From NCBI GenBank assembly GCA_963695545.1, contig OY968796.1, positions 1,856,001-1,920,000 of the forward strand: a stretch of 64,000 nucleotides of DNA, given 5' to 3'. The stretch comes from Terriglobia bacterium. GTDB lineage: Bacteria; Acidobacteriota; Terriglobia; Acidiferrales; UBA7541. Under the pieces are notes generated by a model that saw only the letters and a program-made list of their open reading frames with translations, was not told the DNA's origin and did not search any database. Positions 1-64,000 of the stretch are shown piece after piece. Numbering within the stretch: the stretch's first letter is position 1; each line of letters opens with the position of its first letter. Both the position numbers and the translations under genes were made by a program.

Positions 1-2
1 TC

Positions 3-242
3 CCGTATCAAGGAGCCAACTATTTCTCGGCGGAGGGCGAGGCCGATCGCGAGACGATCAATAAATGGATTCGCACCAGCGGCGCGTTTGACGCCGTAAT
101 CGATCTCGACGCCGCCACGCGCGATCCCCAGAAGCCCACGCAGTTCGCGCCATCCGACGACAGCGGCGATCATCTGCATCCAGGCGACGCGGGCTACAAA
201 GCGATGGCCGACGCCATCGACCTGAAATTGTTTCTGAAGTGA
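3..242 (+). CDS. SGNH/GDSL hydrolase, C-terminal fragment (truncated by window edge)
   Basis: Manual translation: PYQGANYFSAEGEADRETINKWIRTSGAFDAVIDLD...DSGDHLHPGDAGYKAMADAIDLKLFLK*; DHLHP is the SGNH block V DxxH motif. Confidence 0.8.
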   Translation, partial: PYQGANYFSAEGEADRETINKWIRTSGAFDAVIDLDAATRDPQKPTQFAPSDDSGDHLHPGDAGYKAMADAIDLKLFLK

Positions 243-249
243 TGAGCGC

Positions 250-765
250 GTGACGTCGAGTTCGTCAAGCGACGCGGAAGATTCGCCGAAGCGCGCGGAG
301 CATCGAGCCATGAAGCTTGAGATGGATGATGGGGCGATGCTCGCCGTGGCTCTGGCGGAGGCACGCAAGGGCCTGGCGGAAGGCGGCCTCCCGATCGGCG
401 CGGCTATTTTTGACGCGAGCGGAAAGCTTCTCGCCGCGGGACACAATCGTCGCGTGCAGGATGGCGATCCCGCGACGCACGCGGAAACCGACGCCTTCCG
501 CAGAGCGGGCCGCCAGCGCAGCTATCGCGATCTCGTGATGGTCACGACGCTTGCGCCTTGCTGGTATTGCAGCGGCCTGGTACGCCAATTCGGATTCGCA
601 AAGCTGATCGTGGGTGAGAGCCGCAATTTTCGCGGGGGCATGGATTGGCTGCGCTCGAACGGCATCGCAGTTGTCGATCTCGATTCCGAGGAATGCGCGG
701 CGCTGCTGGCGAATTACATCCGCGAAAATCCTGGGGTGTGGAACGAAGATATCGGGCGAGAGTGA
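250..765 (+). CDS. Zn-dependent nucleoside/cytosine deaminase (fungal FCY1-like); alternative start ATG 310
   Basis: HAE and PCxxC (HAETD, PCWYC) motifs; C-terminal WNEDIG resembles yeast cytosine deaminase. Confidence 0.85.
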   Translation: MTSSSSSDAEDSPKRAEHRAMKLEMDDGAMLAVALAEARKGLAEGGLPIGAAIFDASGKLLAAGHNRRVQDGDPATHAETDAFRRAGRQRSYRDLVMVTTLAPCWYCSGLVRQFGFAKLIVGESRNFRGGMDWLRSNGIAVVDLDSEECAALLANYIRENPGVWNEDIGRE

Positions 766-882
766 CGCTCAGCGCGCTGTGGGTGCTCGAGCGACGTGCC
801 CACGCGCCAAAATAGATCAGCGGCGACCGTCGCGTGATGGCCGCCGCTTCTTGTTGTTGAAAGTTTTTTTCAGGCTCTTCGG

Positions 883-3800
883 TCAGAATTGAAGCGCGAC
901 GGACAATTGGAACTCGCGCGGGCTGCCTATCGTCTTGTCGGTTATGCCCAAACCGCCGGGGCAGTTGTAGAAGGAGCCGTTCGTGGGGCCGCTGCCGGTG
1001 CAGGTGTTGGGCAACGCGGGCTGACCCTCGATTGGAAAGCCGTTGTAAAATTCGTTCTGGAAAACGTTGTCGATGGGGAGGTCAAAGCTCGGCGTGTTGG
1101 TAATGTTGTAGACGTCCAGGCTGACCCTTAAGTCGAGGCGCTCGCCGATCTTGGTCATTTTCACGACGGAAATGTTCGCGACGCGTTGCCAGGGCTGCCG
1201 GAAAATATTGCGCTCGCTGGTCTGGACGAAGTTCGTCTCGTATTCATCGCCGGGGGGAATGGCCCCGTTGAGCGCACCGGGAGCGAGCGTTTGAACGCCG
1301 AAGCACGAGACGTTCAGCGCGGGGTCGTTTGGATTCGTACCGTTTGTGCCGGTGACCGCGCTTTGGGCCGTGCAGTTGCCTACGAGGGGAACGACCGGGT
1401 TGGTGATCCCGTTGGCGACGCCGTAGAAGATGCTGCCGACGGCGCCGGTGTAGTCGACCACGCTGTAGGGCTGTCCGCTTTGGATCGTGACGATGCCATC
1501 AAGCGACCAACCATCGATGAAGACTCCCATCAACGACGCCTCCGGCGCGAAACTGTGCAGCTCGTATCGGAAGTCGAAGTTGATCACGTGGGTGCGGTCG
1601 AAGTCGGATAGTCCGTATGCACTGTGCAGATTGAGAGGATTATTGCCGTTGTAAAAGAGACCCATGGCACTCTGATCGTCCATCGATCGAGAAAGCGTGT
1701 AGGAGACGCCGGCCTGGAGACCGTGGCTCATGCGTTTTTCGAAGTGCATTTGCAGAGCGTTGTACACGGAGACGCCGGCGGCGGTATACATTTCCGACTC
1801 CCCCGCATAGCCGATATACGGAACGCGCAAATCGGTGTTGCCACCCTCAAAGGTCTCAAGCTCCTGCCCCTGACCGTTGGGGAGGGTGATGGGACTACAT
1901 CCAGCGGAACTCGAGCAGTCGGTAAGAACCGTGTAGCCGTACGTATAGTCCTGTCCGTGAATGGGTGCGGTAGGCGTGGCAATGCCCGGCTGGTTGAAAG
2001 GAATCGGAACCACTTCGTGGCGTCCGAGAGCATTCACGTATCCGATGTCGATAGCGATGTCGCTGCGCGGCTGCCACTGCACGTCGAAGGTGCTGGCGAT
2101 ACTGTACGGCAGCTTGTTGGTCGGCGCGTAGGAAGCCAAGGAAAGCGGCTGCGCGCCGTCTTCGATTGCAGCCATATTCGGCAGAGAGTTGACGATGGTC
2201 GCCGGATTTCCCGATGGAGCCGCTTCCTTGGTCGGGCCCCATGGATTTGCGAAGGAGTAGCCCTGGGAAGGATCGCAAATGGCCGGGAAGTAGAAGGTTG
2301 CTGTTTCCGCGGGGCAGACCTGCGTGGCCACGGCGGGAGGAGCCTGGTTCACGCCGAACGGTCCGCCGGTGGTCTCGCCCGCGGTATAGCCCGGCGATAG
2401 ATACGTAAACAGTTCTCCGCGATCGTAATAGATTCCCGATCCGGCTCGAATCACGAGTTTGTTGTCGAATTTCTTGGGACTCCAAGCAGCGCCGAAGCGA
2501 GGCGCGAAGCCATATTGCCGGCCCGTCAGGGTGGTCTTGCTCTCGCCGGGCGTTGGGAACTGTGCGTTGTTTCCGGCTACGACAATTCCGGTTTCAGGGT
2601 TGCCGTTTGAATCTGTGTTGAACGCATCTGTGTTTTCGTTAAAGGAATAGTCCCCCGGATTGAAGTTGTAGATGTGGCCGTATTTTTCGGTGAGGCCGCC
2701 ATCCCAATCGACGCGCAGACCGAAGGTCAGGCTGAGATTGCTGCGAATCTGAAATTTATCCTCAATATATTCACCCATTTGATTCGCGCGATAGTAGCGG
2801 CTGGCGTCGCCGACCAGGAACGAGGTGGTGTTGAAGTTGTAGCCGGGGATAGGTGTGACGATTCCCTGCAGGAAGTCGGAGAAAGTGGGGAAAGCGATCA
2901 TGCCCAACTGCGTGCGGTTGTCGCGCGTGTTCAGCTGGGTGTACGAGAAGTTCCCGCCGAAGGTGATGGTGTGCTTGTTGTGAATCCAAATCGCGTCGGC
3001 CGATGGCTCGAAGCGATTCTGGAACACGCCCGTCAAATCTCCCTGCGACGCCGAGCCGGCGCCAAAAGTCATGGCTTGCGTATAGGGTAGGGTAGACGTT
3101 TCTCCAAGTGTGTCCACGATGCTCATGCCAGGGAAAAAACTCGAGCCGAACGTGTTGATCGTGGAAGCTGCCGGTGTTGCGCCAGTGAGTTGCTCGACGT
3201 AAGTCGCCAGGCCGTTGGGAGTGAAGGGCTGGCTTTCGGAACTATAAAGCTTCTCGCGGTCGAAGCCGAAGATTTCCGTGACGCTCAGATTGGATCCAAT
3301 CATCTCCGAGTTGTTGAGCGAGAATACTTGGCTGCCGGCCGTGAGGTGCTGGGTGAATCCCGCGAAGCTCGAATAAGCGTACGGCGCGATGCTGGGATCA
3401 TCCTGGTAGTAATACTTGGCCGCCACGGTGTGCGTCGGGCTTGGGTCCCAATCGAGATCGGCGACGCCCTGATGCGCGATGAAATACGCAGTGCCCGGGA
3501 CAAGCGCATCTTCCGGAAATGCCGTCGAGGGCGTGCTTCCGTTAGCCGACGGGATCAGGTACTGGCCGTTGGGAAGCTTGTAATTCAAAAGTGCGTAGGC
3601 GATCGGATTGATGTCGCCGGTATTGAGCGTGTTTGCCTCGCAGGCTGTAGACTGGCACACGCTACCCGAGACAGTGTCAACCGATCCCACGAAGCCATCA
3701 GGGAACTCACTATTGGCTAAATTTGCCAAAGTTTGGGCGGAGCGATCGTTCGTAAGGCCCGGAGGAACGGTGGTGCGCGAAATGCCGATTTCCTGATCGG

Positions 3801-4878
3801 CGTCGTGGAGATTCTGGTAGCTGATGAAGTAAAAAAGTTTGTTCTTTTTGATCGGGCCACCGAGAGTTCCGCCTTCGACGAACCGGTTTAGGCCGGGGAC
3901 CTTTTGGTCAGTGGCGAGGTTCGGATCCGCGTTGAAAAAGAAGGGCGCGGCATTAAGCATATTCGTCTCGCCGTGAAAATATGCGCTGCCGTGAATCTCG
4001 TTGGTGCCCGAGCTCGTGCTCATATCGATGTGCGCTCCGCTGCTTGAGCCCTGTTGCGCGTCGTACATCGAGGCGTTCACGCGAACTTCAGCCAGAGTCT
4101 CAGGCGGGGGACTGGGCAGGGATTCGCCGATGGCGAGATAAGGAGAGGCGGTGCTCTGGACCGGGTCCGAACTAAGGTTGGAGGCGCCGCTTACACCGGT
4201 GTTGTTCACGATTCGAGCCGACGCCACTTGGCTGGTGCTCTTTCCATTGAAGAGGTTGCTGCCGTCAACGCCGTTGAGCAAGAAACTGTTGCTGGTGTCG
4301 CGCTGCCCATTGGCCCAGATGGGCGAATTGCCTAAGCCGGCGTTGGCTCCGCTCCCGCCGGATAGTTCGGCGTTCACGCCCGGAGTCAAGATGGCGACGC
4401 CGGTAAAGCTGCCGGTCGGCAGAGGAACGGCGCTGAGCTGGCTCGTATCGAGTACATAGCCATTCGTGGTGTCCACGGAATTGATTAGCGGAGTTTCGTT
4501 GACTGTGACGGTCTGGCCCACCGTACCGACCTGCAGCGTCGCGTCCACCGTCACCGTGCGGTTGGCTTGCACGAGGATGGACGGAATGTTCAACGTCTGG
4601 AATCCATCATGTGTGAACGTGAGGGTGTAGGTTCCGATGGGTAGATTCACAAAATTGTAGGTGCCGGAATCGTCGGTGGCCGCTGAGCGCTGCAATTTCG
4701 TCTGGTCACCCACGACCATTACCGAAGTTTTCGGCGCGACTGCGCCGGAAGTGTCTGTGACCACACCGTTGATGCTGCCGAGCGTCTGCTGCGCCCGCGC
4801 TCCCGTCGCGATTCCGAAAGCGATTGAAAAGAGGACAGATGAACACAGAAGGGAAAGCGCTCCACCCTTGAATTTCAT
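883..4878 (-). CDS. TonB-dependent receptor, Oar-like, with N-terminal carboxypeptidase-regulatory-like domain
   Basis: Signal peptide, GxVTDxSGA domain, SGTNEIHGS, GGPIKKNKLFYF, FAPRFGAAW, terminal Phe; start placed at MKFKGG after a GGAGG RBS. Confidence 0.9.
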   Translation of the reverse strand: MKFKGGALSLLCSSVLFSIAFGIATGARAQQTLGSINGVVTDTSGAVAPKTSVMVVGDQTKLQRSAATDDSGTYNFVNLPIGTYTLTFTHDGFQTLNIPSILVQANRTVTVDATLQVGTVGQTVTVNETPLINSVDTTNGYVLDTSQLSAVPLPTGSFTGVAILTPGVNAELSGGSGANAGLGNSPIWANGQRDTSNSFLLNGVDGSNLFNGKSTSQVASARIVNNTGVSGASNLSSDPVQSTASPYLAIGESLPSPPPETLAEVRVNASMYDAQQGSSSGAHIDMSTSSGTNEIHGSAYFHGETNMLNAAPFFFNADPNLATDQKVPGLNRFVEGGTLGGPIKKNKLFYFISYQNLHDADQEIGISRTTVPPGLTNDRSAQTLANLANSEFPDGFVGSVDTVSGSVCQSTACEANTLNTGDINPIAYALLNYKLPNGQYLIPSANGSTPSTAFPEDALVPGTAYFIAHQGVADLDWDPSPTHTVAAKYYYQDDPSIAPYAYSSFAGFTQHLTAGSQVFSLNNSEMIGSNLSVTEIFGFDREKLYSSESQPFTPNGLATYVEQLTGATPAASTINTFGSSFFPGMSIVDTLGETSTLPYTQAMTFGAGSASQGDLTGVFQNRFEPSADAIWIHNKHTITFGGNFSYTQLNTRDNRTQLGMIAFPTFSDFLQGIVTPIPGYNFNTTSFLVGDASRYYRANQMGEYIEDKFQIRSNLSLTFGLRVDWDGGLTEKYGHIYNFNPGDYSFNENTDAFNTDSNGNPETGIVVAGNNAQFPTPGESKTTLTGRQYGFAPRFGAAWSPKKFDNKLVIRAGSGIYYDRGELFTYLSPGYTAGETTGGPFGVNQAPPAVATQVCPAETATFYFPAICDPSQGYSFANPWGPTKEAAPSGNPATIVNSLPNMAAIEDGAQPLSLASYAPTNKLPYSIASTFDVQWQPRSDIAIDIGYVNALGRHEVVPIPFNQPGIATPTAPIHGQDYTYGYTVLTDCSSSAGCSPITLPNGQGQELETFEGGNTDLRVPYIGYAGESEMYTAAGVSVYNALQMHFEKRMSHGLQAGVSYTLSRSMDDQSAMGLFYNGNNPLNLHSAYGLSDFDRTHVINFDFRYELHSFAPEASLMGVFIDGWSLDGIVTIQSGQPYSVVDYTGAVGSIFYGVANGITNPVVPLVGNCTAQSAVTGTNGTNPNDPALNVSCFGVQTLAPGALNGAIPPGDEYETNFVQTSERNIFRQPWQRVANISVVKMTKIGERLDLRVSLDVYNITNTPSFDLPIDNVFQNEFYNGFPIEGQPALPNTCTGSGPTNGSFYNCPGGLGITDKTIGSPREFQLSVALQF

Positions 4879-5128
4879 AGGACAATGCCTCCGCATAAGA
4901 AAATCGCTATGCAAACACCCCATTTCTCCCGGTGCATTTGATCGGACGAAGTTAGAGTAAAACTGCGCCGATGTTTAGCGCATTCTTTCTATCGGAGCAA
5001 TCGATTATTTGTCTGGAGACAGACCGAGCGCCAGTTTTCTAAACGATTTCTAAAAACTGTGGATGGAAACGCGCCGCGAATGGAATTCGCCGAATGGCAA
5101 CGCCCAAAATGAACAGGAGGATCCAGCC

Positions 5129-6559
5129 TTAGTTGGCGGATGACACGCGCTCGCGGCGCGCCAGCAGGAACCAGACCATGCCGGCCGCCAGAACACCTAA
5201 ATAGACGTAGGGCAATTTCCCGTAAGGACCTTCGGGTACCGGATAGAGGTTCCCAATCAGCGCAAGAAGCATGGCGACGAAGGCCAGCCATGGGACGGTC
5301 TGCGCGCCGGCCCAATGCACGCCGCGGTCGCGCAAATATCGCGGAACTGCCACGCAGACCAGCGCGTAAGCTACGATAAATCCATAGGTAGCGAGCGATC
5401 CCATCCAGCCATAAACGTCGAGGCCGCTCGCGTGCCGCGCCGCAAGCACAGCGACGGGCAACATCGTGGCCGTGCCGGTGACGAGCACCGCGCGAACGGG
5501 TGTTTCCGTGCGCGCGTGCGTCGCGCGCAAACCGCCGTGGACTAATCCGTTGTGGGACATCAGCAGCAATACCCGCGCTGCCGCCGTGATGCACGCGAGC
5601 GTTCCGGCGAACATGCTCACCATCGCGCCGACGTCGATCAGCGTTCCAAACACCGGCACGCCGGCCACTTTCGCGAGCACGTGCATCGGCGCCTGGCTGC
5701 TGCCCAAATTTTGCCCAACGGTATGAAATCCCAGAACTTCCGTGTAGGCGCAGAGTGTAAAGAATACTCCGGCGATGATGGCGCTTTGGATCACGGCGCG
5801 CGGGATCGTCCGCAGTGGATTCACGGCCTCGGCTCCGAGCGTCGTCGCGCTCTCGAATCCCACGAAACTAAATAGCGCCAGTACGAGCCCGAGACGTAAT
5901 CCGCTGCCGGTCATGCCGCGGAGATGGAACTGCGCCATATCGGCGTGCGGCTCATGACGACCCAACACCAGCACGATCACCGAGAGGATAACGACGAGCG
6001 AGGCGGCCTCGAACCACAGCATCAGACGCGCGGAAATCTTGACGTCGCGCGCCGCGATGAATATGGAAAATCCGGTTACGATCAGCGTCAGCGCGACGGT
6101 GGAAATTGCCCGTCCCGAAGCCGCGCTCAGCAAAATGTTCGCGTAGTAATAGAAGCCGCCGGCGACGCTGGCTCCCGTGGCGATGTAAGCGAGCAGCAAG
6201 CTCCATGCCGCCACGGCCCCAAGCCACGGAGGCAAAATCATAGCCGCGTAGGTGTAAAGCGATCCCGGCGAAGACGAATAGCGCGCGAGGCGGCTGATGC
6301 ACAGCGCCACCAGCAGCACAGCCACCGTGGCCAGCAGATAAGCGAGCCACGTGCCGTTCCCCGCGAGGCCGCAAACCAGTGGAATTGTGGCCGCCGGAGT
6401 CGTGGTGGGAGCAATCGTGGAGACGGATTGAGCGAGCGTCTCCATCGGCGAAAGCACGCCGCGCCGCAAGCCATATCCGGCGGCTTGCGCGTCTTTCTCG
6501 GAAATGTTCTCAAGCAACGATCTATTGAGGTTGCCACTCGCGGGGGCGGGATCTTGCAT
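5129..6559 (-). CDS. APC family amino acid/amine permease
   Basis: About 12 hydrophobic segments; GSLYTY and FVGFESATTLGAEAVNPLRTIPRA motifs. Confidence 0.9.
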   Translation of the reverse strand: MQDPAPASGNLNRSLLENISEKDAQAAGYGLRRGVLSPMETLAQSVSTIAPTTTPAATIPLVCGLAGNGTWLAYLLATVAVLLVALCISRLARYSSSPGSLYTYAAMILPPWLGAVAAWSLLLAYIATGASVAGGFYYYANILLSAASGRAISTVALTLIVTGFSIFIAARDVKISARLMLWFEAASLVVILSVIVLVLGRHEPHADMAQFHLRGMTGSGLRLGLVLALFSFVGFESATTLGAEAVNPLRTIPRAVIQSAIIAGVFFTLCAYTEVLGFHTVGQNLGSSQAPMHVLAKVAGVPVFGTLIDVGAMVSMFAGTLACITAAARVLLLMSHNGLVHGGLRATHARTETPVRAVLVTGTATMLPVAVLAARHASGLDVYGWMGSLATYGFIVAYALVCVAVPRYLRDRGVHWAGAQTVPWLAFVAMLLALIGNLYPVPEGPYGKLPYVYLGVLAAGMVWFLLARRERVSSAN

Positions 6560-6685
6560 GCCGTACCATAGCGGCCTCGCGATTCTGACGCAAGATTTCG
6601 TTTGCGCCGATCGTGGATGTTCGCTCGAACGGAAGCCTTCGCCACAGAATACAACGCATCGATATTTTGCGCGTTCCCTCTTTCG

Positions 6686-6714
6686 TTGACGCTGCTACGC
6701 TCGCGGCCTATAGT
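6686..6714 (+). promoter_or_regulatory. sigma70-type promoter for the NCS2 permease
   Basis: TTGACG-N17-TATAGT, ending about 30 nt upstream of the TTG start. Confidence 0.7.
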
Positions 6715-6743
6715 GACCCTCATTTTTCGGGGGAGAACCCGAG

Positions 6744-8039
6744 TTGCTCGAGCGCATTTTTCACCTTCGCGAAAACAAGACCACGGTTCGCCGCGAGATG
6801 CTCGCCGGAATCACCACGTTTATGACCATGGGCTACGTCGTGGTGGTCAATCCGCGAATTCTCTCCGAGGCCGGTATGCCCGTCGAGGGAGTGCTTTTCG
6901 CCACGTGCATTTCTGCGGCTCTCGCTACGCTTGTGATGGGATTGTGGGCGAACTACCCGATTGCGCTGGCGCCCGGAATGTCGCTCAACGCGTATTTCAC
7001 CTACTCGATCGTGATCGGCCGGGGCGTGCCTTGGCAGACGGCGCTGGGCGTGGTTTTTCTTTCAGGCGTGCTGTTCCTGTTGCTCACGCTCACGAACATC
7101 CGCGAACAGATCGTCAACGGCATTCCGGATTGCCTGAAGCACGGCACGGCCGCGGGCATCGGTTTGTTCATTGCGTTTATCGGCCTGCGCAACGCCAACA
7201 TCATCGTGGCCAATCCCTCCACATTCGTGGCGCTTGGAAAAGCCAACGATCCGCGATTTCTGCTCGCCGCCGCAGGCGTGATCCTGATCGCTCTGCTGAT
7301 GGCCCGGCACGTGGGCAGCGCGATTCTGATCGGGATCGTGGCCATTACGCTCGCTGGCATTCCTCTGCACCTGAGCCAGTGGCCGCACCATTTTTTCTCG
7401 CTGCCGCATCCGGGCGGCACGTTTCTAAAACTGGATCTGCGCGCCGCCACGAAAATTGGGCTCGGCGAACTCGTATTCGTTTTTTTCTTTGTGGATCTGT
7501 TCGATAACGTCGGAACATTGGTGGGCGTTTGCGAGCAGGGAGGATTCTTGCGCGATGGCATACTTCCTCGCGCCAGCCGCGCGCTTCTCGCCGATGCTTT
7601 GGGCACCATCGTGGGGGCGCTCACGGGGACGTCCACAGTCACGAGTTACATCGAAAGCGCCGCGGGCGTCGCGGCGGGCGCGCGCACGGGCCTCGGCAAC
7701 GTCGCGATCGCCGGTCTGTTCGTCGGGGCGATGTTCTGCGCGCCGATTGTGGCTTGGATTCCGGCCTACGCAACAGCCCCTGCGCTGATTCTGGTGGGCG
7801 CGCTGATGTGCGGCGCCGTCGCGAGAGTTCGTTGGGACGATTTCACCGATGCATTCCCGGCGTTTCTCACCATCCTCGCGACGCCTCTTACCTTCAGCAT
7901 CGCCACGGGTCTCAGCCTCGGCTTGCTCTCCTTCACGATCCTTAAACTCGGCACAGGGCGGTACCGCGAGATCAGTCCGTTGATTTGGGTCTTGAGCGCC
8001 TTGTTTTTGCTTCGCTACATTTTCCTCGGAAGCGAATAG
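6744..8039 (+). CDS. NCS2 family nucleobase permease (AzgA/PbuG-like purine transporter)
   Basis: AGITTFMTM, NYPIALAPGM, FDNVGT, TSYIESAAGVAAGARTG motifs. Confidence 0.92.
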   Translation: MLERIFHLRENKTTVRREMLAGITTFMTMGYVVVVNPRILSEAGMPVEGVLFATCISAALATLVMGLWANYPIALAPGMSLNAYFTYSIVIGRGVPWQTALGVVFLSGVLFLLLTLTNIREQIVNGIPDCLKHGTAAGIGLFIAFIGLRNANIIVANPSTFVALGKANDPRFLLAAAGVILIALLMARHVGSAILIGIVAITLAGIPLHLSQWPHHFFSLPHPGGTFLKLDLRAATKIGLGELVFVFFFVDLFDNVGTLVGVCEQGGFLRDGILPRASRALLADALGTIVGALTGTSTVTSYIESAAGVAAGARTGLGNVAIAGLFVGAMFCAPIVAWIPAYATAPALILVGALMCGAVARVRWDDFTDAFPAFLTILATPLTFSIATGLSLGLLSFTILKLGTGRYREISPLIWVLSALFLLRYIFLGSE

Positions 8040-8502
8040 ACCCTTTCCCGGACGTGAACCGGGCGCCCCGCGGCCGCGCGCTTCGCACAGCGATGTCCGT
8101 CGCCGAAAGCCGCCCCCGGGGAAGCCACCTGGAGCGAGCGGTTGCAACCAAGGAAAACTAAATTTGCGCGCTCCCATACGGAATTGAACTCAAGTGTACG
8201 AAACGGGCCTCAAATTGAGGCGGCCGGAGCGCTTGAAGCGCCGTTCGAGTTGCGGCGTGGAGAGCTGTGGCCAGCAAGTTTCGTTTCGCATAGCAAAACA
8301 CGGAAAGGGCACGGCTTAAGTGCGCGACGGCGGAATCAACAATGAAAACAGGCATAAAGGGAGCGAGGGCGTTTTGTGCTACAAAACCCAGCGGAAATTG
8401 CAAATATGTATTGCAAACAGGGCCGAATTTATAGCAAAGTCCGCCGCACCACGGGGTGGTGGTGCACGTTCCAGTATTCCTGTGAATCTAGGAGGATTTT
8501 AG

Positions 8503-11500
8503 ATGCGCTACGTTGCCATCTGCTTTGCGCTGCTCGTCTCAGCGTGTACGGCTTTCGCCCAGACCGGCAGTACCGGCGACATTCAAGGTACGGTCACGGA
8601 TCCATCGGGCGCGGTCGTCGTTGGTGCCGCAGTCGACGCCACCAACGGCGCGACCGGAACCAACACGGCCACCGAAACCACCGACGCCGGATTCTTTGTG
8701 ATCCCGTTGCTGCTGCCTGGCCAATATACAATTACGGTCACAGCATCCGGCTTCCAAACTCTTAAGCAGGAGCATGTGATTGTCGACGCGCTGCAAACCG
8801 TGACGCTGAATCCCAAGTTGCAACTGGGCTCAGCCGCTCAATACGTCACCGTGTCGAGCCAGCCGACGATGCTGCAGGCGGACGACCAGAAGCTTGGCGG
8901 AGACGTCGAGAACAACGTTTACGATTCCCTTCCGCTCGCGATGGCCAATAACCAGGCGCGCGACCCTGCGTACTTCTCGAACCTTGTCAGCGGCGTCACG
9001 GACTCCGGCTTCCAGTCGTCCGGCACGGATTTGAACTCCTACAATGGCGGCCAGCAGTTCCAGAACGAAATCTACGTGGAAGGGCTCGCGCTCACCAGCA
9101 TCGGCACCGGTGGCGATACGCGCAACGTTTCGTTCGGAATGTCTGTGGAGGCCATTGAACAGTTTCAGGTCGTCACCTCCGGCGGCGAGGCCATGTATGA
9201 AGGCCAGGGCGAATCGAATTTCGTCATTAAGTCCGGAACGAACCAGTTCCATGGCGGACTTTTCGAATACTTCCGCAACACCGTATTCGACGCCCGGAAC
9301 TTCTTCCAGACCATCGCGCCACTCGAGCACCAGAACGAGTTCGGCGGCACGGTCGGCGGACCCGTCCTGAAGAACAAACTGTTTTTTTTCGGCAGCTATG
9401 ACGGCTATCGCTTTGAGACGGATATCGCGCCCGCATCCGATACTATCCCGACGACCGCCGAGCAAACTGGCGATTTCAGCCAAACTGGGCTGGTTCCGAT
9501 CTACAACAACAGCATCCCGTGTACGCTAGGGAGCGGCTGCACCCCCATCGGTACGCAGTTCGTGTGTCCGGCAACCAGTACCAACGTCGCCAACCGGGGT
9601 AAGCTCAATATCATTCCGGGCTCGCCAGCTTGCCCCGTCACTGGTTTGACGGACCCGATATCCACGGTTTCGCAATACTTGGCGTCGGCTCTGCCGACAC
9701 CCACCAACACTGCTATTGAGAACAATTACCTGGCTCAGGGATTGCTGTCGAAGACCATCCAGGACACCACTACTGAAAAGGTCGACTACAATCTTAACGA
9801 AAAGAACCGCCTTTTCTTCGTTTACAGCTATGGCCGATACTTGCAGCCAGGCACGGGCAGCTTTACGGCCGGCACTTCCGAACTGCCTCCACCCTATCTG
9901 CAAGCCAGGAGCAACCAGGAGTTCGTGAACACGGCCCAAATACACGAGACCTACACAATTAGCCCGACATTGGTGAATGATATCGGGATCCAATTTAGCC
10001 GTTTGCTGGTGCCTGAGATGAACATCACGGCGGCGGGCGATTGGCCAACTAAGGCCGGACTCACCGGCCTGCCGGCCGGCATCGCGAGCACGGCTTTCCC
10101 GATCGTCAACTTTGCCGATTCCTACCAGCCAATGCCGGTTTCGACCGCTACCACCAGTTCGTGGGCCGGGACGAACGCAAACGCCTCCACGGAAGCGCAA
10201 AACACCTACACCGTTCAGGACAGTGTACTGTGGACCAAGAACCGGAACCATTTCACTTTCGGTTTTCAATATCAGGCGCTTGAGGACAACGACAACAATC
10301 CGCTCACCGGCTCGCTGGCCACGTTCAACTTCAGCGTCAATGAAACCGCATGCGTTAACGTCGCTTGCGGATCGAGCGGCCAAGGAACGGTGTTGACCCA
10401 CACCGGCAACGCGTTCGCCAGTTACCTGTTGGGCGAGGTTGACTCCAGTTCTGTCGTCGAAGATACGGTGGCTGAAACCGGCGGCCGTTATCACGATTAC
10501 GCGCCATATGCTCAGGACGATATTAAAGTCACTGAACGCCTGACGGTGAACTTGGGGCTCCGCTGGGACATCTGGAGTCCCTACAATGAAGATTTCAACC
10601 GCATGTCATTCTTCAATCCCACTTTAAATAACCCGCTCGTCGGCTTGCCGGGAGCCTTGCAGTTCGCGGGCAATGGCACAGACAGTTGCCATTGCGCAAC
10701 TCCGGTGAGTTGGGATTTCAAGAACTTCGGGCCTCGCGTGGGCTTCGCCTACCGTATCGGCAGTAACACGGTGGTTCGCGGCTTCTACGGCATCTTCTAC
10801 GCGCACGCCGGCGGCGTTGGCGGACGCACAGACGGTCGCCAGGGGCTGCTGCTTATCGGAGATAACGGCACGGCTTCCGCATCCTCCACCGTCGGCGGCA
10901 ACCCCGCGTATAACTGGGGCTCGACGGCAATTGGGGGTACCAACGGTGTAATCCCCGGCGGCACGCTCAGCCCGCCATTCATCAATCCAAGCTATGGCAT
11001 CGGATTCATAAGCGCTTCCGCACCCGGAGCCGCGGCAATTGGCGCCGGTCCCGGTACTGCGCAAACGCTGAACTACGCCGACGCGCATGAAAGCGGCATC
11101 CCGCCCAGCTACCAGGACATCTCATTCGGTATAGAACATTCATTCACGCCCAATATGACGCTGGGCGTGAGCTACTCCGGTAGTCTCGGCCACCATTTGG
11201 CGGGCGCTGGCGTCGCCGGACCGCTCACTGACCAGATTCCGTTGGAGTATCTTCCGCTCCAAGGGCTTCTGGGATCCACTTTGACTGTGGCCAACGAAAT
11301 GTCGGCGTATGCCATCCTCAATCCGCTGGGCATCGCGCCCTCGTGGATGAACGCCGCCGGCACGGGAGTGCCGTTCACGTTCTACACCGGAACGGTCGGG
11401 CAATCCCTCAAGCCATTTCCCCAGTATTCCAGCATCTCAAATCCATGGATTGATGTGGGAAATTCGGCCTACAACTCCCTTCAGGTAACTTTCAACCGCC

Positions 11501-12195
11501 GTACGTCGCACGGGCTCACCTTCATGGCCAACTACACGTTCAGCAAGGAGCTGGACGATTTGGCTGGCGTCCGGCTTCCGGGTGACGACGACCTTGAGCG
11601 GGCTCCCGGCGCCATTGACCGTCCGGAGGTTGCATCCGCCACAATCGTGTGGCAGCCATTGGCTCCTGGTCATAGCGTGGCCCATTTGGATCGGGCGGCG
11701 AGCGCAATCCTCAGCGGTTGGCTGTTCTCAGGCATCTACACCTTTGCCAGCGGCGCGCCGTTGTCTGTCACCGGCGCGTGCACGGGCGGCTCAATCATCG
11801 ACGCCTCCTGCTACCCGAACCTCACTCCTGGATTTACCGGCCCCGTATGGCAGGGCGGAACACCGGGCACCGGTGGCGTGAATCCGGCCACCACCCACTT
11901 CCTCAATTCGTTGGCTTTCACGGAGCCCGCGGCGTACACCTACGGAGACGCCGCGCGCATGGCTCCGTACAACCTCTACGCTCCGAATATCTGGGATCTG
12001 GACCTCAGCGTTCGCCGCGTGTTCGCGATTCACGAGCAAATGAGCTTCGCGATCCAATGTGACGCGTTCAACGTTCTGAACATCGTCAATTTCGGAGCCC
12101 CGAATACCACTTTGAGCTCCTCGTCTTTCGGGGAAATCACCACGCAAGCCAACAACCCGCGCAAATTGCAGTTCAGCGGCAGGTTCACGTTCTAA
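8503..12195 (+). CDS. TonB-dependent receptor, Oar-like
   Basis: GGAGG RBS, signal peptide, GTVTDPSGAVV, KSGTNQFHGGLFEYFRN, NFGPRVGFAY, terminal RFTF. Confidence 0.92.
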   Translation: MRYVAICFALLVSACTAFAQTGSTGDIQGTVTDPSGAVVVGAAVDATNGATGTNTATETTDAGFFVIPLLLPGQYTITVTASGFQTLKQEHVIVDALQTVTLNPKLQLGSAAQYVTVSSQPTMLQADDQKLGGDVENNVYDSLPLAMANNQARDPAYFSNLVSGVTDSGFQSSGTDLNSYNGGQQFQNEIYVEGLALTSIGTGGDTRNVSFGMSVEAIEQFQVVTSGGEAMYEGQGESNFVIKSGTNQFHGGLFEYFRNTVFDARNFFQTIAPLEHQNEFGGTVGGPVLKNKLFFFGSYDGYRFETDIAPASDTIPTTAEQTGDFSQTGLVPIYNNSIPCTLGSGCTPIGTQFVCPATSTNVANRGKLNIIPGSPACPVTGLTDPISTVSQYLASALPTPTNTAIENNYLAQGLLSKTIQDTTTEKVDYNLNEKNRLFFVYSYGRYLQPGTGSFTAGTSELPPPYLQARSNQEFVNTAQIHETYTISPTLVNDIGIQFSRLLVPEMNITAAGDWPTKAGLTGLPAGIASTAFPIVNFADSYQPMPVSTATTSSWAGTNANASTEAQNTYTVQDSVLWTKNRNHFTFGFQYQALEDNDNNPLTGSLATFNFSVNETACVNVACGSSGQGTVLTHTGNAFASYLLGEVDSSSVVEDTVAETGGRYHDYAPYAQDDIKVTERLTVNLGLRWDIWSPYNEDFNRMSFFNPTLNNPLVGLPGALQFAGNGTDSCHCATPVSWDFKNFGPRVGFAYRIGSNTVVRGFYGIFYAHAGGVGGRTDGRQGLLLIGDNGTASASSTVGGNPAYNWGSTAIGGTNGVIPGGTLSPPFINPSYGIGFISASAPGAAAIGAGPGTAQTLNYADAHESGIPPSYQDISFGIEHSFTPNMTLGVSYSGSLGHHLAGAGVAGPLTDQIPLEYLPLQGLLGSTLTVANEMSAYAILNPLGIAPSWMNAAGTGVPFTFYTGTVGQSLKPFPQYSSISNPWIDVGNSAYNSLQVTFNRRTSHGLTFMANYTFSKELDDLAGVRLPGDDDLERAPGAIDRPEVASATIVWQPLAPGHSVAHLDRAASAILSGWLFSGIYTFASGAPLSVTGACTGGSIIDASCYPNLTPGFTGPVWQGGTPGTGGVNPATTHFLNSLAFTEPAAYTYGDAARMAPYNLYAPNIWDLDLSVRRVFAIHEQMSFAIQCDAFNVLNIVNFGAPNTTLSSSSFGEITTQANNPRKLQFSGRFTF

Positions 12196-12274
12196 GCGAA
12201 CGCGCGCCTGAAACAACCTGCGGCTCGGTAGTCGTCGTTTCTAAGGGCCGCGCGCGGCAGAATCGAAAATCAAT

Positions 12275-12309
12275 GAGCCCTGATCCAAAAGGTCAGGGCT
12301 CTTTTCTTT
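12275..12309 (+). terminator. Rho-independent terminator after the TonB-dependent receptor gene
   Basis: GAGCCCTGA...TCAGGGCTC stem followed by TTTTCTTT. Confidence 0.75.
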
Positions 12310-12312
12310 GGT

Positions 12313-13206
12313 TTAGGAGTGGCCAGCCGGATGCGAGCCGCGATCGCCCATCAGAAGGATACTTCGCTGAGCGAACGGAAGAAACAACAAAGTCGCGATC
12401 ATCGCCATCACGAGGCCGAGGCCGACGCGATCGAGCAGCAGAAACGGCGAGAGCGCCCATAACTCGTCCAGCGGGAAAATGGCGAGGAACAGGTGAAGGA
12501 ACTGGCGCGCGAGACCGCGATAACCAAAGACGGCAGCCGCCAGAAGATACAAACGCACGGCGACGCCCGCTGCTGCCGTAGCCACAATAATCGCGAGTAT
12601 CAATGTGGCATGCTCGGTCCGGCCCGAAAGAAACGCATCTTCCAGGCGCAGGTACGCAAGAGCCGCGATGTAGATTCCAAAATATAGCAATTGGATCAGT
12701 GCAAAGAGCAGGCGCGCCGTTTTCTGCGGGACGCCTGGCAAATCCCGGTGGTCGCTCAATAGCCTAGCGCGGGGCATCGCGGAGAGAGCGTCATTGCCTG
12801 CCACGCCATTCGGCGTAGGCGCGTGAGCGGCTTCGCGCGTTTCAACCGGCGCTATGAATCGATAGCCGCGGCGCGCCAGAGTCTGCACGAAGCGCGGATT
12901 GCTCGCGGAATCCTCGAGAGCTTCGCGCAGCTTGTTCACCGCGGTATTCAAACTGTGATCAAAATCCACGAAGGTGTCCGCGGGCCAAAGCCGCTGGCGC
13001 AGCTCTTCTCGCGTCACAATTTCGCCGGGGCGTTCGAGCAACTGCAGCAGCACGTCGAACGGCTGTCCTTGCATGCGGCGGCGGGCCACGCCGTCTTTGC
13101 GCAGATCGCCCGACTCGCGATCGAGCTCGAAAACGCCGAAGCGAATCACACGATCGGGCTTTTGCGCCTCTTGAACCAAAGTATCTCCGGCGAAAACCGG
13201 CCTCAT
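12313..13206 (-). CDS. Membrane-anchored winged-helix (CadC/ToxR-like) transcriptional regulator with about 4 C-terminal TM helices
   Basis: RFGVFELD...GEIVTREELRQRLWP...SLNTAVNKLREALEDSASNPRFVQTLARRGYRF (OmpR-type DNA-binding domain); hydrophobic C-terminus. Confidence 0.85.
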   Translation of the reverse strand: MRPVFAGDTLVQEAQKPDRVIRFGVFELDRESGDLRKDGVARRRMQGQPFDVLLQLLERPGEIVTREELRQRLWPADTFVDFDHSLNTAVNKLREALEDSASNPRFVQTLARRGYRFIAPVETREAAHAPTPNGVAGNDALSAMPRARLLSDHRDLPGVPQKTARLLFALIQLLYFGIYIAALAYLRLEDAFLSGRTEHATLILAIIVATAAAGVAVRLYLLAAAVFGYRGLARQFLHLFLAIFPLDELWALSPFLLLDRVGLGLVMAMIATLLFLPFAQRSILLMGDRGSHPAGHS

Positions 13207-13340
13207 TCTAAATGATACGGTCTTCCAAGTCTCTCATTTTCATGCAATTACGGAGTGATCTGGGAACAAGCCAAAACTGAGCGCGCGTGCATTGTTCGAC
13301 GTTCGAGTTTGCTCAATGCTCCGCACGAACGGAGGAACCC

Positions 13341-14225
13341 ATGCGAGGCGGACTGAAAGTTCCGATTGCGATTTCCATTCTTGCGGGATTGTTGTGGGCG
13401 TCTGCGCCCGCGAAGGCGCAACTCACGCCCGCGGCAGAGCGCGGATTCGAGCGTTATGTTCAACTCACCGAAGATCGAATGAGCGCGGAGGTGCGGCCGG
13501 GCGCGCCGTTTCTTTGGATCGATCGTTCGCCGGAAGCGCAACGCAAATCCGGCCTCGCGCGCCTGGAGAACGGTGAGGTCCTTTCGGAACAGCTGACCAC
13601 TTCGGCTCCCGGCGCCGAGATCTCAACGCCGGGCGCGCTGATTCACCACTGGGTTGGGACTGTTTTCATTCCAGGAGTGACGCTGCAGCAAGTGCTGGCC
13701 GTTGTGCAGGACTACGATCAGCACCAGCAGTATTACCAGCCCGAAGTCGAGCGATCGAAGCTACTTGCGAGAGCAGGCGACGATTTCAAAGTTTATTACC
13801 GATTGAAACAGACGGACATCCTCACTGTGGTGCTCGACACAGAATACCAAATTCACTACGAGCGGCTCGACGCGAATCATGAGACGAGCTGTTCCTACAG
13901 CACGCGCGTCGCGGAAATTGTCCGGCCTGGAACGCCGCGTGAGCGCGCACTCTCTCCCAATGACGATCACGGATTTCTGTGGCGGCTCAATTCGTACTGG
14001 CGCTTTGAGCAGACTCCGCGCGGCGTCTTCGTGCAATGCGAAGCCATTTCGTTGACGCGAGACATCCCCGTGGGCGTCGGGTGGCTGATGGCGCCGCTGG
14101 TCGAACAGGTTCCGAAAGAATCGCTCGAATTCACGTTGGGAGCCACGCGTGAGGCGGTTCTCGGTCGCGCGACCGGCGCCGCACCGACGCAAGATTCCGC
14201 GCCGCACAGCGCGGAGCGGCCGTGA
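13341..14225 (+). CDS. Secreted hypothetical protein
   Basis: GGAGG RBS before ATG 13341; signal peptide ending ASAPAKA; GFLWRLNSYWRF segment; function not recognised. Confidence 0.75.
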   Translation: MRGGLKVPIAISILAGLLWASAPAKAQLTPAAERGFERYVQLTEDRMSAEVRPGAPFLWIDRSPEAQRKSGLARLENGEVLSEQLTTSAPGAEISTPGALIHHWVGTVFIPGVTLQQVLAVVQDYDQHQQYYQPEVERSKLLARAGDDFKVYYRLKQTDILTVVLDTEYQIHYERLDANHETSCSYSTRVAEIVRPGTPRERALSPNDDHGFLWRLNSYWRFEQTPRGVFVQCEAISLTRDIPVGVGWLMAPLVEQVPKESLEFTLGATREAVLGRATGAAPTQDSAPHSAERP

Positions 14226-14269
14226 GTCGGTTCCGAATTGCACGATGTTGCAGAGAAAAAGGAGGAAAC

Positions 14270-15034
14270 ATGGCCACGTCAACCCAGGACTTGGAAGAAA
14301 CGCTGACATTGGAAACAACGATGCCAATCGTTACGCGAGTGACTGGAGACGATGCGCGCGTCACCGGAGAAGCGTTTCGCGATGCCAGGCGCGTGCAAGA
14401 GAGCCTTACGGCTGGAATCGAGCGAAAGGCGCTGCGATGGATTGGGATGCGCCTGCCGGCGTGGGTGCAATCGGATCATCTGACACTGCTCGGCTTTCTC
14501 GCGATGCTCTTGGCGGGGGCAAGCTATGCGTTCACGCGCTGGGATCGCGATGGTCTACTGTTCGCGATCCTTTGCATAGCGCTCAACTGGTTCGGCGATA
14601 GTCTCGATGGAACGATTGCGCGATTGCGGAATCGCCAGCGACCGCGATACGGATTTTACGTGGACCACATGATTGACACGGCCGGCGGATTGTTCTTGAT
14701 GGGCGCCCTCGCGATTTCCGGTTTGATGGATTGGCGCATTGCCATGGGAATGTTCTGCGCGTTTCTAATGCTTTCGATCGAATCGTACCTTGCAACCTAC
14801 ACGCTGGGCGCCTTCCGCCTTTCGCATGCGAAGCTCGGGCCGACGGAGATTCGTATTCTTCTGGTGGGTGGAAACCTGGCGCTGTGGTTGCATCCGGCGC
14901 AGTGTGTCTGGGGCACGGCGTACAGACTTTTTGATGTCGGAGGCTTGGTAGCGATCGCCGGGATGGGCGCGATGTTCGTCGCGGCCGCGATTCGGCATAC
15001 GCGCGATCTCTACCAGATGGAAAGGCTGCCGTAG
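14270..15034 (+). CDS. CDP-alcohol phosphatidyltransferase family protein
   Basis: Signature DxxDGxxAR(x8)GxxxDxxxD present as DSLDGTIARLRNRQRPRYGFYVDHMID; AGGAGG RBS. Confidence 0.9.
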   Translation: MATSTQDLEETLTLETTMPIVTRVTGDDARVTGEAFRDARRVQESLTAGIERKALRWIGMRLPAWVQSDHLTLLGFLAMLLAGASYAFTRWDRDGLLFAILCIALNWFGDSLDGTIARLRNRQRPRYGFYVDHMIDTAGGLFLMGALAISGLMDWRIAMGMFCAFLMLSIESYLATYTLGAFRLSHAKLGPTEIRILLVGGNLALWLHPAQCVWGTAYRLFDVGGLVAIAGMGAMFVAAAIRHTRDLYQMERLP

Positions 15035-15092
15035 GCTTTACAGCGCCGCGAAAATCGCGCGGGCCAAACGCGTCGCGGCGGTTGCTCCAGCT

Positions 15093-16160
15093 TTATTGAG
15101 ATGGAGTCGTTCCCTGCGTAAGCAGTCTCGGAATCGGGCGGTAGCCGCTCCTGGTACGAATGTGGTATTTCTTCAAGCGCGGACCCACCAGAGTCACCTT
15201 AATCGCGCGCCAGCCGCGGTTCGGATTTTCCTGAGGGTAGTAGCTGAGCGAATAGAGATGCGCGAGGTCATCACGCACCAGAGAGAAAGCCTTCTTTTGT
15301 CCTCTCCAACTGCTCGCAAAAAAGGCCCTGCCGCCCGTGCTCATACTCATGCGCGTGAAAACCTCGGCGGAAAGCGGGTCTTCTTGTGCTTCGCGGGTGC
15401 AGATCATGTAGATCGGAATTCCTTCCGACTGCGCCAATTCGCCAACGACATCGGGAGAAATCGCGCTGGCGTTGTCGGGTCCGTTGGAGAAAACTACCAC
15501 CACTTTTCTGCCGGTAAAGCCACCCGCATCTTTGAGTGTCAATAGCAGAGCGTCGTAAAGTGCCGCGTCGTCTCCGGCCACCGTGTCGCGCACCCCGCGC
15601 AAAACTTCCGATCGATCGGCGGTGAGCAGCGCCTCGCGCGACACATTGCGGCTGTAAGAATAAAACGCCACACGATCTGCGTTTTCCAGGGACCGGAGAA
15701 AGTCGGCGATGGCATCCTGCGCGAGGACAAAACCCTGGTGCAGATACATATAGTCACTCGTATCGAAGAGCACGAAAACGTCCGCGCCGGCCACGGCAAC
15801 GCCGAGCCGCTCCGCCGAGTCATCGGGCGGTGCCGCGGGGACGCTGGCCTGGCTGGCTTCGGTCGCCCCCGGTTGGGCCGGCACGGGCCCGGCGTCTGCA
15901 ATTGTTTGCGGGGCTCCGTTACCTTCTTCGAAGATGGCGATTTTTTGCGGAATCTTGTCCTCGGTAATCGCGAAGTCCTGGGGCCGCAGGCCGGTAACAT
16001 AGTTCCCTTTGCTGTCCGTCACTGCGACGTTCAGCTGCACCAGGTTGACTTCGACGCGGATCACCTGGTTTTGTGATGTGTCCTGAGCGGCCATCAAAAC
16101 CGCGGACACGGATATCAGTGTCAGTAAGATCAGACTGCACGCATAGGATCGCTTTGCCAT
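15093..16160 (-). CDS. Secreted VWA-domain protein (Acidobacteria-type)
   Basis: IRVEVNLVQLNVAVTDSKGNYVTGL...DF N-terminus; FDTS, ALYDAL, RKVVVVFSNG, TGGRAFF, RTRSGY. Confidence 0.85.
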   Translation of the reverse strand: MAKRSYACSLILLTLISVSAVLMAAQDTSQNQVIRVEVNLVQLNVAVTDSKGNYVTGLRPQDFAITEDKIPQKIAIFEEGNGAPQTIADAGPVPAQPGATEASQASVPAAPPDDSAERLGVAVAGADVFVLFDTSDYMYLHQGFVLAQDAIADFLRSLENADRVAFYSYSRNVSREALLTADRSEVLRGVRDTVAGDDAALYDALLLTLKDAGGFTGRKVVVVFSNGPDNASAISPDVVGELAQSEGIPIYMICTREAQEDPLSAEVFTRMSMSTGGRAFFASSWRGQKKAFSLVRDDLAHLYSLSYYPQENPNRGWRAIKVTLVGPRLKKYHIRTRSGYRPIPRLLTQGTTPSQ

Positions 16161-16240
16161 AAAGCCCTCTCGTACTCGCCCGTCACGTCTCCCTCAGCAG
16201 GCCAGGGATTTCGAGAATTTGTGGGCGGATCGACAGTCTT

Positions 16241-19200
16241 CTACTTTTCAGATACAGCGACACTCTTGGGCAAGGGAGCGATCTTGCCCTCCCGAAATTC
16301 CTCACCCGTTTCCCGCATCGCGCGCAGCAGCGCCGGCCAATCCTCGTAGTGCGTTGCAAATATTTTCTCGACCATGCGACGCGTCAATTCAGGAACCAAT
16401 TGATTCAGCATCACTGGGGAATAGCCAAGTTCGTCCGCCAAGCGAGCCCAGTACAGATTGTTTGACTCCCAAGATTCGGCCATCAAGCGCGAAGAATAAC
16501 TCTCGAACGTCGGGAGCAGCTTTACATTCATCAACTCGCGGGCGTCACTCTGTCCCAGGGCGGGATGAGGTATCCCAAAATCTTCCGACAGCCGTTCCGG
16601 GCCGACCTCCGCGGGATATTGAGTGGAGAGCTTGGCCAGTTCGTTCCCTGAAGCGCCCCAATGATCGGTGTCTTGCGGGTAGATTCGACGATACTCCTCC
16701 GCCAAGTAGAAGGTCTCCGCCGGCATGACCTCAGCGAGCACTTCGTCCATGTGCCCCGCGCGGAGATCATCCTCAACTCGTTCGGACCTTTGCGTAAGCA
16801 TGCAGTCCGAGAGGATATCCATTACCCGCTGGCGCACTGCGTCATTCTCGGCAGCAGCGGCCAAGAGTTCCTCGCCGGTTCGCTGGTACAGCGCGACAGC
16901 ATGAAGCTCGTTCGGAGTTACGCCCCACCACCGCGGCAGAACCGCGCTGGTCATCATGCTCGGTACCAAGTCCTCCCAGATCAGGGCTTGCACGTTATCC
17001 GGAACGATGAAGTCCTGCTCCGCATCCGCCAGGGCGAACGGCAGATCCGCCAGCGAGCCGACCAGATGGGATCCGCCTACCGCCAACAAGCCGCGGCCAG
17101 ACAACGTCGAGGTCTGCCAGTCAGGCTCTCCCCCGTCGGCAAACACTTCCACGAATTCGTGAGATCGAACGAAAAGGGGATCATTGTGGAGAATTTGAGC
17201 GCCGGGCGGTTCGTAGTAGGCATAGTTCAGGCCCACCAGAGTGTCTCTGAGGAACGGAGTGAGCTCACCGCGAGCCGCGATCAATTCTTGTGCCGAGCCA
17301 GAGTCGATGGCCTTGGCCAAGTCCGTGCGCATCTGCAATTTTGTGTGGCGAGGATCATACTGGCCGGAAGACCACTCATTTTTTTCGGTGCTCGTGAGAA
17401 TTTGCTGCGGCATCTCGAATTCCCGAAGCTGCGCGGCGAGTGGAAGCAGGCTGGCGGCAACGGCCTTTCCTTTGGCCATTTGATCCAAGCCATCCGCGAG
17501 CGCCAATATCGTGTCCAGAGAAACAAGACGCTGAGCGACCATGACCGAGCGAATTCTTTCAGCGATCTCCTGCCTGACTTGCTGGCCGTCGGGGCTTGCC
17601 TGATCGGGGCCCGCCAGCAACGCTACGATGTCGTCCTGGGAAAGATCGGATTTGCCGGTTGCGTCGTGCAACAGTGCAGCGAGTGAAGCTCGGCCCGCGT
17701 CGAAAACTTGTTGTGACGTGGTGATTCCAACAAAGGGATTGATCACGCGCTGCAACGAATCGTTCAAACTTGCATCCGCCATTTGCCCTTGCCGCGCCAG
17801 AATTTGCCACAGACCCACCTCAGCCTGAAAAATGCCGATAGCGTTGCCTCGCACCGTGCCGTCTGGAAGGTGGTCGAGGTCCTCGGCAACTTTCATAAAG
17901 TCTGTGATGGAGGCATTGCTCAGATCGCGAAATTCCGAAAACATCAGGTACTGGTCGCTGAATCGCGAAAATTTGTCGGCCAACAACCGGACTGTTTCCG
18001 GAGTCAATCGCTGTTCGGGTGACCGTCCGCGATCGATTTCGCACAACGAGAGGTATATTTCCAGCGGGCTGTCCATCATTTCCACCCGCGAAAGACCGAA
18101 CATTCCCTCGACAAGATTGTCTGGGCTCTCCCAGCGCGTTGCGCGCCGGCCCCATTCGCCGACGACCTTGGGATCGCTCTCCGTGTCGTGGCCCAGGATG
18201 TACTTCCATGCGTCGAGATTGCCGGGGACGAACGGCTGGCCGCTCGAGTCCAGCTGGAGCTGAGTCACAAGTAGCACGAGTCCCGCATCGGGACGATACG
18301 CGCTCCGGAACGACGTCTGGGAATTATCGTGTCCTCGGAGCGCTGCATAGAAAAGCTGCATTCGGGTTGGATCGGTGAAATAGGCCTGCTGAGTTTTGTT
18401 GCCCCGTGACAGCGCATCATAAAACGCCACCAGCCAGCCGTTGTCTTTGGTGAGCAGGTGAGATACGAATTCTCCGGGCGAATCCGGGCTCGCTCCTACC
18501 AGATCTTTCCACGTGGCTTCCGCGGGAGTTCCCCCGGGCACGACTACGCGTCCGGACCGAATGGAGATGTTACTCGCATAGAAGTCCATGACCGGAGCGT
18601 GGGGAAGCAATTTCGCCAATCCCAGCGATTGGTTCAACGCGTCACACGTTTCGATGTCCATCTGAGACATAGCCCAATAAAGACGGGAGACATCGGGGTC
18701 GCGCACAAGAACGTCAACTACATCGTTTGCGCCTCCCGAGCTCACTTGATCCTTTTTGAATGCGGTCCAGGCGTCCTGCCCGATCAACACCGGCACTTGT
18801 GTGGGAGCGAAAGAATAGGTGAAGGGTTTCGCCGCGCGCAGCGATTCCTCGAGGTCAGCGAGAGGAAAACCCGAATCTATGGTTACGAAGGCCCTACTCG
18901 GATCGGCAGTCTCCAAATAAACTTCCGGTCCACAAGTTTTCTCCAGCCGGTATCCCAAGATCGTCAGCAAGGCGCCCGCGTCGTTGCAAGTCGTCACGCG
19001 GATCACGCCTTCTGAACCAGCCAGCGTTTGCAATTCCCTGGCTTCTTGCAAATACCGCTGCAGGAGGATCAGATACTCCGTGGGCCGGTCACCATCTTTC
19101 CCCGAACCACGATAACCAAGGGTTGCCACACTTCGGGCCAGGAGTGGCAAAACCTCCTCCGGCGAAACTTGCTGGCTGATTCCAGCCATGCGCAATAAGG

Positions 19201-19393
19201 AGCGTAGCGGACCCGGAATGGCCGTCTCCGCCGGATGCAATGACACAGAAGGGTTAACGTCGAAAGGCCGAGTCGCCGCTAGAGGTTCCGACGGCCCTAA
19301 TTGAGCGGCACTTCTTGTCGGAACGGACAGGCAGGAACAAGTGCAGAGAATAGCCGCTGGAAGAATCGTAGAGAGGCGAAAAGAGGATCTCAT
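16241..19393 (-). CDS. Large secreted hypothetical protein (1050 aa)
   Basis: Long ORF with GGAGG RBS and signal peptide; co-oriented with the VWA gene; no recognised domain. Confidence 0.8.
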   Translation of the reverse strand: MRSSFRLSTILPAAILCTCSCLSVPTRSAAQLGPSEPLAATRPFDVNPSVSLHPAETAIPGPLRSLLRMAGISQQVSPEEVLPLLARSVATLGYRGSGKDGDRPTEYLILLQRYLQEARELQTLAGSEGVIRVTTCNDAGALLTILGYRLEKTCGPEVYLETADPSRAFVTIDSGFPLADLEESLRAAKPFTYSFAPTQVPVLIGQDAWTAFKKDQVSSGGANDVVDVLVRDPDVSRLYWAMSQMDIETCDALNQSLGLAKLLPHAPVMDFYASNISIRSGRVVVPGGTPAEATWKDLVGASPDSPGEFVSHLLTKDNGWLVAFYDALSRGNKTQQAYFTDPTRMQLFYAALRGHDNSQTSFRSAYRPDAGLVLLVTQLQLDSSGQPFVPGNLDAWKYILGHDTESDPKVVGEWGRRATRWESPDNLVEGMFGLSRVEMMDSPLEIYLSLCEIDRGRSPEQRLTPETVRLLADKFSRFSDQYLMFSEFRDLSNASITDFMKVAEDLDHLPDGTVRGNAIGIFQAEVGLWQILARQGQMADASLNDSLQRVINPFVGITTSQQVFDAGRASLAALLHDATGKSDLSQDDIVALLAGPDQASPDGQQVRQEIAERIRSVMVAQRLVSLDTILALADGLDQMAKGKAVAASLLPLAAQLREFEMPQQILTSTEKNEWSSGQYDPRHTKLQMRTDLAKAIDSGSAQELIAARGELTPFLRDTLVGLNYAYYEPPGAQILHNDPLFVRSHEFVEVFADGGEPDWQTSTLSGRGLLAVGGSHLVGSLADLPFALADAEQDFIVPDNVQALIWEDLVPSMMTSAVLPRWWGVTPNELHAVALYQRTGEELLAAAAENDAVRQRVMDILSDCMLTQRSERVEDDLRAGHMDEVLAEVMPAETFYLAEEYRRIYPQDTDHWGASGNELAKLSTQYPAEVGPERLSEDFGIPHPALGQSDARELMNVKLLPTFESYSSRLMAESWESNNLYWARLADELGYSPVMLNQLVPELTRRMVEKIFATHYEDWPALLRAMRETGEEFREGKIAPLPKSVAVSEK

Positions 19394-19961
19394 CGCAAAT
19401 ACCTCCCGACTGGCTGCTACTTAATGGCGCCCAATCCAGCGACGCGAATAGCGGGAGAGGACTCGATCCGCTCCCCGATGAATCCTGCAATCTGCTGGCC
19501 TAAATAGCGAGAATCGCGAATTCGATTTGGAGTGCGCGTAAACCGGAATCATTCCCGTTTTACGCGACTAACGTGTTGGCGACCCCCCTTACTGGGCGCA
19601 AGGGTATGCCAATCCCTGGACGTTCGTCAATTGCGACAATGATCTCGACCGGGGGCTCGCAGGCCCGGATCGGCCAAACCCATTTTGGGGCGTGCCGCGG
19701 AAAAATTCCCGCGTCGTGCAGGCGCCTCGCTAGAGTTTCGACGCAATCTTCGCGATTCAATATTCGTGATGCGGCCCACGCAAGGCCGATTTGCGCTTGC
19801 TTGAGATTCCGTTCGGGTCGTTTCGACCTTTGACGATTCTCAGCGGACTGGATTTATCTGATGAAGTACAGAGTTGCAGGTGGGTACATGGCTCCGTGCC
19901 AGCTCGCGCAGGCATGGAACAAGGCGGTCGAGTCTGGACGCAAAATCAGCGCAGGGCGTGG

Positions 19962-20017
19962 TTGAAAACGAATTGTCGGGGCAAGAGGATTTGAACCTCC
20001 GACCTCTAGTCCCGAAC
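19962..20017 (-). repeat. Degenerate copy of the tRNA-Pro 3' half plus flank (att-like direct repeat)
   Basis: TTGAAAACGAATTGTCGGGGCAAGAGGATTTGAACCTCCGACCTCTAGTCCCGAAC aligns to 30716-30772 TTGAAAACAAATGGTCGGGGCGAGAGGATTTGAACCTCCGACCCCCTGGTCCCGAAC. Confidence 0.9.
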
Positions 20018-20254
20018 GAGACTCTAGCGCTTATTGAAATCCATGAATTCCTGTTGATTCTAAGTGATCGCTGTTGATACGTTTGAGGCCTTCTTGTTGA
20101 ACTCCGTTGAGTCTTGTTGAAGTTGGGTGTTTTCGCAGCTGCAAAATTATCTACAGTTTGGCTCCACGCTACTGCCGAGACCGAGTTCGCGTCGAGCTTG
20201 GAACTTTTAGGACGGACAGAGCACGATTGCCTTGCGTCTAAAATCCGATCGCAT

Positions 20255-21709
20255 CTATTCCGCTTCGGCGGCGTTTTCTCGTCTCCCGGAAGCGGTGAAG
20301 TACGATCCAGACGCAAGTCCGACTTTAAGTACCGGATCTTTTCGCGAGGATTCCGTAGCTTCCGGGGCGCTCGCGGGCCCGGGTGAAGTCCGATCATTTC
20401 TTGGTGAGGGAATCCCCGGCTCGGAAGTGTCGAGCCCCTCCTCGATATCTTGGCGAGACTTGAGGCTGAACGCGCCGCGCAAAGCTATGGGCGTCAATAA
20501 GGTAGTGAGTAGCACGACGGCGACCATAACGGCGACCTCGGACCTTCCGAAGATGCCGGTGTTGGCGCCCATCGCCGTGACAATCAACCCAACCTCTCCG
20601 CGCGACATCATGCCGCAACCAACGCGAAGACTGCGCACCCAGTCCATGCCAGACCCGAGAGCAGCGAGACCGCAGCCAATGAGCTTTCCGATAATTGCGA
20701 CGAACAAAATTAGAAGCATCAGCGTCCAATGTCCCGCAAGAGCGCGGTAGTCGCTGGAAAGGCCGATCGAAATGAAAAACAAGGGGATTAATAGTCCGTG
20801 CCCGATCGCATAAAAGCTGCGCTCCACATCCGCCTTGAATTGCGATCCGGCAAAGACGTAGCCCAACAAATATGCTCCGGTGATGCCTGCGACGCTGCCA
20901 AGCCATTCGGCGGATAGCGCATACACCAGCACCAGGGCCAACACGCAACTCGGGACCGCTTCCGTAGCCGTCAATTTTCGCAACTGGATAATTAGCGGGT
21001 CGAGCCAACGTGTCGCCGCCACGTAGCCGATGACGAAAAAGACTACGACGCTCACGCTGATCATCGCCATTTGCACGATCAGCGGGTGAGCGGCCGCCGG
21101 TGCCAACGTCTGCTGCAGCCAACGGCTGGCCATCGGGGCCGCGCCGAACGCCTCTCCCTTGCCCGGCACCGTCGACGCCGCAAGGAAAGCGAGCACGAAC
21201 AGACCCATCACATCGTCGATCACCGCAGCGCCCAGGATCACGGTTGCTTCCTGGGAAGCCATTCGGCCGGCGTCCATCAATGTTCGCGCGGAAATGGATA
21301 CGCTGGTCGCGGTAAGCGCTCCGCCCAGGAAGCACGCGGTCGTCCACGACAGTCCGAGCATGTGAGCCACTGCCGCGCCGAGCAGAAATGGCCAAATCAC
21401 TCCGGACAGTGCGACGACGAAAGCCGTGACGCTCGCTTCGCGCATGCGGTCGATGTCGGTCTCGATGCCCGCTATGAACATCAGCACCAATCCACCGATT
21501 TGCGCGAGGATGAAGAGCGCCCCGGTCGCCTGCCCGCCAGCAAACAGATGCATATGCAATAGGTTGAGCAGGCCGGGGCCGAACAAAACTCCTACGGAGA
21601 GCTCTCCGATGATCGGCGGGATATTAAAATGCGAGCATAGCGAAGCGGCAATTTTGCTGGCCGGAAGAAGGATGGCCAGAAGTACGGCAAGCTGAAGGGC
21701 CGGTTGCAT
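20255..21709 (-). CDS. Cation:proton antiporter (CPA2, NapA/KefB-like)
   Basis: IIGELSVGVLFGP, LMFIAGIETD, ATSVSISAR, AAVIDDV, PLFFISIG, MMSRGEV motifs; start placed at MQPALQ. Confidence 0.9.
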   Translation of the reverse strand: MQPALQLAVLLAILLPASKIAASLCSHFNIPPIIGELSVGVLFGPGLLNLLHMHLFAGGQATGALFILAQIGGLVLMFIAGIETDIDRMREASVTAFVVALSGVIWPFLLGAAVAHMLGLSWTTACFLGGALTATSVSISARTLMDAGRMASQEATVILGAAVIDDVMGLFVLAFLAASTVPGKGEAFGAAPMASRWLQQTLAPAAAHPLIVQMAMISVSVVVFFVIGYVAATRWLDPLIIQLRKLTATEAVPSCVLALVLVYALSAEWLGSVAGITGAYLLGYVFAGSQFKADVERSFYAIGHGLLIPLFFISIGLSSDYRALAGHWTLMLLILFVAIIGKLIGCGLAALGSGMDWVRSLRVGCGMMSRGEVGLIVTAMGANTGIFGRSEVAVMVAVVLLTTLLTPIALRGAFSLKSRQDIEEGLDTSEPGIPSPRNDRTSPGPASAPEATESSRKDPVLKVGLASGSYFTASGRRENAAEAE

Positions 21710-21711
21710 TC

Positions 21712-22293
21712 TTAGCTGGCGTCCACCGCCGCCAAGCCCTCCGCCTTTCCTCGATTCCGCGTGAATAAGCGCCGCACGCGACTGAACGCCAGCCACGGCG
21801 TTCTATAACCATTGCGATCGACGCCCTCCCGCATCATCGTTCGAATCGTCGCGGCCTGGCGCCGCGCCGACTCTGCTTGCGCGAGATTCTGTGCCAGTCG
21901 AGCGGCCCGCTGGGTGTGGTCCTCGGCTTTGGTGATTACCCGCAAGCGCATCCACAGTTCGCCCATTTTCAAATGCGCGATGAAACTATTGGGGTCAAGC
22001 CTCACAGCATCGCCCAACTCCTCCATCGCATCCTGCACCTGCAGATTCACGCACAGCGCCATGCCAAACACGACGCGCAGTTCCGAAATCTTCGGATTTT
22101 GCGCCACGCATTCTCGTAAGGCTTTCACCAACTCAGCGCGCTCCTCTTTCGCGAGCACGTTGGGATCGGCGAACATTCGCAATAGAAATCCTTGTGCGCG
22201 AGCCGGCACCGAGGCCAGGGCCAAGGAGGGCTGTCTCGCGCTCAAGAAGCTTTCTGAGTTTTCGTCTCTGCGTATGATTTCGATTTCGCCCAT
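21712..22293 (-). CDS. TPR-like helical hypothetical protein
   Basis: LGDAVRLDPNSFIAHLKMGELW resembles a TPR repeat; start uncertain (22293 or 22371); stop abuts the antiporter start. Confidence 0.65.
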   Translation of the reverse strand: MGEIEIIRRDENSESFLSARQPSLALASVPARAQGFLLRMFADPNVLAKEERAELVKALRECVAQNPKISELRVVFGMALCVNLQVQDAMEELGDAVRLDPNSFIAHLKMGELWMRLRVITKAEDHTQRAARLAQNLAQAESARRQAATIRTMMREGVDRNGYRTPWLAFSRVRRLFTRNRGKAEGLAAVDAS

Positions 22294-22423
22294 GATGTTT
22301 GTGTCCTTAAACCTCAGGTTCGTCTGCCACCTTCGTGAAGCGATTGCCGAACGCCACGTCCCAGCAAGCAAGACGCGTGGCCGAGGCGCGTCTTGCCGCT
22401 AGGCGTGTACTGCAACTCGTTGA

Positions 22424-24094
22424 TCAAGACACCGCGTATTCCTTTTCTGCCTTGATCATCCAATCCGGTTCCGGGTTCAGAGCAAACTCGGGATATCCAA
22501 GTTGGCCCATTTCCGGAATGTCCAGACCGGCTATCTCTGTCTCGATCGAAACTCGCTGTCCGATCACGAATTCCAGAGCGAGGTTGACGAGGAAACTGAA
22601 GGTGAAGACGAATCCGATGAGCGTCGAAATGCCCACAAGCTGTGCGGCAAGCTGGCTGGCATCGCCGTAGAATAGTCCGGTGACCGAACCGGTGACTCCG
22701 TTCCACGCTCCGCCGTAGTTGCTTGTGCCGTCGGCAAGAAGCCCGACGGAAAGCACGCCCCACAGACCGCAGGTCCCGTGCACCGAGATCGCACCGACTG
22801 GATCGTCGACCTTCATGACGTTCTCGATGAAGGAGCAACTCAAGACGACCAAAACGCCAGCCACGAGGCCGATGATGCAGGCCCCGACGGTGCTCACGAA
22901 ACCGCTGGGCGCGGTAATCGCAACGAGGCCCGCGAGGAGCCCGTTGCCGCTCATTGAGTAGTCCACCTTGCCGTTCTTCATCCACATGAACAGCATGGCG
23001 CCGAATGTGCCGGTGCAACCGGCAAGCATCGTGTCCACCGCGATCGTGCCGATCCGCAGATTTCCTGCGGCGGACGCACCCAATGTGCTGCCGGGATTGA
23101 ATCCGAACCAGCCGAACGCCAGGATGAAGCAGCCGATCAGCACGGCCGAGACGTCGTGGCCGATGATCGGGTTGCCCGAACCATCGCGGTTAAATTTTCC
23201 GATGCGCGGTCCGACGATGATGCTGACAGCGAGCGCCGTAATTCCCCCCACGGCGTGCACCACACCGGAGCCGGCAAAGTCACAGTAGCCCTTGCCCAGT
23301 TGGTTGTTGACGCCGAGTTGGGAGAGCCAGCCGCCGCCCCAAGCCCAGTTGCCATAGATTGGATAAGTGAGTGCGCCCATGATCGAAGAAGACACGCAGA
23401 ACGCCAGAAACTTCCAACGCTCGGCGCATGCTCCGGTCACGATGGTCAGCGCAGTGTCCATGAACACCATCTCGAACAGGAAAATCACCATCACCCCGAC
23501 GTCGTACGTGTGGCCGGAGAGAAGGTGGCCGGTCCATCCGAAGAGGCCCCACGTCTTGCCGAAGAGAGAGAATGTGTGCTCGGCAGAGAGCGACTGAAGT
23601 CCTCCGAGGTTACCGTTGCCCGCGGCTCCGCCCATTTGTATGGCGAAGCCCATTAACCAGTAGGAGAACAGACCGCACGCGTACACCATGAAATTCATCA
23701 TGTACGTATGATTTGCGTTCTTCACGCGGGTTAAGCCCGATTCCACCATCGCGAAACCCGCCTGCATGAACATGACCAGGAAGCCGGTGACGAGCGTCCA
23801 GACGAAGTTGATCGCGATCTTGTTTTGTCCGACTTGGTTGGCCACATCCGGAAGCGTGAGCCCGGTGGTGGGATTGGAAACCGGTACATCGTTGATTGTT
23901 CCGGTGATCGTCCCGCCTGGATCGCCCTTCGCCAAGTCCGCCACGGTAGGAGCTTTGGCTGCCCCCGCCGCCAGTTCAGCGGTTGAGGCGGACGTAGGCG
24001 CCGCAGCTGGAGCCGGCGTCTGCGCACGTAGCGCGATCCCCGCAGCGAGCGTGATGATTGCGAGGCCGAAAAAAAGGTTCCGCATTTTTTTCAT
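22424..24094 (-). CDS. amt: Ammonium transporter (Amt family) with signal peptide and extended N-terminus
   Basis: MQAGFAMVESG, GACAER, DFAGSGVVH, GWFGFNPGS, DDPVGAISVHG (both pore His retained), GLD tail. Confidence 0.96.
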   Translation of the reverse strand: MKKMRNLFFGLAIITLAAGIALRAQTPAPAAAPTSASTAELAAGAAKAPTVADLAKGDPGGTITGTINDVPVSNPTTGLTLPDVANQVGQNKIAINFVWTLVTGFLVMFMQAGFAMVESGLTRVKNANHTYMMNFMVYACGLFSYWLMGFAIQMGGAAGNGNLGGLQSLSAEHTFSLFGKTWGLFGWTGHLLSGHTYDVGVMVIFLFEMVFMDTALTIVTGACAERWKFLAFCVSSSIMGALTYPIYGNWAWGGGWLSQLGVNNQLGKGYCDFAGSGVVHAVGGITALAVSIIVGPRIGKFNRDGSGNPIIGHDVSAVLIGCFILAFGWFGFNPGSTLGASAAGNLRIGTIAVDTMLAGCTGTFGAMLFMWMKNGKVDYSMSGNGLLAGLVAITAPSGFVSTVGACIIGLVAGVLVVLSCSFIENVMKVDDPVGAISVHGTCGLWGVLSVGLLADGTSNYGGAWNGVTGSVTGLFYGDASQLAAQLVGISTLIGFVFTFSFLVNLALEFVIGQRVSIETEIAGLDIPEMGQLGYPEFALNPEPDWMIKAEKEYAVS

Positions 24095-24144
24095 CTTTAT
24101 TCTTCGCTCCTAATCGTAAGATTGCCGGCGAGAGGCCGGCCCGT

Positions 24145-24537
24145 TCAGCTTTTCTTCCAAACCGCGTTCTTATTGAATGCCGCTGGCAAAACCACGATGA
24201 TCCCGAACAGACTCACGGCGATACCCACCAACGCAAGGGCAATTCGCCCGCCGGTGCTGGGAGTGAGGTGCATGCCGAAGAGCGTGATCACCCATCCCAG
24301 CGCTGCTACTGCGGCGCCGACCAATTTCATCGCGAGTGGGTTGGACTTGAGTGCGGTCTTGCCCTCCAGCGACTTGATACTCCACATTCCGAACAGGCTA
24401 CCGACCAACCCCGCCCCTCCGACGATCATGAGCACCGTGCCCGTTCCGCTGGGAGCGTAGTAGATGCCGGCACAAAGCACGGTCGCTGCCGCCAAGAACA
24501 ACGCGTAATAGTTTCCTTGCGATTTGTTCGCTGCCAT
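24145..24537 (-). CDS. Small 4-TM membrane protein of unknown function directly upstream of amt
   Basis: GAGGAGG RBS; four hydrophobic segments in 130 aa. Confidence 0.75.
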   Translation of the reverse strand: MAANKSQGNYYALFLAAATVLCAGIYYAPSGTGTVLMIVGGAGLVGSLFGMWSIKSLEGKTALKSNPLAMKLVGAAVAALGWVITLFGMHLTPSTGGRIALALVGIAVSLFGIIVVLPAAFNKNAVWKKS

Positions 24538-24772
24538 TAAACCTTTCCTCCTCGACCCGAAAGGGTCATTTGCGAAGTAGCAAGTCCCGTATAACTTTCA
24601 CGCTTTCCCGTGGTCCCATTGCGCCCTGGTCCAGCCAGAAGCGACACCGATACAGATTGGCCCTCGTTGTCAAAAAGCTACTTTCTTCACGGCTGGATCT
24701 TGTCGCGTCGCGCGCCCGACTGAATCCGCGTCTTCAGACCGCGGAGAATGGCGCAAACGCGTACCGGGTGTT

Positions 24773-25081
24773 TCATCTTGTCCTCGCCACTTCCGGTGCT
24801 TGCGCGCGTGTTGGCACCGCAAGAAACATCACGAACTCCATCGCGACGGTCATCTCGGCGACCATGGGAGCTCCTCTCTGCGCCCGTATTACGAGGAGGA
24901 GTGCGACCATCGAAAACCACTGCCAACGGGACCGGCGCAGCCGTTCCAGGCGCGCCGGCAGACGAAACAGATTCCCAAACTCCAGTTTTCCACCGTCAAC
25001 CGCGGGTACGCTCGTGCGCAGGCAGGCGACAGCAAAAAACCCCGCAAGTATTATCTCGACAAGAAAATTCTGGTAACCCAT
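24773..25081 (-). CDS. Small hypothetical membrane protein
   Basis: GAGGGGG RBS; hydrophobic segments; co-oriented with neighbours. Confidence 0.6.
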   Translation of the reverse strand: MGYQNFLVEIILAGFFAVACLRTSVPAVDGGKLEFGNLFRLPARLERLRRSRWQWFSMVALLLVIRAQRGAPMVAEMTVAMEFVMFLAVPTRAQAPEVARTR

Positions 25082-25111
25082 GAATCCCCCCTCGTGTTGG
25101 GCCTCGACGGA

Positions 25112-25606
25112 CTAGGCGTGGCTTGAAATCCCCAGAGCCACTTCTTCTCCCATCGAGTCCTCGGCCGGCATGCTCACCAAAATCTCTTCCTCAAGCGAAA
25201 ATCGCAGACCAAAAAGTTTGGCCCGCATCGGCAGTGAACGTATTCTGGAAGCCACCTGATCGTGTCTCTTGATCGTGCCCGCGATGATGAGTTCCAGTGG
25301 CGCGCCCGCCGTGTATCGGAAGACCCGAACGCACGCCATGTGAAGATCTGCGAAGGCCCAGAACATGAACTCACGCACCCGCAGTGCGTCTCGCAGAGCT
25401 TGCGCGGAGGAATTGCGCTGCCCCACGCTCGGCGCCAACTCCGCGTCCCACTGATCGGCTGGCCGCGCAACCCAGTCGCATTCGGCGTAATCGCCGCGCA
25501 GTTCTATCCGCAGTAGCCTCAGGGGAGCGCGGGAAAGGTCGCCGTATTGGGCGCGCATCCTGAATTTACGGGCAAAATCGCCAACTTCACTCAAGCGCCT
25601 GATCAT
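25112..25606 (-). CDS. Hypothetical cytoplasmic protein (about 164 aa)
   Basis: GGGAGGG RBS before MIRRLSEV; the ORF-track extension to 25927 is low-complexity and probably leader. Confidence 0.6.
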   Translation of the reverse strand: MIRRLSEVGDFARKFRMRAQYGDLSRAPLRLLRIELRGDYAECDWVARPADQWDAELAPSVGQRNSSAQALRDALRVREFMFWAFADLHMACVRVFRYTAGAPLELIIAGTIKRHDQVASRIRSLPMRAKLFGLRFSLEEEILVSMPAEDSMGEEVALGISSHA

Positions 25607-25964
25607 CGCTCCCTCCCTTCTGTTGCCCGCGTCCGAGATCCGGTCACCCTCAGCCGTTGCGCCGCCGCTCGTTCTCTCAGACGGCGGCAATTGTGCGTAC
25701 CGCGGTCGAGCGGCCAAGACTCGCTCGTGGCTCGCAATCGGGCGAGTAGATCGGTCCCCGCGCTCCGAGGGTCGCAGCGCGGCGCTCTGGCGGGCCCTGG
25801 GAGAGATATTCAAAAACTTTCTTTCCGTTTCTTGACTCAACGCTTTTCTCCGCGCGACTACTTTTTCCCACTCTGGAGGCAATGAGCCTACCGCCGAGGC
25901 GCAAACAACACGCCCCGCCCGTGCCACGGACGGTGTATGAAGACACGTCCGCGAAATTCGTTTT

Positions 25965-26081
25965 AGCTCGGCGTCGAGCCTAATTTAGCGATTGGTTCGG
26001 ACACGGCGTCGTGTCCGCGACAACTGAGAAGGGATTCCTCATCTCGGCAACGAGCGAGGAACTGAAGGCATCTTCGCCTTC
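25965..26081 (-). promoter_or_regulatory. Putative ANTAR-target RNA: four tandem hexaloop hairpins in a 5' leader
   Basis: Minus strand: GAAGGC-GAAGAU-GCCUUC (26081-26064); CUC-GUUGCC-GAG within UUCCUC/GAGGAA (26061-26035); CGGACAC-GACGCC-GUGUCCG (26017-25998); GGCUC-GACGCC-GAGCU (25980-25965). All are C-G closed with G at loop positions 1 and 4; adjacent to an ANTAR gene. Confidence 0.7.
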
Positions 26082-26087
26082 GTGCGG

Positions 26088-26116
26088 AGATTGCAATGTT
26101 TCAGAAGAAGAGTCAA
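26088..26116 (-). promoter_or_regulatory. Candidate sigma70 promoter for the hairpin leader
   Basis: TTGACT-N17-CAATCT on the minus strand; predicted start near 26081 coincides with hairpin 1. Confidence 0.45.
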
Positions 26117-26146
26117 ATGCAAACTTTGAATCAAGTCAATCGAATC

Positions 26147-27157
26147 CTATGACACTCCAGCAGAGGCCGTTCGCTTCCTGGATGCTGCGGAAATCGGAGC
26201 GGGAGTGCGCTTCAGGTCGTCGCTCAAAATGATTGCTTCGGCGATCTCTCTCATCGACTTTCGCCTTTCCTGGCTTTCGCGCTGAATAGTCCGGTAGGCG
26301 GAGTCTTCGGAAATTTTCAGTTCAGATTGCAATATGCCTTTCGCGCGTTCGATCAGCGTCCGCATTTCCAATTTCTTTAGAAGCAGAGAGTTCTCGTTTT
26401 CTAGCCGGACTCTTTCGATTTCGGAGCCCACCAGTACGCCAAGCGTCGCGATCAGGGTGATTTGGCGCTCGCTATATTGATGTTGTTTCCGATTCTGTAC
26501 GTTTACGACGCCGATCAACTTGCCGCCACTGACCACCGGGACGGACAGAAACGCTTCGAACCGATCCTCGGGCAATTCATTGAATAGCTTGAAGCGCCGG
26601 TCCTCGTAGGCGCGCTGCGCGACGACCACGGGTTCCCGATTCACGGCGACCCAACCGGTGATTCCTTGTCCCATTTTCATTGCCAAGCGGTCTACAACTT
26701 CGGGATGTGGATTCTTGGACGCTCGCAGGACGAGCTCGTCTTTTTCGAGCACGTAGAGCATGCACGAATCGCACTGCACGGCGGCGGTCACGAACTTCAC
26801 GACTTCTTCGAGGACCTCATGCATTGGAGCGGCCGCGGACAAGCGAACGGCGAGTCGATTCAGGAGAACAAAATCGATGTCGCGATTCGTCGCGCCGTTG
26901 TGGTCTCGGCTTACCGGAACTAAAGTCGCCCGCTGCAAGAGAGCCACCAAGAGCCTCCTGTTCGTATACCTTCCACTTTGAAGCGACAGCCATGTCCGCG
27001 CGATCACGGTGGAAATGTCTGCGTTAAAGGTCGATTTTATCCTGGCGCTTCGCGAGAGCATCGCCGTCTTTCGGGGCGCCCAGGCTATCTTTTGGCTAGG
27101 GTAGGTATCATCGGAGGGTCTTGCTGCGATAATACGGTCAGCCAGAATGCGGTCCAT
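26147..27157 (-). CDS. GAF-ANTAR RNA-binding regulator (true start probably downstream of 27157)
   Basis: GAF: GQGITGWVA..REPV...FLSVPV..GKLIGVVNVQ; ANTAR: RTLIERAKGILQ..LKISEDSAYRTIQRESQERRKSMREIAEAII. Confidence 0.92.
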   Translation of the reverse strand: MDRILADRIIAARPSDDTYPSQKIAWAPRKTAMLSRSARIKSTFNADISTVIARTWLSLQSGRYTNRRLLVALLQRATLVPVSRDHNGATNRDIDFVLLNRLAVRLSAAAPMHEVLEEVVKFVTAAVQCDSCMLYVLEKDELVLRASKNPHPEVVDRLAMKMGQGITGWVAVNREPVVVAQRAYEDRRFKLFNELPEDRFEAFLSVPVVSGGKLIGVVNVQNRKQHQYSERQITLIATLGVLVGSEIERVRLENENSLLLKKLEMRTLIERAKGILQSELKISEDSAYRTIQRESQERRKSMREIAEAIILSDDLKRTPAPISAASRKRTASAGVS

Positions 27158-27176
27158 GGGAGATTAATTCGCGCGT

Positions 27177-28568
27177 ATGGACGCCTACTCCATCTATTCC
27201 GAGACCAATCGGACTGCTCTGCTGGCGACGAGCTTAATTCTGATATTCGCGATCGCGGTGATCGATGTGGTCACTCCGAGTTTTCCGCTCGGGTATCTAT
27301 ACCTCCTTCCAATTCTTCTTGTCTCTGGATTCTTGGATCGCGAGTGGATTACCATTATCGTGATCCTCTGCGCTTTCTTGACGGCTGCTTTGAGCCGCTA
27401 TGAGTTCAAACAAGCGGTCGTCCTTTTCCTGATGGCCTTGACCGCTTTTGGTGGCACGGGCTTTTTCGTTTCCGAGGTCGTTCTAAATCGCCAAAAAGCG
27501 CTCGATTACATTCGGAAAATGGAAACCGAAATACGCTTGCGGCGGGAAACTGAAGACCAACTGCTCGGACTCGTTCAAAGTAGCCCGCTCGCGATCGTAA
27601 CCATCGGCGCGAACGGGGAAATACTCTTGGCCAACGACGCCGCCCAGAACTTGTTCGCTCCTGGAGACGCTCCGATTCCAGGCCAACCGATTGCGCAATT
27701 TCTGCCCGCCCTGCAGTCCGTGACGCAGCAATCCCGCTCGCATCTTTTTCGTACACGCATTCGGTGTCGGGGACAACGCAAAGGTGGCGAAATGTTCCTC
27801 GCCACGGTTTGGTTCTCCACCGCGCTGACCGCAGTCGGACTGATCGTTTTAGCGATTATTATCGATTTTTCCGAAGACGTCCAGGATCGGGAAGATCTGA
27901 GCCTCGAGCACCTCCTGAAGAATGCCAGAATCCTAGTGGGCGCGATCTCGCACGAAATCCGAAATTTATGCGGTGCCGCGTTGATCGTATTTAGAAACCT
28001 CTCTCGAGTCCCCGAACTGTCGCGCAATGAAGATTTCAATGCGCTCGGCGCATTGATTGGCGGACTCGAGAAATTATCGACGATGGAGTTGAAGCCGTCG
28101 TCGCTTCAAGACCTGGGTGCTGTCGAGCTGTTTTCGGTACTGGATGAATTCCGGGTTGTCGTCGAGCACGCTTGCCGGGAGTCCGGCATCAAAGTGATTT
28201 GGAACGTACAGGAGTCTCTGCCATTGGTGACCGGCGATCGGTACGGCATGCAGCAGGTTTTCCTAAACCTTGCGCGAAATAGCCAGCGCGCAATGGAAGC
28301 CACCGCTCGCAAAGAACTCGCGATCACCAGCGAGGTCAGTGCGGCGTCCGTCGTGCTCCGTTTTGAGGACACCGGCATCGGCGTGTCGGATACATCCCAG
28401 TTATTCCGGCCATTCAATGAACGAGGTACCACCGGCCTTGGCTTATATGTTTCACGCGCGATTCTCCGCAGCTTTCACGGCGACCTTCAGCACGAGGAGC
28501 GCACCGAAGGCTGTTCGTTTGCTGTTACGCTCGAAAGATTCGTTTCCTCGGAGGATGACGGCGCGTGA
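27177..28568 (+). CDS. Membrane sensor histidine kinase (about 4 TM + PAS + HisKA + HATPase)
   Basis: PAS SSPLAIVTI..NGEILLANDAAQNLF; H-box SHEIRN; N-box QVFLNLARN; DTGIG; LFRPF; GLGL. Confidence 0.9.
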   Translation: MDAYSIYSETNRTALLATSLILIFAIAVIDVVTPSFPLGYLYLLPILLVSGFLDREWITIIVILCAFLTAALSRYEFKQAVVLFLMALTAFGGTGFFVSEVVLNRQKALDYIRKMETEIRLRRETEDQLLGLVQSSPLAIVTIGANGEILLANDAAQNLFAPGDAPIPGQPIAQFLPALQSVTQQSRSHLFRTRIRCRGQRKGGEMFLATVWFSTALTAVGLIVLAIIIDFSEDVQDREDLSLEHLLKNARILVGAISHEIRNLCGAALIVFRNLSRVPELSRNEDFNALGALIGGLEKLSTMELKPSSLQDLGAVELFSVLDEFRVVVEHACRESGIKVIWNVQESLPLVTGDRYGMQQVFLNLARNSQRAMEATARKELAITSEVSAASVVLRFEDTGIGVSDTSQLFRPFNERGTTGLGLYVSRAILRSFHGDLQHEERTEGCSFAVTLERFVSSEDDGA

Positions 28569-29218
28569 CCACTCCTGCCGGCGATATTCGGATCTTGCTC
28601 GTCGACGATCACTCGCTGTTTCGAGAAAGCCTGGCGAGGTTGCTCCAAGCCGAGCCGGGTTTCGATCTTGCGGCACATTGCGGTTCCGGCGCGGAAGCCT
28701 TGCAAATTTTGAAGTCCCGCGTGATCGATCTCGTTTTGCTCGACGTCGATCTCGGTACAGAACGGGCTGCCCACGTCATCGATGACTTTCGCGCCATCGG
28801 CTATCCGGGAAAGATTCTGCTGGTCACCGCCGGGGTCGACGAGAGCGAAGTTCCGGACTTTATTCGCAAAGGAATCGCCGGCGTCTTTATGAAGCACAAT
28901 TCTCCGGCGCTCTTGATCCAGGGAATTCGCGAAACGATGCAAGGCAAAGTATGGTTTGAGCAGGACCTCCTGAAGAGGGCGTTTCAGGGGGCCGTCGCCG
29001 GCCGGACCGCCGCTGCTCCCGCCAAGCTCACCAAGCGGGAAAGGGAAGTCATGTCCTTTGTCTTCGAGGGCCTGGCCAACAAGCAGATCGCGGATCGAAT
29101 CCACGTTTCAGAAAGCGCGGTGAAAGCATGCCTTCAGCAATTGTTTGACAAGACCGGCGTGCGAACTCGAAGCCAATTGGTTCGAGTCGCGCTCGAACGA
29201 TATCGTGACGAGTTATAG
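28565..29218 (+). CDS. NarL/LuxR-family response regulator
   Basis: LVDDH...LLDVD receiver with conserved T and K; LTKREREV..GLANKQIA LuxR HTH; overlaps the kinase stop (GTGA). Confidence 0.93.
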   Translation: MTTPAGDIRILLVDDHSLFRESLARLLQAEPGFDLAAHCGSGAEALQILKSRVIDLVLLDVDLGTERAAHVIDDFRAIGYPGKILLVTAGVDESEVPDFIRKGIAGVFMKHNSPALLIQGIRETMQGKVWFEQDLLKRAFQGAVAGRTAAAPAKLTKREREVMSFVFEGLANKQIADRIHVSESAVKACLQQLFDKTGVRTRSQLVRVALERYRDEL

Positions 29219-29284
29219 CGCGTTCGAGGCTTGGCGCTTCGATCCGCCGGAATAAAAATACAGTCGCGGTTCTCGCGGCACGAC

Positions 29285-30235
29285 CTAATGCCGCGAGAAA
29301 TAAAGTAGCAATCCAAAAATCAAGATGGGGATGAAGGCAAGCGTCACATACAACACGATTGTTCCTGTTCCTGGCCCGCGTTGTTTTTTCCAGTCCCGCA
29401 GCTCGGCGCGGTCCGCCACGCCAACCTGATCAAGGTGCTGCAAATCGTGCGCGAATTCGTGCGCGCTCCCGTAGCGATTCCTGTGTTCTCGCTCCAGAGC
29501 CCTGCAGATCACCTCTTGTAACTGAAGTGAAATCGAGGGATCGATTTCGCGTGGCGGAATCGGATATGTCAACAACCGGTCAAATGGATCGCTTCCCGCG
29601 AACGGCGTCGCGCCCGTGAGCATTTCGTACAGAATCACGCCGAGCGAGTAGATATCGCTGCGTGCGTCGCCTCGTTTCCCCGACAATTCTTCGGGAGAAA
29701 TGTACGGCGTTACTCCCACGATTTGCGCAAGGCTCGTGAACGTCAATCGCGCCGAACCCTCCTTCGCGGCGGCGCCAAAATCCGTCAATTTGATGTGATC
29801 GTCGGGCCCGACCAGGATGTTCTCCGGCCTTAGGTTGCGGTGCACCACGCCATGGTTGTGAATGTACTCAAGCACATCGCACACCGACACGGCGATCCGA
29901 TTCGCCCGATCTTGAGAGAGCCTTTTCTCCTGATTGAGTATTCGGCGTAGTGATTGGCTTTCAAACCACTCGGTCACCAAGTACGTCTGGCCGCGATGCT
30001 CGTCGGGATGTAGTTTCAGCAGCCCGGGGTGGCTTAGGGTCTTGCCGATCTCCTCTTCGCGGTGAAAGCGATCGAACAGCGCGACGTCACTTTCGACTTC
30101 AGGATGCGGAATCTTAAGAGCTACCGGCTGGTTCGTGCGGAGGTCGGTGGCCCGAAAAGTGGATGTGGTGTTGCTGCTTGATACGAGGCTGTCGATGCGA
30201 TAGTGATCGAACTGGTCGCCGAGGTTGATGGACAT
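29285..30235 (-). CDS. Hanks-type Ser/Thr kinase-like protein with C-terminal TM; probable pseudokinase
   Basis: VALK, DFG, YISPE, SDIYSLG present, but HRNLRPEN replaces HRDLKPEN and the glycine-rich loop is absent. Confidence 0.85.
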   Translation of the reverse strand: MSINLGDQFDHYRIDSLVSSSNTTSTFRATDLRTNQPVALKIPHPEVESDVALFDRFHREEEIGKTLSHPGLLKLHPDEHRGQTYLVTEWFESQSLRRILNQEKRLSQDRANRIAVSVCDVLEYIHNHGVVHRNLRPENILVGPDDHIKLTDFGAAAKEGSARLTFTSLAQIVGVTPYISPEELSGKRGDARSDIYSLGVILYEMLTGATPFAGSDPFDRLLTYPIPPREIDPSISLQLQEVICRALEREHRNRYGSAHEFAHDLQHLDQVGVADRAELRDWKKQRGPGTGTIVLYVTLAFIPILIFGLLLYFSRH

Positions 30236-30726
30236 GTCCGTTCCTGCGTCGGCAGAAGGCCATCATGATTACATCAGCCCTCGGCCTCGCTCCGTGTGTG
30301 ACGCCCTCGGCTCGACGCCTCACTTCAGAGTCTGTGAACCGCGACTTAGGGTAATACCACCAACAAATAATCCGCAAGACTATCTTTCGGTGATCGGGTT
30401 TGCCGCTAAAACCGCGGATGCCCGTGGTGCAAGCGCTGAGTGTGGGCGATAGCGTTATCGGAAGTTTTTGTACCAGCGCGGTGAGAGAAAATTCACCCTG
30501 GAAGGAAGTCGGTATGCCGCTGAGGACGTACGAGCTGGCGACGCTGCTGCGGCAGGTCGAATTCGAAGTCGCCAAGCTGAGTGCGCATAGCTTTGAGACG
30601 TGCGCAGCGCCCGATTCCGCTCAACGCGGGTCGATTCTTACTGAGGATTTTTGCTAGCGCACCTGACCTAAAACCAGGTGGCCGAGTTTGCGCCTGAACT
30701 GAACCCTCTAAATACTTGAAAACAAA

Positions 30727-30803
<77 letters not shown>

Positions 30804-30963
30804 ACTGCGGACGCCTCGGCACAGAAGCTGCGCCAAGGCTCACGATTTATCAGAATAGCACAGGCGCAGGGGGCCAGCCAGCGCGCCGGAAGCGCCACAT
30901 TCGTCTTGGTTCTTCTCGATCGTTCTTCAGTCTGTGCGTCTTCTCCATCTCGATCGTCTCCGG

Positions 30964-31776
30964 TCACCTGGGCACGCAGAAAATGTCGTAGTGGGGCCAG
31001 GTCATCACGTCGCGCTCCTCGAGGCGTTGGCCGAGGTAGTGGGCGTCGTCTTCCCACCGATGAATGGCGTAATTGAGATCGATGATCATCCGGAAAAGGC
31101 GTTCGCGCTGCGGCGCGTTTGTGGCTTTGAACACTTCAGCGCGCAGATAAGGGCGCGTCTGGGCGATCACGCCGGTGAGCGTTGAAAGCACCGTCGCGTC
31201 GTAACCTTCGGCGTCGACTTTGATGTAGCGAATCCGAGGCAGCAGATCGGCGTAATCGCGACCCAGCACCGCGGCGAGATTCCGTCCTTGCACCCGCAGC
31301 TTGAAAGCGTGGCCGTGCCTCCATCGGCTGATGCCCTCGTGCAAGCCGCCGTTGCAGAACCCAGCGTCGGAATATTCGAAATCCAGTTCGCCATCTTCGG
31401 GCGTGGCGGCGAACATTAGTGGGACGATGCGCGCTTTTGAAGTGTTGAGCTGCGAATTTTTTTCGAGGATGGGGAATACGTAGGGGTTTGGCTCGAGCGC
31501 GAGCACTGCGCCCGTCGGCCCGACAGCCAGGGCCATCGGCAACGTGGAATCTCCGGTGTGCGCGCCGATATCGATCGCCACATCCCCGGGTGAGAGAAAT
31601 TTCCTCAATTCATCCACCGACTCCTGCCGGATGTTTTTCGCTGATTCCCTCGGATGAAGCCATTGCGCGTATTGGATGTCGCCGTCGGCGGGCAACTGGA
31701 ACGACCGGACCTCATAGCCATAGGTCCGCGGCTTCGGACGCATTCCCAGCAAGTAGAGCCATTCCTTTGCTTTCAT
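30964..31776 (-). CDS. FkbM family methyltransferase
   Basis: IDIGAHTG, VLALEPNP, IKVDAEG motifs. Confidence 0.9.
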   Translation of the reverse strand: MKAKEWLYLLGMRPKPRTYGYEVRSFQLPADGDIQYAQWLHPRESAKNIRQESVDELRKFLSPGDVAIDIGAHTGDSTLPMALAVGPTGAVLALEPNPYVFPILEKNSQLNTSKARIVPLMFAATPEDGELDFEYSDAGFCNGGLHEGISRWRHGHAFKLRVQGRNLAAVLGRDYADLLPRIRYIKVDAEGYDATVLSTLTGVIAQTRPYLRAEVFKATNAPQRERLFRMIIDLNYAIHRWEDDAHYLGQRLEERDVMTWPHYDIFCVPR

Positions 31777-32133
31777 GGGTTCGCGGCCGTCAATCCCAAA
31801 CTGACACGCGGGGCCGAATGCGCATCCTATTATAAGGGGCGGGGTGTTGCATGGCGGACTTGAGAATCCCGCCCAACCCCAGTCCTGGCGGGAGTGGCTG
31901 GCAGCGTGTCATCGGGCGCGGAAATCTCGAAAGACCGATGCGGCGCTAGGGCGTACCGCTTGTCGCATGGCGCGGAGTAACTTTTTGCGCGGTGGCACGT
32001 CTAAAGATGCATAATGAGGAAAAGGGTAAAGGGCACGGTCGATCTTCGGTAAGCCGAGGCAGACCCCGCAGGCAGGTGCGAAATTTCTGATTTTCGACTT
32101 CATCTCAAACGAATACGCGGAGGCATTACGTCC

Positions 32134-33699
32134 ATGAGTGACAAGGTGATCGCAATACGGCGGCCGATGGCGGCAGCCGCGCTGGTTCTGGCACTGGCAT
32201 TGGGAGGAGCTGCCACTTGGTTTTTCGCAATGGGCGGCCAAACGGCGTTCGGGGCGGGTCGCACGGTGGCGTTGAAGGTGGCGGACGATTCGAGTCCGGC
32301 CGTCGAACACGTCTCGTTCGCGGCGGGTTTTGCACCCATCGTGCAGCCGGATCTTCCGGCGGTCGTGAACATCTCGACGTCCAAGATGGTCAAGGCAGAA
32401 ACGGCGGACAATCCGTTTGAGAACGATCCTTTCTTCCGGCAATTCTTCGGCAACGGCGACGGTAACGGCGAAGGTAACGGCAACCAATTCGGACAGCAAG
32501 GTCCGGAGCGGGCGCAGCCGCAACAGCAACGCGAAATGAGCCTGGGCTCGGGCGTGATCGTCAGCACGGACGGCTACATCCTAACGAACAATCACGTCGT
32601 TGACGGAGCCACCGACATCAAGGTGACGCTCGAGAACAAGCGCGAATTCAAAGCGCAATTGATTGGCGCGGACCCCAAGACCGATCTCGCCGTGCTGAAG
32701 ATTCCCGCCACAGACTTGACGGCGATCACCTTCGGCAATTCCGGGAAGATGCAAGTCGGCGATTTCGTGCTGGCCATCGGCGATCCCTTCGGCGTCGGCA
32801 AGACCGTGACCATGGGAATCGTGAGCGCGACCGGACGCACTGGCCTCGATATCGAGGGCAACGGAGCCTATGAGGATTTCATCCAGACCGACGCGGCGAT
32901 CAATCCGGGCAATTCCGGCGGCGCGTTGATCAACGTTCGCGGTGAGCTCGTGGGCATCAATACCGCGATTCTCACCGGCGGCGAAGGCGGAGGCAGTCAA
33001 GGCGTGGGCTTCGCCATCCCGGTGGATATGGCGCGCGGAATCATGCAGCAGATCGTCACCAACGGCAAAGTCACGCGCGGCTACCTGGGCATTTACATCG
33101 AGCCGGTTACTGCGGATTTGGCCAAGGCCTTTAACCTGCCGTCCACCGACGGAGCGCTGGTCGGCGACGTAAGTAAAGATGGTCCGGCGGCCAAAGCCGG
33201 GTTGCAGAGGGGTGACGTCATCGTGGCGCTCAACGGCAAGGCGGTTGAGGACTATCAGACGTTGCGGTTGGATATCGCGGCAACGCCGCCCGGGCAGACC
33301 GTGCAACTTGGCATCGAGCGCGGCTCCGCCAAGTCGACGGTTAGCGTGACGCTGGGCGAGCTTCCGGAAACGCCCGAAGTGGCGTCGGCCGCTGGCGGCG
33401 ATCAGACTCCCAGCGCGCTCACGGGCGTGCAAGTGCAGGCTCTGACGCCGGACATCGCTCAGCAGCTCGGATTGCCAGCCGACACGACCGGCGTGGTCGT
33501 GACGGAGGTCGATCCGTCGAGCGCGGCCGCGGAAGCGAACTTGCAGCGTGGCGACGTAATCCAGGAAGTGAACCGTCAGCCGGTCGCGAGCGTCGATCAG
33601 TACAATCGCGCCGTGAAGGCCGTGCATGGGCAGGAAGTGCTGCTGCTCGTGAACAGCAAAGGCATCACCCATTACGTGGCAATCTCAACTGAACAGTAA
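32134..33699 (+). CDS. HtrA/DegP-DegQ (Do family) serine protease with two PDZ domains
   Basis: LGSGVI, TNNHVV, DLAVLK, IQTDAAINPGNSGG; two PDZ domains. Confidence 0.95.
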   Translation: MSDKVIAIRRPMAAAALVLALALGGAATWFFAMGGQTAFGAGRTVALKVADDSSPAVEHVSFAAGFAPIVQPDLPAVVNISTSKMVKAETADNPFENDPFFRQFFGNGDGNGEGNGNQFGQQGPERAQPQQQREMSLGSGVIVSTDGYILTNNHVVDGATDIKVTLENKREFKAQLIGADPKTDLAVLKIPATDLTAITFGNSGKMQVGDFVLAIGDPFGVGKTVTMGIVSATGRTGLDIEGNGAYEDFIQTDAAINPGNSGGALINVRGELVGINTAILTGGEGGGSQGVGFAIPVDMARGIMQQIVTNGKVTRGYLGIYIEPVTADLAKAFNLPSTDGALVGDVSKDGPAAKAGLQRGDVIVALNGKAVEDYQTLRLDIAATPPGQTVQLGIERGSAKSTVSVTLGELPETPEVASAAGGDQTPSALTGVQVQALTPDIAQQLGLPADTTGVVVTEVDPSSAAAEANLQRGDVIQEVNRQPVASVDQYNRAVKAVHGQEVLLLVNSKGITHYVAISTEQ

Positions 33700-33717
33700 C
33701 GCAGCACAAGCTGCCTC

Positions 33718-33758
33718 AATCCGGCGCGGAGGAAGTTTTCTCCGCGCCGGATTTTTTT
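33718..33758 (+). terminator. Rho-independent terminator
   Basis: AATCCGGCGCGGAG / CTCCGCGCCGGATT stem followed by a T run. Confidence 0.9.
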
Positions 33759-33818
33759 GTCGCGCCGTGCAGCGGGCTGCGGGGCGGAGAGCGGCAAGGG
33801 GCGGCAGCGTTGCGCGTG

Positions 33819-35195
33819 CTACTTCGGCTCTACTTTGTAGAGAACGCTAGCGTGAGGCGCGAGTGACACTTGAATACGATCCTGTTTGCCCAAATCCTTG
33901 TGGGCCCATAGATCGCGGACCTTTGCGTGTTTCGCCGGGACTCCCGCGTCAGCCCACGTCAAATCGACGGATTCAGAGGCGTCGCCGACGTTGAAAACGG
34001 CAATATACTTTGCGAATCCTCCAGGCGCGTCGGCGGTCCACGCGATGGTGTCGCCTTGACGGTAAGACTGATGGCCGCCTGTGCTGTTCTGATCGACCGC
34101 GAGCACTTCGGGATTTGTGATCGAAGCCAGCGTGAAAGCGTCGTTGCTGGGCAAGTCTCCGCCGAACATCAGGGGAGACCGGAAAATGGACCAGAGTGTC
34201 ATCACAGTTTGCTGCTCGTCGTGGGTGAACGAGCTTTCGCGGTCGTCACCGCGTTCGGCGCGAATGCCGATGCGGCCGAGCGGCAACATATCGGCATCGG
34301 GCCAGTTTCCGGGCCGCGAGTAGGATTCCCATGTGTCGGTGATGTCAAATTGGCGTTTTAAAGAGGCCCAGTTATCCCAGAAATCACCCGAGATGCGCCA
34401 CAACTGCGCGTTGGCCCCGAGAAAATCGGCGTACTCGGGAAAGGAAGGGCCGGGAGAAAGGCTCAGGACGATGGGGCGGCCGGTTTTTTTAAGCGCTTCA
34501 TGCAAAGCCACAATTTCAGCCGCGCGCGCGGGCGTGCTCATGTCGTCGGCCTTGATATAATCGGCGCCCCACGATGCGTACAATTCCGCGAGCGAATCGT
34601 AGTAGGCCTGCGCGCCGCGCTTCGACATATCCACGCCGTAGGTGTCCTCCATGCCCGGCCATTTGCACACGTTTATTTTATCCGCGATATCGGCGGCATG
34701 ATATGCAGTGCCCTTGATAGGCAGATTCTGCTCCACCGCTTCGCGCGGAATTCCGCGCATAATGTGGAAACCGAATTTCAACCCTAGGCTGTGAACGTAG
34801 GCCGCGAGCGGAGCAAAGCCCTGGCCGTTGGCGCTCGAGGGAAAACGGTTGGGCGCAGGAACGAATCTGCCGAATTCGTCGATGGTGACTTCGCCGCCGG
34901 GAGTATAGCCATGCGCTTTCGAGTTCGGCTGATACCACTCGATATCGACGATGACGTACTGCCAGCCAAACTTCGCGAGGTGCGCGGCCATATAATCGGC
35001 GTTGGCTTTCACTTCGTCCTCACGGACCGTCGGTCCGTAGGAATCCCAGCTGTTCCATCCCATCGGTGGAGTGGGCGCCAGCGCGCTGCTGGCGGAATCG
35101 GCAGTGACGCCCGCGCCGGCCGGAAAATTCGCAGAAAACGCGAACGCGATGATGGAGATGAAGGCGGCGGGAAGTTTCCCGATGGATTTCGTCAT
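33819..35195 (-). CDS. Glycoside hydrolase family 27 (alpha-galactosidase/beta-L-arabinopyranosidase-like), secreted
   Basis: LAPTPPMGWNSW, DIEW, WGADYIKADD, WRISGDFWD, WPDADML; start placed at MTKSIG (signal peptide). Confidence 0.92.
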   Translation of the reverse strand: MTKSIGKLPAAFISIIAFAFSANFPAGAGVTADSASSALAPTPPMGWNSWDSYGPTVREDEVKANADYMAAHLAKFGWQYVIVDIEWYQPNSKAHGYTPGGEVTIDEFGRFVPAPNRFPSSANGQGFAPLAAYVHSLGLKFGFHIMRGIPREAVEQNLPIKGTAYHAADIADKINVCKWPGMEDTYGVDMSKRGAQAYYDSLAELYASWGADYIKADDMSTPARAAEIVALHEALKKTGRPIVLSLSPGPSFPEYADFLGANAQLWRISGDFWDNWASLKRQFDITDTWESYSRPGNWPDADMLPLGRIGIRAERGDDRESSFTHDEQQTVMTLWSIFRSPLMFGGDLPSNDAFTLASITNPEVLAVDQNSTGGHQSYRQGDTIAWTADAPGGFAKYIAVFNVGDASESVDLTWADAGVPAKHAKVRDLWAHKDLGKQDRIQVSLAPHASVLYKVEPK

Positions 35196-35436
35196 GATGG
35201 CGGTCAAACGCTCACGAACGCACGGGTGCATTAGGGACCACGCGTGAGAAAACGTCAAGAGCCGCGTCCGCAAGACCGAAGGCTGCAGCACTCGTTGGGA
35301 ACGAAAGCTCGGGACGGCCTGCACGCGCGCAATATGAGAAAATGCTCGCGAGCGCGGAATTCGCAAAAAAAGAACACCGCATTCGATTCCAGCGGTGCGG
35401 CAGCAGACGCTGGTTTCGGAGAAACGGGAAGAGACC

Positions 35437-35964
35437 GTGAAGAAAAAAGCGAAACGAATCACGAGAAGAGCCGCTGGCGCTAGAAACAACGATTCGGCAT
35501 TGCGTGATCAACTTGCAGCTCTGCTGAAGGGAGGCGGCGCGCACGCTCGCTTCTCGGAAGCGATTGCGGCGTTTCCCGCGGATAAGCGCGGCGTTGTCGC
35601 GCAAGGCCTGCCCCATACCGGTTGGCAACTGCTCGAACACCTGCGGATTGCGCAGTGGGACATTCTGGAATTCAGCCGGAATGCGAAACATTCATCGCCG
35701 AAATTCCCCGAAGGCTACTGGCCGAAGACTTCCGATCCCGCGGATGAGGCGGCTTGGGACAAAAGCGTCGCTGCGTTCGAGAAGAATCTGCAAGAGATGA
35801 TCAGGCTCGTGAAGGATCCGAAGACAGATCTATACGCAGAGATTCCGCATGGCGAGGGCCAGACGATTCTTCGTGAGGCGTTGGTGCTTGCGGATCATAA
35901 CTCCTATCATCTGGGACAGTTGGTTGACCTGCGGCGGGCACTGGGCGCCTGGCCGAAATCATAG
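35437..35964 (+). CDS. DinB/YfiT superfamily protein
   Basis: WQLLEHLRIAQWDILEF...DHNSYHLGQ His triad; GTG start assumed. Confidence 0.85.
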   Translation: MKKKAKRITRRAAGARNNDSALRDQLAALLKGGGAHARFSEAIAAFPADKRGVVAQGLPHTGWQLLEHLRIAQWDILEFSRNAKHSSPKFPEGYWPKTSDPADEAAWDKSVAAFEKNLQEMIRLVKDPKTDLYAEIPHGEGQTILREALVLADHNSYHLGQLVDLRRALGAWPKS

Positions 35965-36188
35965 AAACTCTTCCACTTTGCCTCCGGGCCCTGAAGCGGA
36001 TCCAGAATCGCGCGGATCGCCGCAGACATCCGAAATCTCGAAATCCCGAAATAAAACTTGAGACTGTACCGATGTGGACAGATATCCGTCTTCGGTGCAC
36101 CTAACATGGTGCCTCCGGAGGAAGCGAAGTTGTAAGGAGACTCTTCTGCGGAAGAGACTCCTAACTTCCTCTGCCTTGGGGGACTCAC

Positions 36189-36266
36189 ATGTTCACTCTA
36201 TTGGTAATTCTTCTCGTGGTTCTGCTGGTCGGTGGTGGGGGCTGGGGATATTCGCGTTGGCGCTAG
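36189..36266 (+). CDS. 25-aa single-TM small protein (DUF3309-like)
   Basis: Manual translation MFTLLVILLVVLLVGGGGWGYSRWR*; GGGGGA RBS 5 nt upstream; absent from the ORF track. Confidence 0.75.
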   Translation: MFTLLVILLVVLLVGGGGWGYSRWR

Positions 36267-36401
36267 GAATTAACGCTTCCTGACGGCAAGAAAAGAAATT
36301 CAATCGCGACTCGAAGTGCCTTCGATAGGTTCGCACCGCGCGCGATGCGCGGCGACTCTTAGGTCTACGTCGTGGAATCGATCAACTACTGGAGGTAAGT
36401 C

Positions 36402-36980
36402 ATGCATTTGACAGCGTTAAGCCCGTTAGAAGTGGGGATTCTCGTCGCGATTGCGGTGGCGATAGCCATCGGCGTGGGCATTGTAGTTCTTGTTGGTAAC
36501 CGCCGGACGGCGAGACTGCGCACTCAGTTCGGCAGCGCTGAATACGCCCGCACCGTGAAAGAGGGCGGGGGCCAGCGCAAAGCCGAAGCGGCGCTCGATG
36601 AGCGCGCGGCACGCGTGGAACGATTGCACATCCGGCCGCTTGGTCCGGCCGATCGCGCGCGGTTCGTGGAGGCTTGGGGCAGAGTCCAGGCGCGGTTCGT
36701 TGACGGCCCAGGCGGGGCAGTTACCGACGCCGATCAATTGCTGGGCGATGTGATGTTCGCGCGCGGATACCCCGTCAGCGATTTCGAGCAACGCTCCGCG
36801 GATATCTCGGTGGATCATCCGTTGGTGCTCGAAAATTACCGGGCAGCGCACCAAAGCGCGCTCCGTCAAACACGCGGACAGGCCAGCACCGAGGATTTGC
36901 GCCAGGCAATGATTCATTACCGGACCCTGTTTGACGAACTTGTCTCTGAGCCGGAAGTGGCGCGGGCGCAGAGCGCGTAA
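36402..36980 (+). CDS. Membrane-anchored conserved hypothetical protein
   Basis: GGAGG RBS; N-terminal TM; W..VQARFVD.P, STEDLRQAMIHYRTLF. Confidence 0.8.
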   Translation: MHLTALSPLEVGILVAIAVAIAIGVGIVVLVGNRRTARLRTQFGSAEYARTVKEGGGQRKAEAALDERAARVERLHIRPLGPADRARFVEAWGRVQARFVDGPGGAVTDADQLLGDVMFARGYPVSDFEQRSADISVDHPLVLENYRAAHQSALRQTRGQASTEDLRQAMIHYRTLFDELVSEPEVARAQSA

Positions 36981-36996
36981 TAGCTGAACGACTGAC

Positions 36997-37042
36997 GCAA
37001 AAAAGAAGGCCCTCGAGAATGTCGAGGGCCTTCTTTGCTTTT
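36997..37042. terminator. Bidirectional Rho-independent terminator
   Basis: AAAGAAGGCCCTCGA / TCGAGGGCCTTCTTT stem flanked by A and T runs between convergent genes. Confidence 0.9.
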
Positions 37043-37061
37043 AAATAGTGAGCGGACTTAG

Positions 37062-39275
37062 TCAGTCGCCAACTACGGGAGCGGCAGGTTCTTCGACGGC
37101 GGGCTTTGTGGAATTGCCATTCCCGTTTGTGTGGCCGTTACCGTTGCCATTGCCGTTTGGTTTCGCGCTTGCAATCGTCGATGGTGAGATCAAAGCGCCG
37201 GGGACGGCTTTGTGAATGTCGGTCATCGAGCCGATCTTCACGACGGGATCCTGGGGCTTCTTGAGCACCATCTCTTCGTAAATCTGGCGGACCTTGGCTT
37301 CTTCCGAGATGAATTGCGCGCGGCGGCGTGCGCGGTCTTCATCGGCGGCTGTTGCCGGAACGTCGTCTTCGTCCTTGGCGCGGACGCGGGCGGCGTCTTC
37401 GGCGTTGATCACCAGTGAATGGTCGTAGGTGCCGAGCGTCACGCTCTTGCCCTTGGCGTAAATTTCATGTTTGCCGTGCGTGCGGTACCACTGCGCGACG
37501 GTCGCGTTTTTGTACATGTTCTCGATAATCTTCCGCCAGCCGATGCCTGTGTTGTACGCGCAGAAGGAGATTTCGCCCTGCTGCGTGGCGTAAGGGATGA
37601 TGCACATTTCCGTGCGGCGGAAATCGTAGTTGAACAAATCCTGGAACCACATGCCGGCGATGAACAGGAAATTCCAATTGTCCGTCTTGCGGCGCTTCAT
37701 GGCGTCTTCGTAGGTCCGGTCGGGCCCGGCGGTGCCGTACTTCTTGCGCTGGTTCGACGTCAGCCCGTAGGACTTGTCGAATTTCTTCCAAAGGTCGATC
37801 AGGCGGAAATCGGAGGGCGCGCGGTAAGCGTGGTAGTTCTTCAGCAGCGCGAGCGCCATCATGAAGTTTGAAAAATTCTTGCTGCGCGCCGCGTCGGTGA
37901 CTTTCTTGGTGTCCTCGACGAGTTGCGGCACGTCAAGAAACGCGGGCACAGGCGCCCATTCCTTGGTTTCTTTGTTGATCATGAGCGCGGTGCCGACGCC
38001 GCAATTCGGGTGGCAGCCGCAGGAGAGCGTGCCCCACTGCGTTTGGGGCCCGTGCACCAAATCGGCGAAGGCCGAAAAGGTGCTGATGATCGAAATGGGG
38101 AACCAATCGCGCGTGGGCTCGACCTTGCCGATTTGGTTGCTGACGTCTTTCGCAAGGTGCGACAGCGTGTAGCGTTGCTTCAAACGGCGCTCGGGCGTGA
38201 TGTCTTCGTCGCGACCCGTAAAGGAAACGGGCTGGAAGGCCACGAAGGAGATTTTCTTGGGATTCTCCATCGCGAAATTCACGATGGCGCCCACCTGATC
38301 GTTGTTCACGCTGTTGACGATGGTGACCACCAGGATGATTTCAATGCCGGCCTCATGCATGTTTTCGATGGCGCGCAGCTTCACGTCGAACAGGTTGCCG
38401 ACCTGGCGGTGGCTGTTCGCGTCGTTGCCGATGCCGTCGAATTGCAGGTAGGCGTAGCGCAGGCCCGCCTCGAAAGCCTTCTTCGAGAAGTCCTTGCTCT
38501 TGGCGAATTCAATTCCGTTCGTCGCGGCCTGCACGCTGTTGTAGCCGATCTTGCGGGCGTAGCGCACGGCGTCAACGAAGTAAGGATGCATGGTGGGCTC
38601 ACCGCCGGAGAACTGCACGGACATCTGGCGGCGCGGCTTGATGCGTATGGCGTTGTCCAGGATTTCCTGGATTTCATCCCAACCGAGCTCGTGCACGTAC
38701 CCGACCTGGTTCGCGTCCATGAAGCAGGGATCGCACATCATGTTGCAGCGGTTCGTCAGGTCCACGGTGAGCACCGAGCCGCGGCCGTAGCGCACCGTGC
38801 TCGAGCCATGCTTGTGCAAGTCCTCGTCGTTGTGCGCGGGGATATCGCGGCCGGGGAAATTCTGCTCGATCCAGCCGAGGAATTTCTCGTCCAAGGCCAT
38901 CATGTCTTCGTACTTGCCGTGGATCGGGCACTCCTTAATCATCCAGACCTGTCCATCACGCTGAATGATCTGAGCCTTGATCTCGCCGACCTTCTCGTAC
39001 ATCAGGTCTTTCCAGTCTTTTTCGCCGTTGATGATTCCCTCGCGGGCTTCCTTCACGCAGCCCGGACAGAGCGAATCCGTCTGGCGCGGCCAGCCGAGCG
39101 TCGGCTTGGTCTTCTCCCAAGATTTCAGCAGCGGCTTATCCGACCACGCAGGAGTGAATGATGGGTTCGGATTACGCTTGTTCCAGACCTGGACCGTGTT
39201 GAACACGACCCCAGCCGTGCGCGCCACGGTCTCGTCGATGAGTTTCCATGCTCGCGTTTTGAGTGTCTTCGCCAT
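37062..39275 (-). CDS. Radical SAM enzyme homologous to tetraether lipid synthase (Tes/GDGT-MAS, MJ0619 family)
   Basis: SLCPGC...KECPIHG metal site; DLTNRCNMMCDPCF; QFSGGEPT; YLQFDG; FQPVSFTGR; HPNCG; MWFQDLFNYD; FCAYN, in the same order as archaeal Tes. Confidence 0.85.
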   Translation of the reverse strand: MAKTLKTRAWKLIDETVARTAGVVFNTVQVWNKRNPNPSFTPAWSDKPLLKSWEKTKPTLGWPRQTDSLCPGCVKEAREGIINGEKDWKDLMYEKVGEIKAQIIQRDGQVWMIKECPIHGKYEDMMALDEKFLGWIEQNFPGRDIPAHNDEDLHKHGSSTVRYGRGSVLTVDLTNRCNMMCDPCFMDANQVGYVHELGWDEIQEILDNAIRIKPRRQMSVQFSGGEPTMHPYFVDAVRYARKIGYNSVQAATNGIEFAKSKDFSKKAFEAGLRYAYLQFDGIGNDANSHRQVGNLFDVKLRAIENMHEAGIEIILVVTIVNSVNNDQVGAIVNFAMENPKKISFVAFQPVSFTGRDEDITPERRLKQRYTLSHLAKDVSNQIGKVEPTRDWFPISIISTFSAFADLVHGPQTQWGTLSCGCHPNCGVGTALMINKETKEWAPVPAFLDVPQLVEDTKKVTDAARSKNFSNFMMALALLKNYHAYRAPSDFRLIDLWKKFDKSYGLTSNQRKKYGTAGPDRTYEDAMKRRKTDNWNFLFIAGMWFQDLFNYDFRRTEMCIIPYATQQGEISFCAYNTGIGWRKIIENMYKNATVAQWYRTHGKHEIYAKGKSVTLGTYDHSLVINAEDAARVRAKDEDDVPATAADEDRARRRAQFISEEAKVRQIYEEMVLKKPQDPVVKIGSMTDIHKAVPGALISPSTIASAKPNGNGNGNGHTNGNGNSTKPAVEEPAAPVVGD

Positions 39276-39627
39276 GTGCGGTGACCTCTCTCTAAGTCAT
39301 TCCCAAAATAAGAGCCGATCCAATTAAGGGACGCCTTGTCCCAAAACTCATATCCGACTACTTCTAGTTAGATGCTTTTGCTAGGAACCCGTTTGCTACC
39401 TAGTCTGTGAGGCCCTGCCCTCTACAGACAGGATACCGGCCCGCCGCTAAGTCCAAATTCTGCCATAGTTTCCCGTGGCTTGGGCCATAGGTCTACCGGG
39501 ATGTGCTCAAGCGGGACTTTTGGGGCCTGAATGGCGTTTTCGTGCAGCCAATGGGAGGCCGTCCTGGGCTAAACAATTGCCATTTAAATGGAGAGCAGCC
39601 GTTCAGAGAGGGCGATTAAGACAGCAA

Positions 39628-40809
39628 CTACTCGTTCAAGGCGGGCCTGAGTATCGCGACCGCGAAATGCGCTAAGTGCGAGGCACCCTCGTCCAGCTGC
39701 AGCCAGCGGACCACGCAGTAGTCTTTCAGATATTTCGGCGCTTTGGCCGCGGTGATGCCCAAGTGCTCGGCCAGCCGAACTCGCACGGGTTCGCTTTGCA
39801 CCGCAGGACCGCGGCCTCGACTTGCAGTTCGCAACAAATTGGCGATTCCGATCCGCAATGTCTGGCAGGCTTCGATGTAGTAGTACGTCGTCTGGTCGGA
39901 GTCCGAGAGAAGAAAAACGCCGGGTCCAGCCGGCGCGCTGGGTGCTTCTTCCACCGGGCTGGGCGTGGCCGCGAGCAGGCGTCGCAGTTGCGATTCGAGC
40001 GGCGCGAGACGCGAAGAAAGCGCGGGATCTCCCGGGCGGCCGCGCGGCAGGAATGACGTAGACCCCGGCGCAGAGTCGGGATCGCGCAAGAATGATACGG
40101 GCGCTTCCCGCCGTGCCGGAGGAACCGCGAACGGCGTGGCGCGCGGCAAGGCCTCTTCTTCGGCCGATTGATCTTGGGACGCCGTAGCCGGTGTGTGCGC
40201 GTTCTGTGCCGCTGCCGGCGCCGCGCCCGTTGGCGCGCCGGCTGCAGTCGCGCCTGGCTTGCGCCGGCGACCGCGTCCGCCGCGACGCCCGCGCCGGCGT
40301 TTTCGGCGCAGACCGCCTGGGCCTGGAGCGTCGGCCGGTTTGGCTTGCGCAGCAGCATCGGTTGCAGGTGGAGCATCTGCGGGTTCTGGGTGCACGCTGA
40401 AATCGCCTTCACCGAAAAGAGTGGGTTCGGGATCTGGGGTGTCCGAACTGAAATCGTCACCGCGCGGCTCCGCTGCGCCGACACTTCCAATTTCGGCGGG
40501 CTGCGACGATTCCGAGGCACCTGAAGTAGACACAGTGGCGGGATCCGGCACGGGCGGCACGGGCGCGCCGAGGCGCACCAGCGCGTCTTCGGCCTTCTTC
40601 TTCCATTCCGCGCGGCGGAACCGTTGCACGGCCACCGTGAACCATTCGACAGCCTGATCGCGATTTCCGACGCGCTCTTGAACCACGGCGAGCTCATAAG
40701 CGGCCATGGCGTCGCGCGTGCGCGAATAGAGCGCGGCGAGCTGCCCTGTCGGATCGGCGCTCGTTTTGGCTTTGCGGATGCGTGCTTGGACTTGCTGCCA
40801 ATTACCCAC
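39628..40809 (-). CDS. Hypothetical protein: helical N-terminus, disordered Arg/Gly-rich linker, degenerate GIY-YIG-like C-terminus
   Basis: RRKRRRGRRGGRGRRRK; PGVFLL...YYYIE...LR...LRPALN. Confidence 0.65.
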   Translation of the reverse strand: MGNWQQVQARIRKAKTSADPTGQLAALYSRTRDAMAAYELAVVQERVGNRDQAVEWFTVAVQRFRRAEWKKKAEDALVRLGAPVPPVPDPATVSTSGASESSQPAEIGSVGAAEPRGDDFSSDTPDPEPTLFGEGDFSVHPEPADAPPATDAAAQAKPADAPGPGGLRRKRRRGRRGGRGRRRKPGATAAGAPTGAAPAAAQNAHTPATASQDQSAEEEALPRATPFAVPPARREAPVSFLRDPDSAPGSTSFLPRGRPGDPALSSRLAPLESQLRRLLAATPSPVEEAPSAPAGPGVFLLSDSDQTTYYYIEACQTLRIGIANLLRTASRGRGPAVQSEPVRVRLAEHLGITAAKAPKYLKDYCVVRWLQLDEGASHLAHFAVAILRPALNE

Positions 40810-40901
40810 GGATCAACATTGTAGCAGCGCTGCGCGTCATGTGGTAGCGCCGCGGTGCCGGTGGAGGGACCCACGCGGGAGTCCGCCGGTTGGGCCCGTG
40901 G

Positions 40902-42560
40902 TCACGACGGCGGCTCGAGATCGACCGTGCGCAGGAATTGCGGCGGTTTGCGCGCCTGCGTCGTTTGCTCGAATGCGTACGCGATCTTGATTAATGTTGG
41001 TTCGCTCCACGCGCGTCCGAAGAACGAGATGCCCACGGGCAATCCGAAAACGAAGCCGGCAGGAACATTGATGTTAGGGTAGCCGGCGACGGCGGCGGGC
41101 GTAGAGCTGCCGCCGGTGTCGTGGTCACCGTCGACAAGATCGATCGGCCACGCTGGACCCGCGGTCGGCGCAACCAGTGCGTCGAGATTATGTTTGTCCA
41201 TCACGGCGTCGATCCCTTCCTGTCGCGCCATGCGATGATTTTTCGCCAAGGCATCGAGGTAGGTCTTATCCGTCAGCGGACCCTTCTTCTCCGATTGCTC
41301 CAGGATGTCCTGACCGAAATAGAAGAGTTCCTCTTGATGATGTCGTTCGTTGAACTCAATGATGTCTTTAAGCGAATTCATGGGCGCGTTGGGAAATTGC
41401 GCGAGGTATGCATTCAGGTCCGCCTTAAATTCGTATTGCAGAACGACCAATTCGGAATCGTCGAATTTGCCCAGGGTTTCGATCACCACGGGATCGATGA
41501 GCACCGCGCCTTCGGATTTCATCGCGTCGAGCGCCGCTTTCATCACGGGGACAACGTTGTCCGCGACCTCAAAAAGTTTTCGCACCACGCCGATGCGCGC
41601 GCCGCGCAGGCCGCCGCGATCGAGAAACTTCGTGTATTCCGGAAACGCTTTTCGTGCCGGGATTTTCGTGGCCGCGTCGTCGGGATCCACTCCGGCGATC
41701 GCGCTCAACAGTGCAGCAGCGTCGGTAACCGTGCGACAGATTGGTCCAGCCGTATCCTGGTTGCGCGAAATGGGAATAACACCCGCGCGGCTAACGAGGC
41801 CGACGGTCGGCTTGATGCCCACCACGCCGTTCATGGAAGACGGGCAGACAATTGAGCCATCTGTTTCCGTCCCGATCGTAATTGCCGCCAGATTCGCGGC
41901 CGCGGCCGCGCCGGAGCCGGAGCTTGATCCGCAGGGGTTGCGGTCGAGCACGTACGGATTGCGCGTTTGCCCGCCGCGCCCGCTCCAGCCGCTCGAGGAA
42001 TGGCTCGATCGGAAATTCGCCCACTCGCTCAGATTCGCTTTGCCGAGAATCACGGCGCCCGCTTCGCGCAGCCGCCGCGCGACGGCTGAATCGCGCGTTG
42101 GTGCAAAGCCTGAAAGCGCAAGCGAGCCTGCCGTCGTCATCATGCGATCCGACGTGCCGATGTTGTCTTTGATCAGCACCGGAATTCCGTGCAGCGGACC
42201 GCGCGGGCCCTTGTTCTTGCGTTCGGCGTCGAGCGCATCGGCGATGGAAAGCGCGTCGGGATTGATGTCGATTACGGCGTTTATGGACGGGCCTTGTTTA
42301 TCGACTTCCGCGATGCGATCGAGATATTTCTGCGCGATCGAACGCGCCGTGAATTTCCCGGACGTCATCCCATCCTGAAGGGCGACGACGGTGATCTCGT
42401 CGAGCTCAAACGGCCCGACGCCGCTAGATCGCGCTGAACTGCCCTCGCGCCCCGAGAGCGCAGGCACGATCGCTGACGCCGCGCCCAGAACGCCGGCGGC
42501 CCCGAGGAACTTCCGGCGGCTTAATTCGGCCGAATGGTTTTTCGATGCGCGCAAGAACAT
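40902..42560 (-). CDS. Amidase-signature enzyme with Tat signal peptide
   Basis: SRRKFL twin-arginine motif; GPLHGIPVLIKDN; GSSSGS; IGTETDGS. Confidence 0.93.
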   Translation of the reverse strand: MFLRASKNHSAELSRRKFLGAAGVLGAASAIVPALSGREGSSARSSGVGPFELDEITVVALQDGMTSGKFTARSIAQKYLDRIAEVDKQGPSINAVIDINPDALSIADALDAERKNKGPRGPLHGIPVLIKDNIGTSDRMMTTAGSLALSGFAPTRDSAVARRLREAGAVILGKANLSEWANFRSSHSSSGWSGRGGQTRNPYVLDRNPCGSSSGSGAAAAANLAAITIGTETDGSIVCPSSMNGVVGIKPTVGLVSRAGVIPISRNQDTAGPICRTVTDAAALLSAIAGVDPDDAATKIPARKAFPEYTKFLDRGGLRGARIGVVRKLFEVADNVVPVMKAALDAMKSEGAVLIDPVVIETLGKFDDSELVVLQYEFKADLNAYLAQFPNAPMNSLKDIIEFNERHHQEELFYFGQDILEQSEKKGPLTDKTYLDALAKNHRMARQEGIDAVMDKHNLDALVAPTAGPAWPIDLVDGDHDTGGSSTPAAVAGYPNINVPAGFVFGLPVGISFFGRAWSEPTLIKIAYAFEQTTQARKPPQFLRTVDLEPPS

Positions 42561-42603
42561 CGCTCCTTCACGTGTCGCCTGATTCGTTCAGCGTCTCGAA
42601 CGA

Positions 42604-42852
42604 TCAATGAAAGTGCGTGATCGCAAACACGATCGCCGCGCCGAGGCCCGCGAGAATAATGATCGCGCACACCCGCAACCACACCGGCCAGCTCAGCGCC
42701 GGAATTGGCGACGGAGACCGCGGCCGCCGGTAAGGCGCGGGCGGATCCAGAACCCCGGCGCTCGTGAATTTTCCGGGAGGCCGCCGGCCGCCGCGCGAGG
42801 AGGATGGCTCAGCTTCAGGCGCTTCTTCGTATTGAGTGAACTCGTGAGGCAT
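42604..42852 (-). CDS. Small Pro-rich protein with C-terminal TM anchor
   Basis: 82-aa ORF MPHEFT...CAIIILAGLGAAIVFAITHFH; TATAAT just upstream. Confidence 0.5.
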   Translation of the reverse strand: MPHEFTQYEEAPEAEPSSSRGGRRPPGKFTSAGVLDPPAPYRRPRSPSPIPALSWPVWLRVCAIIILAGLGAAIVFAITHFH

Positions 42853-42960
42853 GGCGCGGCTATTATAATCCCGATTCTGTTGGCGTCTCACGGGCGCGAA
42901 ATCTTGCCGCGCTTGGGTCCGTCGGCAGAAATTGCGGCGTTTACGGAGTGCGTTATTCAA

Positions 42961-44058
42961 ATGGTGAGCGATCGTACCGCCTACGTCGTTGAGCGCGCCC
43001 GCGCACTCGGATTCGATTTGTGCGGCGTGGCCGTCGCGAGCGAATTCCCGGAACTCGACCGGTTGCCGGAATGGCTCGCGCGCGGCTACGCGGGTGAGAT
43101 GCGCTACCTAGCGGATCCGCGCCGCGCGTCTCCTGTAGTGGCGATGCCGGGCGCGCGCAGCGTGATAGTGTGCGCGCTGAACTACAACACGGCGCAGCCG
43201 CGATCCACCGAGGCTGCAGCGAGTGTCGAATCCGGACGCGGTTGGATTTCGCGGTACGCCTGGGGCGAGGACTATCACCGCGTCTTGCTCGAGAAACTCG
43301 AAGCGTTGATTGCCGACCTGCGCCAGAAGATGGAGATCGAGGCGACGGAGGGCTTCGAGGCCCGCGCATACGTAGACACCGGACCCGTCGTCGAGCGCGT
43401 GGCCGCCAAGCATGCCGGGCTCGGCTGGCTTGCAAAGAACACGTGTCTGATCAATTCCGAGCTTGGCTCGTGGCTGTTTCTCGGCGTGATCCTGACGACA
43501 CTTAAGCTTGCGCCGTCTGTAGGTGCCGCCGAACCGCCGCCGGCCGACCTCTGCGGAAATTGCCGGCTGTGTCTGGACGCGTGTCCCACCGGCGCGTTGG
43601 TCGAGCCGTACGTGCTCGATGCACGTCTCTGCATCTCGTATCTCACGATCGAACTGCGCGGTTCGATTCCCCTCGAATTGCGCGCGCCGATCGGCCGCAA
43701 CGTTTTCGGCTGCGATATCTGCCAGGACGTTTGCCCGTGGAATCATCGATCGCCGGTCGGCTCAGCGCCGGAGTTTGGACCGCGCACGGTACAGGACGAA
43801 TCGCTAGCCGCTCCCCCGCTTGAATTTCTTCTCGGCCTTACGGAAACCGAGTTCCGCGATGCATTTCGCGCAAGCGCCGTGCGCCGCACGAAGTGGCGCG
43901 GCTTGATCCGAAACGCGTGTGTCGCTGCCGGCAATTCCGGCCTCGCGCCCGGCGACCCGGGCCACGCCGAGATCGTGCATCGTCTGCAGCGACTGGCGGA
44001 GTCTGAAGATTCTCTCATCGCCGAACACGCCCAATGGGCGCTCTGTCGCATCCAATGA
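42961..44058 (+). CDS. queG: tRNA epoxyqueuosine(34) reductase
   Basis: ISRYAWGEDYH, YVDTGPVVER, CGNCRLCLDACPT, CISYLTIE, GCDICQDVCPWN. Confidence 0.95.
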   Translation: MVSDRTAYVVERARALGFDLCGVAVASEFPELDRLPEWLARGYAGEMRYLADPRRASPVVAMPGARSVIVCALNYNTAQPRSTEAAASVESGRGWISRYAWGEDYHRVLLEKLEALIADLRQKMEIEATEGFEARAYVDTGPVVERVAAKHAGLGWLAKNTCLINSELGSWLFLGVILTTLKLAPSVGAAEPPPADLCGNCRLCLDACPTGALVEPYVLDARLCISYLTIELRGSIPLELRAPIGRNVFGCDICQDVCPWNHRSPVGSAPEFGPRTVQDESLAAPPLEFLLGLTETEFRDAFRASAVRRTKWRGLIRNACVAAGNSGLAPGDPGHAEIVHRLQRLAESEDSLIAEHAQWALCRIQ

Positions 44059-44098
44059 ATGCTTGAAACCGCGATTGCGGTGGGGAATTGCCGCGACG

Positions 44099-44128
44099 TT
44101 GAGGCAGACCGCGCCGGGGCGCTATAAT
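44099..44128 (+). promoter_or_regulatory. Candidate sigma70 promoter upstream of sodA
   Basis: TTGAGG-N18-TATAAT. Confidence 0.45.
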
Positions 44129-44267
44129 TTAGGTGCTGGAACGCGGCCAGCCAGTTCTGCGAGAGGTCCGCATGAATCGAAGAAAGTTTCCCTTGCGAAC
44201 CGGAGTCCTCGCCGCAACCCCCAATGAGTTTCACGAGAAATCAAAATCTAGTTCGGAGGAATAACAC

Positions 44268-44879
44268 GTGCCTTTTACATTGCCGCCGCTGCCGTATGGG
44301 TTTGACGCACTTGAGCCATACATCGATGCCAAGACCATGGAGATTCACCACGACAAGCACCACGCCGCCTACGTCAACAATCTGAATAAAGCGCTGGAGT
44401 CGCATCCGGACTTGCAAAGCAAGACTCTCGAGCAGTTACTCTCCAGCCTCGATTCACTTCCAGAAGCGATTCGGGGCGCGGTTCGCAACAACGCCGGCGG
44501 CCACTGGAACCACTCGTTTTTCTGGCCGCTCATGAAAGTCAATAACGGCGCCGGTCCGACGGGAGAGTTGGCCACGGCTATCAACTCGACCTTCGGCTCT
44601 TTCGCCGACTTCAAGACGAAGTTGGCGGCCGCAGGCGCGGGCCGATTCGGCTCCGGATGGGCCTGGCTGCTGGTCAAGGGCGGGAAGCTTGTCGTCGACT
44701 CGACGCCGAATCAGGACACGCCGATCTCGCTTGGCGGCACGGCTGTGATTGGCGTCGACGTCTGGGAGCACGCGTACTATTTGAAGTATCAGAACCGCCG
44801 GCCGGATTACATCGAGGCTTGGTGGAACGTCGTCAACTGGGATGCCGCCGCGAAGAATTACGCCGCGGCCAAGAAGTAG
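44268..44879 (+). CDS. sodA: Superoxide dismutase (Mn-type likely)
   Basis: [23 protein letters not shown]. Confidence 0.95.
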
Positions 44880-45070
44880 GCGCGACGCACTTCCGGCCCG
44901 CGCCGGGCGACAACTCGAAGACGTAATCGGCCCGCCGGGGCGAAATTCCATTCGCCCGCGCGGGCCGTTTGCTTGATCACGCGCGGCGCTCGCAAGCCAG
45001 AATGCTGATTAGGTAATCGCGAATCGCGCGCCCGTTTACGCCAAGCAGCGAATCCGACACAATCTCTCGC

Positions 45071-46675
45071 GTGATACAACGCCAAACCACATCGGCGCTG
45101 GGGCGCAAGATCGCGCAGTCCACCGGAATCGTGATGGCCAGCGTGCTTCTCAGCCGCGTGCTCGGATATTTGCGCGATTGGGAGGTGGCTCACAAGATCG
45201 GCGCGAGCGCCATCACCGATAGTTACTACGCCGCGTTCACTTTGCCCGACTTCTTGAACTATCTCGTCGCGGCAGGTTCTCTCAGCCTGACGTTCATTCC
45301 GGTTTTCTCAAAATACCTGGCCGAAGATCGGGAAGAGGAAGGCTGGAAGGTGTTCTCCATCGTGACCTGCGCCATGGGTTTGTTGCTCGTGGCGTTCGTG
45401 CTTATCGCCGAATTGTATGCGCCACGCTTGGTATCGCTGATAGCGCCGGGCTTCGGACCCTCGGAAAAAACGCTTGTCGTTTTCCTGACGCGCGTGATGT
45501 TGCCCGCCCAGTTTTGCTTCTTCATGGGCGGCGTTCTGAGCGCCGTGCAATACGCCAAAGGTGAATTCATCGTGCCGTCGCTGGCGCCGCTCGTTTACAA
45601 CACCGGCATCATTCTCGGCGGCGTCCTGTTGGCTTCCCGCATCGGGATCACAGGGTTCACGGTCGGAGTGGTGGCCGGGGCGACCGCCGGAAACTTCCTG
45701 CTGCAGGTCTACGGCGCCATTCGCGTCGGCGCGAAATTCACGCCATCACTCGACATTCGGCATCCCGGATTCATCATGTTCGTGAAGCTCGCGATTCCCA
45801 TCATGCTCGCGCTATCGCTTCCTTTCACCGACGACTGGGTTATCCGCTGGTTCGGATCCTATCTCCACCCCGCTTCGATCACTTGGCTCTACTACGCCAA
45901 AATGTTGATGCGCGTTCCGCTCGGAGTTGTGGGCCAGGCGATCGGAGTCGCTTCGTTCCCCGTGCTTGCGCACCTCTATTCCGAGGGGCGCTTGGACGAG
46001 ATGAATCGAATGCTCCATGCGACGATGAAAGGCCTGGTTCTGATCCTGGTGCCGATCGCCGCTTTGACCATGGCAGAAAGTCGCCCCTTGCTGCATCTGG
46101 TGTTTTCGCACACGCGTCTGCACGAATCGGATTTGAACGCCACCGCAACGACGTTGGTCCTTTTCTCCCTCGGAATGTTCGGCTGGGGCGCGCAGGGAAT
46201 ATTGGCGCGCGGATTTTACGCCACGCACGATACGATCACTCCGGCCGTGGTCGGGACGTTGATGGCCTTCGCCACTCTTCCACTCTATTGGTTGGGTGTG
46301 CGCCATGCGCAGCACCTGGGCTTGGCGCTTGCAAGTTCCGTGGGCATCACGATCTACACCATCCTGCTGTTCGTTTTGCTGATTCGCCGTACGCGCGACC
46401 ATCAGGCTGGCGAACTGCTTTGGTTCACCGCGAAAATCATGCTTGCGTCGGCCGTTAGCGGACTCGCGAGCTGGAAATTCTCGGATTGGCTGGGCAGCCA
46501 CATCGCATGGCGCACCATGCACGGCGCCTTTGTGGATGTTTCGATCGTGAGCGCGCTCGGAATCGCGCTGACCACGCTGTGCATTTGGGCTTTGCGCGTG
46601 CCGGAGCTTGCGATCTACGCGCGCCGCATTTATCGCGGCAGCACGCGCGTGACCGTGGGAGACACAAGTTCGTAG
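45071..46675 (+). CDS. murJ: Lipid II flippase MurJ (MviN)
   Basis: SRVLGYLRD, AAFTLPD, FIPVF, RGFYATHDTITP. Confidence 0.9.
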   Translation: MIQRQTTSALGRKIAQSTGIVMASVLLSRVLGYLRDWEVAHKIGASAITDSYYAAFTLPDFLNYLVAAGSLSLTFIPVFSKYLAEDREEEGWKVFSIVTCAMGLLLVAFVLIAELYAPRLVSLIAPGFGPSEKTLVVFLTRVMLPAQFCFFMGGVLSAVQYAKGEFIVPSLAPLVYNTGIILGGVLLASRIGITGFTVGVVAGATAGNFLLQVYGAIRVGAKFTPSLDIRHPGFIMFVKLAIPIMLALSLPFTDDWVIRWFGSYLHPASITWLYYAKMLMRVPLGVVGQAIGVASFPVLAHLYSEGRLDEMNRMLHATMKGLVLILVPIAALTMAESRPLLHLVFSHTRLHESDLNATATTLVLFSLGMFGWGAQGILARGFYATHDTITPAVVGTLMAFATLPLYWLGVRHAQHLGLALASSVGITIYTILLFVLLIRRTRDHQAGELLWFTAKIMLASAVSGLASWKFSDWLGSHIAWRTMHGAFVDVSIVSALGIALTTLCIWALRVPELAIYARRIYRGSTRVTVGDTSS

Positions 46676-47823
46676 CGCACCCCGCGCCACGCGATGCGCC
46701 GCGTCGTCGCGGACACCAGGTGATTCCACAGCGAGACCAGCGGAACCAGCGGTGCCAGCACCGTCCAGATCCATCCGTTTGCCAGCAGCTGTTTTTTCCA
46801 TTCCGGCAAAAGCTCGATTACCGCAACCAATCGCAGCATACCCCGCACCACGGCCAGCAGCGGCGGCAGCGACATCAGCGTCAAGATCTGGAACATCGGC
46901 GCGCCGGTCAGCAAATCCCCCGCGGCGATGGTAACTCCCAGCACCAACATCGTGGCGTAAATCAAATGCGCAAAGCCGCCGCGCCACCACAGGCGCGGTT
47001 CATAGATCCGCGTCACGATCATCTGCCGGTTGGTGAACTCGAAAAATCCGCCCGCGGTCGTCGCCGCGATCGTCGGCACCAGGCATTCCGGCACAAAGCG
47101 AATCGGCGCATTCGCGCCGCGCAGAACTCGCGTGAGCACAAGATCGTCGCTCGCCGCGCCTTGCCAGCTTGCCATCACGTGCAGCGATTCAAACGTTTCC
47201 CGGCGAATCGCCGTGCCCCCGCCCCAGCAGAAATTGTTGCCGTGCTGGCCGAGAAACGTCGCCACCGGCGCGTTCCACGCGGAAAGCATCGCGTTCCAGA
47301 AACCGCCGCGCTCCACCATGTACCAGCGGAACGTCGTCGCCGCTCCCAAGCTTGGCGCCGCGAGCGGACCCACGAGACGCTTCAGCCACCCGCGCGAGGG
47401 CCTTCCATCGGAATCGCAGAAAACGAACGCATCAAAGCGCCCGCCCACGCGATCGATCGCCACGCGCAAATTGTTCACTTTTTCCGAGCACTGTTGCGGT
47501 TTCCCGGCCAGAATCACTTGCGCGGGCGTCTTGCTCTTCGTCGCCACGAGCGTGGCCAGATTGTGCGCGGGATCGTCGAGGCTCGCCAGAATAAAAAAGA
47601 TTTCGTAATTCGGATAATCGAAGCGCGTCAGCGCCGTGAGGTTCTGCTCAAGTCCGGGCTCGAGACCTTTGACCGGGCAGAACACCGCAACCGTCGGTGT
47701 GTAAAATCCCGGATCACTCGCCGTGCCGTGCTGTGCCGCGCGCAGCCACCGAAATGAATCCCACAGGTTGTAAATCCCCTGAAGGATTTGCTCGATCGCC
47801 AGAATGTAGAAGAGTACCAGCAT
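46630..47823 (-). CDS. Membrane GT2 glycosyltransferase (ceramide glucosyltransferase/HpnI-like)
   Basis: PVKG, YPNYEI, KVNNL, DSD, WGG, SDD, RQ, terminal WRG.RY. Confidence 0.85.
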   Translation of the reverse strand: MLVLFYILAIEQILQGIYNLWDSFRWLRAAQHGTASDPGFYTPTVAVFCPVKGLEPGLEQNLTALTRFDYPNYEIFFILASLDDPAHNLATLVATKSKTPAQVILAGKPQQCSEKVNNLRVAIDRVGGRFDAFVFCDSDGRPSRGWLKRLVGPLAAPSLGAATTFRWYMVERGGFWNAMLSAWNAPVATFLGQHGNNFCWGGGTAIRRETFESLHVMASWQGAASDDLVLTRVLRGANAPIRFVPECLVPTIAATTAGGFFEFTNRQMIVTRIYEPRLWWRGGFAHLIYATMLVLGVTIAAGDLLTGAPMFQILTLMSLPPLLAVVRGMLRLVAVIELLPEWKKQLLANGWIWTVLAPLVPLVSLWNHLVSATTRRIAWRGVRYELVSPTVTRVLPR

Positions 47824-47964
47824 CGCCACGCGCAATCGAGGATAGCAGATACCTGCGCTCGCAAGTGTTTGTTGCGGCACGATGCGGCTAAAATTACAGC
47901 GCCACCGAAGTGGGCTCGCGGATAAAATCTCTGCGAACTCATCTCCAGCCGGAGGACGCATACA

Positions 47965-48324
47965 ATGTCGCCCGAGAGCAACACACTGATCAGCGCGAGT
48001 CTCGTTACCGGGGCCTTCGAGCTGCCTGGCTACCGCGTCGTCCGGAATTGCGGGATTGTGCGCGGCATCGTGGTGCGTTCGCGCAGCTTGCTCGGCAATT
48101 TCGCGGCCGGCTTGCAGACCATCGTCGGCGGCAATATCACCGTGCTGACCGAGCTGTGCGAGAACACGCGCGAAGAAGCTTACGATTTAATGGTGGAACA
48201 CGCCGTCGAGCACGGCGCCAACGCCATAATTGGCATGCGCTACGACGCGACCGAGATCATGCAGGGCGTTACGGAAGTGCTGGCCTACGGCACGGCCGTG
48301 CGCGTCGAGCCGGCCTCAAGTTAG
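47965..48324 (+). CDS. YbjQ/UPF0145 family protein
   Basis: GIVRGIVVRSR, GANAIIGMRYD, EVLAYGTAV. Confidence 0.92.
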   Translation: MSPESNTLISASLVTGAFELPGYRVVRNCGIVRGIVVRSRSLLGNFAAGLQTIVGGNITVLTELCENTREEAYDLMVEHAVEHGANAIIGMRYDATEIMQGVTEVLAYGTAVRVEPASS

Positions 48325-48352
48325 TGTAGCGGCGGACTTAGCTTGTCGCCGG

Positions 48353-48982
48353 CTAACGCGCTTCGCGGATGCCCAGCGTGCGCGCCAGAATTTTCCCTGC
48401 CGCGCGAACCAATTCATTCTGAAAACGATCGGCTGCGCGCCTCGCCTTCTCCATCATCGAAGGGTCCAGAAGCAGCGCGCATCGATCCGGGAACGGAAAC
48501 CGCTCATGCGCCGCCGATTTGCGTGCCGCCGCGGCCTTGCCGCCGCGCAATGCGCCGCTCGCCGCAGTGTGCTGCGGGCCCATGCGCACATAGAGATCGA
48601 GGTCCCGCAGGAATTCCGCCAAGTCTTCGGCCGACCAGCGCTCCATCCGGCCCAGCGCGTAGAAAAATTGATCGAAGAACGCGTCCGCGGCCAACGCCTG
48701 CTCCTCGGCGAGTTCCGCGCCGCGGCGCTTGCCAAAAAATCGCGGCAATTGCTCGCGCACTTCAATGATCATGGCCAGCAGGGCTTCGCGGCCGATGATC
48801 GTCTCGAGCTCGCGCGCCTGCGCCGTGGTTGCGGCCACGGCTTTGCGATCGAATTCCCGTGCGTATCCGGCGACGAAGTTTCTCACCATGCCGTCGCGCT
48901 CAAGCGCGTGGCAAAGAGCCTGCGCAACGGCGCCGCCGTAGGACGGAAACAGTTTTCGAGCAGCGGGCATCGTGCGGCGCAC
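48353..48982 (-). CDS. Hypothetical protein
   Basis: 209-aa ORF with natural helical composition filling the gap; F.DRCALLLDPSM. Confidence 0.6.
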   Translation of the reverse strand: MRRTMPAARKLFPSYGGAVAQALCHALERDGMVRNFVAGYAREFDRKAVAATTAQARELETIIGREALLAMIIEVREQLPRFFGKRRGAELAEEQALAADAFFDQFFYALGRMERWSAEDLAEFLRDLDLYVRMGPQHTAASGALRGGKAAAARKSAAHERFPFPDRCALLLDPSMMEKARRAADRFQNELVRAAGKILARTLGIREAR

Positions 48983-49070
48983 CGGTGAGTCAGCAGTCGA
49001 TCGGAGACCGTTTCATTCTATCGAGAGAGGAGCCAAACGCGAAGTAGCGGAATCCGGAAAGGCGTGGAGC

Positions 49071-49103
49071 AAAAGAAAAAGGGGCGAACAAATCGTTCGC
49101 CCC
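49071..49103 (-). terminator. Rho-independent terminator of lon
   Basis: GGGGCGAAC / GTTCGCCCC stem with an adjacent A run on the + strand (U tract on minus). Confidence 0.85.
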
Positions 49104-49130
49104 CGGTCAACGTTTAAGTTAATTTTCGCC

Positions 49131-51554
<2,424 letters not shown>

Positions 51555-51949
51555 ATGACCCCCTGGTCTAAGCCTCAAACAAATGTCAATTCAAATACAA
51601 TACAGCACTCGATCTGCCAATTGGATGCAGGCAGTTCTGGAAACGTTGCGAAATTTCCGTAAATCACTGATACAAAATGTGAGTTTATAATACTAAACTA
51701 TTCGATTCTTGCAAACGCAAAAAGATTCCGTTCTATCCTATTCATTACAAGTGGTTAATGCACCTATTGGCGGGCGGTACCGTTTTGATCCGGCACCCGA
51801 CCCTGTCTAGGTCCCCACAAACTTAATCGGGTGTACGCAGATTTTGGTCCCTCAGAAACAGCCCCCCAGGTATAGGGTGGCCCGCCGACGGCCTCCGTGC
51901 CGGACTCGGTACCGATCTGAACATCTGTGGGGGTCGACGGGGACCGGTG

Positions 51950-53272
51950 CTAACCCTGAAATCGTTTCCGGACGAGCTCGAGCGCCTGCTCGCGATCCTT
52001 CAGCTCGCCATCGAGTTGGGCATCATCGACTGCTTGGAGGATCTCCTTGTACAACGGGCCGGGGGGAAAGCCCATCTCTTTCAGGTCCTCGCCCGTCACC
52101 AGGCGCTGCGGTCGAACTTCATCAGGCGGCGTCTCCGCAATAAAGCGCCGCACAAATTCGTAAGCGTCGAGATTGCGGTGGCTCGAAAGGCAATCCAGGC
52201 GATGAAGCTCGAGATGTTCCTCAAATCGAGGCAGTCGCACGAAACGCTTCAGCGTCGCCGGGCGCATTTGGAACACATCTTTGAAGCGCAAATGATTCGC
52301 CACCAGCGCTTCGATTTGTTCCGTGTCGTCGTTTGAAAATCGCAGCGCGCGGCAAATCTCCAGCGCCATCGCCGTGCCGATCTCGACGTGGCGATCGAAT
52401 CGTATGCGATCGCCGGGCCCCGAGGGCGGCGTGAACGTCGGCGGCTTGCCGACGTCGTGAAGCAAAACGCCCCAGGCGAGCGTCGGCGACGCGCCCGCCG
52501 CCAGTCCTTCGAGCATCATCAGCGTGTGCACCCAAACGTCGCCTTCCGGGTGAAATTGCGGCGGCTGCGCCACGCCTTTCATGCGCGCCACCCCCGGCAG
52601 CAGTGGCGCGAGCAATCCCGTTGCATCCAGCAACTCAAACGCGCGCCGCGCTGCGCCTTCGGTCAGAAGGCGCGTCAGTTCTTCGCGCACGCGCTCGGCG
52701 GAAACTTCGGTGATCTCGTTCGCCCGCGCGCGAATCGCCTCGAACGTCGCAGACTCGATCTGGTAACCGAATCGCGCGGCGAAGCGCACCGCGCGCAGCA
52801 TGCGCAGCTTGTCTTCGCCGAAGCGGCGGTCGGGATCTCCGATCGCGCGCACCAGGCCGGCGCGCAGATCGTCGCGTCCGTCGACGAAGTCGAGCACTTG
52901 CCCCGTGCGCGGATCGAGCAGCAATCCATTGATCGTGAAATCGCGCCGCCGCACATCTTCTTCGGCCGTGCGCGAAAAAATCACGCGATCCGGATGACGC
53001 CCGTCGGAATAGCCAACATCGCTGCGAAACGTCGCCACTTCGACGTCGGCATCGTCTTCGTGCACCAAAATCACGCCGAATTTCGCGCCGATTGTCAGGC
53101 TGCCGGGGAACAGCGTCACCACGCGCTCCGGCAAAGCGTCGGTCGCGACGTCGAAATCCGCCGGCTCGCGCCCGAGTTCGAGATCGCGCACGCATCCGCC
53201 CACCAGATATGCCTGATGGCCGTGCTGCCACAACACTTCGCAGATCTGCAACGCGAGTTCGCGCGGCGTCAT
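51950..53272 (-). CDS. Class II tRNA nucleotidyltransferase (CCA-adding/poly(A) polymerase family) with HD domain
   Basis: VGGCVRD, DFDVAT, RRDFTING, ED.LRMLRAVRF, LHDVGK. Confidence 0.92.
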   Translation of the reverse strand: MTPRELALQICEVLWQHGHQAYLVGGCVRDLELGREPADFDVATDALPERVVTLFPGSLTIGAKFGVILVHEDDADVEVATFRSDVGYSDGRHPDRVIFSRTAEEDVRRRDFTINGLLLDPRTGQVLDFVDGRDDLRAGLVRAIGDPDRRFGEDKLRMLRAVRFAARFGYQIESATFEAIRARANEITEVSAERVREELTRLLTEGAARRAFELLDATGLLAPLLPGVARMKGVAQPPQFHPEGDVWVHTLMMLEGLAAGASPTLAWGVLLHDVGKPPTFTPPSGPGDRIRFDRHVEIGTAMALEICRALRFSNDDTEQIEALVANHLRFKDVFQMRPATLKRFVRLPRFEEHLELHRLDCLSSHRNLDAYEFVRRFIAETPPDEVRPQRLVTGEDLKEMGFPPGPLYKEILQAVDDAQLDGELKDREQALELVRKRFQG

Positions 53273-53294
53273 GCCAGGATTATGCGCCGAAAGG

Positions 53295-54584
53295 TCAATT
53301 TTCGTCGCGTTCGTCGCGCTCGAGCGAGCCGCCGAATTGCACCTTCGAGAAGCCAAAGCGATCACGCAGCGAATCCGTAGCGCGCGCCAGGCGCTCCAGT
53401 TTCTCCTTGCGCTCCGCATCCAGCAGATCGAGCTGCCGTGCGCCCTCCGAAAAAGATTCAAGCGCCACGCCCAGCAAACGAATCTTTCGACGTCGATCCC
53501 AGTTCTGCTCGAACAGCCGCGCGATCGTGCCGATCACGTCGGCATCAAGTCGCGTCGGCGCAGGCAGCGTGTGCGAACGCGTGATAGTTTGGAACTCTTC
53601 GTAGCGAATCGTCAGACGAATCGTGCGCGCCGCGAGTCCGGAATCGCGCAGGCGCTTCGCCGCCATTTGCGCCAGACGGCTGAGAGTCGCGCTCGCAAGG
53701 CGCGCATCGTCCGTGTCGTGTCCGAACGTATGATTGTGCGAAATCGATTTCGCCTCGGCGTCGAGCAAAAATTCGTAGGCATCTTCCCCGCGAGACTTGC
53801 GCTCCAGCGCCGCGCCCCATCGGCCGAAATTTTCGTCGAGGCGCTCATGCGAGGCCGCGGCCAATTCGCCCACAGTCTTGATTCCCAGATTCGCGAGCGC
53901 CGCTTCGGTCACTTTCCCGATTCCCGGAATGCGTCGCACCTCGAGCGGTGCCAGAAACACCTCCTCGCTTCCGAACGGCACCCAAACCAAACCGCGCGGC
54001 TTGGCTTGCTCGGAAGCAACTTTTGCCACCAGCCGCGTGCGACCCAGGCCCATCGAACTCGGCAATCCGGTCGTGTTCCAGATTTCGCAGCGCAAGCGAT
54101 GCGCCGCGGCCAGCGGCGGCCCATTCACGCGCTCGGTTCCCGCAAGATTCAGGTACGCTTCATCGATCGAAGCCATTTCCACGATCGGTGAGTACCGCCC
54201 GAGAATTGCCGCGATCCGATCGCTCCATTCCGAATACAAACGATGCCGAAGCTCAAGGAAAATCGCGTGCGGGCAAAGTCGCCCCGCCGTGCGCAGCGGC
54301 ATCGCGGATTGAATCCCATATCGCCGCGCTTCGTAGCTCGCCGCGGAAACCACGCCGCGCTGATCCGGCTGCCCGCCCACCACCACGGGCTTGCCCTTCA
54401 GCTCGGGCCGCTCCAGCAGCTCGACCGAAACGAAAAACGCGTCCATATCCACATGCAGGATCGAAGCGACACGATCGGAATCGTCAGAATTTCCAGAACA
54501 CGGGGGTGAGCCGGCGGGCGAATCGTGCTTGGCGCGGAAGTGCGCGAGCTTGGGCAAGGGCAGGCAAGACCTCGCTGCGCGCAA
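53295..54584 (-). CDS. dinB: DNA polymerase IV (Y family); exact start uncertain
   Basis: ILHVDMDAFF, ASYEAR, SIDEAYL, AKVAS..AKPRG. Confidence 0.95.
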   Translation of the reverse strand: MRAARSCLPLPKLAHFRAKHDSPAGSPPCSGNSDDSDRVASILHVDMDAFFVSVELLERPELKGKPVVVGGQPDQRGVVSAASYEARRYGIQSAMPLRTAGRLCPHAIFLELRHRLYSEWSDRIAAILGRYSPIVEMASIDEAYLNLAGTERVNGPPLAAAHRLRCEIWNTTGLPSSMGLGRTRLVAKVASEQAKPRGLVWVPFGSEEVFLAPLEVRRIPGIGKVTEAALANLGIKTVGELAAASHERLDENFGRWGAALERKSRGEDAYEFLLDAEAKSISHNHTFGHDTDDARLASATLSRLAQMAAKRLRDSGLAARTIRLTIRYEEFQTITRSHTLPAPTRLDADVIGTIARLFEQNWDRRRKIRLLGVALESFSEGARQLDLLDAERKEKLERLARATDSLRDRFGFSKVQFGGSLERDERDEN

Positions 54585-54634
54585 CTATACACCGTTTTTG
54601 CGCATAGGCGAAAGAATAGCGAAGCACGCACGGC

Positions 54635-55501
54635 CTAAATTCGGATCGCGGATGCCACGCGCGGGATGCCCGCGAGGTCGTTCGCGATCGCCAGATCGCG
54701 CCAGCGCGTCGCGGCAAGTAGCGAGCCGACGTGCTCGGCCGCGTTGTATCCAAGTTCGAGAACGAACAGACCGCCTGCAGAAAGCAATTGCTCCGCTTGG
54801 GCAACGAGCGGCGCGTACAAATCGAGACCCGTTTCACCGCCGAAGAGCGCGATCCCCGGCTCGTGCTCGCGTACCTCGCGCGGCAGCGTCTCCGCATCGG
54901 CCAGCGCGACGTATGGCGGATTGCTGACGATCACATCAAAGCGCGCCGCGAGCGAAGCTTCACGTATGAACACATCCAGCAGATTGCATTCGAGAAAATC
55001 AATGCGCGTGCTGACGCGATTCTTCGCCGCATTGCGGCGCGCCACGGCGAGCGCGGCGGAGGAAACGTCCGTCGCCACGATCTGCGCCTGCAGCAATTCG
55101 GTCGCAAGCGCCACGGCCAAGCAGCCGGAGCCCGTGCCAACGTCGGCCACGCGCAATTTTTTGCTGGTTCGCTCGCCCAGTCGCGCAAGCGCTACTTCCA
55201 CGACGTGCTCGGTTTCCGGGCGCGGGATCAGCACGTCCGGCGTGACCTCGAATTCAAGTCCCCAAAATTCTTGCACGCCCGTCAGGTGTTGCACGGGAGT
55301 TCCAGCGGCGCGCCGCGCGACGAGCGCGAAATACTGTTGCCACTGCTCTCCGCTGAGCGGCGCGTCGGGATGCGCGTAAATCCAAGTGCGATCGCGCTGC
55401 GTGATGTGCAGCAGCAGCAACTCGGCGGCGAGCGCGGCCGAAGGCACGCTTTCGCTCTCGAGGCGAACGATGGCTTCACGCAATGATGTACGGATGTTCA
55501 T
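54635..55501 (-). CDS. prmC: Release factor glutamine methyltransferase
   Basis: VLIPRPETE, DVGTGSG, SNPPY; directly follows prfA. Confidence 0.95.
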   Translation of the reverse strand: MNIRTSLREAIVRLESESVPSAALAAELLLLHITQRDRTWIYAHPDAPLSGEQWQQYFALVARRAAGTPVQHLTGVQEFWGLEFEVTPDVLIPRPETEHVVEVALARLGERTSKKLRVADVGTGSGCLAVALATELLQAQIVATDVSSAALAVARRNAAKNRVSTRIDFLECNLLDVFIREASLAARFDVIVSNPPYVALADAETLPREVREHEPGIALFGGETGLDLYAPLVAQAEQLLSAGGLFVLELGYNAAEHVGSLLAATRWRDLAIANDLAGIPRVASAIRI

Positions 55502-55560
55502 GGAAGTTTCGGCGGCATGGCGGCGCGGCGACGAAAAAGCAGCCACAATAGCGCCGCGGC

Positions 55561-56652
55561 TCATGCGTCAACCAGCTCTTGATTCAAGCGCTCGGTTTCG
55601 TAGTGCGCCACCAGCGCGTCCACGAACGGCGCAAGCTTTCCATCCATCACGTCAGTGAGCTGATGAATCGTCAATCCGATGCGGTGATCGGTGACGCGAT
55701 TTTGCGGAAAATTGTAAGTGCGAATTTTTTCCGAGCGGTCGCCTGTGCGGATTTGTCCGCGGCGTTCGGCGGCGATTTGATCGTGCTGCTTCTGCTGCTC
55801 GAGTTCGTAGAGCCGCGCGCGCAGCACGCGCATGGCCTTGGCGCGATTCTTGATCTGCGATTTTTCGTCCTGCTGCGAAACCACCAGACCCGACGGCACG
55901 TGCGTGATGCGCACAGCCGAATATGTTGTGTTCACCGATTGCCCGCCCGGCCCCGACGAGCAGAACGTATCGACGCGGAGATCCTTCGGCTCGATTTTGA
56001 TTTCGATTTCGTCGGCTTCGGGCAGCACGGCCACCGTGGCCGCCGAAGTGTGCACGCGCCCCTGTTGTTCGGTTGCGGGCACGCGCTGCACGCGATGCAC
56101 GCCGCTTTCGTATTTCAGTTTGGCGTAAACCTTTTTCCCTTCGATCGACGCCGTGATGTCTTTCAGTCCGCCGAGCGACGATGGCGAGCTTTCGAGCACA
56201 TCCACGCGCCAGCCCTGTGCCTCCGCGTAGCGCGAGTACATGCGGAACAGTTCGCCCGCGAACAGCGCCGCCTCGTCGCCGCCTGTTCCCGCGCGAATTT
56301 CCAGGATTACGTTTTTTCCGTCGTTGGGATCTTTCGGCAGCAGCAGCATTTTCAAATCCTGCTCGACGGCCGCTTTGCGCTCTGCGAGTTGTTTTTCCTC
56401 GTCGTGCGCCATCTGCTTCATTTCCGCGTCCGTCGATTCCACTTGGATTTGCCGCGCCTCGCGCAGGCCTTGATCGATCTGCTTCCATTCGCGATATTTC
56501 TCGACGATTTGCGCCTGATCGCCGTGCGTGCGCGCAAGCTTCTGGTATCGCGCCGAATCGCTCAGCACTTCGGGCGATGAAATCTGCGCCGTCAATTCTT
56601 CGTACTTCTTTTCGATCTGGTCCAATTTGTCGAAAATCGGATTCTCAGACAT
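55561..56652 (-). CDS. prfA: Peptide chain release factor 1
   Basis: GGQ motif; VPAT (PxT) stop-recognition motif; RTYNFPQ. Confidence 0.97.
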
Positions 56653-56876
56653 GACCCAACTCCTTCAGTCGAACGCCAATCGCAAACGCCGGAACAATTC
56701 TTAGAATGCGCAACGCGCGCGGAATACTGGGAAGAACACATCAACGCTGGCCCCGCCGCAGCGGGTGACGAGAGGAAATCGGCTAATAGAAGGCGCGAAA
56801 CATCGCAGTCAGCCTGTTCTCACGATAATCTCAACGGCCGCCGATGTCAAACCGCGCGGCGCGTCATCTGGAGTCG

Positions 56877-58418
56877 CTACGCCCAATATGTGCGATCGAG
56901 CGTGCGGTACTGAATGGCCTCGCTCAGGTGATGCGGCTCGATGTTTTCGGCGGCGTCGAGATCGGCGATGGTGCGCGAGACTTTCAGGATGCGATCGTGC
57001 GCGCGCGCCGAAAGCGATAGACGCGCGATCGCGGTTTCCAGGCGCCGCTCGCCTTCCGCGGAGATACCGCAGAATTTGCGCAGCAGCTTCGGCGGCATCT
57101 GCGCGTTGGAATAGACTCTCTTTTCGCCGGCAAATCGCTCGAGCTGCCGCCGCCGCGCGCGCATTACGCGATCGCGCACCGCTTCGGAGCCTTCGATTTC
57201 CGCGTCGCCGCGCAATTCCTTGTACTTCACGGCGGGCACCTCGATGTGAATGTCTACGCGATCGAGCAGCGGCCCCGAAATTTTGGCAACGTAGCGCTGA
57301 ATCTGCGGCGGCGAGCAGTGGCATTCGCGCGTGCCGTCGCCGAAAAATCCGCAGGGGCAAGGATTCATGGCCGCGGCCAGCATGAAGCGCGCCGGGAAGG
57401 TGACCGAGACCGCCGCGCGCGCGATGGTCACCGAACCTTCCTCGAGCGGTTGCCGCAGCACTTCAAGAACGTTGCGCTGAAATTCCGGCAGCTCGTCGAG
57501 AAACAACACGCCGTTGTGTCCGAGCGAAACTTCGCCCGGCCGCGGCACAGCGCCTCCGCCGATCAGGCCGGCGTCGCTGATAGTGTGGTGCGGCGAACGG
57601 AATGGCCGCGTGCCCACCAGGCCGCCCGCGTTGTCGAGCAGCCCCGCGACGCTGTGAATGCGCGTGGTCTCGATGGCTTCTTCAAGCGACATCGGCGGCA
57701 AAATCGTGGGGATGCGCTTCGCGAGCATGGTCTTGCCCGCGCCCGGCGGCCCGAGAAATAAAATATTGTGCCCGCCAGCGCAAGCCACTTCGAGCGCGCG
57801 CTTCGCCGCCAGTTGACCGCGAACGTCGCGCAAATCCACCGGATATTGCGCGGCGTCCGCCAACATCGCGCGCGCTTCCACGTTCACCGGCGCAAAAGAT
57901 TCCGGCGCGTTCACCAAATCCACCGCCTGCGGCAGCGAGCGCACGCCGTAAACGTCCACGCCTTCGACCACCGCCGCCTCGCGCGCATTCGCTTCCGGCA
58001 CGGCCAGCGCGCGAATCCCTTTTTCGCGCGCCGCGAGCGCCGCCGAAAGCGCCCCGCGCACCGGCCGCACGCCGCCATCGAGCGAAAGTTCGCCCAAGAA
58101 AACAAATCCATCGAGCGTCTTGCCGAAGAACGATCCTTGGCATCCCAGAATTCCGAGCGCCATCGGCAGATCGAACGCCGAGCCTTCTTTGCGAATGTCC
58201 GCCGGCGCCAGATTCACGGTGACGCCAAACGGGTGCGGAAAATCGTAGCCACAATTTTTCAGCGCGGCCTTGATGCGCTCGCGGCTTTCGCTCACCGCGT
58301 TATCGGGCAGGCCCACCACGTTAAATTCGTTCATCTTGCCGGAGCCGACGTCGACCTCGGTTTCCACAAGGTAGGCGTCAATGCCGAAGACCGCGGCGCT
58401 GAGAGTTTTGAAGAGCAT
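56877..58418 (-). CDS. comM: YifB/ComM Mg-chelatase-like AAA+ ATPase
   Basis: [53 protein letters not shown]. Confidence 0.93.
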
Positions 58419-58862
58419 CGGTAGAAGGGAAGCCAGCGACTCCGGCCAGAGAGTAACCCAAAAGGTACGAGCACGCCAGAGAAACCGAGCCCCTATGGGA
58501 ACTCGCTGATTGCGCGGGATTTGTCTATTGTGGGCTGGTCCGGTTGGGACGAGAGGGGGGCGCACCCCGGAACCCAGTTCATAAAATATTGTAAGCAAAC
58601 GACTTGCAGGAAATGTGTGCACGAGCGGTTTGGAATTAATTGAAAATGAAGGGGTTGTGGGGATTTCTTGGATCGAGTGCAGGAGGGCTGTGATGAGACG
58701 GCCCGTGGGCGCGTAACCGTCGAAAGTCGCGGAACAGGACAATTCGAATTGGTGGCGGCGAACACATAGAACGGTAGCACAAGTGAATTTAGTCGTCAGA
58801 TAAAAACTGAGTATTCTAATACATCCCAACGGGGGTGGGGCAACCGACCGTCGGCTAGCTCG

Positions 58863-60257
58863 TCAGGCCGTTTGGTCATCAGGCTCCAGTTCATCTCCGC
58901 TGCGTGGCTTCAATGCACTCGTGCTGCCTTCGTGCAATCGCTGCTCCCCGGAAACGGAAGCATCTCCTGAAATCGCGTAGGCCACCGCGGATCCGATGAG
59001 CGCCGGAATGATCAGAGCGTGCCCGCCGGTGGCTTCCGCGACGAAGACGACCGCAGCGAGTGGCGTCTTGTATCCGGCGGCGATGAACGCGGCCATGCCC
59101 ACCGCGGCGTAGAGATTGAGCGATGCGCTATGAACCACCAATTGGCCGAAAGCGGTTCCAAATGCGCCGCCCGTGAGGAACAGCGGCACGAACATGGCGC
59201 TTACTCCGCCAAAGGCCAGCGAGAAAATCGTCGCGCACAATTTGAGCGCGCCGAAGACCAAGAGTTCCGAGGTGCCATGTGCCGTGCCTAGAATTATGCC
59301 GACCGCCTCGTAGTTTGGTCCGATGGGAACGAGTGAATCCTTGAAAATGAGAACAAAGACGAGGCCACACAATCCCGTCAGCAGGCCGCCCACCGCAAGT
59401 TTCACCCAGTGCGGCGAGCGCCAGTTCACTACAAAGGCGCGCACGCGCCGGAAGGTAATTGCAAAGGTCATGGCGATGAGCCCGATCACGGCGCCAAGCA
59501 GCGCGCACCAAATCAAATCGCGGCCGGTGAACGACGCGGCGCCGGCAAAATTAAAAAGAGGCGTGGCTCCAAGGAACGAAGCAAGCGTGACATAAGAGAC
59601 CACCGACGCGATCAAAGAAGGCAGCAGCGCTTCGTGCGCGAGGTCATCTTTGTATGGCATTTCGAGGGCAAACACCAAGCCGGTGAGCGGCGCGCGAAAC
59701 ACCGCCGCCATGCCCGCAGCCGCGCCGCTGATGAGCATGATGCGCCGATCGCGCGGAGTTAAATTGAAACGTTTCATGTGGTCCCAAAGCCACGAGCCGA
59801 TTGCGCCGCCACCGTAGATACTGGGCCCTTCGAGAGCGGCGCTGCCGCCGAATCCGACGGTGGTGACCGCCGCGAGAAGCTTTGGAAAAAACGGCCGCAT
59901 ATCGATATCGCCCTGGTGCTTGTGGTAGGAAGCGACAATTTCTTCCGTGGAATGTTCATCGGGATTGGGCGTCAGAAACTGCATGATCAACCCGGTGGCC
60001 ACGAACCCCAGCACCACTCCCGGCACCATGGACCAGTGATGATGAAGGTAGTATGCGAACACCGCGGGCCAGAGTATTTTCAGGATGATCACAGCGACGC
60101 CGGTAACCACCAGGCCCGTCACCACTCCGATGATCGGAGCGATGATCAGCCACTTATGAAGATTGCGCGAGTAGGTGGCGCCGAGATCTTCGTGAACACG
60201 GGGCAAGTACTTGCGCAGCGTAGGGTACTTCGCGGCCCACGGCTTAGTATTCGGCAT
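58863..60257 (-). CDS. CLC-family chloride channel/transporter with divergent filter motifs
   Basis: GFGGSAALEGP, GAAAGMAAVFRAPLTG..FALE, PLAAVVFVAE; no CBS domains. Confidence 0.88.
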   Translation of the reverse strand: MPNTKPWAAKYPTLRKYLPRVHEDLGATYSRNLHKWLIIAPIIGVVTGLVVTGVAVIILKILWPAVFAYYLHHHWSMVPGVVLGFVATGLIMQFLTPNPDEHSTEEIVASYHKHQGDIDMRPFFPKLLAAVTTVGFGGSAALEGPSIYGGGAIGSWLWDHMKRFNLTPRDRRIMLISGAAAGMAAVFRAPLTGLVFALEMPYKDDLAHEALLPSLIASVVSYVTLASFLGATPLFNFAGAASFTGRDLIWCALLGAVIGLIAMTFAITFRRVRAFVVNWRSPHWVKLAVGGLLTGLCGLVFVLIFKDSLVPIGPNYEAVGIILGTAHGTSELLVFGALKLCATIFSLAFGGVSAMFVPLFLTGGAFGTAFGQLVVHSASLNLYAAVGMAAFIAAGYKTPLAAVVFVAEATGGHALIIPALIGSAVAYAISGDASVSGEQRLHEGSTSALKPRSGDELEPDDQTA

Positions 60258-60401
60258 TTGGTGTCTCGCTTCCTGCCAACTTGGGCAGTCGCTTTTGTGA
60301 CTCTCTCACCCGGGGGGAACTACGGCGTCCGATCGTATGTCCGCAGGTCCTCCATCTCAACGTTTTATCCGGTTGTTTTGTGACCTTGTCGGGCGAGGAT
60401 C

Positions 60402-60857
60402 TTAGGCGCGGCGTTTTTTTCTTCCGTGGCGGGACTGGCCATTGGCAATCACCACGATGGCGCTCAAGGCGTGCACCAACGCTGGCGCCATGATGCGCAA
60501 ATCGGCGATGCGTTCCTTGGCCACTTTGCCAAGCAGGCCGTTTCCGCGCGCCGTCAGCCGCACCAGCACGCGGCGCCGATCGTCTTTCGCGCGCTCGCGC
60601 CGCACCAGGCCGCGCCGCTCGAGGCGGTCAATCAGCCCGACGGCGCTGTGATGGCGCACCCGCAGGCGGTCGGCCAGCAGGCGGATCGAGGGCTCGGTCC
60701 CGGCGGGCAGCCCGCGCAAGCCGAGCAGCAGCAGATATTGTTGCGGCTCAAGGCCCGCGGCGCGCGCGCCCTGATCGGCCTTTTTCAAATAGCTGACGAT
60801 CCGATATCGAAACTCAGCCAGTTCCTGGTAGGCTTTCGCGACCACAGGCTGTCCCAT
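60402..60857 (-). CDS. MarR family transcriptional regulator
   Basis: LAEFRY, LADRL..RHHSAV.LIDRLE, DRRRVLVRLT. Confidence 0.9.
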   Translation of the reverse strand: MGQPVVAKAYQELAEFRYRIVSYLKKADQGARAAGLEPQQYLLLLGLRGLPAGTEPSIRLLADRLRVRHHSAVGLIDRLERRGLVRRERAKDDRRRVLVRLTARGNGLLGKVAKERIADLRIMAPALVHALSAIVVIANGQSRHGRKKRRA

Positions 60858-60950
60858 GCAAAATATTGTATCGCACAACGATATAAATGGAAACGCTTGG
60901 CAAGCAATCGGTAAACACGAGGCGGCGCGCACTCCGTTCGCGACTCCGCC

Positions 60951-61451
60951 TCAAAAAGTCTTGTCGGAATCGAGCAGCAGCGTCACCGGCCCCTCTCCCA
61001 CCAGCGCGACTTCCATGTGCGCCTGAAAAACTCCGGTTTCCACCCGAACGCCGAGGCCGCGAAGCGCCGCGACGAATTCTTCATACAGGCTTCGCGCCAA
61101 TTCGGCCGACGCGGCTTCCACATAGGAAGGCCGCCGTCCGTTGCGCGCGTCGCCGTAGAGCGTGAATTGCGATACCACCAGCGCCGCGGCTCCGATTTCC
61201 AGCAGCGAGCGATTCGCTTTTTCCGTTCGTTCGCCGGCCCCAGCCTCAGCTGGCGCCGCGGCCGCGTCTCGCCGCGCGCCGCCGGCGAAAATACGAAGAT
61301 GAGCGATTTTTTGCGCCAGCGCGCGAGCCGTTTCCGGTTTGTCCGCGCGGCCCACGCCCAGCAGGATCACCGCGCCCGCGCCAATTTCCCCCACCACGCG
61401 TCCTTCAACGCGCACCGACGCCTGCGACACTCGCTGCACCACGGCCCGCAT
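60951..61451 (-). CDS. dtd: D-aminoacyl-tRNA deacylase
   Basis: MRAVVQRV, SQFTL, GRRPSY, GPVT. Confidence 0.93.
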   Translation of the reverse strand: MRAVVQRVSQASVRVEGRVVGEIGAGAVILLGVGRADKPETARALAQKIAHLRIFAGGARRDAAAAPAEAGAGERTEKANRSLLEIGAAALVVSQFTLYGDARNGRRPSYVEAASAELARSLYEEFVAALRGLGVRVETGVFQAHMEVALVGEGPVTLLLDSDKTF

Positions 61452-61549
61452 GTTCACAATCCTCTTCCCGCGATTCTACCGCCGAGTTCCTTGTTTCCTC
61501 TCCCGCGAATCTGTGCTAGAAACTTTCCCGGAATGGAGAACACGCCGCA

Positions 61550-62131
61550 GTGAAGCTCGCCCTCATCGGCACGCACGGAGTCGGCAAAACCACGCTGGCC
61601 TACGAAATTTGCTCGCTCCTAAAGAAAGCCGATTACAACGTCGAGCTGGTAACCGAAGTGGCGCGCCGCTCGCCGCTGCCCGTGAACGAAGCCACCACGC
61701 TCGAGGGCCAGCTCTGGATTTTGCACGCGCAAATCGCCGCGGAACTCGAGGCCGCCGCGCGGGCTCCCCACGTGATCTGCGATCGCTCGGCGCTCGACAA
61801 CTATTGTTATCTCGTCAATAAGTTTGGCCGCCAGCCGCAGCTCGAGCAATGGCTGGCGTGGTGGATGGACACCTATTCCCTGCTTGTCAGCGTCCCGCCG
61901 ATTGCCGATGGCATCCCGGCCGACGGTTTCCGCTCGGAAAACGTCGAATTCCAGCATCGCATCCACGACTTGCTGGAGCAGATGCTGCGCGAACCGCCGT
62001 TTGCGAGCTTGGCCGATCGCGTGCTTCGGCTTGAGCGTCGCGAGCGCCGCGTGTGGGGCGAAATGATCTTCGCCGCGGCCGCGCCGCTGCTTCGTCCTAA
62101 CGGGCAATCGCACGGCGCCGCCGCTCGCTGA
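61550..62131 (+). CDS. P-loop NTPase/kinase (AAA_28, NadR-kinase-like)
   Basis: GTHGVGKTT, EVAR, ICDRS.LD. Confidence 0.8.
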   Translation: MKLALIGTHGVGKTTLAYEICSLLKKADYNVELVTEVARRSPLPVNEATTLEGQLWILHAQIAAELEAAARAPHVICDRSALDNYCYLVNKFGRQPQLEQWLAWWMDTYSLLVSVPPIADGIPADGFRSENVEFQHRIHDLLEQMLREPPFASLADRVLRLERRERRVWGEMIFAAAAPLLRPNGQSHGAAAR

Positions 62132-62152
62132 CGCGCCGCGCGTCGATCGTAA

Positions 62153-63028
62153 TTATTTTTTCTTACGCGCGCGCGGTTTTTTGCGTGCCCGGGGCGCGGG
62201 TTGGCACCGTGAGCAGAAATAGCTGCTGCGTCCCGCGACTTGCGTCCTGCGAATCGCGTGCCCGCAACGCCGGCAAGCCAAACCCTCTCTTTGATAAACC
62301 CGATGCATGCGTTGAAACGCGCCCGGCTTGCCTTCCGAATCCACATAGTCGGAAAACGACGAGCCTCGCAGCTGAATGGCGGAGAGCAACGTGTTGCGGA
62401 TCGCGCGATGCAGGGTGCGGAGCTGTTTTGTTGTGAGCCGGTCGGCGCGCCGCGCAGGGTGAACGCGCGCGCGCCACAAACTTTCATCGGCGTAGATATT
62501 TCCGACGCCGCTGATGGTGTGCTGATCGAGCAGCAGCGCCTTGATGCGCGCGCCGCGCGATCCGAATCGCCGCACGAATTCCGCCGTGCTGATTTCGAGC
62601 GCGTCTTGACCCCAGCGCGCACGCAGCGCGTCCATCCAGGTATCGGGCGCCAGACGAATCCGGCCGAACCGGCGAATGTCCGTGTAGCGCAACTCGTTCC
62701 CGTCATCGAGAGTGAGAAAAACGTGCGTGTGTGGCGGCACGGGTTCGGTCGGCTTGCCCGTCGTGAGCCGTCCGGTCATGCCCAGATGGATCACCAGGTG
62801 GAGTCGCGCGTCGGGAATTGCGGCCGATGCGCTGGGCGCAATTTCGACCGCGATGAATTTTCCGCAGCGCGAGACACTCGAAATGCGGCTACCAGGCAAT
62901 CGCTCGCCGAGCATGATTGGATCGTCGATGAAATCGGTCTTGCCCAGATGAACGGCAAGAATCCGCCGCCCCGGCAAAGCCGCTTGCAGGCCGCGCACCA
63001 CGGTTTCAACTTCAGGCAGTTCGGGCAT
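62153..63028 (-). CDS. mutM: Formamidopyrimidine-DNA glycosylase
   Basis: MPELPEVE, HLGMTG, GVGNIYADE, C-terminal CxxC...CxxC zinc finger. Confidence 0.96.
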   Translation of the reverse strand: MPELPEVETVVRGLQAALPGRRILAVHLGKTDFIDDPIMLGERLPGSRISSVSRCGKFIAVEIAPSASAAIPDARLHLVIHLGMTGRLTTGKPTEPVPPHTHVFLTLDDGNELRYTDIRRFGRIRLAPDTWMDALRARWGQDALEISTAEFVRRFGSRGARIKALLLDQHTISGVGNIYADESLWRARVHPARRADRLTTKQLRTLHRAIRNTLLSAIQLRGSSFSDYVDSEGKPGAFQRMHRVYQREGLACRRCGHAIRRTQVAGRSSYFCSRCQPAPRARKKPRARKKK

Positions 63029-63152
63029 TAGGTTTGCCGCCAGGCGAATGAACAGTGATTGGCGAAACAAGACAAGCTACCACGGCGAGGCGAGGGAATG
63101 ATGCAGATGTGATCGATGGGAATTACGGACGACGGTGCGGAGCAGCGCGCGA

Positions 63153-63716
63153 TTACGGCAGGGGCATACCGGGCGTGGCGATAATGCCGGCCATGCGCAG
63201 AATCTCTTGGTATTCTTCGTCCGAGACAGGCGAGATAATCAGGCGGAAATTCTTCAGGAATTTCACCTTGCGCAGCGCGGAATTCGCCCGCAGCTCCGCC
63301 AGGCCCACCTGGCGTGGCAGGCGCTCGATGGCCCGCAGGTCGGCAACGAAAGCCGTCGATTTGCCCTTTTCCTCGTGCGGGTCAGGGTAGGGGTCGCGAG
63401 TCACCTCGGCCAGGGCGTAAAGGGCGCGTTCCGGGGCGGCGTGGTAGCAGAGCACCCGGTCGCCACGGCGCACCTGCTTCAACTGCCGCAGGACGTCGGG
63501 CCGCGTGCCCCCGCCGCGCCACATCTCCTTGCCCTTCACAAAGAGCGTATCCCAATGATAATTCTGGGGATCCACCGAAAATAGCCAGTGGTTACGCTTG
63601 GCTGGCTGGCGTATCACGCTCAAGCTGGACCCTCCCGGGGCCTTTGGGCTCACTGGTGGCCTAACTTCTGCCAGTGCACGATTTGGGCGGACACTATACA
63701 CGTAGCACCTTCGCAA
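63153..63716 (-). CDS. EVE domain protein (start likely downstream of 63716)
   Basis: WLF..DP..Y.W, GDRVLCYH, PYPDP, V.LAELR. Confidence 0.8.
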   Translation of the reverse strand: MRRCYVYSVRPNRALAEVRPPVSPKAPGGSSLSVIRQPAKRNHWLFSVDPQNYHWDTLFVKGKEMWRGGGTRPDVLRQLKQVRRGDRVLCYHAAPERALYALAEVTRDPYPDPHEEKGKSTAFVADLRAIERLPRQVGLAELRANSALRKVKFLKNFRLIISPVSDEEYQEILRMAGIIATPGMPLP

Positions 63717-63817
63717 TTACCAGTTAATTAGACGCAGAATGTTGGCTTTAGGTCGCAGCGGGCAATCGATTTACGCGCGAATAGAGGGTACCAGTACCTA
63801 TCCAGACCGGTCCAACG

Positions 63818-64000
63818 CTAGGCCAATTCCACCCAGATGTCGTCGCCTTTGACTTCGATCGGGTAGCACGCCACGCCGACAGCCGGGTTCATCAGTAGCT
63901 TGCCGTTCGTGACATCGTATTGCCAACCATGCCACGGGCACGTGAGCACTTTGCCTTGCAACTCGCCCTGGCCCAGCGGGCCGCCGCGATGCAGGCAGGT
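63818..64000 (-). CDS. Rieske [2Fe-2S] ferredoxin, C-terminal part (truncated by window edge)
   Basis: Manual translation TCLHRGGPLGQG...CPWHGWQYDV...DDIWVELA* (CxH and CxxH). Confidence 0.9.
   Translation of the reverse strand, partial: TCLHRGGPLGQGELQGKVLTCPWHGWQYDVTNGKLLMNPAVGVACYPIEVKGDDIWVELA

What the first reader, a model, noticed from the sequence alone, without database searches (positions are those of the whole stretch)
20255..27157. Putative PII-independent, RNA-controlled ammonium/cation module: GAF-ANTAR, hairpin leader, three unknown genes, amt, TPR protein, CPA2 antiporter
Seen: seven co-oriented genes with the hairpin leader directly after the first; no glnK/glnB beside amt and no sigma54 consensus found. 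By eye the GAF (G.GITGWVA..REP...RF.....EDRFEAFLSVPV) resembles the EI-Ntr/PtsP GAF. Established: amt is usually paired with glnK, and the EI-Ntr GAF senses glutamine and 2-oxoglutarate. Inference: a one-component nitrogen-status sensor acts on RNA to control ammonium uptake, coupled to a cation/H+ antiporter that offsets the proton or charge load, which would suit an acid habitat. I do not know of a described system with this architecture.
Basis: partly seen in the sequence, partly recalled or inferred. Interest (0 to 1): 0.82.

Follow-up and report, generated by a model that had tools for sequence, protein, structure and literature searches.

The report
Ammonium channel operon with membrane partner
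Soil acidobacteria share a conserved ammonium-uptake gene cluster that is likely switched by an RNA-binding regulator (a known kind of control), and its channel is predicted to carry a small membrane subunit of its own, a partner I found no description of for bacterial ammonium channels.

Summary
In detail: seven co-oriented genes, a leader with four G1/G4 hexaloop hairpins, no adjacent glnK, and a PtsP-like GAF. The block is a conserved operon (32 related loci), sitting here on a decayed tRNA-Pro islet. ANTAR control of amt is already known (Geobacter GnfR; Ramesh 2012), and this scan noted GAF-ANTAR/amt pairs before on other DNA. Corrections: the operon has its own sigma70-like promoter downstream of the ANTAR gene; the sensor on the cis ANTAR is exchangeable (GAF, REC-GAF, DUF4118); no classical antiterminator overlap was found. 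'PII-independent' is unproven: this genome and 35 of 35 relatives encode PII, and two basal loci of the same Amt clade keep glnK. What is new: behind the same leader lies either amt-glnK (32 of 32) or a different Amt with U102, U130, TPR, a cation/H+ antiporter and a pseudokinase and no glnK (0 of 30). U130, a four-helix membrane protein, is predicted to clamp the channel's last helix and regulatory C-terminal tail (score 0.86, best control 0.00). New variant of a known kind; interest 0.62.

The parts
30727..30803 (-). tRNA-Pro(CGG), upstream border of the islet
   Evidence: ARAGORN and Rfam
29285..30235 (-). Membrane-anchored Hanks-type pseudokinase, part of the module (catalytic Asp replaced by Asn, Gly-loop lost)
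   Evidence: PF00069; present in 26 of 27 type-A loci; degenerate in nearly all module copies, intact in the core paralogue
28565..29218 (+). NarL/LuxR-type response regulator, divergent from the module
   Evidence: a similar divergent regulator in L086 and L093
27177..28568 (+). PAS histidine kinase, divergent from the module
27129..27156 (-). sigma70-like site upstream of the probable ANTAR start
   Evidence: consensus scan; matches no more frequent than in shuffles
26147..26950 (-). GAF-ANTAR regulator (open frame extends to 27157)
   Evidence: 56% identical to a core paralogue beside hemD/cobA
26088..26132 (-). Conserved sigma70-like promoter: upstream AT-rich element, -35 TTGACT (26116-26111), 17-nt spacer, -10 CAATCT (26093-26088)
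   Evidence: found in 51 of 76 leaders; coordinates
26064..26081 (-). Hexaloop hairpin (loop GAAGAT)
26037..26059 (-). Hexaloop hairpin H1 (loop GTTGCC); its homologues carry compensatory stem changes
25998..26017 (-). Hexaloop hairpin H2 (loop GACGCC), the most conserved element
   Evidence: loop G4 in 74 of 76 leaders
25965..25980 (-). Hexaloop hairpin H3 (loop GACGCC), 17-nt A-rich linker after H2
   Evidence: found in 49 of 76 leaders, G4 in 45 of 49
25901..25939 (-). Weak terminator-like hairpin with a short U-rich tail; does not overlap H3
25112..25606 (-). U164, soluble alpha/beta protein of unknown function; accompanies both Amt types; dispensable in some loci
   Evidence: 104 homologues; model pLDDT 86, best Z 7.0, no clear fold match; absent from L234-L236 and L255
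24773..25081 (-). U102, small hydrophobic protein specific to the glnK-less type
   Evidence: 31 of 31 type-A, 0 of 49 type-B loci
24145..24537 (-). U130, four-helix membrane protein (fusion of two 2-helix genes); predicted auxiliary subunit of the Amt
   Evidence: 32 of 32 type-A, 0 of 54 type-B loci; split form in L234, L257, L258; complex score 0.86 vs best control 0.00
22424..24094 (-). Amt ammonium channel with intact pore residues (His280, His439) and C-terminal motif; Glu208 where most Amts have Gln
21712..22293 (-). TPR protein, 2 nt from the antiporter start
   Evidence: weak TPR matches; directly after amt in 30 of 30 type-A loci; 752 homologues, named ones mostly Ca. Acidiferrales
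20255..21709 (-). NapA-like CPA2 cation/H+ antiporter with the Asp-Asp motif
19962..20020 (-). Degenerate copy of the tRNA-Pro 3' end (att-like), downstream border of the islet
   Evidence: 88% over 60 nt; repeats D1/D18

Best explanation
This is a conserved ammonium-uptake operon of Acidiferrales-type acidobacteria, lying here on a tRNA-Pro islet, whose leader hairpins are likely bound by an ANTAR protein and whose Amt channel is predicted to work with a dedicated small membrane subunit (U130) and likely with a cation-exporting antiporter. Steps: (1) Shown: a conserved sigma70-like promoter starts just after the ANTAR stop codon and is followed by three or four G4-hexaloop hairpins. Inferred: initiation is nitrogen-responsive, because the same promoter element precedes two amino-acid permeases. 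(2) Inferred: the PtsP-like GAF reads glutamine/2-oxoglutarate, and the ANTAR dimer (encoded in cis, or the core paralogue in trans) binds the hexaloops and raises read-through when nitrogen is short. The mode and sign of control are not shown. (3) Shown by sequence: the Amt has an intact pore and C-terminal motif and is this genome's only such Amt. Predicted: U130 wraps helix M11 and touches the C-terminal tail and the M5-M6 loop, so it would stabilise or tune the gate. (4) Inferred: the TPR protein and the antiporter form a valve that exports cations (Na+, K+ or surplus NH4+) in exchange for protons, and the pseudokinase acts as a scaffold. (5) Inferred: the single chromosomal PII can probably still block the channel in trans; glnK was lost from the operon, not necessarily from the mechanism.
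For: Synteny: type A (32 loci) has TPR 30/30, CPA2 27/30, kinase-like gene 26/27, U130 32/32, U102 31/31, glnK 0/30; type B (54 loci) has glnK 32/32 and none of these. Leader: H2 loop G4 in 74/76, with loops that are not symmetric as a DNA palindrome would be; compensatory changes in H1; model score 89 bits sense vs 32 antisense. All 25 type-A genome loci whose genome has this ANTAR class keep H2; 3 of 5 whose genome lacks it have lost it. The ANTAR keeps the G4-reading residues equivalent to EutV R142, E160 and Y164 (PMC8934654). Promoter matrix: after the window itself, the top two genome hits precede amino-acid permeases (25.8 and 24.9 bits; next 16.7). Complex: 0.86 vs best control 0.00; the mark was reached by 116 of 157 solved and 2 of 215 mismatched pairs; runs agree in at least 86% of contacts, partner pLDDT at least 83. 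No solved sequence relative of U130. Half-U130 genes precede this Amt clade in four other families and precede the degenerate core Amt. Islet; 0 of 5 congeners hold this Amt.
Against: No experiment and no expression data. Forcing the hexaloops changed the predicted terminator in only 2 of 26 leaders, and a terminator overlaps H3 in only 6 of 76, so classical antitermination is not supported. The ANTAR lacks the equivalents of EutV M172 (essential there), N173 and R177. H2's stem hardly varies (partly by my search pattern), so it says little about RNA structure. The GAF is about 30% identical to PtsP GAFs and is replaced by DUF4118 in many loci. The complex was folded from one Amt monomer with my own shallow alignments (14 and 11 rows). 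A sequence test of the predicted interface was inconclusive (8/50 vs 4/52 diagnostic sites, p = 0.23). The two layouts follow two Amt clades, so the counts reflect few independent events. Two genomes with only weak ANTAR hits keep the hairpins (L077, and L078 with a G-U change).
Confidence: 0.58

Rival explanations
1. One reading: the channel is truly PII-independent. In the derived clade the accessory proteins (U102, U130, TPR, antiporter, pseudokinase) took over from GlnK, and the GAF-ANTAR alone sets expression.
For: glnK is absent beside amt in 30 of 30 type-A loci. The glnK-less Amts form a supported clade (SH-aLRT 99, quick tree) that shares a Gln-to-Glu change (Glu208; all 27 aligned type-A U164-linked Amts plus the window's) and a Glu-to-Ala change in the C-terminal motif (Ala522, 26 rows), neither seen in the two glnK-linked basal loci. 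U130 is predicted to touch the tail and loop 5, regions that rearrange on GlnK binding (PMC13745463, passages).
Against: PII is encoded in this genome with the T-loop Arg plug (role of the Arg recalled) and in 35 of 35 relatives. L234 and L257 carry U halves, the same Amt clade, TPR, an antiporter and glnK together, so these accessories are compatible with PII. PII proteins commonly act in trans (established knowledge).
Confidence: 0.2
2. The leader marks a cation (NH4+/K+) homeostasis regulon read at the membrane, not a nitrogen-status regulon. KdpD-like DUF4118 sensors feed the ANTAR directly or through a two-component system, and the antiporter is the point of the operon.
For: DUF4118-ANTAR, DUF4118-GAF-ANTAR and DUF4118 kinases occur upstream in many loci (DUF4118 as the KdpD membrane domain is recalled). 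The same leader precedes a 753-aa APC transporter that resembles KimA-type K+ transporters by recalled motif only. An antiporter-like gene always fills the slot after TPR.
Against: The GAF scores far better against PtsP than against the GAF_3 model. Other targets of the leader and promoter are amt-glnK and amino-acid permeases, and some copies lie beside glnA-like sequences. The K+ specificity of the APC protein was not tested.
Confidence: 0.13
3. The conserved palindrome H2 is a DNA operator for the neighbouring LuxR/FixJ-type response regulator, and the ANTAR gene is a bystander.
For: H2's six-base arms barely vary. A kinase/regulator pair lies upstream in many loci. No terminator switch was found.
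Against: The loop positions are strand-asymmetric, with G fixed at position 4. At the variable stem pair, G-U (13) outnumbers A-C (3). H1 covaries, H3's loop is non-palindromic, and the element is lost where the ANTAR class is lost.
Confidence: 0.07

Closest known systems
GnfK/GnfR of Geobacter sulfurreducens (PMC2995071, passages read)
   Same: ANTAR protein acting on leaders of nitrogen genes, including an operon of a hypothetical gene, glnK and amtB.
   Different: GnfR is a REC-ANTAR with sigma54 promoters and clear terminators; here a GAF (or DUF4118) ANTAR, a sigma70-like promoter, G1/G4 loops, no overlapping terminator, and a different gene cargo.
ANTAR dual-hexaloop RNAs: EutV/eut, NasR/nasF, AmiR/amiE (PMC3369931, PMC8934654; actinobacterial set PMC8164766)
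   Same: Tandem hexaloop hairpins with G at loop position 4; predicted targets include ammonium transporters and PII; G4-reading residues kept.
   Different: Three or four hairpins, G or A at position 1, EutV M172/N173/R177 equivalents changed; neither terminator overlap nor RBS overlap in the window; GAF-ANTARs were uncharacterised as of the 2012 paper.
EI-Ntr (PtsP) GAF domain (PMC13104625, passages read)
   Same: Closest solved GAFs by sequence (E about 1e-18).
   Different: Fused to an RNA-binding output; ligand untested; about 30% identity.
AmtB-GlnK, and phospho-regulated AMT1/Mep2 (PMC13745463, passages read)
   Same: Intact Amt pore and C-terminal regulatory motif; regulation is expected to act on the tail and loops 1, 3, 5.
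   Different: No glnK in the operon; a predicted intramembrane partner on M11 and the tail; the co-encoded kinase-like protein looks catalytically dead.
NapA-type CPA2 antiporters (PDB 4bwz, 5bz2, 5bz3); AmhMT of Bacillus pseudofirmus (recalled, not found)
   Same: Asp-Asp motif and related conserved motifs; a CPA2 tied to ammonium handling.
   Different: Paired with a TPR protein rather than an RCK subunit; substrate unknown; replaceable by an IT-superfamily transporter.

Membership tests
ANTAR dual-hexaloop regulatory system | ANTAR domain above Pfam cut-off | tested here: met
   PF03861 59.8 bits vs 27.3
ANTAR dual-hexaloop regulatory system | Tandem hexaloop hairpins with G at loop position 4, conserved in relatives | tested here: met
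   G4 in 74/76 (H2) and 45/49 (H3)
ANTAR dual-hexaloop regulatory system | A at loop position 1 | tested here: not met
   G1 in all four window hairpins; across H2 loops A 35, G 34, other 7 of 76
ANTAR dual-hexaloop regulatory system | RNA-binding residues of EutV conserved | tested here: inconclusive
   R142, E160, Y164, R175 kept; M172, N173, R177 changed
ANTAR antitermination (EutV/NasR/GnfR mode) | Second hairpin overlaps an intrinsic terminator and excludes it | tested here: not met
   No overlap in the window; 6 of 76 leaders overlap; terminator probability unchanged in 24 of 26 when the hairpins are forced. Terminator-like hairpins are still sense-enriched: 36/76 vs 17 shuffled and 7 antisense.
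ANTAR dual-hexaloop regulatory system | Protein binds the RNA and changes expression | not testable with these tools
   needs binding and reporter assays
EI-Ntr (PtsP)-type GAF sensor | Closest GAF subfamily by sequence | tested here: met
EI-Ntr (PtsP)-type GAF sensor | Binds glutamine / 2-oxoglutarate | not testable with these tools
   needs ITC
Amt/Mep/Rh conducting ammonium channel | Twin His, Phe gate, Trp/Ser/Asp site and C-terminal motif | tested here: met
   motif columns; E. coli residue roles recalled; Glu208 replaces the usual Gln
amtB-glnK operon | glnK adjacent to amt | tested here: not met
   0 of 30 type-A loci; met in basal loci L234, L257
PII-independent Amt | No PII available or no PII binding | tested here: inconclusive
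   PII present in trans; binding not testable
NapA-like electrogenic CPA2 | Asp-Asp ion-binding motif with the conserved Lys/Arg motifs | tested here: met
   substrate untested
Active Hanks-type Ser/Thr kinase | Gly-rich loop, catalytic Asp and Asn | tested here: not met
   window copy has Asn for the catalytic Asp; module copies lose Asp, Asn, the DFG motif or the Gly-loop, while core copies are intact
tRNA-targeted genomic islet | Intact tRNA, duplicated 3' end, variable cargo in congeners, integrase | tested here: inconclusive
   first three met; no integrase ORF inside

The most novel reading that the evidence does not exclude
A bacterial ammonium channel that has traded its GlnK plug for a membrane-embedded regulatory subunit: U130 grips helix M11 and the C-terminal tail and, with U102, the TPR protein, a pseudokinase and a cation/H+ antiporter, gates ammonium entry and exports the surplus, while an acid-titratable Glu208 tunes the channel to low pH.
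Probability: 0.18. Interest if true: 0.85.

Novelty: new variant of a known kind. Interest (0 to 1): 0.62.

Why it matters
Bacterial Amt channels are thought of as stand-alone trimers gated by GlnK. A small membrane subunit on the last helix and regulatory tail would be a new way to control them, and it can be tested at once by co-expressing two genes. The two interchangeable cassettes behind one leader (amt-glnK versus amt with accessory genes) are a natural experiment on what replaces, or supplements, PII control in a common soil lineage. The leader also gives a clean, well-sampled RNA target for the first biochemical study of a GAF-ANTAR with G1 loops and altered RNA-binding residues. The ANTAR-amt link by itself is not new.

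Tried and rejected
Rfam: only the tRNA in 19000-32000. Sigma54 promoter: none by strict consensus. Classical antitermination: not supported. Extra ANTAR targets in this genome: the covariance model found only the window's leader and a pattern scan was at background, so targets of the core hemD-linked paralogue remain unknown. U164 function: Foldseek no match at E <= 0.001, best Z 7.0 at the level common for unrelated folds, no PDB sequence match under E 0.5, Atlas only unnamed clusters. U130: Atlas only unnamed clusters. A plant-like phospho-Thr site on the tail: the position holds Pro, and the module kinase looks dead (plant position from PMC13745463, alignment by recalled motif). Interface conservation test: inconclusive. 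RNA evidence: no RNA holder was listed. Papers on AmhT: none relevant listed. Cluster names and accessions for distant U130 relatives could not be looked up, so the family's range outside Acidobacteriota is unchecked. The careful Amt tree did not finish; the quick tree has long branches. A first phylum-wide sample found U164 in 0 of 400 genomes; it is confined to the window's family in the samples searched (36 of 284).
Full report
OBSERVATION. The seven genes exist on the minus strand and are free of stops. Pfam and NCBIfam name a GAF-ANTAR, an Amt, a weak TPR protein and a CPA2-type antiporter, and leave U164, U102 and U130 unnamed. The ANTAR gene probably starts near 26950. Its GAF is closest to PtsP GAF domains among solved structures (E about 1e-18). 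Four G-N-N-G hexaloop hairpins lie at 26081-25965, and the stretch folds better than all 200 shuffles. The tandem GACGCC-loop pair is unique in the genome. No strict sigma54 site was found, though rpoN is present.

SETTING. The block, plus a kinase-like gene and a divergent kinase/regulator pair, lies between an intact tRNA-Pro(CGG) and a degenerate copy of its 3' end, 10.7 kb apart. GC is 57.4% against 60.6% genome-wide (22 of 388 windows are about as low). None of 5 congeners holds this Amt, and their tRNA-Pro sites carry other cargo. No integrase ORF is inside. Named homologues are mostly Ca. Acidiferrales, so the host is inferred to be such an acidobacterium; its habitat pH is not known from my calls. 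The genome has one PII beside a porin gene, glnA and urease, a second GAF-ANTAR beside hemD and cobA, and a second, degenerate Amt.

SYNTENY. U164 was used as anchor: 36 of 284 family genomes, none in the other two families of the order, and 0 of 400 in a phylum sample. I examined 118 loci (38 from genomes, 80 of 276 metagenome matches). One had no hit and 31 had no Amt in range, mostly short contigs, some with an amino-acid permease instead. The rest fall in two types. Type A (32 loci, 29 from genomes; Amt 67-96% identical): glnK adjacent 0/30, TPR 30/30, CPA2 27/30, kinase-like gene 26/27, U130 32/32, U102 31/31, ANTAR in cis 16/30. Type B (54 loci, 47 metagenomic and partly redundant; Amt about 37%): glnK 32/32, TPR 0/32, CPA2 0/20, kinase 0/8, U130 0/54, U102 0/49, ANTAR in cis 25/29 (denominators are loci long enough to test). 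The three type-A loci without CPA2 hold an IT-superfamily transporter in that slot. These are two Amt clades, not 86 independent events. Searches not anchored on U164 widen the picture. L235, L236 and L255 have the type-A cassette without U164. L234 and L257 have two half-U130 genes, an Amt 68-71% identical, TPR, an antiporter and glnK together, and they branch outside the glnK-less clade (quick tree). So glnK was lost from this operon in one lineage, together with a Gln-to-Glu change at 208 and a Glu-to-Ala change at 522. All 35 genomes tested encode PII (one match is partial).

LEADER. A conserved element directly after the ANTAR stop reads as an AT-rich box, a -35 and, 17-18 nt on, a -10 with the key A and T (51 of 76 leaders by pattern). 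The ANTAR gene is therefore probably outside the transcript. The same element precedes two amino-acid permeases in this genome. H2 was found in 85 of 118 sequences (76 after removing duplicates; many misses are short contigs). My pattern fixed the stem, so only the loop is informative: G at position 4 in 74 of 76, purine at position 1 in 69 of 76, and no strand symmetry. H3 follows in 49 of 76. On a 40-row alignment, 85% of cells pair, with compensatory changes mainly in H1; H2 hardly varies (relatedness inflates this test). A covariance model found strong hits in the family before type-A, type-B and APC-transporter operons, nearly always just after an ANTAR gene, and no second site in this genome. 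Among 30 type-A genome loci, all 25 whose genome has this ANTAR class keep H2; of 5 without it, 3 lost the element (two are near-identical) and 2 keep it. The ANTAR keeps the residues that read G4 in EutV but not M172, N173 or R177 (PMC8934654, passages and section 22). Terminator-like hairpins are enriched on the sense strand under a loose rule (36/76, shuffled 17, antisense 7), but overlap H3 in only 6 of 76, and forcing the hairpins left them unchanged in 24 of 26. ANTAR binding is likely; the classical switch is not shown. The sensor on the cis ANTAR varies: in 17 type-A loci, 9 GAF, 1 REC-GAF, 3 DUF4118, 4 unclassified by motif.

PROTEINS. The Amt has intact pore motifs and tail. U130 is a fusion of two 2-helix genes; its C-half matches the small gene before the degenerate core Amt (best non-self hit among 28,821 ORFs, E 0.007). 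Folding Amt residues 58-546 with U130 gave 0.86 against a best control of 0.00; that mark was reached by 116 of 157 solved and 2 of 215 mismatched pairs; the runs agree in at least 86% of contacts with partner pLDDT at least 83. The model supports binding and does not show it. The interface is helix M11 (479-505), the tail (509-528) and the M5-M6 loop (288-298), which by recalled AmtB architecture is the lipid-facing side, not the trimer face. U130 has no solved sequence relative. An independent sequence test was inconclusive: interface identity is kept relative to the rest in U-linked degenerate Amts (0.30-0.37 vs 0.34-0.40) and drops in type B (0.23-0.30 vs 0.41-0.46), but diagnostic sites gave p = 0.23. 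The antiporter is NapA-like with the Asp-Asp motif (the name NapA is recalled). Such antiporters import protons and export cations, so I read it as a cation valve rather than a proton sink (inference). The module's kinase-like gene is degenerate in nearly every copy while the core paralogue is intact. U164 folds confidently but matches nothing clearly.

COMPARISON. ANTAR control of an operon with glnK and amtB is described for Geobacter GnfR (PMC2995071, passages), and ANTAR RNAs were predicted before ammonium transporters and PII genes (PMC3369931, passages), which also noted that no GAF-ANTAR had been characterised by 2012. Many actinobacterial targets lack terminators (PMC8164766, passages). 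PtsP's GAF-dependent response to glutamine and 2-oxoglutarate is from PMC13104625 (passages). Tail- and loop-based regulation of Amts is from PMC13745463 (passages). In the listings I saw no paper on this operon or on a membrane subunit of a bacterial Amt; I read listings only, and the library lacks most subscription journals. Earlier notes of this scan describe GAF-ANTAR/amt pairs in another acidobacterium and in Omnitrophota, and the four hairpins of this window; I found none on U130.

VERDICT. The system works like a known ANTAR nitrogen switch but fails the classical antitermination test, and it is not an amtB-glnK operon. PII independence remains possible (0.2) but unproven. The new element is the conserved accessory cassette, above all the predicted membrane subunit. 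New variant of a known kind; interest 0.62.

Noticed in passing
G000:C1:150561-156390 (L009); congeners L277-L280: A 59-aa two-helix gene homologous to the C-half of U130 precedes a degenerate Amt (first His to Gln, Phe gate and Ser site altered), divergent from an APC permease, a PP2C phosphatase and an intact Ser/Thr kinase. Conserved in the congener loci fetched and in another family (L259). Could be a non-conducting Amt sensor wired to Ser/Thr phospho-signalling.
   Followed up: partly
G000:C1:211029-216654 (L007); L041-L044: A core GAF-ANTAR paralogue follows hemD and faces cobA (sirohaem genes), next to sat-tauE-cysH and 8 kb from glnB-porin-glnA-urease. Its RNA targets in this genome were not found.
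   Followed up: partly
window 19962-20020 and 30727-30803; G001, G003, G004: tRNA-Pro(CGG) is an integration hotspot in the genus: several 3'-end copies per genome, different cargo in each.
   Followed up: partly
L232:4420-8214, L233, L244: The same ANTAR gene plus leader precedes an unknown 307-311-aa ORF and/or a 753-aa APC transporter resembling K+ transporters of the KimA type (recalled likeness).
   Followed up: partly
L093:8896-10731, L107, L110, L234: A 610-aa IT-superfamily transporter (PF03600 just under cut-off) replaces or accompanies the CPA2 after the TPR gene.
   Followed up: partly
G000:C1:152517 and 3474235: The module's promoter element also precedes two amino-acid/amine permeases; its DNA-binding regulator is unknown.
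   Followed up: partly
G000:C1:210850-211030: A terminator-like hairpin with a long U tract lies upstream of sat, after a Cys-rich short reading frame; possibly a cysteine-responsive attenuator.
   Followed up: no
L087, L127, L130: U164-U102-U164-U130 tandem arrangement; loss of the second U164 explains the swapped order in the window.
   Followed up: yes
window 16241-19393: 1050-aa secreted-looking protein with no Pfam or NCBIfam match, next to a VWA-like gene, outside the islet.
   Followed up: no

Follow-up and report, generated by a model that had tools for sequence, protein, structure and literature searches.

The stretch of DNA analyzed here is a 64-kb window (coordinates without a genome prefix are its positions) of a 4.16-Mb source genome, designated G000. 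Its minus strand carries at 26147..26950 a gene whose profile matches (PF13185 and PF03861) identify a GAF-ANTAR one-component regulator of about 266 amino acids; the likely start is at 26950 or 26947, with a Shine-Dalgarno sequence ahead. The gene ends 66 nt before a cluster of hairpins, beyond which, on the same strand, follow orfX (25112..25606), the first gene of an operon in the window, encoding a 164-aa conserved protein of no known family; orf102 (24773..25081) and orf130 (24145..24537), encoding a conserved small protein and a conserved hydrophobic protein, both likewise of no known family; and the ammonium transporter gene amt (22424..24094; PF00909, TIGR00836). The genes orfX, orf102, and orf130 (25606-24145, minus) travel together with amt; orfX stands ahead of orf102 in the window and in the locus L075, and behind it in most relatives. 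This downstream operon, absent from the original prediction, is presumably what the hairpins regulate. A Ser/Thr kinase gene is situated near both amt genes of the source genome (29285-30235, minus, in the window and G000 ~150600-156400), and also upstream of the operon in several relatives.

ANTAR dimers, for instance those of EutV, NasR, and AmiR, bind tandem hairpins with hexaloops that typically have A at position 1 and G at position 4. The minus strand behind the GAF-ANTAR gene forms four tandem hairpins, H1 (26064..26081, loop GAAGAU), H2 (26035..26061, GUUGCC), H3 (25998..26017, GACGCC), and H4 (25963..25983, GACGCC), which agree with the original prediction in place, in their G1/G4 hexaloops, and in the C-G pair that closes each of them. 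The loop starts of successive hairpins are 24, 41, and 35 nt apart, and the linkers in the window measure about 2-4 nt between H1 and H2, 17-20 nt between H2 and H3, and 14-19 nt between H3 and H4. The linker after H3 (25984..25997, minus) is A/C-rich and G-poor (83 G among 720 bases over 45 leaders). Farther downstream, a hairpin with a weak terminator-like stretch (25902..25954, minus) is specific to the window and not conserved.

Folding of the minus strand of the 201-nt region 25900-26100 bore the cluster out (-82.4 kcal/mol, z -3.76, none of 200 shuffles as stable). When the 126-nt stretch was shuffled 20,000 times with its dinucleotides preserved, four C-G-closed G1/G4 hairpins never appeared, and three appeared in four of the shuffles. 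A scan of the 4.16-Mb genome with a folding filter revealed only two clusters of at least four, namely the hairpin leader and one GC-rich repeat. Under a looser 3-bp rule without the folding filter, 32 start positions qualified genome-wide, and thus the pattern alone is neither unique nor a proof, and conservation carries the case. The site was overlooked by a simple and noisy genome-wide hairpin scan without folding, because H2 has no more than three contiguous pairs. The caution, voiced with the original prediction, that G1 can pair with position 6 to give tetraloops is correct for the energy model, in which the probability of the G1-N6 pair is 0.92 for H2, 0.97 for H4, and 0.31 for H1. Among the leaders compared, A, which is unable to pair with G1, occupies loop position 6 in 6 of 15 G1/G4 H4 loops and in 2 of 12 H2 loops; the H4 count suggests conservation of the hexaloop register but not of a G1-C6 pair.

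A covariance-model search of 24000-27300 with Rfam 15, up to E 10, matched no family; at gathering scores, the sole Rfam match in the whole window was a tRNA gene (30730-30803, minus). A genome-wide pattern scan detected no second H3 in the source genome. A dual-loop match at G000 3982237 lies antisense within a coding gene and was rejected as a second site. A single H4-like hairpin without a partner hairpin was observed at G000:C1:2642649 (plus), about 60 nt before a large TonB-dependent-receptor-like gene.

The cluster is preceded by a sigma-70-type promoter, TTGACT-N17-CAATCT (26088..26116, minus; -35 at 26116-26111, -10 at 26093-26088), from which transcription had been proposed to start at H1. 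The promoter is present and conserved in register, which places the predicted +1 at about 26081, but it fails a strict consensus scan. Across the leaders, it reads TTGAC or TGGAC, 17 nt, and CA or TA..nT, some leaders having a canonical TAnnnT -10; the alignment comprises 37 non-redundant leaders (53 before filtering) chosen for having the promoter and H3. An additional conserved element upstream of the -35 (26121..26146, minus; about 20 bp from the -35), read by eye in the alignment, takes in relatives the form of an imperfect palindrome AATCGC-N-GCGATT, then AAAGTTTG, and is a possible activator or UP site. Combined with a C that deviates from the consensus at the first -10 position, this palindrome hints at a promoter that depends on an activator.

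Orthologous loci were collected via orf130, yielding 95 loci (15 genomic and 80 metagenomic) with a usable leader in 74; most relatives whose records carry a name belong to the Acidobacteriota, with titles that include Terriglobia, Acidobacteriaceae, and Acidiferrales, and since the loci share ancestry, counts overstate their independence. H3 is found behind an adjacent ANTAR gene in 37 of 38 leaders (36 by pattern and L056 by eye, L135 being without H3). Where the retrieved DNA contains no ANTAR gene, H3 occurs in 17 of 36 leaders and is degenerate in two more, several of these loci being incomplete and one being the window's own. Ten genomes were checked for PF03861: the three without it (G226, G109, and the unpublished G369) all lack H3, and hairpins are present in six of the seven with a match, the seventh, G403, having only a divergent paralog. 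The full G1 leader is kept in G202 with no adjacent cognate gene, only a divergent paralog being found, and in L046, L047, and L050 the promoter and hairpins persist before the operon with the ANTAR gene elsewhere in the genome. On the scale of the family, the H3 pattern matched in 78 of 301 genomes, a count that by its control columns includes some chance matches. A leader was identified in 17 of 20 regions retrieved around H3-pattern and ANTAR matches, in 15 cases directly behind a GAF-ANTAR gene. These leaders precede different amt genes, or an ORF with a permease-like gene, and from this recurrence the GAF-ANTAR gene, promoter, and leader appear to behave as a cassette.

The hairpins are conserved in the orthologous loci to different degrees. 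H2 (44 segments) covaries strongly, with 87% of cells paired, double changes in seven of eight pairs, and a covariation score of 0.44, higher than in any of the 500 shuffles or slid controls. Neither H2 (44/44) nor H3 (31/31) varies in its closing C-G pair. H3, the most conserved hairpin, is an 18-bp near-perfect palindrome with the inner stem ACAC/GUGU; its stem is nearly invariant, one pair being A-U, G-C, and G-U in 16, 11, and 4 cases, and this conservation is partly by construction because the H3 rows were picked by stem pattern. Its pair-count covariation measures do not rise above shuffles (reached by 255 and 36 of 500). On the minus strand, G-U cells outnumber A-C cells by 25:12 in H2 and 7:3 in H3. 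Loop position 4 is G in 33 of 35 H3, 22 of 27 H2, and 18 of 23 H4 loops with stems of at least 3 bp, and in all four window loops. Position 1 of the 35 H3 loops is G in 17, A in 11, C in 6, and U in 1, and it is G in all four loops of the window.

Two loci depart at position 4. In L132, both H2 and H3 (2943-3024) have A4 with intact stems, and the divergent GAF-ANTAR (2098-2850) is without R142, K149, and E160; decay is as likely as a specificity switch there, since degeneration extends to the GAF motifs and a search of 401 genomes turned up no close relative. A4 is likewise shared by the H2 and H3 loops of L120.

Alignment of the window GAF-ANTAR to EutV (6wsh) demonstrated that R142, K149, E160, Y164, and R175 are kept, and K143, R168, M172, N173, and R177 are changed, the positions of Met172 and Arg168 both being filled by Gln. 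According to the available text of the EutV structure paper (PMC8934654), R142, K149, E160, and Y164 read G4, A1 makes no contact in the structure, and Met172 is essential. The position of the cluster in a 5' leader and the neighboring GAF-ANTAR that keeps the G4-reading residues support the original assignment of an ANTAR-target-type RNA beside an ANTAR gene, as far as sequence allows. The sensor GAF domain is closest to that of PtsP (EI-Ntr; 3ci6, 3trc, and NF008283, E about 1e-18). The PtsP GAF domain is reported, in the accessible part of PMC4848567, to bind glutamine, and we infer that the PtsP-like domain of the window protein reads the same signal.

The residue at position 172 correlates with loop base 1. 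Among 80 GTDB loci, a GA.G hairpin of at least 4 bp occurs within 340 nt downstream in 15 of 16 cases for Gln172 proteins and in 3 of 64 for Arg172 proteins. In a tree of 72 rows, 29 of the 31 Gln rows with H3 carry G at its position 1; the 13 Arg rows with H3 carry A (8), C (4), or U (1) there, and H3 is missing from another 2 Gln and 26 Arg rows. The Gln/Arg label requires four changes on this tree, at least two of them being forced by well-supported branches; the tree is a quick one without bootstrap, contains four very long branches and few independent events, and is missing L081 from the 73 intended rows. Three Arg rows are nested in a Gln group: L193, with an A1 H3, and the identical L035 and L216, with a decayed leader. 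The correlation of Gln172 with G1 and of Arg172 with non-G1 is thus a lead and no demonstration of co-evolution. The G1 variant loops of the original prediction are found in the window but are lineage-specific and not general, Arg172 proteins going with A, C, or U at H3 position 1.

The source genome encodes a second GAF-ANTAR (G000:C1:214780-215655, plus) with Arg at the Met172 position. It follows hemD in what we take to be a cysH/hemD/siroheme neighborhood, from names read off the translations, with glnB and glnA lying some 8-10 kb away. A hairpin target was found neither near this gene nor near its relatives; there was no hairpin pair before glnB or glnA of the source genome and, by eye, none before the second amt. 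Outside the window, the cysH/hemD/GAF-ANTAR cluster and a gene resembling sulfite reductase are preceded by a 40-codon ORF with 13 cysteines (G000:C1:210802-210924, plus; in L044), which is followed by a canonical U-tailed terminator and looks like a cysteine attenuation leader peptide. In L033, about 250-440 nt past the ANTAR match, a short ORF rich in aromatic codons precedes a U-tailed terminator (by eye), a possible aromatic amino-acid attenuator.

From the distribution of hairpins across the loci, read without a rooted tree, we infer H2 and H3 to be the ancestral pair and take H1, H4, and the longer spacer for later gains of the window's clade. In 11 simpler loci (L056, L207, L208, L210, L212, L217, L220, L250, L252, L255, and L262), H2 stands directly next to H3, at a loop spacing of 28-31 nt, and the two make up an ordinary dual motif, mostly G1; in the window's clade their distance is 41-61 nt. 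A second leader class has H2 and H3 only, about 57 nt apart. H4, as a G1/G4 hairpin 32-39 nt past the H3 loop, is present in 15 of 17 Gln-class leaders; the H1 site has a loop-like motif in 15 of 17 by a loose pattern, its clean stem being confined to the window's sub-lineage. H2 is the universal first hairpin of the dual motif, and its loop is atypical in the window. In L075, the nearest relative (orf130 95% identical), the H2 loop is lost, and the loops of H1, H3, and H4 are all GACGCC. The two dimers originally proposed may bind, on H1+H2 and on H3+H4, but the universal pair is H2 and H3, with H1 and H4 as extras of the clade.

With respect to the output step, the absence of a U-tailed terminator overlapping the last hairpin, pointed out originally, extends beyond the window: there is none at H4, and no conserved intrinsic terminator overlaps the hairpins in 28 leaders. 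Canonical terminators are present elsewhere in the source genome, and Rho is encoded in it. Of 47 leaders, 32 score above the shuffle mean for terminator-like sequence downstream of H3, the positions being scattered. In the window, 25920-25910 can pair with the 3' half of H3, then GUUGUUUG follows (-17.8 kcal/mol, z -2.6); when only the first 182 nt are folded, this pairing takes the place of H3, which re-forms in the full-length fold. Such an anti-H3 terminator, convincing by eye in many leaders, was rejected after a comparison over 59 leaders, with three loci skipped (mean z +0.19, 4/59 at p<=0.05, z -0.1 in L075), and ten other segment pairings in the leaders were null against shuffles. The motif GUGYYY, which complements the 5' arm of H3, occurs 30-130 nt past H3 in 30 of 59 leaders versus 16.9 expected (window copy at 25946-25941, minus), and the hairpins before it are no stronger than background.

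Translational control, an option of the original prediction, went unsupported by either folding or RBS pairing. With the hairpins forced, RBS accessibility rose in 4, fell in 4, and was little changed in 29 of 37 leaders. No leader segments in 46 leaders pair better with their own RBS than with others, and the pyrimidine-rich 5' arm of H2 pairs with any RBS at about -9.4 kcal/mol. From the start of H3 to the start codon there are 410 nt in the window and 50-480 nt across leaders. A conserved upstream ORF was rejected, start codons following the 3' arm of H2 in some leaders only (by eye), as was a 107-codon in-frame extension of orfX, which is closed by stops in L075. The untranslated leader, about 150-480 nt long, combines G-poor linkers with hairpins predicted to form without protein. 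It offers no conserved terminator, alternative pairing, or RBS switch, and its output step is accordingly proposed by analogy.

Judging from conservation and gene context, the hairpins very probably form the 5' leader of the orfX-orf102-orf130-amt operon and serve the neighboring GAF-ANTAR protein as its RNA target. Given such a target, we lean slightly towards an activating role of binding, which would keep transcription from ending prematurely in the long leader; the complete explanation, target and activation combined, is our best one and about evenly poised. The PtsP-like GAF would sense glutamine, and at low glutamine a dimer would bind the loops, ancestrally at H2 and H3, and in the window's clade probably at H3 and H4 and at H1 and H2. 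In the bound leader, premature termination, either Rho-dependent or at weak non-canonical hairpin/GUGUUU sites downstream, would be prevented, with no overlapping terminator being broken. Activation under nitrogen shortage is tentatively favored, in both sign and mechanism, by analogy with other ANTARs and with the glutamine inhibition of EI-Ntr. Several observations count against this explanation: no conserved default-off structure was found in the leaders, whose hairpins are predicted to form even without protein; hairpins ahead of GUGYYY do not rise above background in strength; the eut linkers measure 5-12 nt, less than the loop spacings of 35 and 41 nt, and EutV antitermination is lost when linkers are lengthened (available text of PMC8934654 and PMC3369931); A1 and Met172, important in EutV/eutP, are not kept in the window leader and protein; and G202 has a G1 leader without an adjacent cognate gene.

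The same RNA target could instead have a post-transcriptional and possibly repressing output, acting on mRNA stability (for example, A/C/U-rich linkers masked from a nuclease) or on translation. The lack of a terminator, the preformed predicted hairpins, the ability of the H2 5' arm to pair with any RBS, and the repression of translation by a mycobacterial ANTAR (available text of 10.1101/660928) are all consistent with it, but the forced hairpins leave RBS accessibility mostly unchanged, own-RBS pairing is no better than cross pairing, and the start codon is distant from H3, which makes this output a rather doubtful one. Classic antitermination would require the pairing of 25920-25910 with the 3' half of H3 to act as a hidden long-loop terminator that ANTAR binding to H3/H4 prevents. 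That pairing is strong in the window and displaces H3 in the shorter fold, and GUGYYY is in excess downstream; however, the pairing is not conserved, not even in L075, the ten other pairings gave nothing, and H3 returns in the full-length fold, so that we consider a hidden terminator improbable.

Two further possibilities dispense with an ANTAR-bound leader of amt. The cluster could act on the upstream GAF-ANTAR message, as a 3' terminator, stability element, or autoregulatory site. It lies just past the stop codon of that gene and travels with it, and hairpin clusters have been proposed to terminate without U tracts (available text of PMC8355165); nevertheless, the leader has its own conserved promoter, and promoter and hairpins are kept before the operon in the three loci with the ANTAR gene elsewhere, and a role on the upstream message is hence quite improbable. 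Alternatively, H3 might be a DNA operator for a transcription factor, the other hairpins being incidental, as its stem scarcely varies, its covariation is weak, and its distance to the -35 clusters at 109-127 nt. The covariation of H2 as RNA and the excess of G-U over A-C cells in both H2 and H3 speak for RNA, however, as do the identity of the H3 inner stem to that of eutP P1, in which EutV recognizes the closing pairs by sequence, and the asymmetric H3 center in the Arg class; moreover, H3 has a single copy in the source genome and tracks ANTAR genes. An operator role thus seems very improbable.

Compared with known systems, the window leader resembles eutP of Enterococcus faecalis (available text of PMC3369931 and PMC8934654) in its C-G-closed G4 hexaloops and the ACAC/GUGU inner stem of H3, equal to that of P1, and its protein resembles EutV in the four residues that read G4, with nitrogen genes and ammonium transporters among the predicted targets. 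It differs from EutV/eutP in having G1 for A1, Gln for Met172 and Arg168, a GAF sensor instead of a receiver domain, and four loops with spacings of 24/41/35 nt and no terminator overlapping the last hairpin. In eutP, mutations of A1 reduce induction, and the P1 closing pairs are sequence-specific for EutV (PMC3369931, available text). NasR/nasF of Klebsiella oxytoca and NasT/NalA of Pseudomonas (accessible parts of PMC7496416 and PMC10783516) similarly place nitrogen uptake or assimilation under ANTAR control, and NasR is likewise a one-component sensor, with a C-G closing pair selected by SELEX; unlike the window leader, these systems use A1/G4 dual loops, an intrinsic terminator, and a nitrate signal via NIT or NasS. 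The actinobacterial ANTAR targets, as covered in the available text of PMC8164766, likewise have a high-GC host and mostly no terminator; their linkers measure 2-25 nt, and their A1 and G4 are only >50% conserved. Rv1626/PdtaR, the best PDB match of the ANTAR domain, also has Gln at the Arg168 position, but keeps Met172. The characterised actinobacterial targets (10.1101/660928, available text) overlap the RBS or start codon and repress, whereas the start codon in the window is 410 nt off and the overlap typical of an Rv1626-type translational repressor is not seen. The sensor is most similar in sequence to the PtsP/EI-Ntr GAF (3ci6, 3trc, NF008283) but is fused to ANTAR, not to a PTS kinase.

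Since it has neither A1 nor an overlapping terminator, the leader is not filed with the classic antiterminators of EutV, NasR, AmiR, and NasT. In structure, in G4, and in co-occurrence with ANTAR genes, its sequence nevertheless agrees with an ANTAR-target RNA. Terminator-less ANTAR matches and a relaxed A1 have already been published (PMC8164766 and PMC3369931, available text). The accessible supplement of PMC3369931 gives zeros for one acidobacterium, Solibacter, and the main text of that paper does not use the word 'acidobacteria'. A literature search, which covered few subscription papers and beyond which supplements may list matches, returned no paper about this leader, about ANTAR loops with a G1 consensus, or about RNAs of the ANTAR type in Acidobacteriota, and in the available text of the ANTAR literature covered we met no characterised GAF-ANTAR one-component protein.

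We tentatively suggest, as a possibility that is less likely than not, a third mode of ANTAR control, in which a GAF-ANTAR that senses glutamine would keep Rho or a nuclease off a multi-hairpin leader lacking a terminator, and the loop base 1 that is read would be set by the residue at the Met172 position (G1 with Gln; A, C, or U1 with Arg). If this is true, a genome with two paralogs could keep their RNA targets apart, and arrays of loops would expand as hairpins are gained for another dimer. What loop base 1 and Met172 do is posed as an open question in the available text of the EutV structure paper (PMC8934654). The natural Gln/G1 and Arg/non-G1 pairs, along with the minimal dual and four-loop forms, make both specificity and terminator-independent output testable by swaps, and the loci hint at a way in which ammonium uptake may be gated in the Acidobacteriota that abound in soil.
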